Positions 1-64,000 of a DNA stretch of 64,000 bases are shown here, piece by piece; position 1 is the first letter of the stretch, and each line of letters begins with the position of its first letter. The notes beneath the pieces were generated by a model that worked only from the letters and a program-made list of their open reading frames with translations, was not told the origin of the DNA and ran no database searches. The translations under genes were made by a program, and so were the position numbers. The DNA is from Blasia pusilla (Eukaryota): positions 41,850,001 to 41,914,000 of the forward strand of contig CM114271.1 in the NCBI GenBank assembly GCA_050084515.1, given 5' to 3'.

Positions 1-723
1 GGGTTGGAGATTGGGGAAATACCTTATGGGATGATGAATGCTTAGTCTTGCCTCAGAGGTGGTGGCACCATGAAAAAAAAAACCCTATTGAGTAATTAGC
101 AACGTACTTGACAACAAGGCCTAAGAACATTCCTTTCAACATAGCCACAAATATCTATGCGATAGGAATGATTTTGAAAAATTCAAACTATGTGACATAC
201 AACCTTGTTCTCGAGGATGTTTATGCAAATGTTAGATGGAATTATTTGGATAGGATTCGAAAGTGGACATTAGCTCTAATTTCCTCTGATTGCAAAAGCC
301 TAGAGTATATTATTGCACATATAAGAGCAGATGCAAAAATATTAGGTGTAGACGATATAGATTCGAGAATAAGACTATGTGCATATGCTCGTTGAGTATA
401 TGGTGATGGGATTTTTTTACCACGATAGTGTGACTATAAATCCGTTTTAGGATTGTATATTTTTCACAAGGAATATAAGATATGATTGAAAAATGTGAAT
501 GTATGACTTTGAATGATTGTAAATGATCACGGATGTATGCTGCAAAATGGGTGCGGGCTTGGGTAGCCTAAATCTGTGCAACGGGCTCAACAGGCTCAGG
601 TGCGGGCTTGGGTGCGGGCCACGGATATCCGAGCCCATACGAACATGTCCATCCCTAGAATGGACATAAGTGTGCGGATATGGACATGTCTATCGACACA
701 GACTTTGTCCGTATGCAACCTTG
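1..723 (+). mobile_element. Possible 3' remnant of a hAT DNA transposon
   Basis: Ends in TGCAACCTTG (714-723), the same 10-mer that ends the hAT-associated block at 7349-7358. GGTGCGGGC subterminal repeats at 550-620. Degenerate translation near 50-210 (PQRWW...YVTYNL) loosely resembles the hAT dimerisation domain. Confidence 0.3.
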
Positions 724-1188
724 GGAGCGTCATTAGGCCAACAAGAGCATGTTGGATTTTTGAGAAGCCTAAGAGACCTACTATCTTCTTTGGATGGAAA
801 CTTAAAAAATCCATTGACGGAAGAGGAGATACATGAGTCATAACGCAAATAAAAATTAAGATTGAGTCCAATTGGGGGAGGGGACTTATGAGGACATAAA
901 AGATGTTTTGAATGACCTTAATCTAGGTTGTAATATGAGTTTTTATTGGCCTAGAGAGACACTCACGAGACTGTGATACCTACCATTATAAAATTTTGAA
1001 GATTTAGGATTTACAATAGGGAATTGTAGACCAATTGAGGAGGTCATAATAGATTAGGAATCGTGCAAAAAACCATAAATTTTTATAAATTTGTATGTAT
1101 TAGGAGTAAAGTGGAATCATGTTGGGATTTTAGAAAATTACATGAGGAATGGATTCCAAGGATAGGACGAAGAAGTTAAAGAAGAAGA

Positions 1189-2176
1189 TGTCGCGACCCT
1201 CATGGCCAAACAAGTGCCAAGCGGAACATCGGAACATTAGATGGTTTGCGCGTTGGAGTTGTCTAAAAGAGGAGACAAGAGACGAGACGCGAGCGAGGAG
1301 TCACGTTTCAGATGTTATGGTCGCGACTGAGAAACCTGGACCAAACGCGGAATGAGACTTGAAAGAAGTCGAGTCTAGGAAGTGGGTTGCCAAAGGAAAG
1401 ATCCGGATTTGGAACGCCACTAGTGTTTGAGAGTTTCCGACTATATTTATGGCCATAACTTTTAGCGCCAAGATGCATTTGGAACAAATAAGGGTGCGTT
1501 GGAAAGCTTATGGAGAACCGGTCCAAACGCACCAAAGATCGCTGCAAACGCATAAGCAGAGGCCGAGATACAACCCGAAAACGACTGTAAGTGGAATCGG
1601 GTTGAGGGCCACAATGAAGGGCCCGACCCTCTTTTCCCAAAGGGAAGGGGTTATTGGAGAACCCCAGAAGTACTAGTAAGGGGGAAGGTCTCCGAGAGTG
1701 CTTGGAACCCAAACCCCACTTTGGGCGCCACGGGGCGGCTCAAGGGCATGGAACGGAATGCGAGTTTGGGGGTTGGGTTGGAAAACCTGCACCAAGTCCA
1801 TTGAGGTGATTTTAGACATCCCTCTTGGATTCCACCCCGCGACTCAATTACTTGGGTCTCGGTTCGGAACTCACCCGAGGACCATTGAATAGTTGGGATC
1901 GCTAGGCGCGCAAGTGCCGTTTCAGATTCCTGGACTAACCAGGAAGTCTGTTCCAAGTCTTGAAGGACTTGCCATGTTTTGGAAACTAGGAACTAAGGAA
2001 GGTTGAGCTTGATGAGATGCCGAGTTGAGGACTCGGTGGGTTGGAACGCGGGTTGGCCCAGACCCGACTAACGAGAGTGCGTGTTTGGGTGCAGATCAAT
2101 GATGAGTTCGTGACCTACTGAACGTACGCTTCCGCAACACTAAAGATTGACGTTCAAGGAGAGTAGGGGCGTGACA
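1189..2176. mobile_element. Solo LTR (988 bp), Gypsy-type termini
   Basis: Starts TGTCGCGACCC and ends GGGGCGTGACA (TG...CA with short inverted termini). 5-bp direct repeat GAAGA at 1184-1188 and 2177-2181. Confidence 0.8.
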
Positions 2177-3477
2177 GAAGAAGACTTGTCATGGATGTCA
2201 CGTTGTTTAGGATAGATCGATGAGATCTAGTAGAGAGCCTTCGTGATTAGTGGAGGACATGCTCAGTAGGTCGAGGATGACCTGCTCAGGCCTCGGGAAA
2301 CTTGAGAGAGCAGGTTTTACCTGCGTTTTGGCTCATTTGGAGCCATATTGAGGAACTTACTATTTTAGGTAAGTATCATTTTGAGTATATGATCAACTTT
2401 ATATTTTTGGTAAGTGGCCTTTGACCTCCTACATCAGGTCAAGAACCAAGGAGATGACTTGGGAGCATAGGCTACCATGGAGAGAGCTTGGGAGAGGGGA
2501 GGGCTATACCTCAAGGAGAAAGAGCTTGAGAGCTCATTCTCTCTTTGTTGAACTTCTTGGCATGAGGTGGCGGAGTTGTGGTCTTGCTTGCCTTGTGTGT
2601 GTAACCCAAGTCTCTTCTTAGGAGAGTGGGGTTGGTTTGACATTGAGAGGGACATGTGAGAGTGCACACATGTGAGAACTATGGTGTTGTGAGAGGGGTT
2701 GGATCTTATTTTATTGGAGATATTTTGGTACTTCTTGTCTTGTTGTTTGGATGCCATGAGTTAGCATGGGATCGTGCGTGTTTATGTGTGTGTTTGGTGG
2801 CAGCGATATATGTTGTGTAGTGATATGTATACGCACGACATAGAGGAATGAAGGAATGTACGAAGATAGACTTTGGCAAGACAAGGAAAATGAAGAATAA
2901 GAAGATATTTTATCTCCACAACAAAGACCTTTTGAAGAAGACTATATAAGTTGGAACATAGAAATATATTTGGCAAAGACTAAAGGAAACTCAAAGATTG
3001 TTCACATAAAAAGAGGCAGTTATGCTAGGAAAAGACACAATGCTTGGGGGAACTCCTAGAGGGGTACGATGCTTGAATTAGAAGATTCAGCGAGACCATA
3101 ATAGAACCAAGATAGACCCTTGATAAATTAGTTAGCAAGATTCCAAGAAACATCTTAGTGGGAAGAAACATTTCATATCCCAAGAAAGGATCATGTTGAG
3201 AAGTATTTAAGAAGATTTCAGAGAAGGAAGAACTATGATTCTAGTGAGAGTATGGAGATGTTGTTGAAATGATGTGAGCGTAGGAGAGAGTAGACTCTTA
3301 AGCTTGTAAAATTTTTGAGTCCCCATATGTCTTTGATGAAATAGGAAGAATTCCACTTTTCCATTGCGAAGTGCGATGGTATCAATATGTATTCAATTGT
3401 GTTTGAAAAATATGGGAAGTGTATGATTGTGGATTTGTAAGAGAGAAAGAACGCGTAGTAAGGAAGATGTATGAAAA

Positions 3478-3660
<183 letters not shown>

Positions 3661-4149
3661 ACGTGCCAAGACGGATTAAGTTTTGAGAGTAGGGGCAGCC
3701 ATCTGGACGTTGTAGACTCTTTGAGGTTCTTTCTTATTGATTAAGATATCGATTCCAATTCTTTAGAGTATTATTTCTATTCCATTCGGGAAGACATTCC
3801 ATCGTGGAGTTGAATGTTCTACTTGGAGAGGAGGATAAGTATAGAGGGGTACATTGATTTTGAAAATTGTGAGGTATTCATGCAATTATGGATAGGTTGA
3901 GAGTTTGGAATAATACGTATAAGAACCTTATTGTCATAGGCTCTTCAACTAATTCTACTCTTTCAACATTCAAATATTATGGAGGAGACTCTATTTTTAG
4001 TTCATTAGACTTAGTGGAATAATTTTGAATTCTGACTGGTGCGACAATATTAGGGTCGTAGGTAGTATTAGCAAAAATGGAAGTTCTATTTGCTCAAATT
4101 TAAGTCCTCTGTTGTTGCTCTTCCTCTTCCTCATGCTCTTGAATCTAAT

Positions 4150-4905
4150 TTTCCACTACATAGTCATTTTGGTCTCCTTCCTTATAGTTAGGCCTTACAC
4201 GATACACATGCCTCTATGAGTCAAAGTTTTCCGTGTCATATATATGGGTATCCGATTTCCCTTCTGTGTCATATATACCACATAGCACATCCACATCCTA
4301 TAGGTTCTCATCTTGCAAGTCGAGATTATCTTCATGATTACTATCATGGTTTTTTGCACGTAAGTTAAACTCACTATCATCTTCTACAATCCTTCTAGCC
4401 TATTCATGTACATGTCCATTCCTTTTGGAGAAGTATTGCTTGTCTTCATTTCCGTGAAATACTTTTGTCTCCAAATCTTGAGTTTTTATAGATGTACACC
4501 AAATCCCTAGCATGCTCATTGGTTAATTTATTCTTGTGCCTATAGTGGATGAAACTAGATCTACTTCCATTTCTCTTCGCTCAAAAGGAAGAGACCACTT
4601 GGTTTATGGCCATCACACACTCTCAATAGAATAATAGTTGGCAGAGCCGCAACAAAAAACTCGTCATCTTATGTCCAAAAATCGTGATTGGCCATAATAG
4701 TCTCAATCTCTTGTACCTTCTCCCTTTGCCTTGTATCCCTTCCATTGAAATACTCCCTAAAAGCATTTTATGGCAACTATGGCATGTAACGTCTTCCTCA
4801 ATTCTAAGACACGAGCCAATATTATAAATTCTGTTACAAATTCTATGTTAGCAAGAAGCAACAATCGTCTCTTCACTGGGTTGGTTTCCATGAATTTGAA
4901 AATTT

Positions 4906-4947
<42 letters not shown>

Positions 4948-5800
4948 TCTTTGGACCCATGTGCATGATAGTCCTCTATATGTGAACTTGCCAACTATTC
5001 AACCATTTGGGGTTCCCCCTTCGTATCTACCGACTCAATCATGATCATGACCTTATCTTATGGACATAAGATCATGATATTTATTAAAGGTTCGCTCCTT
5101 ACATTGGTCCAAGCATCCGTGATGATTGTGGTCCCTAAACGCAAATTATCCAATACGATATCAACATTTTCCTTTATCTTCCCCATATGTTTCTTAAGTA
5201 GAGTAGTGCGCAATGAATTATAAGTAGGACTTGAGTAACCCCTCACCTTTGTTGTTGCCAACACTACTTTCTTGAAAGCATCTTGTTGTACTACGTTAAA
5301 TGGTATTCCACATTCATAGAAACACTTCGCCCACATGTCATTTGCAACTTCTTATGGACAGTTTCTTTACCGTTGTTGATTGGACGGTAGGCATTGAGGA
5401 CCATCCCTTTCCTTGGAGGTTGAAAGAATCTCTTAGATCAACGTGCTTCTTTCTAGTTGTAGTACTCGGCCCAACTACCCCTCTACATTCTTCGAGATTG
5501 TCACTCGATGTCATGTCCACAACCTCATCAATATTGGACACCAAACAAACATTGTTTCTTTTATCATGCGAATCCAATTGGAATGGCATTGTCCCTGCTA
5601 TTTCGCTCGAGGGTCTCCCTTCCCTTCTATGTGCATTTCCCATATGTACCCTATTTTCGAGATTCCGTTGCATATTAGGAGGGACATTTGCACATAATTT
5701 GGCATGATGGGTATTCTAACTCCCATCCTTTGGCTTTCGTCACTCTTATATGAAATGCTCTGCCATCCATGTACTGTGATATGCTTTCATCAAATAGGAA
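4150..5800 (-). pseudogene. Degenerate hAT transposase (DUF659-type region)
   Basis: ORF 5058-5336: WAKCFYECGIPFNVV...PTYNSLRTTLL...TIITDAWTN...PLINIM, typical of plant hAT/DUF659 transposases. ORF 4757-4966 has a decayed RFAT-like segment (IEFVTEFIILARVLEL). Many stops and frameshifts; boundaries approximate. Confidence 0.8.
4909..4945. repeat. (TA)n microsatellite inside the hAT remnant
   Basis: Direct TA run. Confidence 0.95.
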
Positions 5801-6629
5801 CAATACTTACATTGTTACTTGCTTGATAATCCACCTTCCACCTATACTTCTTCCCAATGTTCCTTCATGATATGTTGGAGTTCTATGGCTTTGGTTATGA
5901 TTACAAGTAGAAAAATTATCACCCAAATAATGATTAGATAATTCACAACAATTTTACAGGCCTAATAATTAGATGTCTCGATCTTTGAAATATATGCAAA
6001 TTACACCATATATTGTCCATGAATACTCCAATAGCAACCTTGGAACATTCATTATGAGTAAGAAGGATCAATATCCTAACTTAAATACCTTAAAATAAGA
6101 TTTTGCAACATGCTTAACACAACTAATCGAGATACCTTAAATTCTCAGGGTTATTGAATGGCGAAACATATTCTCGCTCATCAAGTTTACCTATTTATGG
6201 AGAAATAAACTTAGGCAGAAGAGTAGATGGGGAGAGGAGTGAGATTGTGAGATAATACTCAAAATGAGCAAGCTTATATAGGACCGGATGGTAGGAAGGG
6301 AATTAACCCTTGATTGTTTTTTCTCATCGATCCCCAGTTGCTATTAATATCTAAAGAAATCCCACTAATAAGCATGTAGCAAATCTTATTTTGTTCCCTT
6401 AATCCCAATCTTTTTTCAATTATCCTAACTTGTGCACCCACTTCATTTGTAACTAACCTATTCTCTAACATAACCATCCTATGTACTTACACTTTAACCT
6501 TTCCCTTTCCTCTCCACCTTTGAATACAAGTCACATGGCCATCGGAACTAACCATACCCAAAGGCTTTCCCTACCTACATACGAACTTCTATACGTGCCT
6601 TGCTTTTACGCCCCTTTGAGGCCTGATTT

Positions 6630-7358
6630 CAAGCTTGATCCTAGCTTTGGGGCGCCGACGCTTGGCCCACATCCTCCCAACCTGGCCCAAGCCTAGGCAT
6701 GCATCCAATGCGTATGGCCCGCAACCAACCCACATGTTTCGAGGCTAGGCCCAAAGCCTTTCCAAGCTTGATCCTAGCCTTGGGACGCTGGCGCTTGGCT
6801 CACATCCTCCCAACCTGGCCCAAGCCTAGGCCTGCATGCAACACGTATGGTCCGCAACCAACCCACATGTTTCGAGGCAAGGCCCAAAGCCTTTTCCCGA
6901 ACCCAGATCCATTTTCTGAGCCTAGGCTCGCACCTTGCTCGTAGGGGCCCGCACCAGCTTGCACCCACATGTAGTGAGCCTGCATCGAGCCCACTCTCTG
7001 TTTGTGCTCGTCCCATACCAACTTGCAATGAGCCCCTGCCAAGACCAAGCCCGCACCACAAAGCATGTGTGGGTCCATACGTAGCCCACTTTTAGCCCAC
7101 GGGGCCCCGCACCAATCTATAGAGAGCCCATCTCGAGCTTGTCCCACACTCGTCTCACGATGGCCGGGCTCATACAGGGTCCGTATTATGCCTGTTACGG
7201 GCCCATATCTAGTATGCATGTCATTTCTTGGCCCGCACTTAGCTTGTTTCTATGTTCAAAGCCCGCACGGGCGACTCGGGCACCACAATTACCCAAGCGG
7301 GGGACCGGTTTAACAAATCCGTCCTATGGACGGAATTTTTTATTTCTGTGCAACCTTG
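6630..7358 (-). mobile_element. Probable 5' subterminal region and terminus of the hAT element, including a 133-bp tandem duplication (6630-6895)
   Basis: Two 133-bp copies start CAAGCTTGATCC at 6630 and 6763. Repeated GCCCGCAC motifs. Block ends TGCAACCTTG at 7349-7358 (CAAGGTTGCA on minus). The matching other end was not found. Confidence 0.45.
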
Positions 7359-10300
7359 GTCATGGGCCTCATAGGTAGAGGGAGTATCCATAGTATGGTA
7401 GAGAGCCTAGGGCACTTGTGATTGCAAAATTCCCCTTTTCAAGTTTCAAGGTCTCTTGACCGACAACTTCTACTAACCCTTCTGATCCATGTGACTTTTT
7501 GTATCGATATGGTCATACTAGAGATAGGAGTTTTGATCTTCCTCGAGAGTCACATCAGATGTAGGCCGAGGGCCTAGGATCTTTGTCATGGTGGAGATCG
7601 AGGAAGTTTTGGGTTTAGTGGTAGAGATCCACCACATGCCAAAGGAGATGGAGCACATGCACCAAAGGTAGCGCTTTGTCATGACCTTACGGATTATGTC
7701 GTAGAGTATAGTGTGCTAGTAGAGGCCATACCTTATGTAGGGCCGTAGTGTCTAGGTAGAGATGCGGTTTCATACATAGGGTTGGGGGTTACTGAGTTGA
7801 GGGTGACTTTTTCAATAGGGCCCGCTCTTAGGTTGGAGGATATAGTGTGGAGTGCACTCAAAGAACAATTAGTTCTTTGAGTTGAGCCTGTTGCGTTGGG
7901 AGTTAGCCTTGGTAGTGAGTAGAGCTCTTGGCTATGGTGGTTCCCGCAAGCTTCGACCTGGATTCTCCCATCGTGGAGTGGGTTTGGCTCCATTGTATGT
8001 GATTCTATGCGTGTTTTATGACAGTAGGTCTTTCACGGATTTCAGTTGTGGTAGACTTGTGTTTGTGTATGCTCTCGTCTATGTTATGTATGTATGTGAG
8101 TATAGTATGTCAGCGATGTGTGTTGTATGACGATGTGGATTTGCACGACAGCTTCTCTCATGCATTGATCATTTGGAGTAGAGGATTGCGGCCATGATAA
8201 TGACACAACCAAAGATGGATCAGAAATTGAGAGCATCTACTCCGGGTGGCGCCTCCACTTCTTATCAAGATACGATTGAGGATTTCTATGGCATGGGTTT
8301 TAAGTGTTGTGCACTTGAGGTAGAGGCTGCTACTGTGGTGACTGCGGGTACTACGAGAGTGATTGGGACTCAAAGAGGTGGGGTTGAGACTCGAGGGTTG
8401 AGATTGATCCACAAGTGAGGCAGGTTGGTTGATATACATCACGAAGAGTTGGAGAGAATTTGTATGCCGGCTCAGGTGGAGCTAGATTAGACTAAGATGA
8501 GCGAAGGTGGCCACCAGGATGAGCTAAACTCTATTTTTTTCCGCCATGGAGTAGGTAATGGTGGGAGTTAGACCAGTGGAGTTTTTTTGACTGGATGCCA
8601 CATGTTCCGTGGGTAGCCAAAAATCCGCCAAGCGCTAATCAAGTGGAGTCTTCCCAAGTGCATACTCTCTTCTTAGGAAGTCTCTTCCCTGAGCCTTGAC
8701 CAATCTCCCCAAGTCACTTGCCTAAACAAGAGTGCCCACGTCGGTTAATCCCTCAAGGTGCTTCCCTTAGCCCAAACTTGAAACACGACCAAACATGCAT
8801 CACGGTTAGTTTTTGATTCAAAGGCTTGAACGGGTAGAGATGGAGAGTGTACCCCCCTATAGGTACTTCTGAGGTTTTCCAAGAGAACACCGCCTTCCCA
8901 TTGTCCCTCTCAGGCCCTTGATTTTGGCCCTCAACCCAAACATAGTTCGTGACCCACTGACCAGCGTTTGACTTGTTATCCATTAAGATAGCTTGGCAGA
9001 GGCTTCTTGCAGCTTATGCAACTCTTGGCTCTTGAAATGCATCTTGGATCTTGGACCCGTTTATATTTCAAATTTCTCATGGCTAGCATCCATTTTTACT
9101 CCCCGTTTGGCATCTCATGGTCGTCTTGTAGCCCTTTGCATTTTGTGAGTAGTCTCATGGCGTCTTGCCCCTCTTGACTACTCACGTGTTCCTCGCTTCT
9201 CAACCTTGACTTGGCACCTAACTCCAAGGTCTAAAACCTTGGTTGCCTTGGATTTGTCCGCGCGAGTAGTTATGGTCCTTTCCCACCTAAGGCTAGTCAG
9301 CAAACACGTGCTCGTCTCGCCCAATGTTAGTCCAAAATTAGTTAGAATAGTGGATTACATCAAGTTGGATGTCATGGTGCTACTTAGAGTTGTGAGACCT
9401 GATCATTTGTTTTTAGGTGGCATTGTTTGGGTTTTGTACCCATAAAAATGTATTTTTATAGTGCGAGAATCTTTTCGTGTGGTGGGAAGATTGATTCTGT
9501 GTGGAATGTTGATTTGATCAACCATGAACTTTAAGATTGTGTTGCAATGTGTATCTGCATGATATTCTCTATAACACAATAGGTCACAAATAACCTACGA
9601 GAATTAGGACTATAAAAGATATGTGCAAACCTCAAGGTACTCTCACCCTAACTATCCAAACTATGATATGTGCTCCTTGACGTTCAAGAGATCCTCTCCC
9701 ATTAAAATAGAAGGCGACATCATACATATGATAGAATTAATATATGTGTAGGAAGACAATCCATTATCCTATATGAGTACTATAACACATTAAGAAAAGT
9801 TTATATGTCTACCATGTTCCCTTTGACCTTTGGATGACTTGTTCATAAAGCACACCAATCCCTTCAATACATTTGGTTTTGCCTTATCAATAATTAAAAA
9901 ACTCTCACCACCGGCACCAAGAATTTAAGCTCATCTTCTTTGTAAAGCTGACCAATTCATTTTCAAATGATTTCAATTGAGTTTTTAATTTCCAAAACAA
10001 ACCTCAAAAACCAAGACTTTCTCATATTTTATTTTTGAATTGGAAAAAAATAAAAATAAAAATCAGTCACCCCCATAAAAAATTTTCTCCACAAAGAAGC
10101 TCCCCATAACACTTAATCCTACACTCAAATTATTGACGATGTCATCTCACCATCAATATTATTATGGAACATTGGAAAGTGTGTGTAATCACAAAATCAA
10201 ATGATTAAAATTTATGACCATTTACAGATTAGTGATTAAGACGGGAAAGTAAAATTAACTTTCAAATTAAGAAACATCCCAATCCCAATTTTGTACAAAA

Positions 10301-11819
10301 CGAGAAATTTTCTTCCTTAAAAGTTGATTTAAATTGAGGACGAAATCAAAGAGTTACATGGAGAAAATTTCCAAAAACAAGAAAAAAATCCCTCCCTTCA
10401 CTTGCAGTTGGAGGCGTGGAGACATCTTGTAGTAATTTTTGGATCTCGTTCACTCCTTTTCTAGTCTCACGATCCCCTTTCACGGTAATAGAAAACTCTT
10501 CAGAAGAACCCGTCGTTGATCTCACGCTCATGTCGTGATCCATCCTCGTCCGTTCATATATAGTAGTTCATAGAATGCTTCATTAACACGGGGATGAAAG
10601 CTGGAAAGCAAGGCATTATACTCGTGAGGTACTGCTGGCTTCGTACCCAAAGATGCATGGTAATCAAATACTAATCAAATACCTCTCGGGCCGTATAGGC
10701 TAGAGGTGGCGTGCGTGGACTAGATGGTGATGTTTTTGTAGGATGGTATGAGATGAAAGGAGAAAAAGTTGTGCATTCACCTTTTTATTACAATAAATTA
10801 AAAAAAGTGTTTGCGTTTGGTTTCATGGTCCGGAAGTCGTTATTCCCTTGTGTTTTGTATTTTCGTTTTCTATCATTGTTTTAAAGTGTTCGTGTAATAT
10901 GTGAAAGTTTGGAATTCGGACTAGGTACTTAAAAAAATAAATCCAAGAGGACCATTCTAACTTAGAATGTTCGTTGGTTAAACTCTTGACGCTTGCGGAT
11001 CTTTATTTATATATTCTATGGAGGATTTTTTTACCTATGAGAGAATTTTCTTGTTGTTACTTCGTTTGTACAAAACGTTTTTTAGGCGAAAAATCTTGTG
11101 TATATGAACTCTTTCCAACTTTTAAACCAGCGTTGGTTTTAAATCACCAAGATAAATTGACCTTATTCCATACAATCCCAATACTCTTTTTCCCACTAAT
11201 TTTTTTAATCTCTTTGCCACTCATTTGACAACTTACAAATGTCTTACGAAAGTGCAGGAATTTGCTTAAGTGGCCCCCCTCCTACGAAATGTCTTGCTTG
11301 AACGGCCCCTATGAAGTGCCACGTTAGAGTTCCCACCGGTTGGTACAAATGTTCTTCTATGTAGTTACTGTAACAAAGAAGTTTTGGATATAGGAACAAT
11401 CTTGAGTTAGGGTTTGTCACTCTTGAGTTAGGACTATTGATCATGCGAATCGTGATCAACACTCGTGCTTACACTTTCTGGCACATGTTAATTTGTTTAC
11501 TAATCAGTGTTTACTTTTCACAAGCTTGATTAGAGAATGGATGGTGTCGAGCTACCCAAACATCCTGACCTCTCGTGTACTGATGACGATTTTCCAGACT
11601 TGAGCAGACAACATTTTCCTTTGGATGACAATGGATTGTTTGGTTCTAGTCGGAAAGACCAAAATTGCGGATCTTATGAACGAAGGCCACCATCAAGAGA
11701 GTTTTCGGCTGCTTTCGAGTTATGGCGAGCCTCCACGTCCAAGAATGATCCCTGTCTCGAAGGGTTCAGCCTGGAAGAAGGTAAGCATGTCCCCGGGTTT
11801 CAAAGCTAAGGGTTTAGGG

Positions 11820-12579
11820 GCCGTCAAAATAGCCGCCGAGATGGATATTCAATCGAGAAATGATGATAATTTTCGCAATAGCCGCCACCATAATCGAAAT
11901 AGCCGCCGTTGTAGATTATTCGTTTCCTGAGAGATTATCCTACTCAAAATAGCCGGAAAAATATCTGCCGTTGTAGTTATTTTGATTTCCTGAGAGCTGA
12001 GCCTCCTCACAATATAGCCGCCAAATTAGCTGCCGTGGTAGTTTTTGTAGTTTTCTTGAGAGGGTCACCTACTCAGAATAGCCTCCGAATTAGCCGCCGT
12101 TGTAGTTGTTTTGTTGTCTTGAGAGTTGAGCCTAGTCATAAGAGTGGTCGACTTAGCCGCATTTGTACTTGTTTTGTTTTCTTGAGAGCTTAGCCTACTG
12201 AGAATAACCTCCAAAATAGCCGCCGTTGTAGTTTTTTTTTTTTCATGAGAGGTTAGCCAATTCAGAATAGCCGCCAAATTAGCCGCCGTTGTAGTTGTTT
12301 TGTTTTCTTGAGAGGTGAGCCAACTTAGAATAGCCACCAAATTAGCAGCCGTTGTAGATGTTTAGTTTTCCCTAGAGGTGAGCCAACTTAGAATAGCCGC
12401 CGAATTAGCCGCCGTTGTAGTAATTTTGTACTCTTGAAAGGTGAGGCTACTCAGAGTATCCTCCGTTGCAGTTGTTTGTACTCATAAGAGGTGAGCCTAC
12501 TCAAAATATTTGCCATTGCGGATATTTTGTACTCCTAAGAAGTGATACTACTCAGAATAGCCGCCTAAATAGCAGCCGT
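11820..12579. repeat. 63-bp minisatellite (core AATAGCCGCC) in MULE-A intron 1; resumes at 24954-25070
   Basis: Unit approx. GAGAGGTGAGCCTACTCAGAATAGCCGCCAAATTAGCCGCCGTTGTAGTTGTTTTGTTTTCTT, e.g. starts at 12310 and 12373. The same unit continues after 24953. Confidence 0.9.
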
Positions 12580-13272
12580 TGTCGTGTCGAGAGTCTTTCT
12601 TCGAGCAAGGGCGGGCCTTCTAGCTTCGGTAGATGCGGTTGATGCAAGGTGAACTCTCTAATAAGTTCTTCTTTTTCAATACAAAATTATGATGTACACT
12701 CTCCATTCTCTCACGACAGGTATCACAAATGGAAGTGCCGAGGCGATCACTTCTTCGTAACATCGCACCCCAAAATTCCTAACTATAAAATCCCTATAAA
12801 CTATTTTACGCTTGTACACGAGGAAGATAACACAACTAGTGTTAAACCCTACTTGAGCAGGCTTATTGATATCCATGGATCGCTATATAAGGACATACAA
12901 AGTACAATCCCATGTCCTTCCATATGTGACAATAGGAAGAATCACCGGAGTTGGAGATTGCATGACCTGGTTCATGAACGCCTCCCCAAAGTGATAAAAT
13001 AAATAGCGAGTGAACCAGTGCCTATCTACAAAGAGTACCTTGACATGGTAAGGATTGAGGAAAGGAAAGTCGGGCACAGCTCGTGCTCCACCCCTATCCA
13101 TGCTTAACAGACATTCTCTATTCTCCTCAAGAATGGGTTTTGGCGGAGTTATTCTCCCAAGAGGGGTAATCCACTCTCATTGGGGAAGTAACAAGCCCAA
13201 ACATCCGTTATTTTAGTATGACTAAACTCCTCTACGGTGACAAACCTCTCATTCCCACACACACACACCACA

Positions 13273-14476
13273 TGTAATGTCTAAGTGTTTTTTATTTACA
13301 GTCAATTGTAGAGTTCGATCCCCAAGAGGATCATTGTTGGATGAAAAGAGAGTATAAAGTGATGATTATGTTGTAAAAGTGTAATTGGTTATGTAATTCA
13401 AATGCAGTATTCAGTATCAGCTTCCGATCCTTCTTAGTACCTATGTTTTCTTCTTCAATTCTCTCGAGTGGAGTTTAAAGGACGCTCAAGCAATTTGTTC
13501 TCTCATCATCTCGGAACCTCATAGAGACCTCAAGAATAAAGCTGGCTTCTCCTAATTTTGGAACTCAATCCGTCGGGGCAGGTTACTCTCTGTCAAACAG
13601 ATTTCATACAACTTTATATTGATTATTCCATTGATGAGAAAGGTTCGCCTGATTCACTCTTCATTCGGCAGACCCAAAAAGAATGTTCAGACATAAGCAT
13701 CGCACATCAGAATGAATGAATGAATGAATGCTTTACTGCTCCATCAAGAATTGGAAGACTTCAAAGTATCTACAAGCTCAAGAGGGTACAACTCTCTTGC
13801 TCGGACTATTCCTACAGCATAAGGACTTCATGAGCGAATGATGCTAATAGCTTCTGTCTTGTTTCTTAAATATTCTCGAGAGTAGGATCGTTTCTATGAT
13901 CCGAAGCGTTCTTGATGAAGGGTGTGTCTTTTCAATATCTGTAACTACTTAGATCTATGGTTCTCTTAGCTTTTCCTACGATCCCTATGAATCCGCGGTA
14001 TAAAACTGTCCTAACTACCAATTTGATACAAAGGGTCGCGCCCTTTCCTAGTCTCATTCTGTAAACTATGTGTCGTTTCGAATCTCAATCATGCCGAGCT
14101 TCGCTGTGCTAAATTTCCGGAGGACGAAGTTCTTCCTTCTTCTTCGTGCTTCGTGCTTTGCTCTTTGTTCTTTGTGCTTTGTGCTTCGTGCTTCGTTCAA
14201 GAGCGAGGTACTTCGTATATAGAGCTTCGTTGAGCTTCGTTAGACTTTGTTAAGTTTCGCTGAGCTTCGCGTTGATCCTTTATACTTCTTTACAGCTTTT
14301 GATTCTCCTCTAAGGCAAATCCTTGATCTTTATCTCTCTGCCTTGTCTTCGGAGCTTGGTGATTCACTTATTCTTCTTCATAATAATAGATAATCATAAT
14401 CAAAATCATAATATACAAGAGTCTTCGTTGAATAAAAAGATATATTCTTCAAGATTACAAAATTGTGGGTATCACA
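13273..14476 (-). repeat. Gypsy 3' LTR
   Basis: TGTAATGTCT...GGGTATCACA on plus; adjacent to the PPT. Confidence 0.95.
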
Positions 14477-14489
14477 TACCCCCTCCCTC
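14477..14489 (-). other. Gypsy polypurine tract
   Basis: Minus strand GAGGGAGGGGGTA immediately before the 3' LTR. Confidence 0.85.
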
Positions 14490-14515
14490 AAATGTGAGCC
14501 GCCCCGGCGAACACT

Positions 14516-16730
14516 TCATGATGTATCTGCTATCTCCATAAATATGTCGTCTAAACTATCAAATTCAGGGGTAGGCACCAAACGGCGATGAATCGTAGAA
14601 GGTTTGTTGATAATGTTAGGGGTATGATTGCGCATTCTTTCTCGCGACTTGTTAACAACTAAGTGACTCCCGAGGACTTCATTCTGGACTAAGACATCAG
14701 ATGGAGTGAATGCTGGTAATTCTTCAAGAGTAATGGAAAGAGTGGGTACTACTTCTGGAAGAGATTTAGTATGATTGTCGAATTGGCGCTTCCAATGTTT
14801 GTTGATGTAGTGGATTTCCTCGTTCATCTGCTCTTCGAAGTTCTTGCTTGCTTCGTCGACCATCTCTTTGACATCGTCCGGATCCATCTGGGCTTCATTG
14901 AGAAGCTTATGCTCTACCTCCAAGACTGCGATCCTCCCGGTAGCCTCCGTCCACTGTGCCAGTAAGTCTTTGTTCGCTTCTTGATGTTCTTGAAGCAGCT
15001 TCGAAGACTCGGCATGTTGGATCGACAACTTCTTGAATTCGGTGTGAACCTGCTGTATCTGATGTCGATACTTGTCAATGAGGTGCGAAGCCTCCTTGAT
15101 CTGCGAAACTAACTGATCCGCCCCACATTCGAGGTTAAGCGCCAAACTTTCCCATTGGCGTGCGTTCCGTGCCTCGTACTGACACTGGACCAAGTCGCTC
15201 TGAGTTTTGCGAAGCGTGGTCTGCGTTTCTTCGAGTTCCTGGTTCCGTATTTGCAGATTCGTTTACGCTACTTTCGGCCATGCCATTGGTGGTCCGCGAA
15301 GCTTGGGCTCTGCAGTTGAGGTCGTGCAAGCCTTCTAAATAATCGTCCACGGACGTCGTATCCTCGAGTTGAAGAACCCGTTGGAGTTGGTTCATGACGG
15401 GAACTGCCAATTGCAAGAACCACATCATGTCGTCTGCCGTCTGCGACATGAGACGAAGCGTAGGTTGATGATCCCTTGCCCCCGGGGTCTCATCGGAATC
15501 CTCCTTCATGATAGGTTCTGGGTCCGAGGGTGATTCAAAATTGACCCGGCCTCGCTTTGGCCGAGGCATTTCGTTGATAGCTTCATCTTTCTTCAAAGCC
15601 GAAGTGTGCGGATCTTTGCCGAGGTGCTTCGAGGGCGGGTGACCGTGGCTACCCCTGGTACTAGTTGCGCCTTTCCGTGGTAGTCGGACGGGGGTCACTT
15701 GCGACCAGTCTAACGCCTCCTCTGCGGTCAATTCCTGCTTGTGAATATAAAGGTGAATCAAGAAAGGAGATAGGAAGGACTTCGTGCTTGGATGAAGCAC
15801 GTCCACCATTCCTCGTACGTGCCCGTCCACAAAAGCAGCAAAGTTGACTCCTGGGGCTTCGGGGTCAAGGTGTTGATTCCAGATGATGTAGCACATCTTC
15901 AAGATCTTGTTAAATCCGATAGTAAGACGAGCGGATAAAACACGGTCATCGATGTTTGCAAATCGACCAAAGACAGCGGAGAGAGTGACGAAGCCTTGTA
16001 GCCGTTCCTCCCAAGCGCCGACGTGACACACGGCCGAAAAGTGCTAAAAGATCTTCATGTTTGACGAGCAACTCCGTGTCATACTGTACTCGGCGCGGCG
16101 GGAGCGAGATAAGTTGCGCCGTCCGATGCTGAGTGTTGGGGTGCTAAAATCAAGACCCTTCTTTCAAAATTTGCGATCGCAGACGCCGTCGTCAGAGTTC
16201 TCCGGATGTTAGAGTCCACTTGGCTTGAAAGAAAGTTTCCAACGATCGCTCCTCCAGGCGCTCAGACGTGACACAGCCGAGTGCTAAAAGATCTTCATGT
16301 TTGACGAGCAACTCCGTGTCATACTTTCGACTGGCGCAAGGGAGTCGTCCGCCGTACAGTGTTGGGGCTGAGCTCGATACCGAAGACCCTTCTTTCAAAA
16401 TTTGGCGACTGCAGACGCCGAGCGAAGCTCGCCCAGGAGTTCTCCGGATGTTAGAGTCCACTTGGCTTGAAAGAAAGTTTCCAACGATCGCTCCTCCAGC
16501 GCTTCGATCAGCTCCGATGACAGCTTGACCGTCGGCATCGCCGCGCTTCGCAGAATGGGGGTGGCGTCTTCGCGAGGCATGTTGCTAGGTCGATCTAGAT
16601 GGACACCGCGCTTTGGCCTGCTATGCAACTTCATGGTGATCCCATCCATGAAAATACCCGTTTGGGTACGCCAGACTGCTCTTATAGTCCGCTCCCCCCC
16701 TGTCTGTTCCTGGTCGTGGGCAAGAAACAA
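14516..16730 (-). pseudogene. Extra ORF 3' of integrase (frameshifted pieces 16395-16730, 15135-16031, 14516-15193)
   Basis: Same strand as pol, between INT and the PPT. Contains VNFAAFV...SPFLIHLY and a long Q/E/K-rich segment that is probably coiled coil. Function unknown. Confidence 0.65.
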
Positions 16731-16800
16731 GAAAGTGGGCGCTTCGCAGCTTCGCCACGCTTCCCTTTCCTCACTTCCTGCGCTTCGCTGCTTCGCAAAG

Positions 16801-16926
16801 CATGGGCTGTCTGGAACCTTGGTGCTTCGCTACTTCGCGAAGCATGGGCTGTCTAGAACCTTGGTGCTTTGCTACTTCGCGAAGCATGGGCTGTCTGGAA
16901 CTTTGGTGCTTCGCTACTTCGCGAAG
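16801..16926. repeat. 42-bp tandem repeat x3 between pol and the extra ORF
   Basis: CATGGGCTGTCTGGAACCTTGGTGCTTCGCTACTTCGCGAAG-like units at 16801, 16843 and 16885. Confidence 0.9.
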
Positions 16927-17034
16927 CACGGTATATCTTGAACTTCGTAGCCGTGACTTCGGGTTAATCAGATATCTTCGTGGCTTCGTGACTTCGCGAA
17001 GCACGGGGCGTTTGCCTACCCCCTTCCTCATGTT

Positions 17035-20000
17035 TCAGTCATCCTCAGGTTCGGGCTCATAATACCGGCGCACATGCATTCCATTGACTCGCGTGGGCAG
17101 GGATTCTCCCTGTAAGGTTTCTAATTGGAGGGATCCATTATCATAGATGGCCAATACCCGGTAGGGTCCCATCCAATTTAATTTTAATTTTCCGGGGAAC
17201 TTTAGTCGCCGGTTATCATACAATAGCACTAAGTCGCCAACATTGATAGATTGTGGCCGGAGATGTCGATCGTAACGTTTCTTACGTTCTTTTTGCACTT
17301 GGGCTGTCCGTCGTAACGTGAGCATGCGTGCTTCTTCCAACTCCACTAGAGTCTCATTCCTGTGTTCGATAACTTCGTCCGCAGCTTCCGTTCTTGTGCC
17401 CTCCAATACCCGATAAGTGGGCAACGCCCATTGAATAGGTGTTAAGGGATGTACGCCATAAGTCAAGAAGAACGGGGTGTAGTTTGTCGTCACCTTCTCA
17501 GCTGTTCGGTACGCCCATAATGCTGGGGCAATTTTTGTGTCCCAATCATAGGAATAGGTTACCGTTAATCGATTCAATATTCGGCAAATGAGGCCGTTCG
17601 ATTTTTCCGTCAACCCGTTGGCTTTAGGTTGTAGGGAGTGGTTTTCCGATGCTTAATGAGAAAGTGGGAAGTGAGAGACTCAATAGTCTGGTTCAAGAAG
17701 TGCGTCCCCCGGTCATTGACTAGTTCCAACGGACAGCCATAACGCGTGATAATCATCTCGTATAAAAACTTAGCCATGTTTCATCTTTGTCATCTTTCCG
17801 TGGCTCCGCTTCAACCATCTTAGTACAATAGTCCGTGGCGATAAAAATATACTTCCGCCGGGTTTGGCGAGTGGCCGGGAGATAGGGCCTCAAAGTCAAT
17901 GCCCCATTTTTCAAAAGGAGCTAGGGGCATGATGGGGACCAAAGGCCATCGCAGAGTCGCCGTGGGTCGACTCCGCCTTTGACAGGCATCACAACTCCGA
18001 ATAAAATTACCTACGTCTTTGTACATAGTCGGCCACCAATATCGTGCGGCCAAAATTTTCTTCACGGTATTTTTTACCGCATAGTGTCCACCGGAATCAG
18101 CCATATGCAGAGCTCTGATGACCTGGGGAACCTCTTCAGCTTCCAAGCATCTTCGATGCTCTACATCAGCACCTAATTTGAATAAGACCCCTTGACAGAG
18201 CTCATAAGGGCCTATCCGATGTAAAAAAACTGCGCATTCTTCCGCTGTCATCGGGGTAGGAAGTCGCAGAGTCATTAGAAAACGCAAAATATCCGCATAC
18301 AACGACTGGCTCAACCGTTCCTCTGTTATCTGGAACAGATCTTCATTGGGAAAGGTATCATCGACAGATTGGGTGAGGTCCGCGTTTGTCATCCTCAACC
18401 GGGAAAGAAAATCGGCATTGGTATGCACCTTGCCGGCACGGGTCACCACATCGAATGTGAATTCTTGTAGCAACAAGATCCACTGTGCAATGCATCCTGA
18501 CAGGTCGGCTTTCACCATTAAGGGTCTGAGTGCAAAATGATCCACATGAAAGACAAATTCGTACCCTAATAAATAGTGTCGGAACTTTTTACACGAGAAG
18601 ACCATGCCTAACGCCTCTCGTTCGGTGGTTGTATATTTCTGCTCTGCCGCCGATAGTTGTCGGCCGGCGTAGTAAATTGGAAAATCATGTTTGTGCTCAT
18701 CCAATTGGCTAAGCACTACTCCAATGGCAAATGAGGACGTGTCTACATACACGTGGAAGGGTTTGGTCCAATCGGGGGACCGAAGTACAGGAGCCTTTTG
18801 CAATGCGTCTTTTAAGGTGTCGAATGCCACTTGGCACGCTGGTGTCCACTCCCATTCGGTGGTCTTCTTAAGTAATGCAGTAAGAGCGCCTGCTTTTACC
18901 GCGTAATCTTTAATGAACCGTCGATAATACCCGACATGGCCCAAGAATCCACTCAATTCCCGGAGATTAGTGGGTGGTTCCAATGCGACGATAATATCCA
19001 CCTTGGCCTTGTCGACCTCAATTCCTTGCGCCGACACTCGGTGTCCCAGAAGAATTCCTTGTTTCATAACGATATAGGATTTGTCCGAATGAAGGGACAA
19101 ATTCACTTCGCGACAGCGTGCGAGTGTTAACTCTAACTTTTCAAGATGTTCGGCCTCCGTGCTAAAGATACACAAATCGTCTAAAAAGATTTCGACGAAC
19201 TTCCGAAGATACTCCTGGAACATGGAGATCATCATCCGTTGGAAAGTAGCTGGGGCATTGCACAACCCAAAAGGCATTACGCGATATGCGAAAGTTCCCC
19301 AGTCCGTCGTGAACGTTGTGAGGGGATGATCCTTTTCTCTTATGGATACCTGGTTGTACCCCGAATATCCGTCCAAAAAGGTATAACGCTCGTGCCCGGC
19401 CACTTTATCCAAAATACTGTCGGTGAAAGGTAGAGGATGGTGGTCTTTTAAGGTGGCCGCATTTAATTTCCGATAGTCATGGCACACTCGGATTTTGCCC
19501 GTTTGTTTTTTAGGCACAATTACGATGGGCGACACCCACTCGCTGCTTAACACCGGATAGATTATTCCTGCCTCGAGACGCTGATCAATCTCGTCCTTGA
19601 CTAACAATGAGTACTTTGGGTTCAGTCGATATTGTCGCATTCGCACCGGGACCGCGCCTTCTTTAAGATCAATTCGGTGTTCACCATATTGTGCGGGAAT
19701 GCCTCTCATTTCATCCATAGAGTATGCAAAGACATCCAAATACTCAAACAGTAGTCTTTTATATTTTATAAGTGTGGTAGGAGACAAATCCGCCGAAAGG
19801 CGTAGAGATTTTTGATCTGCAATATTGACCTGGACATAGTCCTGCTCCTGAACCATGTTTTCGGTAAACTGGAAGGTGCTATGACCTAGCTTCTCTTCCT
19901 CTCGAGTCGACCTTGGCTTGGAGGGTACTGCCTCCTCATCTATTTCATAACATTCTAAGTAATATACATTGGACGAGGACTCAGTAGCGGTGGTGTTGTC

Positions 20001-20795
20001 TTGATCTGACGTATAGCCGTCGTCAGTCGGTGGCGTCTCTCCTTGCGGTGGTCGAGATTTCCACGACAGCTTGATGAGCCGCTTCGAGTCCTGATTCGGC
20101 GCCTAGAACGTGAACCGTCGCCTTTTCCAATCTGTAGTCACTCTCGCGCCATACAGCCAGGGTCTTCCGATGAGCAAAGGATAGCCCGTCGCGGTCAGGG
20201 GCTGTAAGACTAAGTAGTCCAACATAAACAACACCCCCCCGAGCATGGTCGGAATTTGCGTGAGCTGTCCGAGGGGTCTCTTCCGGGATTGATCCGCGAG
20301 CCGCAAGTACTTGTCTGTGGGTTCGTACACCGTGTACCCTAGGGCCCGAGCTGTTTGCTCCATCATAATATTGATTCCGCTTCCGGAATCAATGGGGACC
20401 TTCTTAATAGTATGGCCCTCAATCTCCACCTCCACTTCGGGGGCTCCCAAGTCCTCGACTTTGATACGGAACAGGTCCACCACTGGCAGCTGCTTCGCTG
20501 CCTTCCTGGGTCTTTTGCGGTTGATTTTCCACTGCTGCAGGATTTTTCCGTATACTGGGTTATCCATTAGCAACTGCAGCAGGGTTATGTTGGCCGGGGT
20601 TGACGTCAAGTCCCTCAGTAAATCGTACGCTTCTAGGGTTGGCCTTTGCCTTCTCTGGGGTCTGTTTCCCCTCTGGTTCCTGGGCCTCCCGCACTTGAGC
20701 ACGGACCTGGTCCTCCACGTCCTGATGGAAGTATTTCGGATGACTTCGGTCAAAGGCCGGGTCCACATCGCCTTTGAGGATGGCTTTTCCGGCAC
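17035..20795 (-). pseudogene. pol: Gypsy pol: aspartic protease, RT, RNase H, integrase (disrupted)
   Basis: PIDSGSG (PR); FLDGYSGYNQ, MPFGLCNAPATFQ and FLDD (RT); YVDTS...TEREAL...FHVDH (RH); GGHY...CDAC, WGIDF and WMGPYRV (INT). Split across ORFs 20103-20795, 17820-19856 and 17035-17613. Confidence 0.95.
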
Positions 20796-22388
20796 GTAAG
20801 GTGTTCACCGCTTTGTTCTTGGGCTCCCGAGCTTCGCGCGAAGACGAAGCACCCTTCTTTACCTTTGGGGTCCCCGCGGTTTGACTCTTTGATCTCGTGG
20901 TGACCGCCAACACTGTTTCTTGAAATTCTTTGGGCCAGTCCGATGATTCTTCGTTGGCCCCTTGGGTCGAGTCTTCCTCGCTGATGGTGACTCGCTTTGG
21001 TCTCGGGGACACTACTTCTTCCACCCGAACCAGTTGTACATTTACATCGTTCTTGGGCTTTGGTTGAGCCGCTGGATTATTTACATACCTGACCAACAAA
21101 CGTGGGACCTTAGGCTCCGGGCATTCCACGGCCGTGTGCCCGCCCTTCTTGCAGTTCCCGCATAAGGGATTGAGTCCCCACTGGTTGCTTCGGGTTTGGG
21201 CAATTATTGGCCCAGTGGTCTGCTGCGCCACAGTTATAACAACAATTTCTCTTGATGGGTGGCGTGAAGGCCGCCGCACCCATAATCTGTCTCACGGGTC
21301 TCTGTTCCCCGTATTCCGGAGGTACATACCGCATGATCCAGCTTCTTCCAGGGTTTGGGGGTGGCACCGCTTGCACGGCATAGCACCCTTCCCACTGTTC
21401 TGGTTCATACCATCCTTCTTCAATAGGGGCCTCTTCCTGGACCCATCGCAGATCTCACGAGCAAGGCATTCTTGTACAGTATGCCCCTGGGTTCCACAAC
21501 TACTACACCAAACGTTGGGCCTCATCAGCCCGGGTCGTCTTCTGGAGTCCTTCTGGGCCGCCAGATGTACCTTCAACTCAGCCATTTGTTTACTGAGTTC
21601 CTCCATGGCCGATTTTCCGGCCTTCCTTGCCGTCCCTCTTACCGGACTTTCCGACCGCTGAGGACGACGCTTGGTACTTGGTCAGGGTTTAGTCTGGTGC
21701 TTGGGGAGCGATGACGCTTTTGCTCTTCCCTTTCCTTTTAGCTTTTACCTCCTCGCTCCGAGTCCGAGGACTCGGACTAATCCTCTGTAGAGGATTCCGT
21801 GTCGGTGGAGGACGCTTCGTCTTCGGACGAAGCACTAGTCTACGACGCCCCTCTTCGTTGGTGACGCCGTCTTCGTGTTCGGCGGGACTTTTTTGAAGCT
21901 TCGTACGCCTCAACAGAGGCTATGACTGCCTCTAGGGAATCCCGTTGACCTCTCCGGCAATACCTATCCATTTCTTTGGACAAGCCAGACACGAACCAAT
22001 CTACCAATTGGGAGGTAGTCGTGTGTTCTAGCTTATTCACAAGGCTCCAGAACCGTTGGGTATATTCCCGGAGAGTTTCCTTCTTTCTTCGCTTCAGGTC
22101 GCGAAGCTTTGTAAGAAGCCTGTCCTCGAACTCCAAGTCACGGAACTCATGTAGGAAGGATTCCACGACCCTTTTCCATGTCTCCGTGACTTCTGCTCCA
22201 AGACCTTCATACCACTGGCTTGCTCGCTTCTTGAGCAGGCCCGGGAAGACTCGTAACAAATCCTCCTCTGCCCCTTCCCCGTTGGCTTTTGCGACATGGG
22301 TGAATTCAAGAATAACGTTATCCACATCGTCTCGTCGGCCTCCAGCAAAGGTGGGGTACCTTAGCAGAGTTTTTCTAGTGTTGGCCAT
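20796..22388 (-). pseudogene. gag: Gypsy gag with three CCHC zinc knuckles (frameshifted)
   Basis: Retrotransposon gag motif (ASQWY...TWKRVVESFLHEF...ETLREYTQRF). Knuckles CSSCGTQGHTVQEC, CYNCGAADHWANNC and CGNCKKGGHTAVEC. Confidence 0.9.
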
Positions 22389-23127
22389 GGGTACTACTCT
22401 CCTGCTGGCTCCCGGGCTTGATGCTCGAGAGGGAGGAGGTAAAGGTGCCGCCCGAGGTGCTCTGATCGGCTCCTCGCTCCTTGACTCTCCAAAGGGATCC
22501 CAGGACGACTCTTCGTCCGACTGCGAACTGGCAGGGGACGTAGTGGGAAATTTGTCCCTTTCTTTCTTCTTGGTCTTCGTCTTTGGACGAGGACGAAGAC
22601 TCGGAGACGAACCAGGGGGTCTTCAAGCCGGTTGCTCTTCCTGCTGCCTACTGCGCCGATCGGCTCGCTGCTCTCGCGAAGAGGGCTGAGAGCCTTCCAT
22701 AAGTCTCTTGGGGGATTTGGCAACTCGCAATCACCCCCACGGTGGCGATAGGGAAAGGGTCCATGGATGGAGGTTAACTACTGATTCTTTTTACATCTGG
22801 GAGGAGGGTGCCTGGTGCTCCTATGCTTCTGCCAGTTTTCCTCCCATAGATGAAGTACCGGGTTTTCACCAAGTACAACTATAGTCCATGGGCAAAGCAC
22901 CGTTCGGCGACCGGTTCTTTGACCATTCTAATTAGTTGGCCTATCTTCTCTAGCACCAATGCAGCAACTGTATTGTTATCTTCAAGCATACATTGTCTTA
23001 CAGGGGTCGCTAGAGCTAGCCGATGGTCTTTAGTAAGAATTAGAATGTGGGTTGTCTAGGAGCGAAGCTTCTTTCTCCGTTCCCTGCTTCCCCATGGGTC
23101 TTTCTCTCCCTTCTCAGCCAAGGATAT

Positions 23128-23147
23128 GATCCCCGGCAGTGGCGCCA
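23128..23147 (-). other. Primer binding site complementary to the tRNA-Asp 3' end
   Basis: Minus strand TGGCGCCACTGCCGGGGATC versus the plant tRNA-Asp complement TGGCGCCGTTGCCGGGGATC (2 mismatches); 17 nt from the LTR. Confidence 0.8.
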
Positions 23148-23164
23148 AAAAGTCTTCGTCCATA

Positions 23165-24368
23165 TGTAATGTCTAAGTGTTTTTTATTTACAGTCAATTA
23201 TAGAGTTCGATCCCCAAGAGGATCATTGTTGGATGAAAAGAGAGTATAAAGTGATGATTATGTTGTAAAAGTGTAATTGGTTATGTAATTCAAATGCAGT
23301 ATTCAGTATCAGCTTCCGATCCTTCTTAGTACCTATGTTTTCTTCTTCAATTCTCTCGAGTGGAGTTTAAAGGACGCTCAAGCAATTTGTTCTCTCATCA
23401 TCTCGGAACCTCATAGAGACCTCAAGAATAAAGCTGGCTTCTCCTAATTTTGGAACTCAATCCGTCGGGGCAGGTTACTCTCTGTCAAACAGATTTCATA
23501 CAACTTTATATTGATTATTCCATTGATGAGAAAGGTTCGCCTGATTCACTCTTCATTCGGCAGACCCAAAAAGAATGTTCAGACATAAGCATCGCACATC
23601 AGAATGAATGAATGAATGAATGCTTTTTTGCTCCATCAAGAATTGGAAGACTTCAAAGTATCTACAAGCTCGAGAGGGTACAACTCTCTTGCTCGGACCA
23701 TTCTACAAAGATAAGGACTTCATGAGCGAATGATGCTAATAGCTTCTATCTTGTTTCTTAAATATTCTCGAGAGTAGGATCGTTTCTATGATCCGAAGCG
23801 TTCTTGATGAAGGGTGTGTCTTTTCAATATCTGTAACTACTTAGATCTATGGTTCTCTTAGCTTTTCCTCGATCCCCTATGAATCCGCGGTACAAAATCG
23901 TCCTAACTACCAATTTGATACAAAGGGTCGCGCCCTTTCCTAGTCATTCTCAGTAAACTATGTGTCGTTTCGAATCTCAATCATGCCGAGCTTCGCTGTG
24001 CTAAATTTCCGGAGGACGAAGTTCTTCCTTCTTCTTCGTGCTTCGTGCTTCGCTCTTTGTTCTTTGTGCTTTGTGCTTCGTGCTTCGTTCAAGAGCGAGG
24101 TACTTCGTATATAGAGCTTCGTTGAGCTTCATTAGACTTTGTTAAGTTTCGCTGAGCTTCGCGTTGATCCTTTATACTTCTTTACAGCTTTTGATTCTCC
24201 TCTAAGGCAAATCCTTGATCTTTATCTCTCTGCCTTGTCTTCGGAGCTTGGTGATTCACTTATTCTTCTTCATAATAATAGATAATCATAATCAAAATCA
24301 TAATATACAAGAGTCTTCGTTGAATAAAAAGATATATTCTTCAAGATTACAAAATTGTGGGTATCACA
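23165..24368 (-). repeat. Gypsy 5' LTR
   Basis: Same length and termini as 13273-14476, with only scattered differences. Confidence 0.95.
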
Positions 24369-27300
24369 CCACACTCTAGAAATCTCTCGAAGAATAGACC
24401 ATGGTCAAGTTACTCTCCCAAGAGGGGTGATCCACTCTCATTGGAAGAGCAAGCAATCCCAAAGCCATACACTCAAGAGAGACACGAGAGACTCAAGATG
24501 TGGAATAGAAGGTGATGAACCCTTGAAGGTCCCTCCTCTTTATATACTCACAAGGGATCCAGAAGAGTACGAAATAGAACTTATCTTATCTTGTGCCACA
24601 TGGCTTTCTCTCAAGGCTTAGCCAATCACATTTTGACACAAGTAGATTTCCTCTTATCTCTTCCAAAATATCCTCTTTTATCCACATGATATTTTCCAAA
24701 TTACCCCAACTAACCTAGCCACCAACCAAGACTACTTTTGCTTTTCATTAAAGCAACTATTTTACTTTTATAAAGTCATCTTTTATTTATTACCTCCTTT
24801 TCCTAAAGTTGGGCCTGCATAAAAGAGGCACCATAAAGAGGTTTAAACATAAGAATCTCCTTTTTCTAAGTCAATTTACTTAATACTAATGAAACTCTAT
24901 CTAACACTTAATGACGAAGGAGTTTACACATTGGTTGATTTTACTATACGACACCGTTGCAGTTGTTTTGTACTCCTGAAAGGTCAGCCTACTTTGAATA
25001 GCCGCCGTTGCAGTTGTTTTGTACTTTTCAAAGGTGAGCCTACTCACAATAGCCGCCGTAGTGGATGTTTGGTGGACAAAATATAAGTTTTCATTTATGA
25101 TTTGTATCGACGTGGCATAGTCATCAGCCGTAATGAAAGTTAGATTGATCAACAACCTTTCGGTCATCATGTGCAGTAAGGAGGCATGCCAAGCGGATAT
25201 AATTGAAGCACGTGTTCCGCAACTTTGATAAGTTTGAGTTTTCACTAGATTGTTGGTGCTCGCTGAATTATAGAGCAAAGCATTACGCACGTAGCAAGAA
25301 ATGGTATCGGCTTAGAATATGTAGATTTGGCGCAAAGATCAGAGGCAAAGGTCTCCCTATTTTCAATGAGGACAAATTCTCTAGCGGTTCAAAGACTTCA
25401 ACAAATGGACCGTATCCTCAGAAGGAGGATACTCTTGTGAAGAAATGTAGTTTTGTATGCCATTCACATTTGCAAGACATAACCACGAGCGTAGATGGTA
25501 TTAACAACATGTCCGACATCGGAGGATTGGAGGAAAATATTCAGGAATATTCAACGGTTGCTAATCATAGTGGAAAAAAGTCCCACAATGTTAGGGGGAG
25601 GTCGGCGGAAAATAGCACGGCGGCTAATGTTAACGAAGTTGCAGTTAATGTGTGTGGACCCTCGGTTGGAGATATTGGGGGACATAGTGAAGAATTTCAA
25701 GACCCATGCATATCGAGGCTTGCATGTGGAATGGGGGTCCCGTGGCAACCTCAACATAGTAAGAGGCCAAACCAGCCAATTTTCAAGAATTCTTTCTCAG
25801 AACCTAAAGTAAGCTCAGACGTTCCCATGGAGAAAAGGAGAAAGAGTGGTGAAGCGAGAGTCCCCGCCGCAAGGAATGGGGCATGTGGTCAATTTTCTAG
25901 GTACATACTTTCAGCGAAGGGGAATGGTACATCATGTAAATATGAAGTTTGCGAATGGAGGGTCCGTTGCCAACGGCATAAAACTACAGGCCTATATGAG
26001 ATAACAGTGTGTAATTTGAAACACACTTGTCCGGGGCACATTCATACATGGAGGGGTCCTACCCACAAGGCAAAGTGGTTATCAATGGTATTAGCAGATA
26101 GGGTTGTAAATCAACCAAGCATCCCTGTAGGTAGCCTTGTAGAAGTCCTTGCGTAGACGTACAAGAAGCGAACAACTTACTCTCCTGGATGGAGATGCAA
26201 AGAAATATGTTGAGATTGGATGAATGGGGGTGAACGGGCAGGTTTCCATTTGATTCCTTCTTTCATACAGGCAGTAAAGGAAGCCGACCCCTTTGCCACC
26301 GCTGCTTGGGATGTTTGGAATTTAGAATCTGCCATCTTCAAGAGGCTATTTATTTGTCCATATGCCATGAAGAACATCATTCCTTATATGCAAAAGGTAG
26401 TTGGCTTGGCTGCGTGCGATACAAAGAATAGGAAGTATCCCATGCAGATTTTCATTGCGTCCATGTTGGATGGAAATGCCAATACGATCATTTTGGCATT
26501 TGGCATATCTCCTCGCAAGAAAAATAAGGAATGGGAATGGTTTTGTGCACATCTGAAGAAAGCCATCCCAACTTTAGATGATCCCAGAAAGGGACTTTTA
26601 CACGCCGTGTGTACAATATTCCCCCAGAATATACATAGCATGTGTGCCCAACATTTGAGACAAAATGTTCGAACACGGTATGGAAAAGTTGCCAAAGAAT
26701 TTTTCATTGCCTGCCTTTATGCCAGGACCAGGGAGAAGTAAGCAATCAATCCATTTCATTATTCCTTACAGTTTGCATATGTGAGTCTTGTATATTCAGT
26801 GGTAGTATTTTGCATAGGCTGCGACTATTTTTGACTGCTATTCTCTATAGGACGGCGGCTATTCACAATAAAGATGGTTGCTATTCCCTATAGGAAAACG
26901 GATAGTCAAGTTAGGACGGCTGCTATTTCCTATAGGCTATTCACAGTTGGGACGGCTGCTAATTTGATACCTTGTTAGGACGGAGGCTATTTAGGATTAA
27001 ATCGGTATCTAAATTCCAATCTTTTAAGGATGGCGACTATTCTCAGCTAAATTGGCATCTGAATTTGAACCCTTTGTGGACGGCGGCTAATGACAGATGA
27101 TTTTTTGATCGCGCTATTCACAATTATGCGGAGACTAACGAAAATTGAGGGTCTTGTTTTCCAGGTATGACATGTGGATTAACGAATTGGAAAGGCATCA
27201 TATTCAACAAATAGTTGATGCAGCCTCGTACATACGAGAGATAGGACTAGAGAAGTTTGCGAGATGTGCATTCCCTTTGCCACGCTATGGCAAAGTGAGT

Positions 27301-29418
27301 TCAAATCTTGTAGAGGTCATAAATTCCGCCATCAAACCTATTAGGGAGGGACCTCCACTTGTCATTGCTCGTGAGTTGTGGAATTACATGATGAAAACTT
27401 ACGCAGAAAGAAAAGTAGAGGCATGTCACCCAGAGAAGTTCTCCAACAAACTGACTACTTATGCAATTATTCGTTATCGAGAGAATGAAACCAATTATCA
27501 AAGTTTTTGATGTACTAGCCTCAGATGCAACAAATGCACTTGTCACTTCCACAACTAGTGCGCACCAATTTCATGTCCGCTTGCATCCTGAGTGCAGTTG
27601 TTCATGCCTAGAGTTCCAAGATACTTGTTGGCCATGTACGCATGTAATGGCTTGGGATGTCATTGCTGGAATGGACTCACAACAACTTGTTGATCCTATC
27701 TGGACCAATGACTTCATAAGGCAGATCTACAAAAGCAGTGTACCGGTCGTGAAGAGTGATGAACTTATACCATCTTGGGATTTCCGACCTCCCCTTCCTA
27801 CAATTCGGCGTGGTAGACATCGTTATGTGCGCATTCCTGGTGGAAGAGGTGGCGAGATGCAAAGAGGACAAGGAGGTGATGAAGAGATTTCTTATCATGT
27901 ACATGAAGAGTTTGTGAATGAAGATGATGTTGGGAGTGGCTAGCATGCTTATATCCCACCGCGAGGTCCTTTAGGTATTCCTAATGGGCGTAGGGCACCA
28001 ACGATTCGAAATGGGCAAAGGGTTGCCCGCACTTTTGAAAGACGTTGTGGCCATTGTGCACTTCAAGGGCATAATTGGAAAACGTGCCAAGTGCTGAAAG
28101 CGGACCAACTTGTAGGGAGATCTATACCTGATGTCCCAACACGAAGACGTCCCGATGCAAGTCGATTTCTAGCAGAGTATGGAAATCAGAGTAGGCTTTA
28201 CTCAGGAGTTGAAAGTTTATATTCCCAAGAGACTAGAGATACTACCGAAGAACTTAATGTACATGGGAGTGTTGTATCAGGGGGAAATTTGGTGCAGTCT
28301 ATGATGGAGAATGTTTCCACTCCCATAGATCTTGGTAATAGCGCCTCTAATCCCATACCAAATAGTCTAGTATTTCTGAGTGTTTCTCTTGTTTATGGGA
28401 AGTCTGAATCTGATGAAGAGTCTGATGACTTTGAGGAGCAAAATAGTGGCATATCCTTGGCAGAACTTGTGACTGATTCCCAATGGAACCTAGAGGAAGA
28501 AGCATTTTGTATTAGTTTGGCAGAGGAAGCTGTGAAAGAATGTCATATTGCAGAAAAAAATTTATGAAGTCGGATGGAATTGTATTTTGTAGCCTATTTT
28601 TTTCCTGGTATGCAAAATTATGATATTTGTTCATGTTGGAACGCAAAGTATGTTCTTAGTGACATATTAATCTCAAAGTGTCGTAAATATTCACAAAACA
28701 AAATGGAAAATCAACATGCCAAAGCCGCGGTTAAAGAACAAACAGGCTTGGAGTGGTGCCTATTCTGGATGGCTGCTAATCACAGGCCGAGAGCTAAATC
28801 GCCACACGCCTTTCCTCGCTCCCCTCCTTCCTTTTTGTTTTACCTCCCTTCCCTCCCTCTCCTCCCTTCTCCGGAGGTCTTCTAATCTCAGGCCCGACGG
28901 CTAATCACAGGCTCACGACTATTCTTTGGACGGCTGCTAATCACAGGCCTGATGCTATTCTCTGGACGGCTGCTAATCACAGGCCTGCGGCTATCCTCTG
29001 GACGGCTGCTATTCACAGGCCGAAGGCTATCCTCTGGACGGTTGCTAATCTCAGGCCCAACGGCTAAGTCCGCACGGTTGCTAAACTGCGACCGACCTTT
29101 CCTGCCTCTCCTCCCTTTATTTTTCCCTCCCCTCTCCCCTCCTTCCCTTTTTTTTTACCTCCCTTCCCTCCGTTATTTTTTTCCTCCCTCTCCTCCCTTC
29201 TCCAAACGGCTTTTTATCTCAGGCCGGAGGCTATTCTCTAGATGGCTGCTAATCGTAGGCCCGGCGGCTATTCTTTGGACGGCTGCTAATCACAGGCTCG
29301 GCGGCTATTCTCTGGACCGCTGCTAATCATAGGCCCGACAACTATTCTCTAGACAGCTGCTAATCACATGCCCGGCGGCTATTCTCTGGACGACTGCTAA
29401 TCACAGGCCTGGCGGCTA

Positions 29419-32400
29419 TGTGAGAAAATAGAAAGTGACAAAATCACTGAAATCTTTACAAAACTTAGAGATACAAAGTGGCCAAGTCCGTTCGTGCGCT
29501 CACAAAAGAGCTTCGATGGAACCTGAACATGGAGATAACTCGACATACGAGAATACGCTACCATTGCGGCTCCTAACTATTTGACAACTTGGGAAAACTA
29601 GGGTTTTTACCTATTTTTCTTCGTTTCTATTAATAGGAAAATTTTGCCGGGGGCTACGCCCTCGAACCCCCGCGTCGTCTTGGCATACCAGGGGCTGCGT
29701 CCCGGCCCCCGTGACGCATCAGGTGCCCTGCACCCTGATGCAATATAGGGTTAGATAAATCTAGTAACGCTACTCCTAAAACCACCTACGTCATATTACT
29801 ATGACTCCTTCGACGTCTAAGTCAGAACCATCAATCTAGGCTTCTCCTCATATAAGGGGGCCGATCAGATTAATGGTGCTCAGAGGAGTGGATGTTGAGA
29901 ATCCAACACCCCCCCTCAATATCCACTCTCATGTGGACTACTGTCTTGGACCTATGCCAAGACCCTTCAGATGTCGGTGAAGCTGATCTCCGCTCAAAGC
30001 TTCCGTGAAGATGTCTGCACGGTTATCCTCTGTTGGACAATAGACTAACTTCAAAACCGCTCTCTCGATCAATTCACGAACAAAGTGATACTGGATCTCT
30101 GTGTGCTTCGTACGAGCATGAAACACATGATTATGTGCTATGGCAATGCAACTGTGATTGTCACACCACATTACAGTAGCATTTTCTGGTGCTTCTCCTA
30201 TGTCCTCCAATATCCATCTCAACCATACTGCTTCACAAGAAGCATAACAAGCCGCCTTGCACTCTGCCTCGGTAGAAGAAAGAGCCACTGTAGGTTGCTT
30301 CTTGCTTCTTGGTGACTCATGACACTACACATGATCCTACCAAGAAGCAATAACCCGAAACTGATCTTCGAGAATCTAAATCTCCTGCCCAATCCGAGTC
30401 ACAAAAACCTATCATTTCCGTCCCTGCTCCATAGGTGATGCCGTACTCGATAGTGCCTTTGATGTACTTCAAAATACGCATCCCTGACTTCCAATGGTTC
30501 TCACGAGGCTTAGTTGAGAACCTACTCAACACTCCCACAACAAAGCTAATGTCTGGTCTAGTGTTACACAAAAATATCAAACTGCCTACAAGCTTTCTGT
30601 ACAACTTTTCATCTACCAATGGTGAAACATCCTCCATCGAGAGTTTCAACTCTACCTCCATTGGCGAGACCACTGCCTTACACTCGGTCATCCCGAATGC
30701 CTTCAAGATTTCTCTAGCATACTTTTGATGAGAGAAAAATAGAATCTGACTATTGCCAAATTTCCAGCCCTATAAAGTAGTGCAGAAGACCTAAATCTGA
30801 CATTTCAAACTCAGATTTCAACACTCCCTTCATTTCCTCTATTTTCTTACTGTGATCTCCTTTGATGATAAGATCATCCACATACAGGACTATCAACATA
30901 TACATCCCATCTTGGCAAAACACATACAAATTTGCTTCTGACCGACTCTTGATGAGACCCTTCTCTCGAAAGAATGTATCTATTCGTTGATACCATATCC
31001 TTGGGGCTTGCTTCAACCCATACAATGCTCGATGAAGTAAACAAACTTTCTCTTCTGATCCGGGTGTCTCAAAACCTGGTGGTTGAGAAACATATACCTC
31101 CTCCTTGAGACTCCCATTCAGAAAGGCAGACTTCACATCGTATTGGTATACAGGCCAACGTCTTGTTCCTTCAACCGCTAGAACAATTCGAATGGTTGTC
31201 ATCCTTGCAGTAGGAGCAAAAGTCTCATAGTAGTCAAAACCTTTGATTTGTGAGCATCCTTGTGCAACCAACCTCGCTTTGAATTTATCCAATGTACCGT
31301 CCGACTTGTACTTGGTCTTGTACACCCACTTGGTGCGTATTATCTTCATGTCCTTTGGCTTTTCAACCAAAGTCCAAGTTTCATTTCTCTGAATAGCGTC
31401 CATCTCCATCTGCATGGCCTCTCTCTATTGAGGATGAGCCAGGGCCTCATCCAAGCATGATGGCTCTTCCACCTTCAAGACCTTTGTCATCAAGGCCATG
31501 TTGACGAGATGTGCGGAAGCTCTATTTTGCTCCTCTAGTCTCTTGGATCTCCTTGGATGTGTAACAACTTCATTAGTTGCTGGTGGATCCTTACCATCCA
31601 AGAGCTGCTTTATCCACTTAGGGTATGGCGACCGTTGTGGAAGAGCAGGTTGCTCTTTGTAATCATCACCAAATTCTTCTTCTTGATGATCTGGTGTAAA
31701 CATTGGTGGTATGCTCTGGTGGGTTATCTCTTCGTTTGATGATAATATGGACGGACCACCGATATCCGCCACTTGACGAGGCTGTTCTTGGAACACCAGA
31801 TCACGACTCACAAGCATCTTCTTTTCCTCAGGACACCAAAGGCGATAAGCTTTAGACTCATCACTGTATCCCATAAAGATGCACTTCCTGCTCTTGGACT
31901 CCAGCTTGGTCCTCGATGCTTTAGGAATATGTATGAAACACTCACTACCAAAAGTCCTGAAATGTTGGACTGATGGTACCTTACCTGAGTATGATTGATG
32001 AGGAGTCATGCCTTGCATTGACTTGGTAGCACTTCTATTTAGAATGTATACGGCAGTATTAACAGCTTCAGCCCAAAATCCTTCTATCAAACCTTTTTCT
32101 TTCATCATACATCTTGCCATCTCCACCACCGTACGGTTTCGACGCTCAACAACTCCATTTTTTTGTGGTGTATGTGCCATGGTTAACTGTCGCTTGATTC
32201 CATGCTCCCCCAAATATCTGTTGAATTCTGTTGATAAGAATTCTCCTCCTCGATCGTCGCGAAACTTTTGTGCCTTCTTTCCTGTCTCATTCTCAACCAC
32301 CTTGTGCCATACTTTAAATTTTCCAAAAGCACTTGCCTTATCACGAAGGAAATATATCCACATCTTCCTACTATAATCGTCGACAACTAAAAAGAAGTAG

Positions 32401-34414
32401 GAAGAACCACCTAATGCCACTGTTCTCATTTTACCACAGAGTTCAGCATGTATCAACTCTAGAGGAGCCTTTGCTCTATTGTTGGACTCTTGTGGAAATG
32501 GTTTTCGGTGTTGCTTGCCCATCATACAAGCTTCTCAAGTATCCGACATTCCAGAAATTGTTGGTAAATCAGCAACCATGCCAGATTTCTGCATCTGACT
32601 TAATAAGGGAAAGCTTAGGTGACCAAATCTTTCATGCCATAACTTACTGCTACTAAGATCTGTACCTACACTTGTCGTGAAAGCATACAACTCGTAGATA
32701 CTTCCACGTCGTATACCTTCATCCACTACTTTCCCATTGGCATCCTCAATGACTGCTCTAGTTTTCTTGAAATGAACTTCTAGGTCACGATCACATAAAT
32801 ACTGCCGTTGAAATCAAATTTTGCTTCAACTCTAGTACGTACAGTACATCAGTTAACTTCTTTTCATCTCCTTTTTGTGAGACTAAAGAAATTGTGCCTT
32901 TCCCTTCTTCAGGGCACTTTGCATTATTCCCAACAGTAACAACGATGGGCCTCTGAGAGGTGTGAAGGAGCTATACCAATCCTTATGATTGGTCATATGC
33001 CTAGATGCTCCACTATTGAGCACCCATGCATCTTCACTCTTTGACTTAGTGGAATGTTCTGCCTGTGTGCAAAACTCTTCTATTGCTACCCAAGCATCTA
33101 CTTCATGTTCTTCTAGTTCTACAGAATTTCCAGACTCCTTCTTAGGTCTTAAACAACCGTTCTTCTCATCTTGACTCCTCTTTCTACAATCTTTGATAAG
33201 ATGACCTAGCTTACCAGAATAAAAGTATTTGAAGGCTTTTCTTGGAAATTTCTTCTTGACATTTGAATTGTAATCCTGATTTGTACCTCTCTGTACGTTG
33301 GCAGTAAATGCTGCATCACTTCCCTCTCTTGCTTTGAAGCACATTTCCTCTTCTACCAACATTGCACTAAATTGTTCAAAAGTAAGCGGCAAGGGTCTTA
33401 CTTGATTATTCAGTGCAATGACCAAACTGTCATATCTTGGAGGCAAATCCTTATGCATCGACGTGCCAAATCTTTGCTAGACTTTGAAATTCCTACAGAC
33501 GCCATCTGATCTTGAAGATTCTTGATCCTTGTCAAAAATTGCTCCGCGCTTTCTCCTTCTGAAAATTTCTTGGAGGTAAGCTGATTCTCCAGATTCTGTA
33601 TCCGAGTCTCATTCCTCGTTTCATGCTCATTCTTCAAAATTTTCCATGCCTCAGCAGCAGTGGTTGTATGTTGAATGAGAGTCATGACAGAATCAATTAC
33701 ATTCGTGACAATCGCATATAGAGCATCAGCGTTTATGCGTCTCCATGCCAACAATACAACATGATCGATATCCCCAGATGAAGATGAACATGCAGAACTC
33801 AAAGTAGCTTGTGGATTTGAATCGACCCCTGTGGCCGTTTCCCAGATCTCAAATGATTCGAGGACAGTTCTCATTTTGAACTTCCACAACGTATAGTTAG
33901 ACCCATCTAACTTCCCTTTACCCAGCGGAGGAGGGCCAGCACGAACTGACGAAGAAGTAGCCATCTCTCAAGATTTTGTGCAAACACACTAGATCTTGGA
34001 GATACAAAATCTTTGGAAAACCCTATCGCTCGATACCATGTGAGAAAATAGAAAATGACGAAATCACTGAAATCTTTACAAAACTTAGAGATACAAAGTG
34101 GCCTAGTCTGTCCGTGCGCTCACTGAAGAGCTTCGATGGAACCTGAACATGGAGATAACTCGACATACGAGAATACGCTACTGCTGCGGCTCCCGACTAT
34201 TTGACTACTCGGGAAAACTAGAGTTTTTACCTATTTTTCTTCGTTTCTATTAATAGAAACATAAACCTAGTAACGCTACTCCTAAAACCACCTACGTCAT
34301 ATTACTATGACTCCTTCGACGTCTAAGTCGGAACCATCAATCTAGGCTTCTCCTCATACAAGGGGGCCGATCAGATTTATGGTGCTTAGAGGAGTGGATG
34401 TTGAGAATCCAACA
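29419..34414 (-). mobile_element. Full-length Ty1/Copia LTR retrotransposon (5.0 kb, decayed)
   Basis: LTRs 29419-29908 and 34039-34414 (TGTGAG...CCAACA), TSD GGCTA, Met-i type PBS TGGTATC-GAGC at 34028-34038, PPT at 29909-29919. Confidence 0.97.
29938..33964 (-). pseudogene. Copia gag-pol polyprotein (gag, PR, GAG-pre-INT, INT, RT, RH) with stops and frameshifts
   Basis: KLDGSNYTLWK (gag); WVLNSGASRHM (PR, D to N); LWHERFGH; VDDYSR...DRGGEF...NGVVERRNRT (INT); KARLVAQG, DVKSAFLNG and LYVDD (RT); CDSDWAG, SSTEAE and ADIFT (RH). Confidence 0.95.
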
Positions 34415-34720
34415 GGCTATTCACAGGACGGCTGCTAATCACAAGCCCAATGACTATTCTTTGGACGGCTGCTAATCACAAGCCCAACGACTATTCTTTG
34501 GACGGCCGCTAATCATTGCCCCGCGGCTATTTTTTGGACGGTTGCTAATCACAGGCCCGACCGCTATTCTCTGGACGGCTACTAATCAGAGGCCCGACGG
34601 CTGTTCTCTGGACAGCTGCTAATCACAGGCCCGACGGCTATTCTCTGGACGGCTGCTAATCACAGGCCCGGCGGCAATTTTCTGGACGGCTACTAATCAC
34701 AGGCCCGACGGCTGTTCTCT

Positions 34721-35546
34721 CCTTCCTCTATTTTTTCCTTGCTATCCTCCATTCCCTCACTTATTTTTCCCTCCCCCCCACCCTCTCCTCCCTTCATTTT
34801 TCCTTTATTCCCTCCCTTATTCCCCCCCACTCCCTTAATTTTTCCTCCTTCTTTTTGTTCTCTCCGTCCTCTATTTTTTCCTCTCCGTCCTTCCTCTTCA
34901 CGCTTCATTTTTCCTCCATTCCCTCCCCCCTCCCTTATATTTTCCTCCCTCTCCTTCCATTTTATTTTCTTCTACACCCTCCCTCTCCTCCCTTCATGTT
35001 TCCTCCATTCCCTCACTAATCTAAACTCCTCCCCCTCACTATTTTTTTACTCCCTCTACTCCCTCTACTTCCTTTTTTTTCCTCCATTCCCTCCCTTATT
35101 TTTTCCCTCCCATCCCCTCACTATTTTTTTACTCCCTCTACTTCCTTTTTATTCCTCCATTCCCTCCCTTATTTTTTCCCTCCCCCCTCCCTTATATTTT
35201 CCTCCCTCTCCTTCCATTTTATTTTCTTCTACACCCTCCCTCACTATTTTTTTAATGTTTCCTCTATTCCCTCACTAATCTAGACCCCCCCCCTTCACTA
35301 TTTTTTTACTCCCTCTACTTCTTTTTTTTTTTTCCTCCATTCCCTCCCCCCTCCATTATTTTTTCCTCCTTCTCCTTCCTTTTCTTTTTCCTCTCCTCCC
35401 TTCATTTTTTTCCTCTCCTTCCTCATTTTCCTCACCCCCCCTCCTTTTTTTTCCTCCCTCTCCTTCCTCCCCTTCCTAGATTTTCCTCCCTCTCGTTCAT
35501 TTTATTTTCCTCTCCTTCCTCAATTTTCTCCACCCTCCCCTTCCTC
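34721..35546. repeat. Polypyrimidine (C/T) low-complexity tract, ~0.8 kb
   Basis: Almost G-free plus strand built from CCTCC and TTTTC units. Confidence 0.9.
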
Positions 35547-36234
35547 TCAAAATTTAGATGCTGTTGAAGTGCGGGTAAGGGAGTCAGGCCGGCCTGCGGC
35601 TACGGTGCGCAAAAGGGAGTATGGCCGGCGTGCGGCTATGATGCGTAACAGGGGACGGGTTGGCTTGCGGTTATGATGCGTTGCGGTCTGCACCCAGCGG
35701 TAGTTTCTTGAAGCTCGACCTTGGATATCGAAGAGAAACCTGAAATGCATGCACGCGAGTGGGCCAAGGGCAGGCACGGCTAGGACGTGAGTGATTTTTT
35801 CAGATTTCATATTTCACATTTCAGGTTGAGGCCGAATGAGCTCGATTGCTGGGTGAGGGTGATGAAGGTCGAATGTGGTCTTGGGCGGATTGCGAATGCA
35901 GAGCTTTGGCTTCTCTTGGGCGGATTGCGATTGTGGAGCTTTGGCGGCTAATGTGTGGATTTGGGATGCTAGGGTCTCAAGTGCAGCCTGCGGTAGATTT
36001 GAGGTCAAATTGATGCCATTTGAAGTGAAATGCAGGGTTTGGGGTTTCAGATTTTGACGGATGTGGGATGATTCGATGGAATAGAAAATTGTTAGGGTCT
36101 CAACCGCAGCCGGCGGCACATTTTAGGTCAATTTGAAGCAATATGTTGTTGCAGATTTTGCTTGGAGTTGTGGATTTTGACGCATGTGGGCAGATTCATG
36201 TGTCAAATTTCAAGATGGTAGGATCATGCCGCAG

Positions 36235-37050
36235 CCGGCGGCTAATTTCTAGCAACATTTCTTGGAGTTGGGGAATTTTGATGCTGCTGGCGGTTAATTG
36301 AGATGCCCAATGTTTTTTATTCTTTCAGGTTTCACCTGCAGCCAGCGACTAATTTGCAGCTGTATCCCATAACCCATGCTTTTGTGATTTAGGGTCAGTA
36401 GCAACGTTAGGGTCTCTAATGCAGCCAAGGGCTAATTTCTAGGCAACTTGTCGTTATCACGAGTTGCGGACCGGGGTTGGAGGTGCGGATTTGACTCCCT
36501 TTTGGTGGCTAATTTCTAGGAAAATTTCATGGAGTTGGGCAATTTTGATGCAGCCTGAGGTTAATTGAGATGCCCCATGTTTTTGATTCTTTCAGACTTC
36601 AGCCGCAGCCGGCGACTAATTTGCAGCCGCATCCCATAGCCCATGCTTTTGTGATTTAGGATCAGCAGCAACGCTAGGGTCTCCAATGCAGCCGGGGGCT
36701 AATTTCTAGGCAACTTGTCATTATCAGGAGTTGCGGACCGGGGTTGGAGGTGCGGATTTCACTCCCTTTGGCGGCTAATTTCTAGGAAAATTTCATGGAG
36801 TTGGGCAATTTGATGCAGCCGGCGAATAATTAAGATGCCCCATGTTTTTTTTTTCTTTCACTTTTTAGCCGCATCCCGCGGCTAAAAAGCAGCCGCAGCC
36901 TAGAGCCCATGCTTTTGTGATTTAGGGTCAGCAGCAACGCTAGGGTCTTCAGTGCGGTCGGTGGCTAATTTCCAGGAAAATTATTGTTATCAGGAGTTGC
37001 GGACCGGGTTTGGAGGTGCGGATTGGACTCCCTTGCACTCACTCTCAAGG
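36235..37050. repeat. ~267-bp tandem repeat, about 3 copies (core GCGGCTAATTT)
   Basis: CCCATGCTTTTGTGATTTAGG and GAGTTGCGGACCGGG each recur three times at ~267-bp spacing. Confidence 0.85.
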
Positions 37051-38659
37051 TAAATTCATGGACGCTAGGCCTCGTCCGCAGCCGGCCACTAATTAGCAAT
37101 GTGCTTTCAAATTTTTCAGGTTTTGGCCACAGCCGGCGGCTAATTTGCAGATCAACCACCGGCTACTCTAGAGCCGGTTGTGTCGTTGTCAAAGGAGGTG
37201 GATCCCTCTACTGCAAGAAGCTCCAGTTGCGTGGGTGTTGAGGGGCTTGCAGGTTGGAAATGGCTTGTCCTCTTCTACTCCTTCCTCCCTCTCTTTCTTT
37301 TTGGCTCCTTCTTCTCCTTCTTCTTTTTCCAATGCTTCTTCTGCTTCCTCTTCTTGTTCTACTTCGTCATCGTCTTCTTCTGCTGTTGGGTTTATCATGT
37401 CTCCCGCTTCATACTTGTGTGTTTAGGGTGCCTACCTTATTTCCTTCTCCTCATCCTGTGCTAGGGTTATAGATTCGGATTGCAAAGTAGCATCCAAGAT
37501 CAATAGGGGATCAGAGAAACTAAAGAGCTTACGCAAATTGCATAGAAAAGGTTGTTCACAATCCACCATAGCTTAAACAGTGAGGGAAGTTGAAGATCTA
37601 CCTTGGATTATGAAGAGATGGGTCAAAACTCAAGAAAATCAACCTGTAGGTAGAAAAGATATTGCCCTGAGGTGTCTGCACAGCTTGCAATGTTTCTCAC
37701 ATATAGGCGAATGGCTTGTTTAAAGTGCTCAAGAGATTGAAAGAGATTCCTTGTGCTGTGGTTTCTCTTCGAGAAGGGAATAACTGAAGCGCTCAAACCC
37801 ATAATCAAAGATGGATGGATCTCTGCATGGGTGTATACAGAGGCCCCCGCACTCCTCTTCCTAGCCCTTTAAATGTCTTCTCCATGAAAGGAAATCATGG
37901 CTTTCTCTTCTTCCTCTGTGCCCCAGAACTCTACTACACCCTTGCTCTACAACCATGCAAGGCATTCCATTGGAGAGAGTCATACATTATTTTCTGAAAT
38001 ATACCCTTCGTTGAGAACCAAGGACTGGTTTTTGGAAATCAATAGAGGCCTCAAAAGTCGGCCACCATCTTTACTCATATGAAACTCTTGCTTCTTCCGA
38101 TCCATGACTACCTCGACCAGAATGATAATAGACAAGCTGTCATATCAATGAATAACACTACATTGATGAAAGATAGTACACTACATTCAACCCACCCTCA
38201 ATTGAGCTATGTTGCGTCTAGCTTGCTCCAAAGTACAGGTCCTTCACCCACATGACTTTAAAAAGACCAACTCATCTTGTATTTAACTTGGTCTGGACAG
38301 TGGAAATTGTGTCTATTGATAGTGTTCCAATCCATTTCCCTTTCACAAATACTTTTGAGATAGTAAGCAAGGTGGATGGAGAGACTTCTTGAAGATACAC
38401 AATATCAGCAGTTCCTAGAACTTGAAGTACAGGTGCTTCTGAAGATTGTGACTCACAATCCCTGTGGGAGCCATGTTCTTTACAAGCCCATATGAGTCTC
38501 CATCTAGCGTATTGATCGGGCATGTGTCCTCCCACTGAGAGAAAGTCCTACAAGAGTTGTCACTGATGTGCTTGAGGACTACTTCTTAGTTGGGTTTGGT
38601 GCCTTTACCATACCAACACTAAAATTAATTTCTTGCAGGGACGAAATCCAAGTCAAACT

Positions 38660-39560
38660 ATGGAATTAGGGTTCCCATTAAAAGATGTCATTTATCGGAC
38701 AGAATTTGCTAGGTTGGAGGAAGATGTAGATAAGGACATGGCTGTTACCATGGGAGTCGCTGCACTGTAGGATGTGGATTGGACCGTCTGTAATAAGGAT
38801 GTGGTCATAAACTTCTTGAGCACGTTCAACCCCGACACTTCAGAGGGGATGCTTCGACAAATCTACGGGCATACATGTCAGAGTATGCGTTATGTATCTC
38901 TCCAGAACTCATAGCAATTGCTTTCCAATTCAAGCACCTTGGCTCATTTTTATCCATGGAGCGCCAACATATTGATCAAGAGGAGCCAAGAATTTATTCC
39001 AAGCACCTCACTAAGCTGGAGAAGAATAGCCACGGATACAAGCTAGGGTATGTTGTGCCAGAGAACTTTCGGGCACTACTATTACAATGAATGGTTGCTT
39101 TCATATGAAAGCAAACCACGAGTGTGTCCCTGCAAGCATGCTTTCGATGGCATGCCGGGATTGGGAAGGGATTCCGGTGGATTGGGCAACCTATGTCTAC
39201 AGGAAACTCATGCTTGATATCAGGCAAGTCCTCCGACCAAGAGCCAAGAAAGAGAAAGTGAGAGAAAGCGGAGTTGGAGTTATTTTGACCATTCTCTTCA
39301 ACCATGGCGATGATCGGACCTCACATGAGGTGACAGTAGCAGAGGCCCGCCTAGTATCAGATCCGAAATTGAAAGGGAAGGCAAAGTTGAGTGGGACTCC
39401 ACCGACCGAGCCCAAGAATCCTCGGTAGAGGAAAAATGCAGGAAAGGAGGAGAGTGAGCCCAAAGACAAATCAGAGCGATTATGCATAAAATTGAATCTA
39501 CCTACCAAAGACACTACTACACGGAAGGCACCAACTTCAGATGATAGCGATGATTTCATT
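38660..39560 (+). pseudogene. Decayed transposon-accessory-type ORF of unknown function
   Basis: MELGFPLKDVIY...VINFLSTFNP...ISPELIAIAF...IPVDWATYVYRKL...VILTILF across a stop and frameshifts. Motif spacing resembles the Gypsy extra ORF at 15135-16031. Confidence 0.45.
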
Positions 39561-39589
39561 GCTCAAAAGAAGATACCGAGAAAGAAGAG

Positions 39590-40191
39590 TTCCTCACAGC
39601 TAAGATGGATGTCTTTGCCCCTGGAAAAAGTGGCTTGCATGCTTGTGCAAGCTTCAGAAATTGATCATCATCAATTCCAATGTCTACATTATTTGTTGTA
39701 TCCATCGGATCATTCCTACTATCCTCAACCCCTACCTCATGATCCTCATCATCATGGAGGTGATCGTATTGCATAAACATATCACTCAACATTTTTTGAA
39801 CATCAATATCAACATCCAAGTGTTGCCTCTTCGTGTATGATTTTTTTAGCTTGGTCCTTGAAGGACTCTTGATCTTGAATATACACTCCTTGTCAAAGGA
39901 ATCCCACTCGTGTCTACTCTTTGGGATGCAAAAAAGATGAAAGCCTTCAAACTTTTTCAGATGCTCTTCAAGCCTATGAAGAGATAGATAAGTCCCCCTT
40001 TTGCATTGATTACAAGTGCATCTCACTCTCTTCATCCCCAATATGCGGGCTAGGGCTAGAACCTGCTCTCTTTGCCATAATTTGAAATTGTGTACTAAGA
40101 CTTGATATGGATGATCAAAAGGCAAACGACCTTGGGAGGTCATTGGTGGTTTCATGAAAATATCTATTTGGATATCCAATACAAATAACAA
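39590..40191 (-). pseudogene. N-terminal fragment of a CACTA/En-Spm TnpD-like transposase
   Basis: RVRCTCNQCK...LEEHLKKFEGF (transposase-associated zinc domain) followed by an acidic linker and AQACKPLFPGAKTSIL (PLYxG..S.L motif). Truncated before the catalytic region. Confidence 0.75.
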
Positions 40192-41129
40192 GAAGAAAAT
40201 AGACTCCGATCAGACATAACGTACATGTATCCAGGTTTCCCAACAATATAACTTTCCTAAAATTCATGTATGCCTAAACATACTACAACATACGTGAGAA
40301 AATCACAATTGAAGAGAGGGACAATGCGAAGGGCTTGTTAAGTAGCTGTAATATAGTTTTTTCACGAGTATCCTTTTGACCAACTATTTTAAATCCTTCG
40401 CACATGTCACCCATTAAGTAGACTCCATTAGCTAGATGGTTCACAACATACATTAGTAATGTATGAAACCAAATACATTTAACCACTCTACAATTTTTTC
40501 CAAGCCAAGGTATAGTAATAATGGGCCCATAAGGTTGTGGGCCGAGTAGGGTATGGATTATGTGAGGGTAGATATTAAGCATCCTTGTGAAAAAATAATC
40601 TTATGCAATTTCTTATAAGGACACAATTGGTCATCATCATAATCACTTGAGAGGGGCAGGGGGTGGGCAATATGAATTTGACTTCAGGGTGTCAATGGTT
40701 TATGGTGATGGGCTACCTAGCTTGTAAGGTATAGTTTCATAATTGGAGATGGCAACAAATGACGAATGAATACAATGTTCCACTTGTAGACAAACACATC
40801 CTAATCAAGAGACAATTCACTAAAATGTTTTAGCATTTTAGGGTTTAGGCTCCAAAAAGTGCTCCAAAAAGTGTTGAATGGACAAATTTAAAAATTGACT
40901 TGATATAAATATTGAGTTTTGCAATTGTGGCCGTTGATTCAAAGGATATGAGTGTCATTTTCAAAATCAAAGGATAGGAAACGGCAAGTGTCTATATATA
41001 GTCATACCACCTACCTAGTATTCAAAGAGGCTCAACCCTCTTTGTATCAAAAGTGGCTACCCTGCAAACTACACCAAAAGCCACGAGATTCTGTTCAGAC
41101 AAGATGAATCCCATCTTACCACCTGAAAA

Positions 41130-41717
41130 TCAAATCCATGAAATATGGTCTCTCAAAGGAGTCTGATGTGTGGGATCAACTTTGTGGTGGTGGCAATAAA
41201 ACCACCACCTATCATCGCCACATGCAGCATGGTCATACATAATCCTATCACATGCATAACCCTTGCTCATTGCTTCGTTCAAGCAAGTCCAGTGCCATGC
41301 AATCAGACACCTAGGACAATACACCATGTCCTCCGAGAACTCCTCATCGCGCTTATGGCATCCTCGGCAATAATGCATGGGGTATGCCTCCATTTTCGGA
41401 GGCAAACAAGTAAAACAAAAAAATCTCACACAATACGTATCTGGGCACTGTCTCACACGAAGCTCCGATTCCTCACTTTATGCAAATGTTCCTTGTATAC
41501 CACAATTGGCACACTTGGCCGTCTTCTTCACACAATCTAGGAAAAACCAGCTCCCTACGTGGTTAGGTGGAAGATCTACCCCAGGACAAGCATTTTCTAT
41601 AGCCCCGGCTGATTCTGAAGTTGTGTTGAAATGTCTAGCACAAGGTCCGTCGCAAACAACCAACTCCTCCCCATCCTCACAGATTGCACAAATGTGGGCT
41701 GCCTTCTAGTGAATCGG
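41130..41717 (-). pseudogene. EDM2-like tandem PHD-finger pseudogene, interrupted by MULE-B; probably continues at 54204-54262
   Basis: ICAICEDGEELVVCDGPCARHF...KCANCG...QCPDTYCVRFF...HYCRGC...CPRCLIAWHWTCL...FYCHHHKVDPTHQTPLRDHI follows the EDM2 PHD region pattern (CAICDNGG..CCEG.C.RSFH...YC..H.ID....TP.RDH). In-frame stop and lost cysteines. Confidence 0.8.
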
Positions 41718-44134
41718 GAGTGCACTCGGGGGCAAGTATTCTGACAGGAGAGAGTAAGAGAGGAGAGGAAGAGAGGAAGAGAGGGAGAGAGGAGAGTCTC
41801 TCTTAAAAAAAAAGGGCCAAATCCGCCTCCTCTCTTCAAAACTTTTTGACATATTTGAAATTTTTGTTTGCTTTAAAATTCAGGAAATCTTTAGAAGAGA
41901 GTATTTAGTGGTCCACATTTGGCCCTAAAAAAACCTCCTCTCTCTTGGGGGCGAGAAAAAAGGAGACATCATAAGACCACCCTAAACATTTTTCCATCAC
42001 TCTCCATGTGAGCCTAAGTTTCTTAACATTCCCTGTCTCGGTCAACAAAAAGCACTGCCCTTGGTATTTTTGTTGGAGGACCTCCCGGATGGGTACCTCT
42101 TTTGCAGGATTGTTGCTGCATCATGGCCTCCCTAAATTGCCCCATAACCAACTTTCATCGGGTTATGAATGGTGTCTGCTCAAGACCAACTTTCTGAAAT
42201 GTGAACAAATCAGATCCTAAGGCTGAGAAACCGAGAAGCTGAACCCCTCCCAACCTGTAAGAAAGCTCACCATAAGAAAAGGAAAGATTTTTAGAAGTGA
42301 TTTTCTTCCACCCTCGCACCCACGACGATCTAACGGGTTGGGAATCCGAAATGGCAATCCAAGCGGTGTAGTAGGAATCTGCATATCTTAGACAAGAAAA
42401 GAAGCCTACAATCTGGTTGGACAAATGAAGGGAACGAGCCAAAAGTCAAGAAGCCCGCCACAATGCGCCGTGGTTGGTCTCACCGGATAGAGTCCGATCA
42501 CTCAGTAAATCAACTGTCGGAACCGGACAGTCGCTCGAAATGGTTGAAAAGTTGCAAAGTGGGCAAAAGCAAAAAGTCGAATCACACGGGTTGCAGAATT
42601 GTAATTCTGAGAGCTAAAAGAACACAATCCACAAGTCCAAAAACATATTCCAGCAAACTTTTACAAACATCATTATGGGTTGAAAAAATCTCGTCCTTTA
42701 TTACCTCCGAAGGAACCTCGGAAATGTTCATTTCACCTAGTCTATGATTTCCTGAGCCTCGTCATCTACAAATTTACTCCTAACTCTCCTCGGTGACAGT
42801 ACCAAAGGAATGTCCTAGGATTCAAGTGGCTCCTCTGGCCGATTGTAGACGGGGATCGAAAATGTTGGCGAATTCGAGAGCCTTGGCCCCCCCCTAGGTA
42901 CACCATAACGGTCCCATGTAACCTATCTCGAGTCCCACCGCCTTCCTCGGCAGTATACCTTGTACGCCCGCAATGTGACACCCATCCAAGATCAATATCG
43001 CTCCGTCCCCGGTAATACCACTATGGCAACCGCACAGGTAGAAGGAATCCAACACGTCTGAGAGAAGAAAAGAAGCCTACGCCTGCCTTTACGAGTTGAG
43101 GGGAAGGTGCCAAGGGAAGAAGCCCGCCAGACTACCTCTTAAGTTGGACCAACAGGGAAAGGGTTCGATCAAGCAACCTGTCGGAATCAGACAGGTTGCC
43201 TGGAGGTGGTAAAAAGGGTGCAGTGGTCAAAAAGCGAAAAGTTGCAAGGAGGAGAAATCCGACGGGTTGCAGTGGTCATAAAGTGAAAGTTGCAAGCAAG
43301 AGAAATCCGACGGGTTGCAAAGTAGAAGTCCGTGAAGTACATAGACGATCACATTCGAAAAGAAAAAATGATCAGCAAACATTTACAAGCACCACCATCG
43401 ATCGAAAAAATCTTCTACTTTATATCATCCGAAAAAAGCTCGGAACTGTACATTTGATCTATTTTATGAAATCTTTTGCCTCATTATCAAAAAACTCCCT
43501 ACTCCAAACGCTGCAGTCAAGCTAGGTTGTTGAGTTCTTTGAACTCACTCGTCATCGTCCGAGAGCTCTTGCAAAATCACTTTCGTCCTTGCCCTCCCGA
43601 TTTTGGGAATCGTTGGAAGTGACGATGGAGTCACTACCAAGGGTGGCTCTAGAACCGGAGCTCTCGGCTTCGGTGGAGAGTTGTACGCCCCAATGAGCCT
43701 TTCGTATTCTGCCTTTGCCTCCTTGCAAAGGTCAAACAGTTTCTGCCTTCCCTTTAGGCAGAGAATGTTCCTGCCACTCTGCCAGGCGCCTTTGATACTT
43801 GCCCCTGAAAGTCCCACTAAGTCGAACACCAAATCACCCGGCCTTGAGCAGAGCTCGATGAGCGTTTGCATCAGGGCTCGCGACTTTTCCCTTCCTCCCA
43901 GAAGTGGGATACTGTCTTGCATGTAAATTCCCGGGGGGGAATTGTACAAACTATCTAAGCTGTACCCATCTGAGCATGGATCCACAGGATCCTAGATCTT
44001 GAACACCTGGAAATTGTGCTCGGGCGAACGTAATCAGAGAGCGAGGGAGTGGTCCATCTCAGTAAATCAAAGACGTTGGAAACAATGTCGAAACTAAAGA
44101 AGTCGCCTTGAGAACATTTTCAATAATCGACTTT

Positions 44135-44520
44135 GGATCAACTCGCCGGAGTCCGACGGGTTTTTTGTCCGGACCAACCGCCGAAACCCGGACGGGTTGC
44201 GATTGCTGCTGGGTTTTCCCGGTTGATTTTGGTTTTGGATGCAACCCGTCGGAAGGCGACGGGTTCTTCGGCCTGGAGCGATCCATGCTCGCTTTGAGAA
44301 TAACCCGTCGCTATCAGACGGGTTGAATCCAAAAACCAAAATCAACTGGGAAAACCCAAAAGCAACTGCAACCTGTCGGGTTCCGACGGGTTGCAGGTAC
44401 ACCGCGGTTTTCCCTGTGTATGTGGGAAAGATGCAACCCGTCGGAAACCGACGGGTTGCTCTCAGCCAAGCATGGGCTGCTCTAAGCCAGCAACCCGTCG
44501 CCTTCCGACGGGTTGCTCAC
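44135..44520. repeat. Palindrome array (GCAACCCGTCGG-NNN-CCGACGGGTTGC) in cargo intron 3
   Basis: About 7 copies; perfect example at 44433-44459. Confidence 0.9.
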
Positions 44521-46639
44521 GGACAAAAAAAACCCAGATTGACTCTCATTCTACACATCATCATAAGATAATTGAAATTATTGTACAGGAATTGAGCCTT
44601 ACCCGAATCTGACTCTTCGCGGATCAGAGTGGGTACTCGCTTTTGATGATCCACGATTGTGCCGTCCTCCACTTTAGCGACCTCTTGACGCACTGGAGGT
44701 TGAAGAGCTCGTCCTCTCTCCCTCCAGTCAACACCAAGAAGCAGCCCCTGTCACTCAGATAGGCGTCTGCGAAGGAGAACAAAAGTGCAATCGGGTCATA
44801 ACTGAGCGGCACATTCCACTCAAGTACCTCGTCCGACGGATTCTCGCCCCAAAGTCGCAACCCCGAGGGCAGATCGGCGATCAAGAGATCCACCGCAACC
44901 TCTTCGACCACTCCATTCAACGTCGAGGCAGCGTGCCCGTTTCGTTGGAGCTTCCGTCCCAGCGTTGTCAATTTTTCGATGGCTGGTGTCGACGCTTGAG
45001 AACTGAAGCTCTTCAGCTCATCCAGTAAAGGAGTGGCGAAGGAGGACGCTTGTCCGGGTCGTTGTTTGTCTGTGTCTTCCCAAGGATGATGGGTTGTATT
45101 CTCCTTGGGACAACCCGGGCACCTCTCGCTTCCGCTTCTCCCTAGCCTGGGGACGGCTTGTCGGGGTTTCTATGACCTCGGATTCTGGTGGCGTTTTTTT
45201 TGCCGAGGACCTGGTCCAACCCTCTCTCCCCGCTCGTCTAGACGATTCCGCCTCTGGCCTTGAATCTTCAGCCTCTCTTTGGGAAGACTCGGCCTCTGAA
45301 TTTTTCCCTCCCTCGCCTTGCCTTTGAGACCCGCTGTGGATTTGTCTTTGGCTGTCCAGACCTTGGAAGCCAACTCAGCTGTCTCGTGGGCCTGCTCTTC
45401 TGCATCTCCTCCGAAGAAGTCTTCAGGCTAGACGAAATTGGGGATGTCGTCTTGTCCTAAGGCGACTGCATCATGAAGCACTCGTAAGTCCTTATCCGTG
45501 ATGTCTTCAGGGTCGTTGAAGTCGAGCCAAATGGGGCAATTCTCCACCTCCCAATCGGACATGTGCTGCCCCATCTCCACGTCATACATGGAGAATGTCT
45601 CTGCATCCAGCGGCAAAGCCCACAATTTCAAGGCTACCGGTAATTTTCCCCACGTACCTGCGTTCTTACACTGGACGAGGTACCTGAAGACCATTTGTTG
45701 GGCAGCTTTTAGTCGAACAGAATCGGCCGTCTGCTCCTGTAGATCTCGCTTCTTCTTCGCTTGATCCCGTTTGTTCCCCTCTACTTCTTCGTCAAGCTCT
45801 GCCTGAGGGAGGACGCAAACCTTGAACATGGTCTTGAATCTTGGGTTTTTTGTTGGCTTGTCCCGGATGTCGTCGAGCCAAACCTCGTAATCTCCAGAAC
45901 TTTTAAGGTTTGCTTCCGGCGGAATGGGCTCTAATCTTCTGAGCTCCGCTTGCAGACCGTCCAGCACGGACTTCGCGATTACCCGCAACGCGTCCTTGAA
46001 CGACCATTCGCGTAGCCAATGCAAGATCACTAGATCAGACACACCCGGAGGATGGTGTGCCGCCCTCTTCTGGGCCTCTGAGCCCTCGAGACTGATTTTC
46101 ATCAGTCGTATCCTCCTGAACTCGCTTATCCTGGACAACGCAAACCGATGCACGCGATCTAGCGACACTTTCTCCCCAATCCGACCATGCGGATCTTCAT
46201 CCCTCTTCCGCTGGCGCTTGATAATCGCCTTCAGCTCATTGTAGAACTTTGGACCAAGTTCGGGGTTGAGAATGCTTATGTATCGCTGCATCTTGCTCGC
46301 CGTGTATTTCGTTGCAGCAGATACTGCAACTTGGATGAATTTGGCACGCTCAGACGCAGATACCTTCTCCCTCTGCTCCAACTCCAGTGCAACGCTTTTC
46401 TTCACGGCCTGTATCTTCGACCAACAAAGGATGGTTACGGTTGCATCTTGAGAAATAAACTTGTTTGCCCAAGTTTTCTTCTTAATCTGAGCACCCTTTG
46501 CAAGCATCTGATTGACGAGGGCATCGCCCAAGAACCCCCTGTACTCTCCCGGGTGCGTCGTAAGCACCTTCCTCACCCGATCACAGTCCTAGATCCAGTG
46601 GTGGGTGACATTCCCCTCCGATACAATCCTGCACATCCA

Positions 46640-47275
46640 AACTCAACCCGTCAGGAAATTACATGGGTTCCTGCAACCCGTCGAACTCCGACGGGTCGTC
46701 ACAGCTCAAGGTCGGATTCTAGCAACGAGCTTAATGATGCAACCCGTCGGAGTCCGACGGATTGCATTCAGATTTGCTAATGCCTGGTAAGCAAACTGTC
46801 GGAGTCCAACGGATTGCTCGATAGGCCGCCTTGTGAGGGTGTTTTTTTAAGAATGCAACTCGTCGGACTCCGACGAGTTGCTCGAGTCCGACGGGTTGAT
46901 ATGGGGAAAAATAGCTTCGAGGCAAGCAACCCGTCGGACTCCGACGGTTTGCTTTGGGGAAAAAACCTTCTAAACCTGCAGTCACTCGAACAACTCGTCG
47001 GAGTCCGACAAGTTGCATTCTTCAAAAAGCATCCTCACAAGGCGGCCTGTCGAGCAACCCGTCGGACTCCGACGGTTTGCTTTGGGCCAAAAACTAGTTA
47101 AATCTATGTTCAATCAAACAAGTTGTCGGAGTCCGACGAGTTGCAATCTTAAAAAAACATCCGAAAAAGCGTGCAGTCCAGCAACCCGTCGGAGTCCGAC
47201 GAGTTGCTTTCGGCAAAAACAAACCTAACCCATTCATCAATCGAGAAACTCGTCAGAGTCCGACGAGTTGCGAAA
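46640..47275. repeat. Palindrome array in cargo intron 2
   Basis: About 11-12 copies, mostly at ~60-65-bp spacing. Confidence 0.9.
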
Positions 47276-48738
47276 GTGTTAAAGATACTCATGTGTTCAT
47301 GGCATGCATTGCCATCTCCACCGTCGCCATGTGATGAGGGTATGGGTGAAGGACCACTGCCTTCACGCAAAAATGTGCCTCCAATGAGTTGGGCCGCTCC
47401 TCCGCAAACTTGGTCCACGCCATGAACTTGTGATTTCCATCCCAGATGAAGAAATGCAGATTCCTCATCCAGCTGAATTCCGTGCCCTCAACTTGCCTTC
47501 TGAAGTCCTGGTCTCGCATCCTCCAGAATGTGTCAAGCTTTTCCAAGTCCTCCTCGGTAACCAGAGCTTGGGTTCCATGCTCTTTGTAAGGCTAAACATA
47601 GAAGGGAGGAAAGCTGTCGACGTAGGATGCTATCGCCGCCGATTGTTTTAGCCCGCGATGTCCTCGCTCGGACTGAATTTTTGGACGTATTCCATTGTCC
47701 GCAATCGGCAGAGTGGAATCCTCGGGGCATTGTGGCTCTCCATGAGTGCCATCTGCTTTACCACCTGTCAGAACCGAGACAAGAGGAATAAGCTACACTG
47801 AAATCCCAATGAATTGCAATTCACATAATTCAAAAAACCCAGAACCTCTCTTACCCGCTCGAAAATGGGGTCGGTTTCTTGACCAGCTAACTTGTCTGAG
47901 ACAAAGGCTGGCAAATCGACTGGAAACTCGTCGATCCGATAGAGGTCGATGTCCTCCGCCGGGCTTGGAGTCGAGAATGACCGCTCTCCGGCTTCTTCGG
48001 CCATGTCCACCATCTCCACGTTGGCGGTCCTCATGACCTCGTCGTCATCGATTTCAACTTCTGTTGTTTCCACTATGTTGATTGTGTCCCCGGACTTCGT
48101 GGGGGACATTTCCCGCATCTCAACACTTGCGGTTGGACGGGCTGGGCTATCGTCAATGGCTATTGCTTTTTCCCTCCTCGCTTTAGCCAATTCTGCCCTC
48201 CTCACCGACGCGTCCAGGCGCTTCTTTTCTCTCTTTTCGTCGGCGATCCTTTTCTTCAAGGCCTGCAACGTCTCGGCCTCTGCGTTCTGTTAATCTAGCG
48301 CCTCTTGAACACGTCTTGCAAGAAGCACTTGGTTGTGCATCTCCGCTTCCCTTTCCCGCTCCTCGATTTCCTGCTGCCTAATTTCATTCGCCGAACGAGG
48401 CCCAGGAGAAGCTGACGGAGGAGTCCTAATGGACTTGGGAGTGAAGCTCCCTGACTTGTTGGCTTGTGATTTTTTCCTCGTCATTTTTTCCGGAAATGCC
48501 TCCACCTATGTCCATGACGAATTCCTTGATCAGTCGCCTTGCTGATGTCGAGATGGGGCGTCGAATCGTCCCGCTATCGCTCCGTCGAACGCTCTCGCCT
48601 CGTTTCTCCTCCTATCGACTCGCTACCATTGTGCATGCGGTGAAATGCCCTTCAGATCGATCAGTTGCTCGCTGGAAGAGTGAGGAGTGAGGAATGAAGA
48701 TCGCAAAATGAGAAACCAGAAATGAGCGATTTCTGCCC

Positions 48739-49699
48739 TATTTATACTTTTCTAGCCGTTGGGCTGACCGTTGGGTCCCGTCATCCTTTCCACGGCGACG
48801 TGCCGGATGTTACGGAAGTCCGGACGTGAAAAATGGCAACCCGTCGGAGTCCGACAGGTTGCGCGGCTCCGCCATCCTGGGTACGTCGCCACGTGCGCGA
48901 GCAACCTGTCGGGGACCGACAGGTTGAGCGGCTCCGTCGTCTTCAGAAAAGAACGCGAGGTACCTGCGCAACCCGTCGGAGACCGACATGTTGCGCGCCT
49001 CCGCCATCTTGGGTACGTTGCCACGTGCGCGAGCAACCCGTCGGAGACCGAAGGGTTGAGCGCCTCCGTCATCTTCGGAAAACAACGCGAGGTACCCGCG
49101 CAACCCGTCGGAGCCCGACATGTTGCGCGCCTCCGCCGTGTTTGGGACGGGAACGGGACGTATCTTGGGCAATCCGTCGGAGACCGTTGGGTTGCACGCT
49201 TCCCTCATCAAGGGTTAGGAACGAGGGCTTCCCGTGCAAGTCGTCGGAGTCTGGCGGGCTGCACCACAAGGCGAGGCCCTTGGGCAACCCGTTGGAGGGC
49301 GACGGGTTGCACGCCTTGCCGTCTTTGGGCTAAAAGGCGAGGCACCCGCGGAACTCGTCGGGAACAGACGGTTTGCACGCCTCCGGCATCTTCGGGCAAG
49401 AAGGATCGGTATCCGAGCAACTCGTCGGAGAGCGACGGGTTGCTTGCTTCGACAATGTTTAGCATAAGCGTGCAACCCGTCCGATGCCGACGGGTTGCAG
49501 GCTTCGGTTAACTTCGGGTAATTTCCGAGTTACCAGGACTCCGACGGGTTCCAAGTGTGATACGCAACCCTCTGCTTCCCAAATCCGGTAACATATTGCA
49601 ACAGAATTGAATGTGTTACAAAATTGGATCCATTGTGTCAGACAATGTCACCCACCGAATTCATCTGTCAGGAGTATCTGTTTCCTATTCACTATAAAT
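48739..49699. promoter_or_regulatory. Putative bidirectional promoter: outward-facing TATA boxes flanking a palindrome array
   Basis: TATAAATA on minus (48739-48746) and TATAAAT on plus (49693-49699). About 11-12 palindromes at ~65-bp spacing from 48836 to 49550. Confidence 0.55.
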
Positions 49700-49750
49700 T
49701 AAATATTCTCATTCTCATTCTCAGTCTCCTCCCGTTGGAATCTTCTTGGA

Positions 49751-52700
49751 ATGGATAATTATGTTAAGCTCACTTGTGGCAGTCATCTGACGGCCCTTCC
49801 TCAATCGGAAATCATTCGACCCCAAGCTCGTGAGTCTTTCATAGCAGTGGATGAAAATTTTCTGTCTGATCGATTTCTTCTTCAAATTGGAACCATCTTT
49901 GTATCCAAAGATGTTAGGGTGGATGGTATGGAAGACATAATAGGTGAGACGGTCCAGCCAGTGACCTCAGACCGTAAAGTATGGAATCTCCTACCTCTAC
50001 CAAATGGTCAATACAGAGTTTACGGCCTGCCCCTGAATTCGTCTGTTTCCCAAGTAGACGGTCTAGAATTTCCTAGTGCTCCGAGCTCTACGTTTGCAAC
50101 TCCAAGCTCTGCAGATCCGGCTTCGACTCCAACTTTGCACGCTCGTAACAATGTTGGTTTTCCAGAATAGATTCCGGATGTTATCAACCTCAGTGGATCT
50201 GTCGGGCACCAATCGGGCCCTCTCTCCGCCTACTCGTTCCTCTTGCGAGTATCAGGCAATAGTTTGCTTTCATCTCTGCCCTTGAAAATGTTCAAGCACA
50301 TTCTTGTCGACGAGCTGCCGCCCACGTACGATGGTAATTGCATTTTTGAGTTGCCTCCACTTGTTGCTCCTGCTCAAAAGAAGGATGGAGGACGCCTGAA
50401 GGGTATGGACAGAAAGTCTGATTGTCATCGATAGTGTAGGCTTCAACGGACCAGTGCTTCAATTCCAGATGGTCCTTGGATTGTCTCCCGCCGCCAATGC
50501 GTGGGATCCTTGGAGTGTAGAAGTCCAGCATGCCCGTATCTAGAGCGTAACGGGCAAGTCAATACGTCGCAATTCCCTCCCAAGAATGCAGAAACTCCAT
50601 ACGAGGTCTGTGCCACCATACCGCCCGGAGGCCATCGATGTCCTCATTGTCAAGCATCGCCCTTCTGCGTTGGAGCGTGTCCTGCATACATATTTTTCAT
50701 TGTCCACGACTTGGGCTCCATGTCAGAGTAAACAAGGCTGGTTGTCCATGTTGGCTCCCACACTCATCCTGTGACCGATGCAATTCAAAGACACATCAAG
50801 GAGGATGTGGCGAAGAAAGTAGCCGAGGTCTACAGAAACTCTCCGGGTTCAAAGCCCGGAGTGATCAAGCTCACAACGGCATCACAAATTTGTGAACAAT
50901 TGCTTGGAATCCCAGGACAGGGCGAGATCACAGCGGTTGAGGAGAAACAACTCTGGGAAAATCTCGCATTTCTCGCTGAACCTGAATGCTTCCGGAATTT
51001 GCTGCGTCAGATATGAGTTCTGGATGGAATGACGGCCGAAATGGATGCCATCGCCAGAATCAAGGCCAACTCCAGATTTCCATTCATTCAGAGATGGCAG
51101 TTCATGGGCCAAGGAGGCGAGGGATCTAGGGCCTATGTCTTCAAAATATCAACCACAGGTCCGTCAAGTGGCCTCGATCTTATAGATCGAATGAGGGAAG
51201 GGGAAGATCTTTACGGGAGCTGGGTAAGCTTTGATATTTGCTACAGAGTGCTGAACGGATGGTTGACGATGGATGCTCACGTTTATGACCATGTGGAGAA
51301 GGGACTCAAAACTATATTTGTCTGTGAAGTAAAGGCAGAAGACGTTGGCATTTTGAAGATGTGCTGGTTACTCTTATTGGAGGTGGTGAAGGAAAACAAA
51401 AGGCCACCTCTGGAAATTTATGGGTTCATGGCAAACAATGCACAACCTGGGTGGATTGCTATCCGGGAAGTGTTCTCGGGTGGAGAGGTTCAACCGGAGA
51501 GGGAAAGATCGGATGCTTTCCATTGGCAACAGTCTGTGACCCGGTACACCAAATCTTGCATCAAGGAGAATAAGAGGACAGAGCATGTCACTCTACTCCA
51601 ACGCAAGGACAGACAAAAAACCTTGAAGTAGGCCATGGAATGCCGGGGAAGAACTTCATGGGTGGTGGAGGAAGCATGCGATTGAGGGGAAGTACAAAGA
51701 GTTGTGCTCTTGGTTGAGTTGGTGGACTGTACGTATGAGACAATGGGGAAACTTCATGCGGCAGGTGAGTTCAGTATTTTGTCTTGTCAAGCTCACGCTG
51801 AGAATTGTTTGTAAGGTTGTAGCTCAGGATGAGAAGCGTGGGAATTATATGGATTTCAAACCCAAGAAACCAAGCAAGCTGTCGGATGCGACGGGTTGCC
51901 CGAGTGTGCAACCCGATGGAAACCGACGGGTTGCCCGAGTGTGCAACGTGACGGAAACTGACGGGTTGCCCAAGGGTGCAACCCGACGGAAACCGACGGG
52001 TTGCATCCAGATGTTTGGTGTCGTCCCGAGTGTGCAACCCATCATGATCCGACGGGTCACAGAGTCGTTTATGGGATGCCTCGGCCTTGCAACCCGTCGG
52101 GTTCTGACGGGTTGCAGTAGGTGGGTTTAAGGTTACAAAACGTCGGGACCCGACGGGTCGCAGAGTCGTTCATGGGATGCCTCGGGCCTGCAACCCATCT
52201 GGTTCCGACAGGTCGCTTATTTCTTTGACTCCTGAGTTATTTTCGTTCCCTTCTAACATTGCCATCTTTGTAGGGATTGAACGTTCATGAAAATGCCCTC
52301 TGCCCCAACACAAGTGGAGCAGAAAGTGTTCATTCCTCTTGGAGGTCATCACAAGCATGCCAACGAATTTCTCTTGTGGAGGCATGCCAACAAGACCAGG
52401 CAAGAGCAATGCTACAGTCTGCAACATCCCATATCTTTCTCACAAAAGGCATAACAAAAGGAAAAGGGCCGTCGATCTACGAGCTCTATGTCGTAGGTAA
52501 TTTGTGAGATCTGGTGATGAAAAATTGTATGTAAAGCCTTCAACCGGTGCGTAGTGGAACTCCACTCGAGCAAGACGTACACATAGGTGGGGATATTCGT
52601 GGGCGGGTTTCAAGACGTCCCATACAGATGGTGGTAGAGCAGTCCGAACGAGACTCGTGGAGACCAGATAAGTATCTTGACTTCAGGGAGGTGAAGAGGC

Positions 52701-53775
52701 AGCATCGAGGAATGAATCCGGTGATTGATTTGGATGAGGAAATTACACCGCCGAGGTATTCGGGGACCCCGGACCCGTCCCAAATCCGTGCTGGCGTTAC
52801 TTCTCCAAAATCAGTGAATGTTTTATTTCAAAAGCCCTTCGTTGTTGGAAGTTCGCAACATCCTGTCACTGGGGTGGTTCAACAATATGGGATTCTAGTA
52901 ATGGAGGTGGATTGCAACCTAAAATGGTGGCATATATCTCGGAGCAACCCAGGACGTGGACCCACCTGCAGGGCAGGATCTGATGGCATTAGGAGAGCAT
53001 GCGGCACTTTCCTAAATAAGAATCGCACAAGGATGGACGACCTCTGCCTGGGTTTTGGGGACTCAAAACCTTTGATCATTTCACGAGGACTGGGGATCAA
53101 TTGAAGTACTTCTTCTGCCCAAATGAATCTTGCGCTTTCCGGAAGTCTTATCCGGCTGCCATTGGAGCTCCCGGGAATACCCCCACGATTTGGCCCATCG
53201 CCGTAGGCACAAACTGCACTCAAGACCAAGTGGACAATCTTACAAGTGCCGGTTTCAGACTCGTAGACGGGGGAAGCTCGGAGCATGTTCGCATCACAGA
53301 GACCTTCGCATTTCGTATTCAACCCAAGATTGATGTCAACATGTACCCGGAGAAGGTGGATGATCTCAATCCATTATTTCTGTTTGAGTCTAGAAATAGG
53401 GTGAAGAGAAACAGAATGTGCAGGCCAACGGTGGAGAGAGCAAAGCGAATTGCAGCAGCTTGGGAGGCAAAAATGGAGATCATCGCCATGAAAGATGTCT
53501 TGAGTGGCAATGGAATAGGAAGGATGTATTGGGTCAAGAACAACACTGTAAATTCAAGTGTCACAAGGGTGTATGTGGTGCACATCTGTTGCTTTCCCAC
53601 ATGTTCATGTGATGACTTTGTCCAAAGAGAGACAAGTGGCAAAAGGTATTTCCCTTGTAAGCACATGTACTATGTGTTGCTGGTAGTTTTAAGAGAGTCG
53701 GAGGTAGGAGTAGGAATCCACCAACCAATTCTATCCCTCAAAGAAGTGCGAAGTATTTTAAACAAACCACTTTGA
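49751..53775 (+). pseudogene. MULE-B transposase (GCM-type zinc finger, DDE core, SWIM); exons 49751-51764 and 52274-53775
   Basis: CVGSLECRSPACPY...CPHCQ...CVGACPAYIF...HVGSHTHP; WVSFD (D1); GFMANNAQ (D2 reads N); ERSDAFHW (CxxH position); SGAESVHSSW (E); CSCDDF...PCKH (SWIM). Six in-frame stops (50168, 50432, 50729, 51014, 51629, 52505) and two frameshifts. Intron GTGAGT 51765 to TAG 52273, phase 0. Confidence 0.8.
51870..52215. repeat. Palindrome array in the transposase intron
   Basis: About 8 copies, the first four at 35-bp spacing. Confidence 0.9.
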
Positions 53776-55023
53776 GGATGCAAAATGAGATTTTAGATTG
53801 TACTTTTATTTTTCCTCAACCTTCACTTTGAGCTTGAACTCTATTCAGCCCGGGGCAAATGATAGATTTTTTCCAGACCTTGGATGGAAAAAGTGATTGG
53901 TTCCACACTTATGATTCCACTGATTTTTCAGTTTTCTAAATTTTGTGCAATTTGCAACTCGTCGGACTCAAATGGGTTGCCAAAATATGGAAGAGGAAAA
54001 AAAAACTGTGGGACTGCTTAATATATGAACAAAAAAGTTCAATAAAATTCAAACAAAAATTTTCCTCTCTTCAACCCAACAGAAACTCTCTTAAAAAAAA
54101 AGTAGCTATTTCGGTTGAAGGTAGTTTCCTCTCTCCTCTCTCCTCTCTTCCTCTCTCCTCTCTTCCTCTCTTCCTCTCCTCTTACCGCACCTCGAGTGCA
54201 CTCTATGGTGCTAAACAACGCATCTTGGAGGCTTTCTTGGCTTGTAGCTTCGGGCACGCCAGCTATATGTCAAAGTTATATGTATACAAACCATAACAAA
54301 AGTCAATTGTAGTAGTGTAAGACAAAGCTCATGGAAGAAAGAGGTGAGGGAAAGATTACATCACTAGTAATGAATTGTGTGTATAGTATCTTTCAAAGAG
54401 GAAAAATCAAAATCTTTAGTGTATATATTTTCTTATTGATAATATGGGGAAGCACCCCTAAGTGTCAAACCCATATGAATGACCATCCTAGTATGCAGTC
54501 TGTGACAATATCACCAAGAAAAAATGACAAACACCCAAAATTAGTTATTGTGCACACACAATTTACATCATCGTCCTATTCATTGATTGTATCTTTATGT
54601 CACATATATATGGGGGCAAACTACTTAAATTATTTTTGTGATGGAACATCGAAATGTCTCATGATCTCACCCTAAAATATACATTAGGCTTGTCTATTTC
54701 AGGGTGTGGAAACCCTCCACAAAGTGCCTTATGCTCAAAATTGCAAGACCCTTAGATTAGGTGCGTTTCAAGTGTTTGAGAGGTGTGCAATATAGTGTCT
54801 AAAAATATGAACACCGTATTCATAACAACATCTGTATCTAAGTATCCATTCATCATGCATTTTTAATGTCATTCCCATACTTGTCCATATTATATTAACA
54901 TCACATCTATTTTGAGTTCATAATCATAGTGTCCAATTTATGAGTGTGTGTGGACTATTACTGTTTTGAGTTAGTGTACAAAATTGCTCTAGGGAAAATT
55001 TAGAAGGAAGAAAGTCCAAAAAA

Positions 55024-55611
55024 TCACCGTCCATTGAAGGTGAAACCACTAGGCTCATCAGGCAATGCAACAACCCTATTCTGTGGTGGCCATGCACAAT
55101 CACCACTACAACATGGGTAGAACGTGTGATCACGCAGAATGTTGCCATCACACAATGTGCGCCCGGTTAGGCATGTTGTTCCAAGCCTTGTGTCAATGCT
55201 AGTAGTACATAAGGAACTCAATTGAGGACAATAGTTCTCTATGGAGAAAAACATATTACCCTCAATGCATATCGTGCGAATGGCTCCGATCATGGACAAC
55301 TCTCTTGAGTTGCACAGACGAGGCTCCGAATGGAAGCGCCCATCACTAGAAGAGTGAATCCGAAAGCCTTCATTGTGGCAAATGTGAAGTACCACATTTT
55401 TTACGAGACCCAACTGAATGTAACATTTTTCTAGCCTCCCATCATACTCACCCCACATCAACCATCTCAAAGAAAAGTAACACGTTTGAGGCCTGCTAAC
55501 TTCACATACACAAAATACTTCTGCGTCATGATCGTGCACAATAGCCCTACAGTAGACGATGTCTTCCATGATGTTTGAAGGGAGTGGTGCAATGTGGTGC
55601 ATGGTAGCCAC
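55024..55611 (-). CDS. Unassigned ORF/exon (195 aa)
   Basis: Long open frame in AT-rich surroundings with a CAG acceptor-like site just upstream (~55617). Same strand as, and upstream of, the EDM2-like fragment. No family recognised. Confidence 0.3.
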   Translation of the reverse strand: MATMHHIAPLPSNIMEDIVYCRAIVHDHDAEVFCVCEVSRPQTCYFSLRWLMWGEYDGRLEKCYIQLGLVKNVVLHICHNEGFRIHSSSDGRFHSEPRLCNSRELSMIGAIRTICIEGNMFFSIENYCPQLSSLCTTSIDTRLGTTCLTGRTLCDGNILRDHTFYPCCSGDCAWPPQNRVVALPDEPSGFTFNGR

Positions 55612-57110
55612 GTGACCTTGCTAAATAACAAGAGAAGATTACTAAACGGTAAAGAGCTTCAATTTTGACAACGCTTTCACAATTCAGACAGGGCTCCCAA
55701 AGCTTTCAAATGTAGACGTACCAAGAAAAAAATCATATATGCAGTGTCCCTCTGTCTCTTCTCTGTCCAGTGCTCTTCCCTAACTTCTTATAAAATACCT
55801 CGACTTGTTAAATCGTGCACAAACGTAAGACATCATGGCTCTGAAAGATGAGAGTGTCTCTCTTCTCAAGCCGCGTCTAAGTAGGGCAGCAGGTCAAAGG
55901 AAAAAAGGAAGAGGATGGGAGTGACGACTCAAGGAAATACCCAATCAAAAGACTGAAGAGCCGTGGGCGGCCTTGGTGTAGTAGGTTGAAGGAGATGAGG
56001 CAAGAAGGAAGGCAAGAGTAAGAGATAAGAGACAAGAGAATTTTGCTTTCCAGGTGATACAATTTGGACATAATCAAGATTTCACAAACCCAAATTGAGA
56101 TTCTACTGACAACTCTCCACACCCTAACCCTTTATGGAAAATTCGAAAAATTTGATCAACAACGACGTATATGTTGAAATAAGGACCGCGCCTTGCCAAG
56201 CCATGCACACATGCACATGTCTAGAGTTCTAGACAACCAACGGCATTAAACAAAATTATTGAAAAAACTTCATTGCAGCAGGTACAATCAGAGTAGAGCA
56301 ACAAAAATAACTCCCTTTGTTGGTTTCAAGTTCACACCACAAAAACAGTGCATTGGGTACTGCAATTCCGCATTTTCAAAAATTTATCTAGACACAATGT
56401 GTAAATAATGCACTTCAAATCTTATCATTTTGGCCAACATTTCTTTCACGAATGTACGCTATTAGCACATTCATTTAATAGCGTACCGTCGTATCCATTT
56501 ACTTGCCCGAGCATTCAACACTACCAATAGACGGAATTGGACATTGATATTCAACTGTAACCACTTTGAAGACAATGGCTATTTTGATGCAAAATGGTTC
56601 AAAACAATCCTCGTCATCAATAAGGGACTAGTGAAAATACCCAAAGCGGAAGCAATATCCCTCACGCACTCCGAGAAAGTGAAGGATTTCCCGGTTAGTA
56701 ACACCCATCAAAGAAGAAAAAAAATCCGACTCCAAAACTTGAAGCCTCGCCAAATCTTGAGGCAGGATATAACTCCCGAAGTTCCCCCTCTAGACAAAGT
56801 TATGAAGGAACCGACCAAAGGCTTCGGTTTGAGTAGAGTAGGGGACTTAGGAAAGTTTGCAACGGGAAAACGTGTAACCGACAGTGCTATTGATTGATTG
56901 TTCAAAGTTCATTAACTAGGCAAATAGGAGCCATGTCTACACTTTTTACTTTGATAGACTCCAATCCGTGTCTGTGCTACCAAAAAAAATCCATTGTATT
57001 CAGAACACTATGATGCCAACCGGCGTCCTTGGAGGACGAGAGGTGGTTGTAGGAAAGTCATCAAATGATTTTGAAACAAGCGAATCAGAAGCAAGCGCAC
57101 GAAGGGACAT

Positions 57111-58374
57111 TGTGATACCCACAATTTTGTACTTTTGAAGATTAACATCTTTTTATTCAAAGAAGACTTGTATATGCACTATGATTTTGATATTATGGTT
57201 GCGTAGTAGAAGAATGAGTGAGATTGAAGTGAATCACGAAGCTCCAAGGACAAGACAGAGAGGTAGATAATCAAGGATTTGCCTTAGAGGAGAGGAAAAT
57301 GCACAAACGAAGTCTCAAGACCCAGCGCGAAGATTGGAAAAGACAACAAAGCTCTGTTAAGAACTTGTTTATGAAATGCTTCGCTCTTAAACGAAGCATG
57401 ATGAAGAAGAAGAAGAAGAAGTACTTCGCTCTTGAACGAAGCACAAAGCATGAAGAACGAAGAATGGAATAATAGCGAAGAATGGAGCGCTTTGTCTTCA
57501 GATCAAGAGAAAGAGCTTCGTCCTCAAGTGAAGCAAAGAAGGTCCAGACTTCGCAGCGAAGCGAAGCTAAGACTCGAAGTGATTTCAAGCGGCACACCGT
57601 TAGAACAGTTAGACTAAGAAGAGGCGTGACTTTTTGTATCAAATAGGAAGTTAGTACAGTTACGCTCCACGGATTCATAGGGATCCTAGGAAAAGAAAAG
57701 AGCACCATAGATCTGGGTAGTTACAAATGTTGAAGAGACACCAACTTCATCAAGAACACTTCAAATCTTTGGAACAAGTCTACTTCAGAGAGTATTTAAG
57801 AAGCATGAAAGTAGCTATCATCATCATTCTTTCACAAAGTCCTTATACTGTAGGAATGGTCCGAGCAAGAGAGTAGTACCCCCTCATGCTTGTATACACT
57901 TTGAAGTTTTCTCATTCTTGATGGAGTAGTAAAGCATTCATTTCTTCATTCTGATGTGCGATGCTTATGTCTGAGTATTCTTTTTGGGTTTGTAGAGTGA
58001 AGAGTGAATCAGGCGAGCCTTTCTCATTAATGGAATAATCAACATGGAGTTGTAGGAAATCTATTTGACAAAGAGTAACCTGCCAAGACGAATTGAGTTC
58101 TGAAAGTAGGAAAAGCCAACTTCCTTGTTGAGGTCTCTGTGAGGTTTCTTGATGTCGAGAGGATGTCAGCTCCACTAGAGAGAATTGAGAAAAGAAATCT
58201 TAGTACTAAGAAATATTTGAAGACATTGATAAGACATTGAATCTAAATTATTCACACCTAAATACAACTATTGCAAGAGAATTGTAATTTTGAACTCTCT
58301 TTCCACCAAAAAATGATCCTCTTGGGGATCGAACTCAGTAAACGAATGTAAAATTAAAACTCCTATACATTACA
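57111..58374 (+). mobile_element. Solo LTR (1264 bp), diverged relative of the Gypsy LTRs at 13273 and 23165, in opposite orientation
   Basis: TGTGATACCCACAATTTTGTA...CATTACA is the reverse complement of those LTR termini, with shared internal blocks (e.g. CATTCTGATGTGCGATGCTTATGTCTG). TSD GACAT/GACGT. Confidence 0.92.
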
Positions 58375-60727
58375 GACGTGCAAGCCAAAGAGTGGTGAAA
58401 AGTAAATATAACCAGGACCGAGAGCTGTCAGCAAGAAATGGCTGTGGAGGAGACGTGCTAACAAGGGTGGAGGGCATAGTAATGGGTTAGAGGAGAAGGC
58501 CAGAGCGGGAAGATGAGCTATGACAAAACTTCCCTTGAAGAGATGCCAATGAAACCATTCAATAGACACTCAATCCCTCACTCTCTCTTCCTTCTCACTC
58601 TCTCTCGCTTGAACGACACTCTCCAAACAGAATTCTCAGCAATCTTGCACAAAACCTACTCTACTTTCTCGATAACTCAAAGCTTGGAGTGAGACAGCTC
58701 CAACCAACGTCATCCGAGGGCAGAATAAAACGCGCGAGTGTCGCAGTAAATTGTTCGTGGGAGTGCGACTTCAGCAGAGAAGGTGGAGATGAGTATTTGG
58801 CATTGATTTTGGGGTTTGTGGTGTTCAGATCAGAAGCAGCTTGTCATCTCAATGAGACTTATGCGACTGCATTTATGCCGACTCTGATGGCCGATTGCCA
58901 ACTTCGATGGGACTGAAATTGCAACGTCACCCTCTAGGGACCAAAATTGCAGAATCTTGCCCATATGCTTGCCCGGTATTTTTGTGTAGCATCTCAACTC
59001 GCGGGCAAGAAGCAACTCAACTTAGAGAGCGCACATTGCAAGAGTCCATAATTAACCTAAGAGCTCGTGGAGCAACTACACGAAATCGCTGTAGGAAACG
59101 GGACCGTTCGTCATTTCACAAACATGGATATTGTGCGTCCGGAAGGGTCCTATGTTCGTGGGTTCTAGGTTAAAATACTAGAGCGGTAGTGTCCGAGGAC
59201 TTGGGAGAGCAGCAATTGCAGAGAGAGAGAGAGAGTTTTTTGGGTCTAATTTTAAAGTTATTACTTTTTATAGTTTTTGGTTAGGATTTAAAAATAAATC
59301 TATTTGTAAGTTATTTGGGCGACTGTCTACACACAAGCTAGCTAAGCCAATCCTTCCAATGTAGCACTCTATAGCTTTGATCTGACTTTGTTTCATAGAG
59401 TCACTAAAGGTAGTTAGAAAATTTTGGGTGTTGGTGACTCCAAATAGATTTGAAAATCACGGTGTGACCTTTTAGAGTGATACCTTAGCCAAAAATCTTC
59501 GATCATGTGGTGTTTCGAAAAGAGAGAGAGAGTAAATTTTTTTTTTGAAAAATCGACCTTTTTAATGTGAATGAGGTCTGGTAGATGTCGCGTTAGCCTA
59601 CCTCGTGCAGGAGAATCACGGGTGAGGGCGGCGGTTGGTAGGTACACAAGATAGCGAGACACGGAAGCAAGTCCCGGACTGGGTCTCGGACAAGGAGGAC
59701 GAGGTGAAGTTGCGGTTGCGAGGGTAGACCGACTGGAGATGGGTCGTGGAAAGACGAACAACCGGGCTGTGTCGGGGTCCATGACAGCCGTGGCGAGAGA
59801 GCCAGTGAGACTCCCACGTGGCGAGACCTGGAGCTCAGGTCCTGGGAAAGTAGTAGTGTGGTGGGCGGCATGGGATGCGGGAGGGACAAGTTAGTTGAAG
59901 CACAGGCAGAATCGCTCGGTCCTCGAATCTGCGAAGGAAAGCCCAGAGGCGCAAGAGTTAGCTATGGTCTTGGACGGCGGCTGGACAATGCTCACAAGAC
60001 ACGCACCATGAAATAGCGCATTACAGCGAGTGTTTTATTATTAACACAGACCGACCCTCTCGAGTCCCACGCACCACTGTAAACAGACAGGGAACGATTT
60101 ATTCTGCTGGTCGTCGTTCTTTTTTTTAACTCCTTATCCATGAGCCTCCTCTCCTCTTCACGGGACTATAGAAGCTGGAATTCAGATCTATCTATCAAGC
60201 GGCTTCTCAGCTTCATGCAAGCGTGCGCTGCTGCTTGTGTTACTGCCTCTGCGGCTGCTGGGGTTTTCCAAGGCCGGTGCATGAACCAGTTCGGGGGCGT
60301 GGCAAGGCGAGGCGAGACGAAGTGCGTGCTGGTGGGAGGAGTGCAGCGACGCTGTGAGAGGGAAATGTGGCTTTAGCCGTGCGGATCGAGTACCAATGCT
60401 TTCAGTGCCCGATCGCTCGCCAGCTGTGGTGGTGCAGGTGGGAGATTTCTCTTTGGAACCAGAAGATTGGGGAAGGGGAAAATCGACTGATTTCATTGAT
60501 TCCGTCGGCCTCCAGCTCCACTTGCATCTGGGCACCTGACGCAAGAAGAACGGAATGGCGTCGGCCAGGACATAATGAAACTCTTCCACTTCAAGCGGCA
60601 GCGGTCGTCGGTGATCGATTCAGTGCGCGAACGCCGGATTGGAGCTTGTTCAAATCCTCTGGGAAACTGAACTCCGTCCAGATTTGAGTGAAGTTAGTTG
60701 GGGGTCACCAAGAGACACGAAGAGATC

Positions 60728-63700
60728 ATGGCGTCAATGGGTTCAGCTTGTCAGAGCTTCTCCATGCGAGGAAGTCCAGAAAATAGTGGGCATAATGTTG
60801 AGAGGGGTAAGCAAAATAATTCATGGCTCTTTTCCTCCGTGTCGCAACGTCGTTACCCACATTTGGGTCCAACTGCTTTCGAAAGCCTCAAATCAACATC
60901 ACGAGGAGAATCACACATTACACCGAATCGCAGTGCATTTCTCGGATCCCACTTACTTTCATCGAGAAGATTATCAAAAGCCTTAAGTTCTCTATGTACA
61001 AGTCCACTCCTCTCCTCTTCGCCACGCAATCGACTCTCTTGTTTCTCAAAATCAGATAGCCAAACTCCCAAACTTCCAACGTCGGACAAGTCGACAAATC
61101 AAAAACTCCAAAAGCTTCAACGTAAGGGTAGTATGCTACGTCCCAGAGCACAAACAAGTAACATGACCTGTCGTGCTCAGGCAGCATCCGATATGGAGAT
61201 GCCCAACACCGGGTTCGATCAATTGAAGAACCACTTCCCTACAATAATTCAAACTGAGAGAGCGAAAGTTGCTCTGATGGTGGCCTTCGCCATGGCCCTT
61301 TGTAATGCGGATCGAGTCGTAATGTCCGTCGCAATTATGCCCCTCTCTACTTCACACAACTGGAGTACAAGCTTCTCCGGGATCGTGCAGGTTCTTTCTC
61401 TCTCTCCCTGTCTCCCCTTCATTTTGTGTGCATATATGTTGAATCGTGAGTCTAGTTTAAGAATTTTAGTGCTCAAAGGGAGGGAGTCGGCGTGAGATTA
61501 CCATTGATGGCTTAAAGGCTCTAAAGTTCATGACTACTAAATTGCTTGTTTGTGTCGGCAGTCTTCGTTCTTGTGGGGATATTTGATTTCTCCCATTCCT
61601 GGAGGACTACTGGCTGATCGGTTCGGTGGCAAGGTGGTGATGGGTTGGGGAGTAATCATATGGTCGTTGGCAACCATGGCAACCCCATGGGCCGCAAGCC
61701 ACTCGATGGGAATGCTCCTTGCCATGCGAGCTGTCATGGGGCTAGCAGAAGGAGTGGCGATGCCCTGCATGAACAACCTGGTCTGCAAGTAAGACGCAAT
61801 TCTTTGAACTGTTGTCCAGCATCTATTGATTGCTGCAGTCATCATTTCTTCTCGCGAGAGGTGTTGCGTTTGTGACATCTTGCTAACAGGAAGTTCCTCC
61901 ACGATGACGGCAGATGGTTTCCTTCAATGGAAAGAGCCAGGGCAGTAGGGATAACAATGGCGGGATTCCACCTGGGGAGTGTGGCAGGGCTGCTCTTTAC
62001 CCCAGGTCTCATGAAGAACTATGGCCTGTCTGGACCCTTCTGGGCTTTCGGATTGCTGGGAGTCGTGTGGTTGAGTATGTGGTCATTTATCTCCAAGGAT
62101 CCTCAAAGTAGCTCCACTATCACAGATAGCGAATTTTCCCACATCGAAAGTGGGAGTGAGAATCTAGGCAATCCTCCGAAAGGTTCCTCCGGCCTGCCAC
62201 CAGTTCTCAAGATTTTTTCCAAACTACCCCCATGGGCCATTATTGTGGCAAATGCCATGAACAATTGGGTAAGCGCGATAATGTGCGACTTTCTGTTGAC
62301 AACTGCTACAAACATGCAGAGGAGGGGAAGTCAAAAGTTAGTCTTGAAAATTTGAGCTGCCCCGGTCCATAACCGGCAACGAATTGACCAGACCTATATT
62401 GTCAAAGATAAGTTTTTCCCCTACCTAGATTTTTTCAGGGATTAGCGGATATGTACTTTGCTAACGATGTCCCCTGGGGCGTGCAGGGATACTTTATTCT
62501 TCTGTCATGGATGCCAGCTTACTTTAATACGGTACGATAATGCTGGCTTCTTAGGGACGTCTAGATAACGACAGGTGGACCGAATATAATTACTCGTGAA
62601 CTCAAAGAGTAGAGTGCATTTTCTCTGGAAAGACTTCGTCAAGAGATAATGTTCAATGCTTTAACCCGCGTCGATGACTTGACATTGTGGACCTTCTGGA
62701 TCGTTTGCAACGACGCAGGTTCTAGGTGTCAATCTGAAAGAGGCTGCATGGTTGAGTGCTGCTCCTTGGGCTATGATGGCCCTCACTGGGTTTTTGGCTG
62801 GTGCGTGCTCAGATGCCTTAACTCAGATTGGAGTCAGCATCACCAATGTTCGTAAAATCATGCAGGTATGAGGGCCCCACAGAAGGTTTGATAATACGAG
62901 CACATCCTGCACACTCGGATAATTAACTGAACACGCTAGTAGAGTACGATGATCCAAGTTTCAAAATAAAATAAAATTTCCTTTAAATAAAATAATGAAA
63001 AGCAGACAAGGTCTTCGAACTTGCACGACATCAATGAGTGTAAAGTCTGTAGACGTCATTCCTCCTTCCACGAAAGGTGCAACATCTGCTCGTATTTGAT
63101 GCCATGATCTATCGAGATTGGTTTTGATTTCAACTCTTCATCTTTGGCAGACCGTCGGATTTGTGGGCCCGGCGTTGTCACTACTGTGCCTAAACTCGGT
63201 GAGAGATCCAGCTGTTGCATCCGCGTGGCTTACGGCTGCCCTTGGTCTGAGCGCCTTCAGTCAGGCTGGGTTTCTCGTAAACCACCAGGTACACATTCTT
63301 CTTCGAATGCCAGATTACTGATGGAGATTAATTAGTATGTTGATAGGGGTACTGGTGACTTCATTTATAGGGCTGATCCGGACAGAGTGTGTGAACATCG
63401 GGAAAACAGAGAAGAGAAGAAGATAATTAGTACCATTCCTGACCGAGAACTTCGAAGGTCACTGTCGTAGATGCACTTCAAGCTGATCATCCCATAATTG
63501 GCTGGTGATGTAGGAGATCGCACCAAGATACGCCGGCTTCCTCCATGGTAAGCGTCGTCTAACACACTGAAATGCTCACCAATCAGGATGGTTAGAATGT
63601 ATGCACCTTCCGAGTCAATTTCTACCAAGGGCTTTCGTTCTTCCGTTCCGCCGCTAGGTCGCATCGATCCTACGAACATAGCGTCACACTCCGAAACGAA

Positions 63701-63941
63701 AACTAAGATCCGCTCGAGCCGGATGCGATACACGACTTGACACTTGTTCTATTTCCTGACTGTTGCAGGTGTGTCAAACACCGCTGGAACTCTTGCCGCA
63801 ATAGTCAGTACGGTGGGAGCGGGCTTCTTCATTGAGCGGCTTGGTTCCCTCCAATCATTTTTGACACTGACAGCCGTTCTCTATTTGGTCACCGCTGTCT
63901 TCTGGAACTGTTTCGCATCCGGAGAACGGATTTTTCCTTAG
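60728..63941 (+). CDS. PHT4: Plastid anion/phosphate transporter, PHT4/ANTR family (MFS, SLC17-like), PHT4;2/4;3 type; exons 60728-61390, 61562-61788, 61914-62268, 62487-62531, 62719-62865, 63151-63288, 63514-63547, 63769-63941 (593 aa)
   Basis: LCNADRVVMSVAI, GIVQSSFLWGY, DRFGGK, GLAEGVAMP, WFPSMERARAVG, GYFILLSWMP, VRKIMQ, QEIAPRYAG and GVSNTAGT. All introns are GT-AG and the exons sum to 1782 nt in frame. The Ser/Arg-rich N-terminus suggests a transit peptide. Confidence 0.95.
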
Positions 63942-64000
63942 CTTCAGATATCATCGTTACAACCAACTCCATGCGAGGACCACTCGAAATAGGTAGTTTA

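Follow-up and report, generated by a model that had tools for sequence, protein, structure and literature searches.

In the VANDAL elements of Arabidopsis, which are of the Mutator type (MULEs), an accessory gene beside the transposase encodes the anti-silencing protein VANC, which lowers DNA methylation and whose binding sites are arrays of a motif in intronic, intergenic and terminal regions of its own element (Hosaka et al. 2017, PMC5735166). As far as that report describes them, the arrays are specific to each family, lie in non-coding parts, were formed by tandem duplication and are built on a 9-bp motif, YAGTATTAY. A 2025 preprint on red-algal Plavaka, Mutator and Zisupton elements describes two further genes, PAG2 (a PF01555 methylase with SET) and PAG3 (a ParB-like domain with a 2OG oxygenase), together with arrays of inverted repeats for which its authors propose self-binding (10.1101/2025.02.11.637652). 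Among liverworts, Marchantia has DN4MT1, described as a prokaryote-type amino-methyltransferase fold with a canonical TSPPY motif, encoded by a sperm-expressed host gene pair; the cited description does not present it as transposon-borne (10.1101/2021.02.12.428880). An accessory gene of large transposons is also represented by DUF3723 of the fungal Starship elements, according to PMC9156397 a domain of unknown function.

Here, we compare these systems with a locus of the liverwort Blasia pusilla, in a window of 64 kb (the whole stretch of DNA analyzed). Inverted ends bound a 12.5-kb DNA transposon at positions 41718-54203. We give a probability of roughly 55% to the reading that it is a dead copy, ~12.5 kb long, of a most likely Mutator-like transposon with terminal inverted repeats (TIRs), equipped with an accessory self-recognition factor that acts via palindromes. 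The palindromes would be putative symmetric double-stranded binding sites, through which a dimeric protein encoded by the element may recognize copies of its own family. Our favored candidate for this binder is the accessory protein, which could help the element to recognize or mark its own copies or to escape silencing, as VANC does in VANDAL elements or as has been proposed for PAG3 of red-algal Plavaka.

VANDAL and VANC are a functional analogue: a Mutator-type transposon that has an accessory gene next to its transposase and family-specific arrays in its non-coding parts. The motif here is a 27-bp palindrome instead of the 9-bp one, and the accessory protein carries a methyltransferase-like domain in place of the VANC domains DUF1985 and DUF287, for which no Pfam scan gave a match. 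The red-algal elements resemble the Blasia element in a PF01555-type methylase domain, a proposed ParB-like domain and internal tandem arrays of inverted repeats. Compared with PAG2 and PAG3 as described, however, both domains would lie in one polypeptide here, Pfam scans of the accessory protein family gave no match to SET or 2OG-oxygenase domains, and the nearest relatives with a named source are proteins of liverworts and not of red algae. The preliminary description of this locus knew of no account of such an architecture; the 2025 preprint, with its PF01555 gene, ParB-like gene and inverted-repeat arrays, has overtaken that statement. No Pfam match to DUF3723 (PF12520) was found in the 26 family members scanned.

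Boundaries, genes and palindrome arrays of the element

In the 64-kb window, the 11-mer GAGTGCACTCG has exactly two occurrences, inverted with respect to each other, at 41718 (+) and 54203 (−), where 0.01 would be expected; local alignment pairs 41718-41793 with 54203-54127 over ~76 nt. The left TIR (41718..41793, plus strand) starts with the tip GAGTGCACTCG and continues into a (GAGAGGAA)n tract; the right TIR lies at 54127..54203 on the minus strand. A GA-rich 14-mer has eight matches in the window, seven of them at the two element ends in inverted orientation. No repeat flanks the element other than its terminal 10 nt, GAGTGCACTC. Since this sequence is itself palindromic, it could represent the TIR tip or, alternatively, a target-site duplication of 10 bp.

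Between these ends lie a plus-strand transposase-like gene and a divergent minus-strand accessory gene; one bounded element with a transposase and a divergent second gene, as the preliminary description had it, is confirmed. The transposase has a Cys/His-rich N-terminal part and a DDE-like core (50435..51631, plus strand). In the ESM Atlas, the neighbors of 51017-51631 carry MULE or ZSWIM1-3 RNaseH-like domains (0.95; the ten best all belong to the same family or clan), a lead toward this class. No Pfam domain, including the MULE transposase domain (PF10551), matched 50435..51631 at E values up to 1. The C-terminal part (52535..53775, plus strand), in two overlapping frames, contains a SWIM-type motif, CSCx16CKH (pattern CxCx16CxH), that Pfam SWIM matches at E 0.016 with 15.2 bits, short of its 19.6-bit cut-off. 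Long TIRs, in the form of the ~76-nt inverted alignment at the two ends, are a Mutator-type feature. We retain the earlier label "Mutator-like" as likely, albeit not proven. The copy is dead. Both genes are broken, the transposase by two in-frame stops (50729-50731 and 51014-51016) and the accessory gene by at least five.

We counted 76 matches to the half-site CCGACGGGTTGC (≤2 mismatches) in the window, where 2.5 were expected, and 71 of them lie inside 42583-53965. Full 27-nt units, GCAACCCGTCGG-nnn-CCGACGGGTTGC, defined as two halves with a 3-nt spacer and ≤3 mismatches per half, number 35 inside the element and 0 elsewhere in the window. The earlier figure of about 40 copies was thus a fair one, and the claim that the palindrome is element-specific holds for 35 of 35 full units.

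Tandem arrays fill every non-coding segment: the downstream regions, the introns that interrupt each of the two genes, and the promoter region that they share. Downstream of the accessory gene, one full unit stands with half-sites in a 48-nt tandem repeat (43173..43320). The intron separating the two methyltransferase-like exons holds six units (44138..44516), and nine more, at ~64-nt spacing, lie in the intron that separates the long exon from the ParB-like block (46673..47271). The largest cluster, 11 units spaced by ~65-67 nt, occupies the spacer of the two divergent genes (48836..49498). Seven units at 35-56-nt spacing lie within the transposase gene, amid its coding blocks (51908..52216), and a single unit is found in the right subterminal region (53954..53980).

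Each cluster has its own array period (35, 48, 67/132 or 128 nt). Between clusters, the cores are 80% identical, a figure inflated by the selection rule, and identity over the 20-nt flanks is at the random level of 25-27%; the palindrome alone is common to arrays of different clusters. Its arms showed no covariation beyond that of shuffles (203/500 and 190/500), which fits a protein site in duplex DNA rather than a selected hairpin. CpG-to-TpG/CpA changes account for 25 of the 91 palindrome mismatches, indicating that the sites in this copy are decaying, not maintained.

The positions of the arrays, within the transposase gene and the shared promoter region and with one unit near the right end, would equally suit the view that the palindromes are the transposase's own binding or regulatory sites, serving end recognition or transcriptional self-activation, with the accessory protein otherwise active or inactive. 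The Cys/His-rich N-terminus of the transposase is a putative DNA-binding region, and the AtMu1 transposase acts, according to a 2026 preprint, as a sequence-specific activator of its cognate copies. The TIRs, however, contain no palindrome unit, the arrays are internal and not concentrated at the ends, and the internal arrays of VANDAL elements are reported to be bound by the accessory protein (PMC5735166). We therefore consider a transposase binder rather unlikely and keep the accessory protein as the preferred candidate.

The accessory gene and its methyltransferase-like domain

In tblastn, four blocks of the accessory gene match the 1207-aa Riccia protein P0036 in collinear order; the exon limits given here are approximate. 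The protein is predicted to consist of four parts: a charged N-terminus, a WDGNH(R/K/Q) block, a helical middle and a methyltransferase-like C-terminus. The K/E/R-rich N-terminal region (47771..48505, minus strand, as is the whole gene) was assigned by position and frame; it has one in-frame stop (48292-48290), and no homology was found for it. The "ParB-like" block with WDGNHK (47292..47725) is interrupted by a TAG (47594-47592) and changes frame near 47660; it is 34% identical to residues 174-321 of P0036 over 123 aa (E 6.9e-16, tblastn) and was aligned with 21 relatives. The long exon (44627..46628), in which TAG occurs in frame three times (46591-46589, 45430-45428 and 45172-45170), spans the helical middle domain, which has no known relative, and the N-terminal half of the methyltransferase-like domain, including LLIADLPSG. 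The last exon (43548..43991) carries methyltransferase motifs X-I (LIELCSRPGDLVFDLVGLSGAS) and was recognized with Pfam, PHROGs and tblastn, the match to P0036 having an E value of 2e-7.

Several comparisons converge on motifs X-I. The family aligned with four phage methylases in hhalign (94%, E 1.4e-7, 52 columns), and the identity to phage and plasmid beta-class methyltransferases of the PF01555 type, such as the Lactobacillus phage Lrm1 methylase, is 42% over 52 columns. PHROGs methyltransferase families matched family member P0037 at E 2.4e-7 and the window exon at 2.5e-5, 2.5e-4 and 7.7e-4. All 15 phage tblastn matches fell on residues 1109-1174, 13 of them annotated as methyltransferase or methylase, and all four plasmid matches, each annotated as a methyltransferase, fell on the X-I region. 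The last exon of the window matched Pfam PF01555 at E 1.1e-3 and 19.4 bits, and none of the five family sequences with a match (19.4, 23.7, 24.8, 25.9 and 26.2 bits, always at profile positions 165-218) reached the gathering cut-off of 26.7; P0060 is listed with PF01555 in the database's own precomputed table. Motif order and domain length are also those of the beta class, with motif IV N-terminal to X-I in one domain of ~230 aa. Motif IV occupies residues 27-34 of P0037 and motif I residues 192-203 (~30 and ~207 in phage enzymes), which gives a spacing of ~167 aa here versus ~177 aa there. The window and Riccia share conserved motifs X-I (GDLVFDLVGLSGAS vs GDIVIDFAGGWGAT) despite ~25% overall identity. 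The C-terminal half is truly related to beta-class phage and plasmid N6/N4 DNA methyltransferases at X-I, and the domain is predicted to be a diverged, phage-like methyltransferase of the N6_N4 type that keeps its SAM-binding motifs.

The N-terminal half of the domain gave no statistical match in hhalign (E 0.026, probability 1.9%), and the AlphaFold2 model of P0037, built from an 11-row alignment, has a mean pLDDT of 43.5. The catalytic motif IV is defined as (D/N/S)-P-P-(Y/F/W), and its aromatic fourth residue is, to our knowledge, near-universal in amino-methyltransferases. The window has DLPS at this position and its relatives DLPT, DMPS, DLPK, DMPI, DMPT or NIPT; neither an aromatic residue nor a canonical DPPY was present in any of the 11 family sequences, whereas the nearest phage enzymes have DIPY. 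Further differences from the phage and plasmid enzymes are ~900 residues of eukaryote-specific sequence fused to the domain, introns, and scores below the Pfam cut-off. Since motif IV is non-canonical in all 11, canonical methyltransferase activity is doubtful. Of the earlier claim of a methyltransferase-like protein, the beta-class homology at X-I stands and the catalytic motif DPPY/SPPY does not, as it reads DLPSG; the "DNA-modifying" role attached to it is doubtful as well.

A motif of the type DGxHR, at the core strand-helix junction, marks ParB/Srx-type domains. The window version of the accessory block reads WDGNHK, and 21 Riccia relatives have WDGNH(R/Q), so that DGNH(R/K/Q) is invariant in the whole alignment. 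Three true ParB_N domains instead have GHTR, GEGR and GGRR. ParB_N (PF02195) or a related profile was matched neither in Pfam nor in PHROGs or NCBIfam by the window block and up to 26 relatives, an hhalign comparison with those three ParB_N domains reached no better than E 0.24, and the family profile retrieved nothing relevant to ParB from PDB sequences. In an AlphaFold2 model of family member P0017, only the helical middle (~272-410) is confident and the ParB-like block has pLDDT <50, too low to judge its fold; Foldseek found no match at E <0.9 in the PDB. In the ESM Atlas, a language-model lead, the nearest clusters to the DGNHR block of a Riccia relative are DUF3723 (0.96), with ParB_N at rank 12 (0.92). 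On the conserved motif and this lead, the block is possibly of the ParB/Srx type; the ParB/Srx assignment in the preliminary description found no support in the profile and structure searches, and the motif here reads DGNHK.

Taken together, these data bear on the reading put forward earlier, in which the accessory protein, an active N4C/N6A DNA methyltransferase equipped with a ParB module for DNA binding, would methylate the palindromes of its element to mark it as self or to protect it from silencing. The retention of SAM-binding motifs X-I at such low overall identity and the invariance of DGNH(R/K/Q) would be in keeping with it, and the DIPY of phage enzymes indicates that D-(I/L/M)-P is not aberrant in itself. 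Nevertheless, the fourth position of motif IV is aromatic in 0 of 11 sequences, the ParB homology is unconfirmed, and all Pfam scores are under the curated cut-off. DN4MT1, a functional eukaryotic 4mC writer, is described as retaining TSPPY (10.1101/2021.02.12.428880). We judge active methylation of the palindromes to be quite improbable.

The accessory gene family in liverworts

An exhaustive HMMER search returned 29 relatives of the accessory protein, among them 19 from R. sorocarpa and one from R. fluitans. A second search gave 29 clusters from R. sorocarpa, of which 21 had not appeared in the first, on contigs of 8 different lengths. Two metagenome scans yielded nothing linking the family to the transposase, the ends or the palindrome. 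The many dispersed Riccia models show that the family is multi-copy in liverworts, as a transposon gene should be. The copy is dead and its arrays are tandem repeats, as expected if the accessory gene were a passenger (a Pack-MULE-like host-gene capture or a nested unrelated element) and the arrays functionless satellite-like repeats, but this is very unlikely, as one palindrome with unrelated flanks recurs throughout the introns of the two genes and the spacer between them, the element has a single pair of ends, and dozens of dispersed R. sorocarpa gene models form the pattern of a transposon gene, not that of a host gene.

Element ends and palindromic arrays

We analyzed a transposon-like unit at 41718-54203 of the 64-kb window. 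The preliminary description had presented it as one bounded element, and its ends bear this out: the window contains just two copies of the 11-mer GAGTGCACTCG, one at 41718 (plus strand) and one ending at 54203 (minus strand), compared with a chance expectation of 0.01 matches from shuffles, and 41718-41793 pairs with 54203-54127 in a local alignment. A GA-rich tract lies directly inward of each tip, and a GA-rich 14-mer has eight matches in the window (≤1 mismatch), seven of which are located at the two element ends in inverted orientation. The terminal 10 nt, GAGTGCACTC, form a palindrome in themselves, which leaves two readings, the inverted-repeat tip or a target-site duplication of 10 bp; the ends showed no further flanking repeat.

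The half-site CCGACGGGTTGC (≤2 mismatches) had 76 matches, where 2.5 were expected, and 71 of these fell within 42583-53965. The full palindromic unit comprises 27 nt, namely GCAACCCGTCGG, three variable bases, and CCGACGGGTTGC. We found 35 full units (≤3 mismatches per half), all within the element and none elsewhere in the window, in agreement with the earlier estimate of about 40 copies of an element-specific palindrome. Eleven units occupy the space separating the two divergent genes, and seven lie within the transposase gene. Of the others, nine fall between the long exon and the DGNHK block, six in the gap separating the methyltransferase-like exons, one, accompanied by half-sites, 3' of the minus-strand accessory gene, and one close to the right end. 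Within every cluster the repeats are arranged in tandem, at a period particular to that cluster (35, 48, 67/132, or 128 nt). Between clusters, identity was 80% in the palindrome cores, a value partly forced by the selection rule, and 25-27%, the random level, in the 20-nt flanks on either side, so that the palindrome alone is common to the clusters. Units were regularly spaced, ~64-67 nt apart, throughout the two largest clusters (46673-47271 and 48836-49498) and in part of a third, whereas the cluster in the transposase intron had spacings of 35 and ~55 nt instead.

The units can be folded as 12-bp stems. Covariation between the arms was not above that of shuffles (the observed values were reached in 203/500 and 190/500 shuffles), and we therefore take the palindromes as symmetric duplex sites and reject selection for a hairpin, in RNA or DNA, as the main explanation. 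Of 91 deviations from the palindrome consensus, 25 were CpG-to-TpG/CpA changes, which fits the decay of a methylated, silent copy.

Transposase and accessory gene family

The product of the plus-strand gene (50435-51631 and 52535-53775) is rich in Cys and His in its N-terminal part; for its core, the ESM Atlas neighbours are MULE or ZSWIM1-3 RNaseH-like (score 0.95; same family or clan in all of the 10 best neighbours). It also contains a SWIM-type motif, CxCx16CxH (Pfam E = 0.016, below the cut-off), and Pfam detected no MULE domain in it. Together with the long inverted ends, these transposase features make Mutator-like the most likely superfamily. This assignment calls for caution, since shared accessory genes once led to Plavaka elements being misfiled as Mutator, according to the authors of a preprint on Bostrychia (bioRxiv 10.1101/2025.02.11.637652). 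In the window copy, the accessory gene carries one frame change and at least five in-frame stops, including a TAG where relatives have the Q of a conserved WIQ, and the transposase gene carries two stops and overlapping frames. To judge from these reading frames, the copy cannot be active.

Four blocks of the accessory gene, all on the minus strand, are collinear with P0036, a 1207-aa protein of Riccia sorocarpa, and other relatives: 47725-47295 aligned with P0036 residues 174-321 (34% identity, E = 6.9e-16), 46621-45443 with P0036 324-683 (23%, E = 1.7e-20), 45013-44630 with residues 900-1028 of another relative, P0005 (28%, E = 1.4e-7), and 43898-43668 with P0036 1106-1175 (32%, E = 2e-7). 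An exhaustive HMMER search against 1.84 billion representatives (E up to 1e-3), using the long exon with stops read as X, returned 29 relatives (best E = 1.5e-29); those with named sources were 19 R. sorocarpa gene models and one from R. fluitans. A second search, queried with the DGNHR segment of one Riccia protein, yielded 29 clusters, all from R. sorocarpa and 21 of them not among the earlier relatives; the contigs were of 8 distinct sizes. The gene models thus number in the dozens and are dispersed and often fragmentary, the pattern of a transposon gene. In the middle block, the window protein was about equidistant from all relatives (18-26% identity) and hence represents a separate lineage within the family.

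NCBI labels the 20 named HMMER relatives and all 29 clusters of the second search "hypothetical protein". Some members (P0036, P0034, and P0037, all from R. sorocarpa) bear the UniRef name "Trimethylguanosine synthase", for which our scans gave no support, the sole family matched being a DNA methylase. Word-based protein searches with the read-through transposase and with the 386-aa exon gave no matches, nor did metagenome scans with the single window exon and with a 4-row sub-alignment, or scans of viral and prokaryotic genomes in which P0037 was the query. The helical middle domain (46621-45443 in the window; approximately residues 272-410 of the relative P0017) was modeled by AlphaFold2 with pLDDT >90 from just 26 sequences. 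Foldseek against the PDB found no match for this domain of P0017, and the model may represent a fold without a solved relative.

Methyltransferase-like and possible ParB-like regions

Phage-type methyltransferase-like domains are rare in eukaryotes. The last accessory exon matched Pfam N6_N4_Mtase weakly (E = 1.1e-3, 19.4 bits; cut-off 26.7 bits), and four Riccia relatives scored 23.7-26.2 bits, all slightly under the cut-off and at the same profile positions as the window (165-218). PHROGs DNA-methyltransferase families were matched by P0037 (E = 2.4e-7) and by the window exon (E = 2.5e-5). When the whole 1207-aa protein was compared with 50,697 phage records by tblastn, all 15 matches fell on residues 1109-1174, and 13 lay on genes annotated as methyltransferase or methylase; all four plasmid matches were to annotated DNA methyltransferases. 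Additionally, profile-profile comparison with four phage enzymes gave 94% probability (E = 1.4e-7, 52 columns). Between the window and Riccia, conservation of the accessory protein is highest at motifs X-I. The N-terminal half of the domain is collinear by eye with the phage enzymes (LLIADLPSG..W vs LVIADIPYN..W, followed by a hydrophobic strand), with about the same distance from motif IV to motif I; this half alone was not significant (hhalign E = 0.026). AlphaFold2 modeled the domain of P0037 with low confidence (mean pLDDT 43.5). PDB sequence searches with P0037, two transposase ORFs, and the family profile returned no significant match; a non-significant one to a Thermus modification methylase fell at motif I (E = 2.2).

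The methyltransferase-like claim of the preliminary description thus holds for beta-class homology at motifs X-I but not for motif IV, where DPPY was absent from 11 of 11 sequences. The window and all 10 relatives covering this motif lack its aromatic residue, the variants being DLPS, DLPT, DMPS, DLPK, DMPI, DMPT, and NIPT. The nearest phage methyltransferases (L001-L004) have DIPY rather than DPPY, and the D-(I/L/M)-P part is common to them and the liverwort family. On the sequence comparisons, the similarity of the C-terminal domain to a diverged beta-class methyltransferase fold appears real. SAM binding is probably still retained, and ordinary amino-methylation seems doubtful in view of the catalytic loop. 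An active 4mC writer of the DN4MT1 type was rejected because TSPPY is absent. A conserved SAM loop with a degenerate catalytic loop raises the question of whether the protein acts as an unusual writer or instead as a reader or binder.

WDGNH(R/K/Q) was invariant in 21 aligned relatives and the window, within a pattern, IPLCRL..F.RVR....L..SF...GY, which we take to be ParB/Srx-like in appearance. Further comparisons did not support the proposed ParB module: Pfam, PHROGs, and NCBIfam gave no match for the window block or for up to 26 relatives, hhalign against three genuine ParB_N domains was not significant (E = 0.24), and the family profile found nothing relevant to this block among PDB sequences. 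In the AlphaFold2 model of P0017, the block had pLDDT <50, compared with >90 for the helical middle domain, and no Foldseek match fell below E 0.9. The one positive lead came from ESM Atlas neighbours of the DGNHR block, where the nearest named clusters were DUF3723 (0.96) and ParB_N clusters ranked 12 (0.92). Fungal Starship transposons carry DUF3723 as an accessory gene whose function is unknown (PMC9156397).

Proposed self-recognition and genomic surroundings

To our knowledge, recognition of its own copies by a transposon and the countering of silencing are known in molecular detail for VANDAL/VANC only. The arrangement here matches that of VANDAL elements (PMC5735166). It also agrees with the one that a 2025 preprint reports for red algae (bioRxiv 10.1101/2025.02.11.637652). 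There, a PF01555-plus-SET gene and a ParB-like-plus-oxygenase gene are borne by Plavaka, Mutator, Zisupton, and Fanzor-bearing elements, the latter gene being adjoined by inverted-repeat tandem arrays that the authors read as serving self-binding. By analogy with these two systems, we favor, at a probability of roughly 55%, a self-recognition module in which an element-encoded dimeric protein would bind the palindromes and protect or mark the element, the accessory protein being the more likely binder.

The same arrays could be bound by the transposase, whose gene itself contains units, a possibility that we regard as less likely. It is rather unlikely that the element represents a land-plant transposon lineage with a phage-derived ParB-methyltransferase fusion acting on parS-like palindrome arrays throughout its own non-coding DNA and writing or blocking DNA modification there against silencing, its module being kin to the PAG2/PAG3 cassette of giant red-algal transposons and perhaps to DUF3723 of fungal Starships. 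If true, the module would be old, would have been mobilised repeatedly for "self-recognition" in eukaryotic DNA transposons, and might represent an entry route of prokaryotic amino-methyltransferases into plants. An active accessory methyltransferase marking the palindromes would draw on the homology at motifs X-I and is improbable given motif IV. With the decay of this copy on one side and the palindrome common to all clusters on the other, a passenger gene with functionless arrays appears the least probable.

The architecture had been thought undescribed. For land plants, we found no description of it or of the gene family in open-access papers and bioRxiv preprints, but VANDAL/VANC and the red-algal PAG cassette are precedents. 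The new features are the single polypeptide bearing a methyltransferase-like domain of phage type, the 27-bp palindrome that occupies the element's non-coding DNA throughout, and a family in which every named member comes from a liverwort. Under the favored self-recognition module, bryophytes would supply a second accessory protein, unrelated to VANC and paired with matching cis-arrays, which would mean that the strategy arose more than once, and the 27-bp palindrome and a defined protein family would form a testable protein-site pair.

The surroundings of the element are transposon-rich, with a Ty3-type retroelement at 14516-22689 (minus strand; RVT_1, RNase H, integrase zinc domain, and gag) and a Ty1/copia-type retroelement at 30750-33967 (about 30.7-32.5 kb also given; minus strand; RVT_2 and rve). 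No Rfam family was detected over 41000-55000. Cys/His-rich ORFs with a PHD-finger-like pattern (e.g., CAICEDGEELVVCDGPCARHF) lie on the minus strand at 41130-41705 and stop 13 nt short of the element's left end; the element may have inserted adjacent to or inside a PHD-finger-like gene. A tandem duplication of ~700 nt is suggested for the element's left non-coding portion (42386-43503) by repeat pairs at distances of 671-722 nt (42386/43057, 42580/43256, and 42651/43373, the last with 73% identity over 131 nt).

What the first reader, a model, noticed from the sequence alone, without database searches (positions are those of the whole stretch)
43545..44971. MTase-like domain has non-canonical catalytic (DLPS) and SAM-binding (DLVGLSG) motifs
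Seen: VDLLIADLPSG in place of (D/S/N)PP(Y/F), and DLVFDLVGLSG in place of DPFxGSG, while the surrounding scaffold is well preserved. These are not simple C-to-T decay changes. Inference: the family may encode a catalytically altered or dead MTase fold used as a DNA-binding or base-flipping module.
Basis: partly seen in the sequence, partly recalled or inferred. Interest (0 to 1): 0.7.

Follow-up and report, generated by a model that had tools for sequence, protein, structure and literature searches.

The report
Degenerate methylase domain in Mutator-like transposon
A decayed copy of a many-copy Mutator-like transposon carries an accessory gene ending in a bacterial-type DNA methylase fold that has lost its cofactor-binding and catalytic signatures, a loss partly shared with distant relatives, so it is probably a non-enzymatic relic or DNA-binding module.

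Summary
The 3' half is certainly derived from a beta-class (PF01555) DNA amino-methyltransferase: family profile against six phage methylases gives hhalign probability 97.2, E 3.5e-11, and 28 of 42 family members hit PF01555. The 5' half (DLPS) is supported only weakly. The halves lie in different frames because a 545-nt GT-AG intron filled with 27-nt palindromes separates them; two RNA reads from a paralogous copy span that junction.

This copy is a pseudogene with five premature stops. The odd motif states are still the consensus of this many-copy family. Loss of HPxxKP (0 of 40 relatives and window) and of the first glycine of GxG (kept in 2 of 41) is shared with about 35%-identical relatives elsewhere, so these are old family traits and not private decay.

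The gene lies head-to-head with a MULE/SWIM-type transposase inside a possible 12.5-kb element. Most likely it is a catalytically dead methylase fold. A role in binding the element's palindrome arrays is speculation. Motif IV could not be checked in relatives. I rate it a new variant of a known kind, of moderate interest.

The parts
44603..46588 (-). Candidate long exon A: 662 codons in one frame with 3 premature stops (TAG 45430-45428, TAG 45172-45170, TGA 44626-44624). It holds a 382-aa region of unknown function (45428-46576), a K/R/E-rich linker, and the putative N-terminal half of the methylase fold (about 44627-45007).
   Evidence: The 382-aa ORF has no homologue and no Pfam or meaningful PDB hit. 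The 5' limit of the exon is inferred and not shown by RNA.
44864..44875 (-). DLPS (GAT CTG CCC TCG), at the place of motif IV D-P-P-Y, preceded by the strand-4-like VDLLIA.
   Evidence: hhalign aligns it to vDxiitDPPY of six phage methylases at E 0.03, probability 1.7. Pattern test: 1 hit against 0.007 expected, post hoc. All HMM and BLAST searches were negative.
44058..44602 (-). 545-nt intron, GTAAGG...CTGAG, holding a palindrome array (44135-44516).
   Evidence: table 5c: 2 RNA reads of run X20 join 44603 to 44025 with 32 letters between. By my reading these 32 letters are a diverged version of 44057-44026: same length, first 13 identical. The intron ends were read. This is below the tool's 3-read listing threshold.
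43545..44057 (-). Exon B: 171 codons including the terminal TGA, with 2 premature stops (TGA 44036-44034, TAG 43994-43992). It carries the C-terminal half of the methylase fold (motif X helix, motif I strand and loop, strand 2) and a Pro-rich, acidic tail.
   Evidence: Codon 43994-43992 reads CAG in 9 of 9 RNA reads and about 74% of X1 DNA depth (table 3).
43881..43898 (-). GGREKS, at the place of H-P-x-x-K-P.
   Evidence: H152, P153, K156 and P157 are invariant in the 6 phage methylases. The family has G[SG]RE[IK]S-like strings, and 0 of 40 rows have HPxxKP.
43803..43823 (-). DLVGLSG, at the place of D-x-F-x-G-S-G (motif I loop). The first Gly is replaced by Leu.
43752..43754 (-). Lys (AAG), at the place of the invariant strand-2 Glu.
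   Evidence: E200 is invariant in the 6 phage methylases. In the family column: E 32, K 2, R 2, Q 1, G 1, gap 4, of 42 rows.
43173..52115 (.). Five clusters of 27-nt palindromes GCAACCCGTCGG-N3-CCGACGGGTTGC at about 64-67-nt spacing: 43173-43320, 44135-44516, 46670-47271, 48836-49498, 51889-52115. All lie in non-coding stretches of the element.
   Evidence: 23 matches with up to 3 mismatches, 0 expected. Also.
50700..53772 (+). Decayed MULE-type transposase gene, divergent from the methylase-like gene. RNaseH-like part at 51017-51628; SWIM finger C-x-C...C-x-H in 53020-53772.
   Evidence: Atlas: MULE and ZSWIM1-3 RNaseH-like clusters at 0.95. Pfam SWIM E 0.014-0.016, 15.4 bits against a 19.6 cut-off. 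Translation. No Pfam MULE hit.
41718..54203 (.). Possible limits of the element, about 12.5 kb: imperfect inverted repeats of about 200 nt at 41718-41920 and 54000-54203, both starting GAGTGCACTCG.
   Evidence: The alignment is 72% identical overall. I saw no target-site duplication. Tentative.

Best explanation
The finding is the C-terminal domain of a long minus-strand accessory gene of a many-copy Mutator-like (MULE/SWIM) DNA transposon.

The domain descends from a small beta-class (permuted, PF01555-type, phage-like) DNA N6-adenine methyltransferase. It is split by a spliced intron that holds an array of the element's 27-nt palindromes.

In this lineage the fold has lost:
- the H-P-x-x-K-P segment,
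- the first Gly of the G-x-G loop,
- the strand-2 Glu,
- if the upstream exon is read correctly, the aromatic residue of motif IV.

Most likely it can no longer bind S-adenosylmethionine or transfer methyl groups. It would then persist in active copies as a non-catalytic module.

The copy in the window is itself dead, with five premature stops.

Shown: homology of the 3' half, family-wide loss of the SAM-side motifs, pseudogene state, many copies, and low-level minus-strand transcripts of paralogues.

Inferred: the intron (2 reads), the identity of the 5' half, catalytic death, any function, and the element limits.
For: Homology of the 3' half:
-.
- Phage tblastn gave 172 records at E<=1; of the 25 listed, 19 are annotated as methylases, 5 have no annotation and 1 is 'gp52'.
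- Family profile against six phage methylases: probability 97.2, E 3.5e-11.
- 28 of 42 family members hit PF01555 at E<=0.01, best 6.1e-7.

Family traits (42 rows):
- 0 of 40 rows have HPxxKP.
- First Gly position: S 32, L 6, G 2, C 1, gap 1.
- DLSASTGAS recurs both in the ENA clade and in the separate Logan protein P0036.

Not private to this copy: run X1 laid 20,696 contig pieces on 6 kb. Only 4 places there differ in 10% or more of depth, and none is in the motif codons.

Pseudogene: 5 premature stops. One of them reads CAG in 9 of 9 RNA reads and 74% of DNA depth.

Splicing and strand: 2 reads span the GT-AG junction. RNA depth is almost all 'first mate on +'.

The two halves fit one fold: 169 residues separate the D of DLPS from the D of DLVGLSG, against 148 in the shortest phage methylase.

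Complex prediction gave weak support. Score 0.46, best control 0.00. The runs agree in at least 41% of contacts and the partner pLDDT is 50-52. Per the tool, a pass at this level is more often wrong than right unless the guess was likely beforehand, and it may reflect likeness to solved methylases.

Transposon context.
Against: - The 5' half has no significant similarity to any methyltransferase in seven searches. DLPS may not be motif IV at all.
- Motif IV was not seen in any relative.
- The ENA clade keeps the strand-1 Asp (35 of 42 rows), the last Gly of the loop (31) and the strand-2 Glu (32). Two Logan proteins keep G-x-G. Some members might therefore still bind a ligand.
- No structure of useful confidence was obtained: pLDDT 65 and 42.
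- No dN/dS could be computed, because no DNA of other copies is held.
- The RNA reads are few (14-15 per run), all 95-99% alike, and so come from other copies.
- The junction rests on 2 reads, below the tool's listing threshold.
Confidence: 0.55

Rival explanations
1. Pure relic. A canonical phage or bacterial methylase gene was captured by the transposon, lost function early, and has drifted since. The odd residues are neutral decay carried along by the element's amplification, and the domain does nothing.
For: - The window copy has 5 premature stops.
- The lineage-specific changes Glu>Lys (GAG>AAG) and Pro>Leu are transitions.
- ENA-clade copies show many Arg>Cys and Arg>His variants and truncated ORFs, typical of decaying repeats.
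- The loop residues differ between clades: L, S or G at the first Gly.
Against: - The helix, PGD turn, strand and GAS pattern is kept at about 35% identity across at least three clades.
- DLSASTGAS is identical in two separate lineages.
- Paralogous copies are transcribed from the coding strand and appear spliced, with an open frame where the window copy has a stop.
Confidence: 0.25
2. The domain is still an enzyme: a methyltransferase, or other SAM- or nucleotide-using enzyme, with unusual motifs, perhaps acting on the palindromes.
For: - The Asp of motif IV and its second Pro are kept.
- One phage methylase has DIPY, so Leu at the second position is tolerable.
- The ENA clade keeps the Asp, last Gly and Glu, and two Logan proteins keep G-x-G.
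Against: - In this lineage the aromatic of motif IV, the first Gly, HPxxKP and the strand-2 Glu are all changed. All are invariant in the six phage methylases.
- In the bdelloid N4CMT, replacing the SPPY motif with APPA (Ser and Tyr to Ala) abolished activity (PMC8885841, passages read).
Confidence: 0.08
3. Only the 3' exon is methylase-derived. The DLPS peptide upstream is a chance look-alike, and the N-terminal half of the fold is lost or unrecognisable.
For: Seven sequence searches with the upstream peptide found no methyltransferase. hhalign probability is only 1.7. The AlphaFold model has pLDDT 42.
Against: - VDLLIADLP, then GCFLVLTGG, then WIIK follow the order and spacing of strand 4/motif IV, strand 5, and the hydrophobic-W-x-K strand of the phage methylases.
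- The strand-4 pattern occurs once in 77,221 residues of window ORFs, with 0.007 expected, post hoc.
- The language-model neighbours with a family are all amino-methyltransferases, at 0.89, a lead only.
- The peptide lies in the same spliced frame.
- A C-terminal half alone cannot form the fold (established knowledge of Rossmann-fold methyltransferases).
Confidence: 0.2

Closest known systems
Small beta-class (permuted) DNA N6-adenine methyltransferases of phages and R-M systems (Pfam PF01555 N6_N4_Mtase; for example M.RsrI, DpnA-type, phage orphan methylases)
   Same: Same order of elements: strand 4/motif IV first, then the helix before motif I, motif I and strand 2. Similar size, with 169 against 148 residues between the two Asp. 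The 3' half is clearly homologous.
   Different: It lacks HPxxKP, the first Gly of GxG, the strand-2 Glu and the motif IV aromatic. It is eukaryotic, intron-bearing, fused behind about 560 residues of unknown sequence, and carried by a transposon. The window copy scores below Pfam's cut-off.
Bdelloid rotifer N4CMT (PMC8885841; passages read)
   Same: A PF01555-type permuted bacterial methylase living in a eukaryotic genome with introns. The paper states that N4CMT has no eukaryotic homologues.
   Different: N4CMT is a single-copy host gene with an intact SPPY, is active, and is fused to a chromodomain. Here the motifs are degenerate and the gene rides a transposon.
Methyltransferase-like domain of DIRS1 retrotransposons (Iyer, Zhang and Aravind, PMC4738411; passages and section 8 read)
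   Same: A transposable-element-borne amino-methyltransferase domain judged inactive in all copies because catalytic and substrate-binding residues are substituted. It is proposed to act by binding and not by catalysis.
   Different: The DIRS1 domain belongs to a different group (PCIF1-like, group 2) and sits in a retrotransposon polyprotein. No reverse transcriptase or tyrosine recombinase adjoins the gene here.
METTL14 (PMC4738411, passage read)
   Same: A permuted amino-methyltransferase fold with disrupted active-site motifs, retained as a non-catalytic partner.
   Different: METTL14 is in the MT-A70 clade, is a conserved single-copy host gene, and works as a heterodimer with an active paralogue. 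No active paralogue is known here.
VANC anti-silencing proteins of VANDAL (MuDR-family) transposons (PMC5735166, abstract and outline read; cited in PMC12730594, passages read)
   Same: This is an analogy only. VANC is an accessory protein of a Mutator-family element, and its DNA targets form tandem repeats in the element's own non-coding regions. Here, arrays of one palindrome fill the non-coding parts of the element.
   Different: No sequence relationship was tested or is claimed. VANC is not a methyltransferase fold as far as I know (recalled). Binding of this protein to the palindromes is untested.

Membership tests
PF01555 N6_N4_Mtase / beta-class DNA amino-methyltransferases | Sequence match to the family profile | tested here: inconclusive
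   The window copy scores 19.5 bits, E 1.1e-3, below the 26.7 gathering score, and covers profile positions 165-213 of 221 only. At family level the homology is clear: 28 of 42 members at E<=0.01, hhalign probability 97.2, E 3.5e-11, and own HMM E 4.1e-11.
PF01555 N6_N4_Mtase / beta-class DNA amino-methyltransferases | Permuted order: catalytic motif IV N-terminal to SAM-binding motif I | tested here: inconclusive
   DLPS lies 169 residues upstream of DLVGLSG in the spliced frame. The identity of DLPS as motif IV rests on hhalign E 0.03 and a post-hoc pattern.
PF01555 N6_N4_Mtase / beta-class DNA amino-methyltransferases | Motif IV (D/S/N)-P-P-(Y/F/W) | tested here: not met
   The window has D-L-P-S. 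D, the second P and Y are invariant in six phage methylases, one of which has DIPY.
PF01555 N6_N4_Mtase / beta-class DNA amino-methyltransferases | Motif I loop G-x-G after strand 1 | tested here: not met
   The window has L-S-G. G181, S182 and G183 are invariant in the six phage methylases.
PF01555 N6_N4_Mtase / beta-class DNA amino-methyltransferases | H-P-x-x-K-P before the motif I helix, and an acidic residue at the end of strand 2 | tested here: not met
   The window has GGREKS and Lys. H152, P153, K156, P157 and E200 are invariant in the six phage methylases.
PF01555 N6_N4_Mtase / beta-class DNA amino-methyltransferases | SAM binding and methyl transfer to DNA | not testable with these tools
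   The spliced domain could not be handed to the fold tools as one chain. The fragment models were poor.
Mutator-like elements (MULE/MuDR superfamily) | Transposase with a MULE RNaseH-like DDE domain | tested here: inconclusive
   Atlas neighbours carry MULE or ZSWIM1-3 RNaseH-like domains at 0.95. There is no Pfam hit at E<=0.05.
Mutator-like elements (MULE/MuDR superfamily) | C-terminal SWIM zinc finger | tested here: inconclusive
   C-S-C...C-K-H is present. Pfam SWIM E 0.014-0.016, 15.2-15.4 bits against a 19.6 cut-off.
Mutator-like elements (MULE/MuDR superfamily) | Long terminal inverted repeats and a 9-11-bp target-site duplication (the duplication length is recalled) | tested here: inconclusive
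   There is an inverted similarity of about 200 nt at 41718-41920 and 54000-54203. The 9 bases flanking those ends differ.
DIRS1-type inactive methyltransferase domain | Embedded in a retrotransposon polyprotein with reverse transcriptase and tyrosine recombinase | tested here: not met
   No RT, RNase H or recombinase hit among 73 ORFs scanned, of the 160 stop-to-stop ORFs of 60 aa or more overlapping 36-58 kb.

The most novel reading that the evidence does not exclude
Active copies of this Mutator-like element make a protein whose dead methylase fold has been turned into a sequence-specific reader of the element's own 27-nt palindromes. These palindromes fill its introns, its bidirectional promoter region and its 3' flank. 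By coating these arrays the protein would mark or protect the element, either as an anti-silencing factor in the manner of VANC or as a transposition cofactor. That would be a new use of a restriction-modification-type methylase fold in a eukaryotic transposon.
Probability: 0.15. Interest if true: 0.75.

Novelty: new variant of a known kind. Interest (0 to 1): 0.42.

Why it matters
PF01555-type methylases are very rare in eukaryotes. The one studied case, the bdelloid N4CMT, was reported as having no eukaryotic homologues (PMC8885841, passages read). Here a related fold is carried by a many-copy DNA transposon in at least one eukaryote, with relatives in at least two other unnamed sources.

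Its cofactor-side motifs were lost before those lineages split. That makes it a second, independent example, after the DIRS1 domain, of a transposon keeping a methylase fold without its chemistry.

If intact copies prove to be under selection, the protein and the palindrome arrays form a ready test case for how transposons recognise themselves or evade silencing. If not, it is a well-documented relic.

Four literature searches found no description of such a gene in a Mutator-like element. These cover open-access full text only.

Tried and rejected
- Own genome: not held.
- Other copies in the window: none. One search gave self hits only, plus one 35-residue match of ex2 at 11640-11744, E 0.001, which I did not follow up.
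- Homologues of ex1: 'longer' search, 0 of 547 candidates.
- Homologues of the 382-aa ORF: 0 of 4301 candidates.
- Exhaustive phmmer with ex2: 3 hits at E<=1e-3. One, P0001, is a repetitive artefact.
- Cluster look-up of P0002 and P0003: singletons without names.
- Two metagenome scans for loci: none confirmed.
- Earlier findings of the scan: nothing in 5 answered look-ups; one search was a format error and was not counted.
- AlphaFold of ex2 with 42 sequences: pLDDT 65. Foldseek against PDB: no match at E<=0.001.
- AlphaFold of ex1 alone: pLDDT 42, unusable.
- A ParB-like reading of 'FFIWDGNHKFMAW' (47292-47591, a resemblance recalled from memory): no Pfam, PDB or phage hit. Dropped.
- Rfam on the whole window: 0 matches.
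- RNA holders: no RNA holder was listed by the index.
- Rejected: chance similarity for the 3' half.
- Rejected: a DIRS1-type element, because no RT or recombinase was found.
- Rows left out of alignment A2: P0001 (artefact), P0043 and P0044 (the two weakest of the 43 hits).


Full report
WHAT IS THERE. The window looks eukaryotic and repeat-rich. A Ty3-type pol lies at 17820-19856 and copia-type gag, integrase and RT at 30750-33964. No genome is held for it.

At the finding, two minus-strand ORFs carry the quoted peptides. ORF 44624-44971 ('ex1') reads ...VAVDLLIADLPSG.... ORF 43545-43985 ('ex2') reads ...PGDLVFDLVGLSGAS.... They are in different frames and 640 nt apart. The gap holds an array of 27-nt palindromes.

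IS IT A METHYLASE FOLD? For ex2, yes.
- Alone it is marginal. Pfam PF01555 gives E 1.1e-3 and 19.5 bits against a cut-off of 26.7. The best PDB hits are M.RsrI at E 0.018 and a DpnA-type methylase at E 0.83. PHROG DNA-methyltransferase families give E 2.5e-5 to 7.7e-4.
- tblastn finds 172 phage records at E<=1. Of the 25 listed, 19 are annotated as methylases, 5 have no annotation and 1 is 'gp52'.
- An exhaustive phmmer over 1.84 billion representatives gave only two real relatives. A profile of these three sequences then found 43 ORF pieces at E<=0.01 among 604 candidates. Most come from long ENA contigs, several to a contig, and four from Logan assemblies.
- I aligned the window peptide with 41 of them as alignment A2, leaving out the two weakest. 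28 of the 42 hit PF01555 at E<=0.01, best 6.1e-7.
- Against an alignment of six annotated phage methylases (A3), the family profile scores hhalign probability 97.2, E 3.5e-11 over 80 columns, covering the helix before motif I, motif I and strand 2.
- An HMM of the six hits ex2 at E 4.1e-11 among the window's 1314 ORFs.

For ex1 the evidence is weak, and I report it as such.
- Negative: Pfam, NCBIfam and PHROGs; PDB; phage tblastn, with 3 chance hits and no methylase; the six-methylase HMM, where ex1 is not in the top 20; and phmmer and blastp against decoys plus the six methylases, where none of them ranks.
- AlphaFold without an alignment gave pLDDT 42.
- Positive: hhalign places VDLLIADLPSG on vDxiitDPPY and DRGCFLVLTGG on the next strand, at E 0.03 but probability only 1.7.
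- Positive: a strand-4-plus-motif pattern, written after seeing the sequence, occurs once in 77,221 residues of window ORFs, at ex1, against 0.007 expected.
- Positive: the language-model neighbours that carry a family are all amino-methyltransferases (MTS, UPF0020), at scores up to 0.89, which the tool calls a lead only.
- Complex prediction of ex1 with ex2 gave 'weak support'. Score 0.46, best control 0.00. The runs agree in at least 41% of contacts and the partner pLDDT is 50-52. The tool states that a pass at this level is more often wrong than right unless the guess was likely beforehand, and halves of a known fold can pass by likeness.
- I put the odds that ex1 is the N-terminal half of the fold at about 0.7-0.8. 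The main reason is that a C-terminal half cannot fold alone and ex1 sits in the same spliced frame at the right distance.

GENE STRUCTURE. I laid three RNA runs and one DNA run of the same coded organism on 43000-49000.
- RNA reads are few, 14-15 per run, and all 95-99% alike. They therefore come from paralogous copies and not from this copy.
- Almost all RNA depth is 'first mate on +'. In the usual stranded libraries that means minus-strand RNA.
- Two reads of X20 join 44603 to 44025 with 32 letters between. By my reading those 32 letters match 44057-44026 in length, and their first 13 bases are identical. The piece removed is therefore 44602-44058: 545 nt, GTAAGG...CTGAG, holding the palindrome array. 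This is below the tool's three-read threshold and is an inference.
- With that splice, the frame of ex1 runs on into the frame of ex2.
- The 382-aa ORF upstream (45428-46576) is in ex1's frame too, with two stops between them. The simplest model is one long exon (46588-44603, 662 codons) plus a last exon (44057-43545, 171 codons).

THIS COPY IS DEAD. The model has five premature stops: 45430, 45172, 44626, 44036 and 43994.
- At 43994 the other copies read CAG: 9 of 9 RNA reads and about 74% of the DNA depth in X1.
- At 43909 they read Thr, as the ENA relatives do, where the window has Ile.

ARE THE ODD MOTIFS PRIVATE DECAY? No.
- Run X1 laid 20,696 contig pieces on the 6 kb, so the family has many copies. 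I cannot give a copy number.
- Only four places in X1 differ in 10% or more of depth, and none lies in the codons of DLPS, GGREKS or DLVGLSG.
- In A2 (42 rows), the segment that is H-P-x-x-K-P in all six phage methylases is G[SG]RE[IK]S-like in the family. 0 of 40 rows with residues have HPxxKP.
- At the first Gly of G-x-G the family has S 32, L 6 (the window among them), G 2, C 1, gap 1.
- The loop reads DLSASTGAS both in the ENA clade and in a separate Logan protein, P0036.
- What the family keeps is the structural core: the hydrophobic helix, the PGD turn, the strand ending in Asp (D 35, N 5), the last Gly (31) and Ala-Ser.
- The ENA clade also keeps the strand-2 Glu (E 32), where the window lineage has Lys. 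Two Logan proteins (P0002, P0033) keep G-x-G.
- So the loss of HPxxKP is old and general. The loss of the first Gly is widespread but not universal. The window lineage is the most degenerate.
- Motif IV could not be checked, because every relative's ORF piece begins downstream of it, at ...VLLVKTG....

- Leu in DLPS is CTG, one C>T from CCG. Leu in DLV is TTA, two C>T from CCA.
- Ser (TCG) for Tyr, Phe or Trp, and Leu (CTT) for Gly, need transversions.
- The Pro positions are in any case not invariant. Among the six phage methylases one has DIPY, and others have DFF or DTF before GSG.

CONTEXT.
- The 27-nt palindrome GCAACCCGTCGG-N3-CCGACGGGTTGC occurs 23 times with up to 3 mismatches, against 0 expected. 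The hits fall in five clusters between 43173 and 52115, spaced about 64-67 nt apart.
- The clusters lie 3' of the gene, in the spliced intron, in a probable second intron (46670-47271), between the gene and a divergent plus-strand gene (48836-49498), and inside that gene's region (51889-52115).
- The plus-strand gene is a decayed MULE-type transposase. Its Atlas neighbours carry MULE or ZSWIM1-3 RNaseH-like domains at 0.95. A C-x-C...C-x-H SWIM finger is present, with Pfam E 0.014-0.016, below the cut-off.
- Imperfect inverted repeats of about 200 nt at 41718-41920 and 54000-54203 may bound a 12.5-kb element. I found no target-site duplication.

HOW IT MOST LIKELY WORKS. The domain comes from a small phage-type beta-class adenine methylase. 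The changed positions are those that are invariant in the canonical enzymes and that, by established knowledge of the fold, line the SAM pocket and stack on the flipped base.
- In N4CMT, replacing the SPPY motif with APPA (Ser and Tyr to Ala) abolished activity (PMC8885841, passages read).
- I therefore think the domain is catalytically dead in this lineage (about 0.65).
- In active copies it either serves a binding role or is a hitch-hiking relic.
- The idea that it reads the palindrome arrays, by analogy with VANC of VANDAL elements, whose targets form tandem repeats in the element's non-coding regions (PMC5735166, abstract and outline read), is attractive but untested (about 0.15).

COMPARISON WITH WHAT IS KNOWN.
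- Iyer, Zhang and Aravind (PMC4738411; passages and section 8 read) list the eukaryotic amino-methyltransferase clades. They note that all DIRS1 retrotransposon methylase domains are probably inactive and may act by binding. They also note that METTL14 has disrupted motifs. That is the known kind.
- This gene is a different fold subgroup (PF01555-type) in a different transposon class.
- Bao and Jurka (PMC3627910, passages read) describe methylases in virus-borne Mariner elements.
- Kojima (PMC12730594, passages read) reviews transposon-borne epigenetic enzymes.
- Neither paper, nor four full-text searches, turned up a PF01555-like gene in a Mutator-like element. I read no supplements.

VERDICT. 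The feature is real. The 'dead fold' reading is the best one. The copy in hand is a pseudogene, and any function belongs to other copies.

Noticed in passing
window 43173-52115 (clusters 43173-43320, 44135-44516, 46670-47271, 48836-49498, 51889-52115): Arrays of a 27-nt perfect-type palindrome, GCAACCCGTCGG-N3-CCGACGGGTTGC, at about 64-67-nt spacing. There are 23 matches against 0 expected, all in non-coding parts of the element, including a spliced intron.
   Followed up: partly
window 44139-47243: DNA contigs of run X1 join the two palindrome arrays to each other (for example 44158 to 47025, and 47092-47243 back to 44139). This suggests rearranged or deletion derivatives of the element formed between arrays, or assembly ambiguity at the repeats (table 5c).
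   Followed up: no
window 50700-53772 (+): A decayed MULE-type transposase with a SWIM finger, divergent from the methylase-like gene. Where the family's second catalytic Asp would be expected (position recalled, not tested) it reads FMANNAQ.
   Followed up: partly
window 41718-41920 and 54000-54203: Imperfect inverted repeats of about 200 nt, rich in GAGAGG and both beginning GAGTGCACTCG. They may be the element's termini, about 12.5 kb apart. No target-site duplication was seen.
   Followed up: partly
window 41133-41705 (-): Two ORFs with weak PHD-finger matches (E 1.8e-4 to 3.4e-3, below the cut-offs), just outside the putative left end of the element.
   Followed up: no
window 47292-47591 (-): An upstream ORF with 'FFIWDGNHKFMAW', which recalled a ParB-type DGxHR motif. 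It has no Pfam, PDB or phage hit, so this remains unsupported.
   Followed up: yes
window 11640-11744 (+): A 35-residue tblastn match (43% identity, E 0.001) to residues 75-108 of the ex2 peptide. It may be a fragment of another copy, or chance.
   Followed up: no
window 17820-19856 (-) and 30750-33964 (-): A Ty3-type pol (RT, RNase H, integrase zinc domain) and a copia-type element (gag, integrase, RVT_2). Ordinary retrotransposons.
   Followed up: no
proteins P0003-P0042 (ENA clade): Relatives occur several to a contig: the pairs P0004/P0015, P0008/P0039 and P0037/P0043 share contig lengths. They show many Arg>Cys and Arg>His variants, as expected of a multi-copy, methylation-decayed repeat in another eukaryote.
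   Followed up: no
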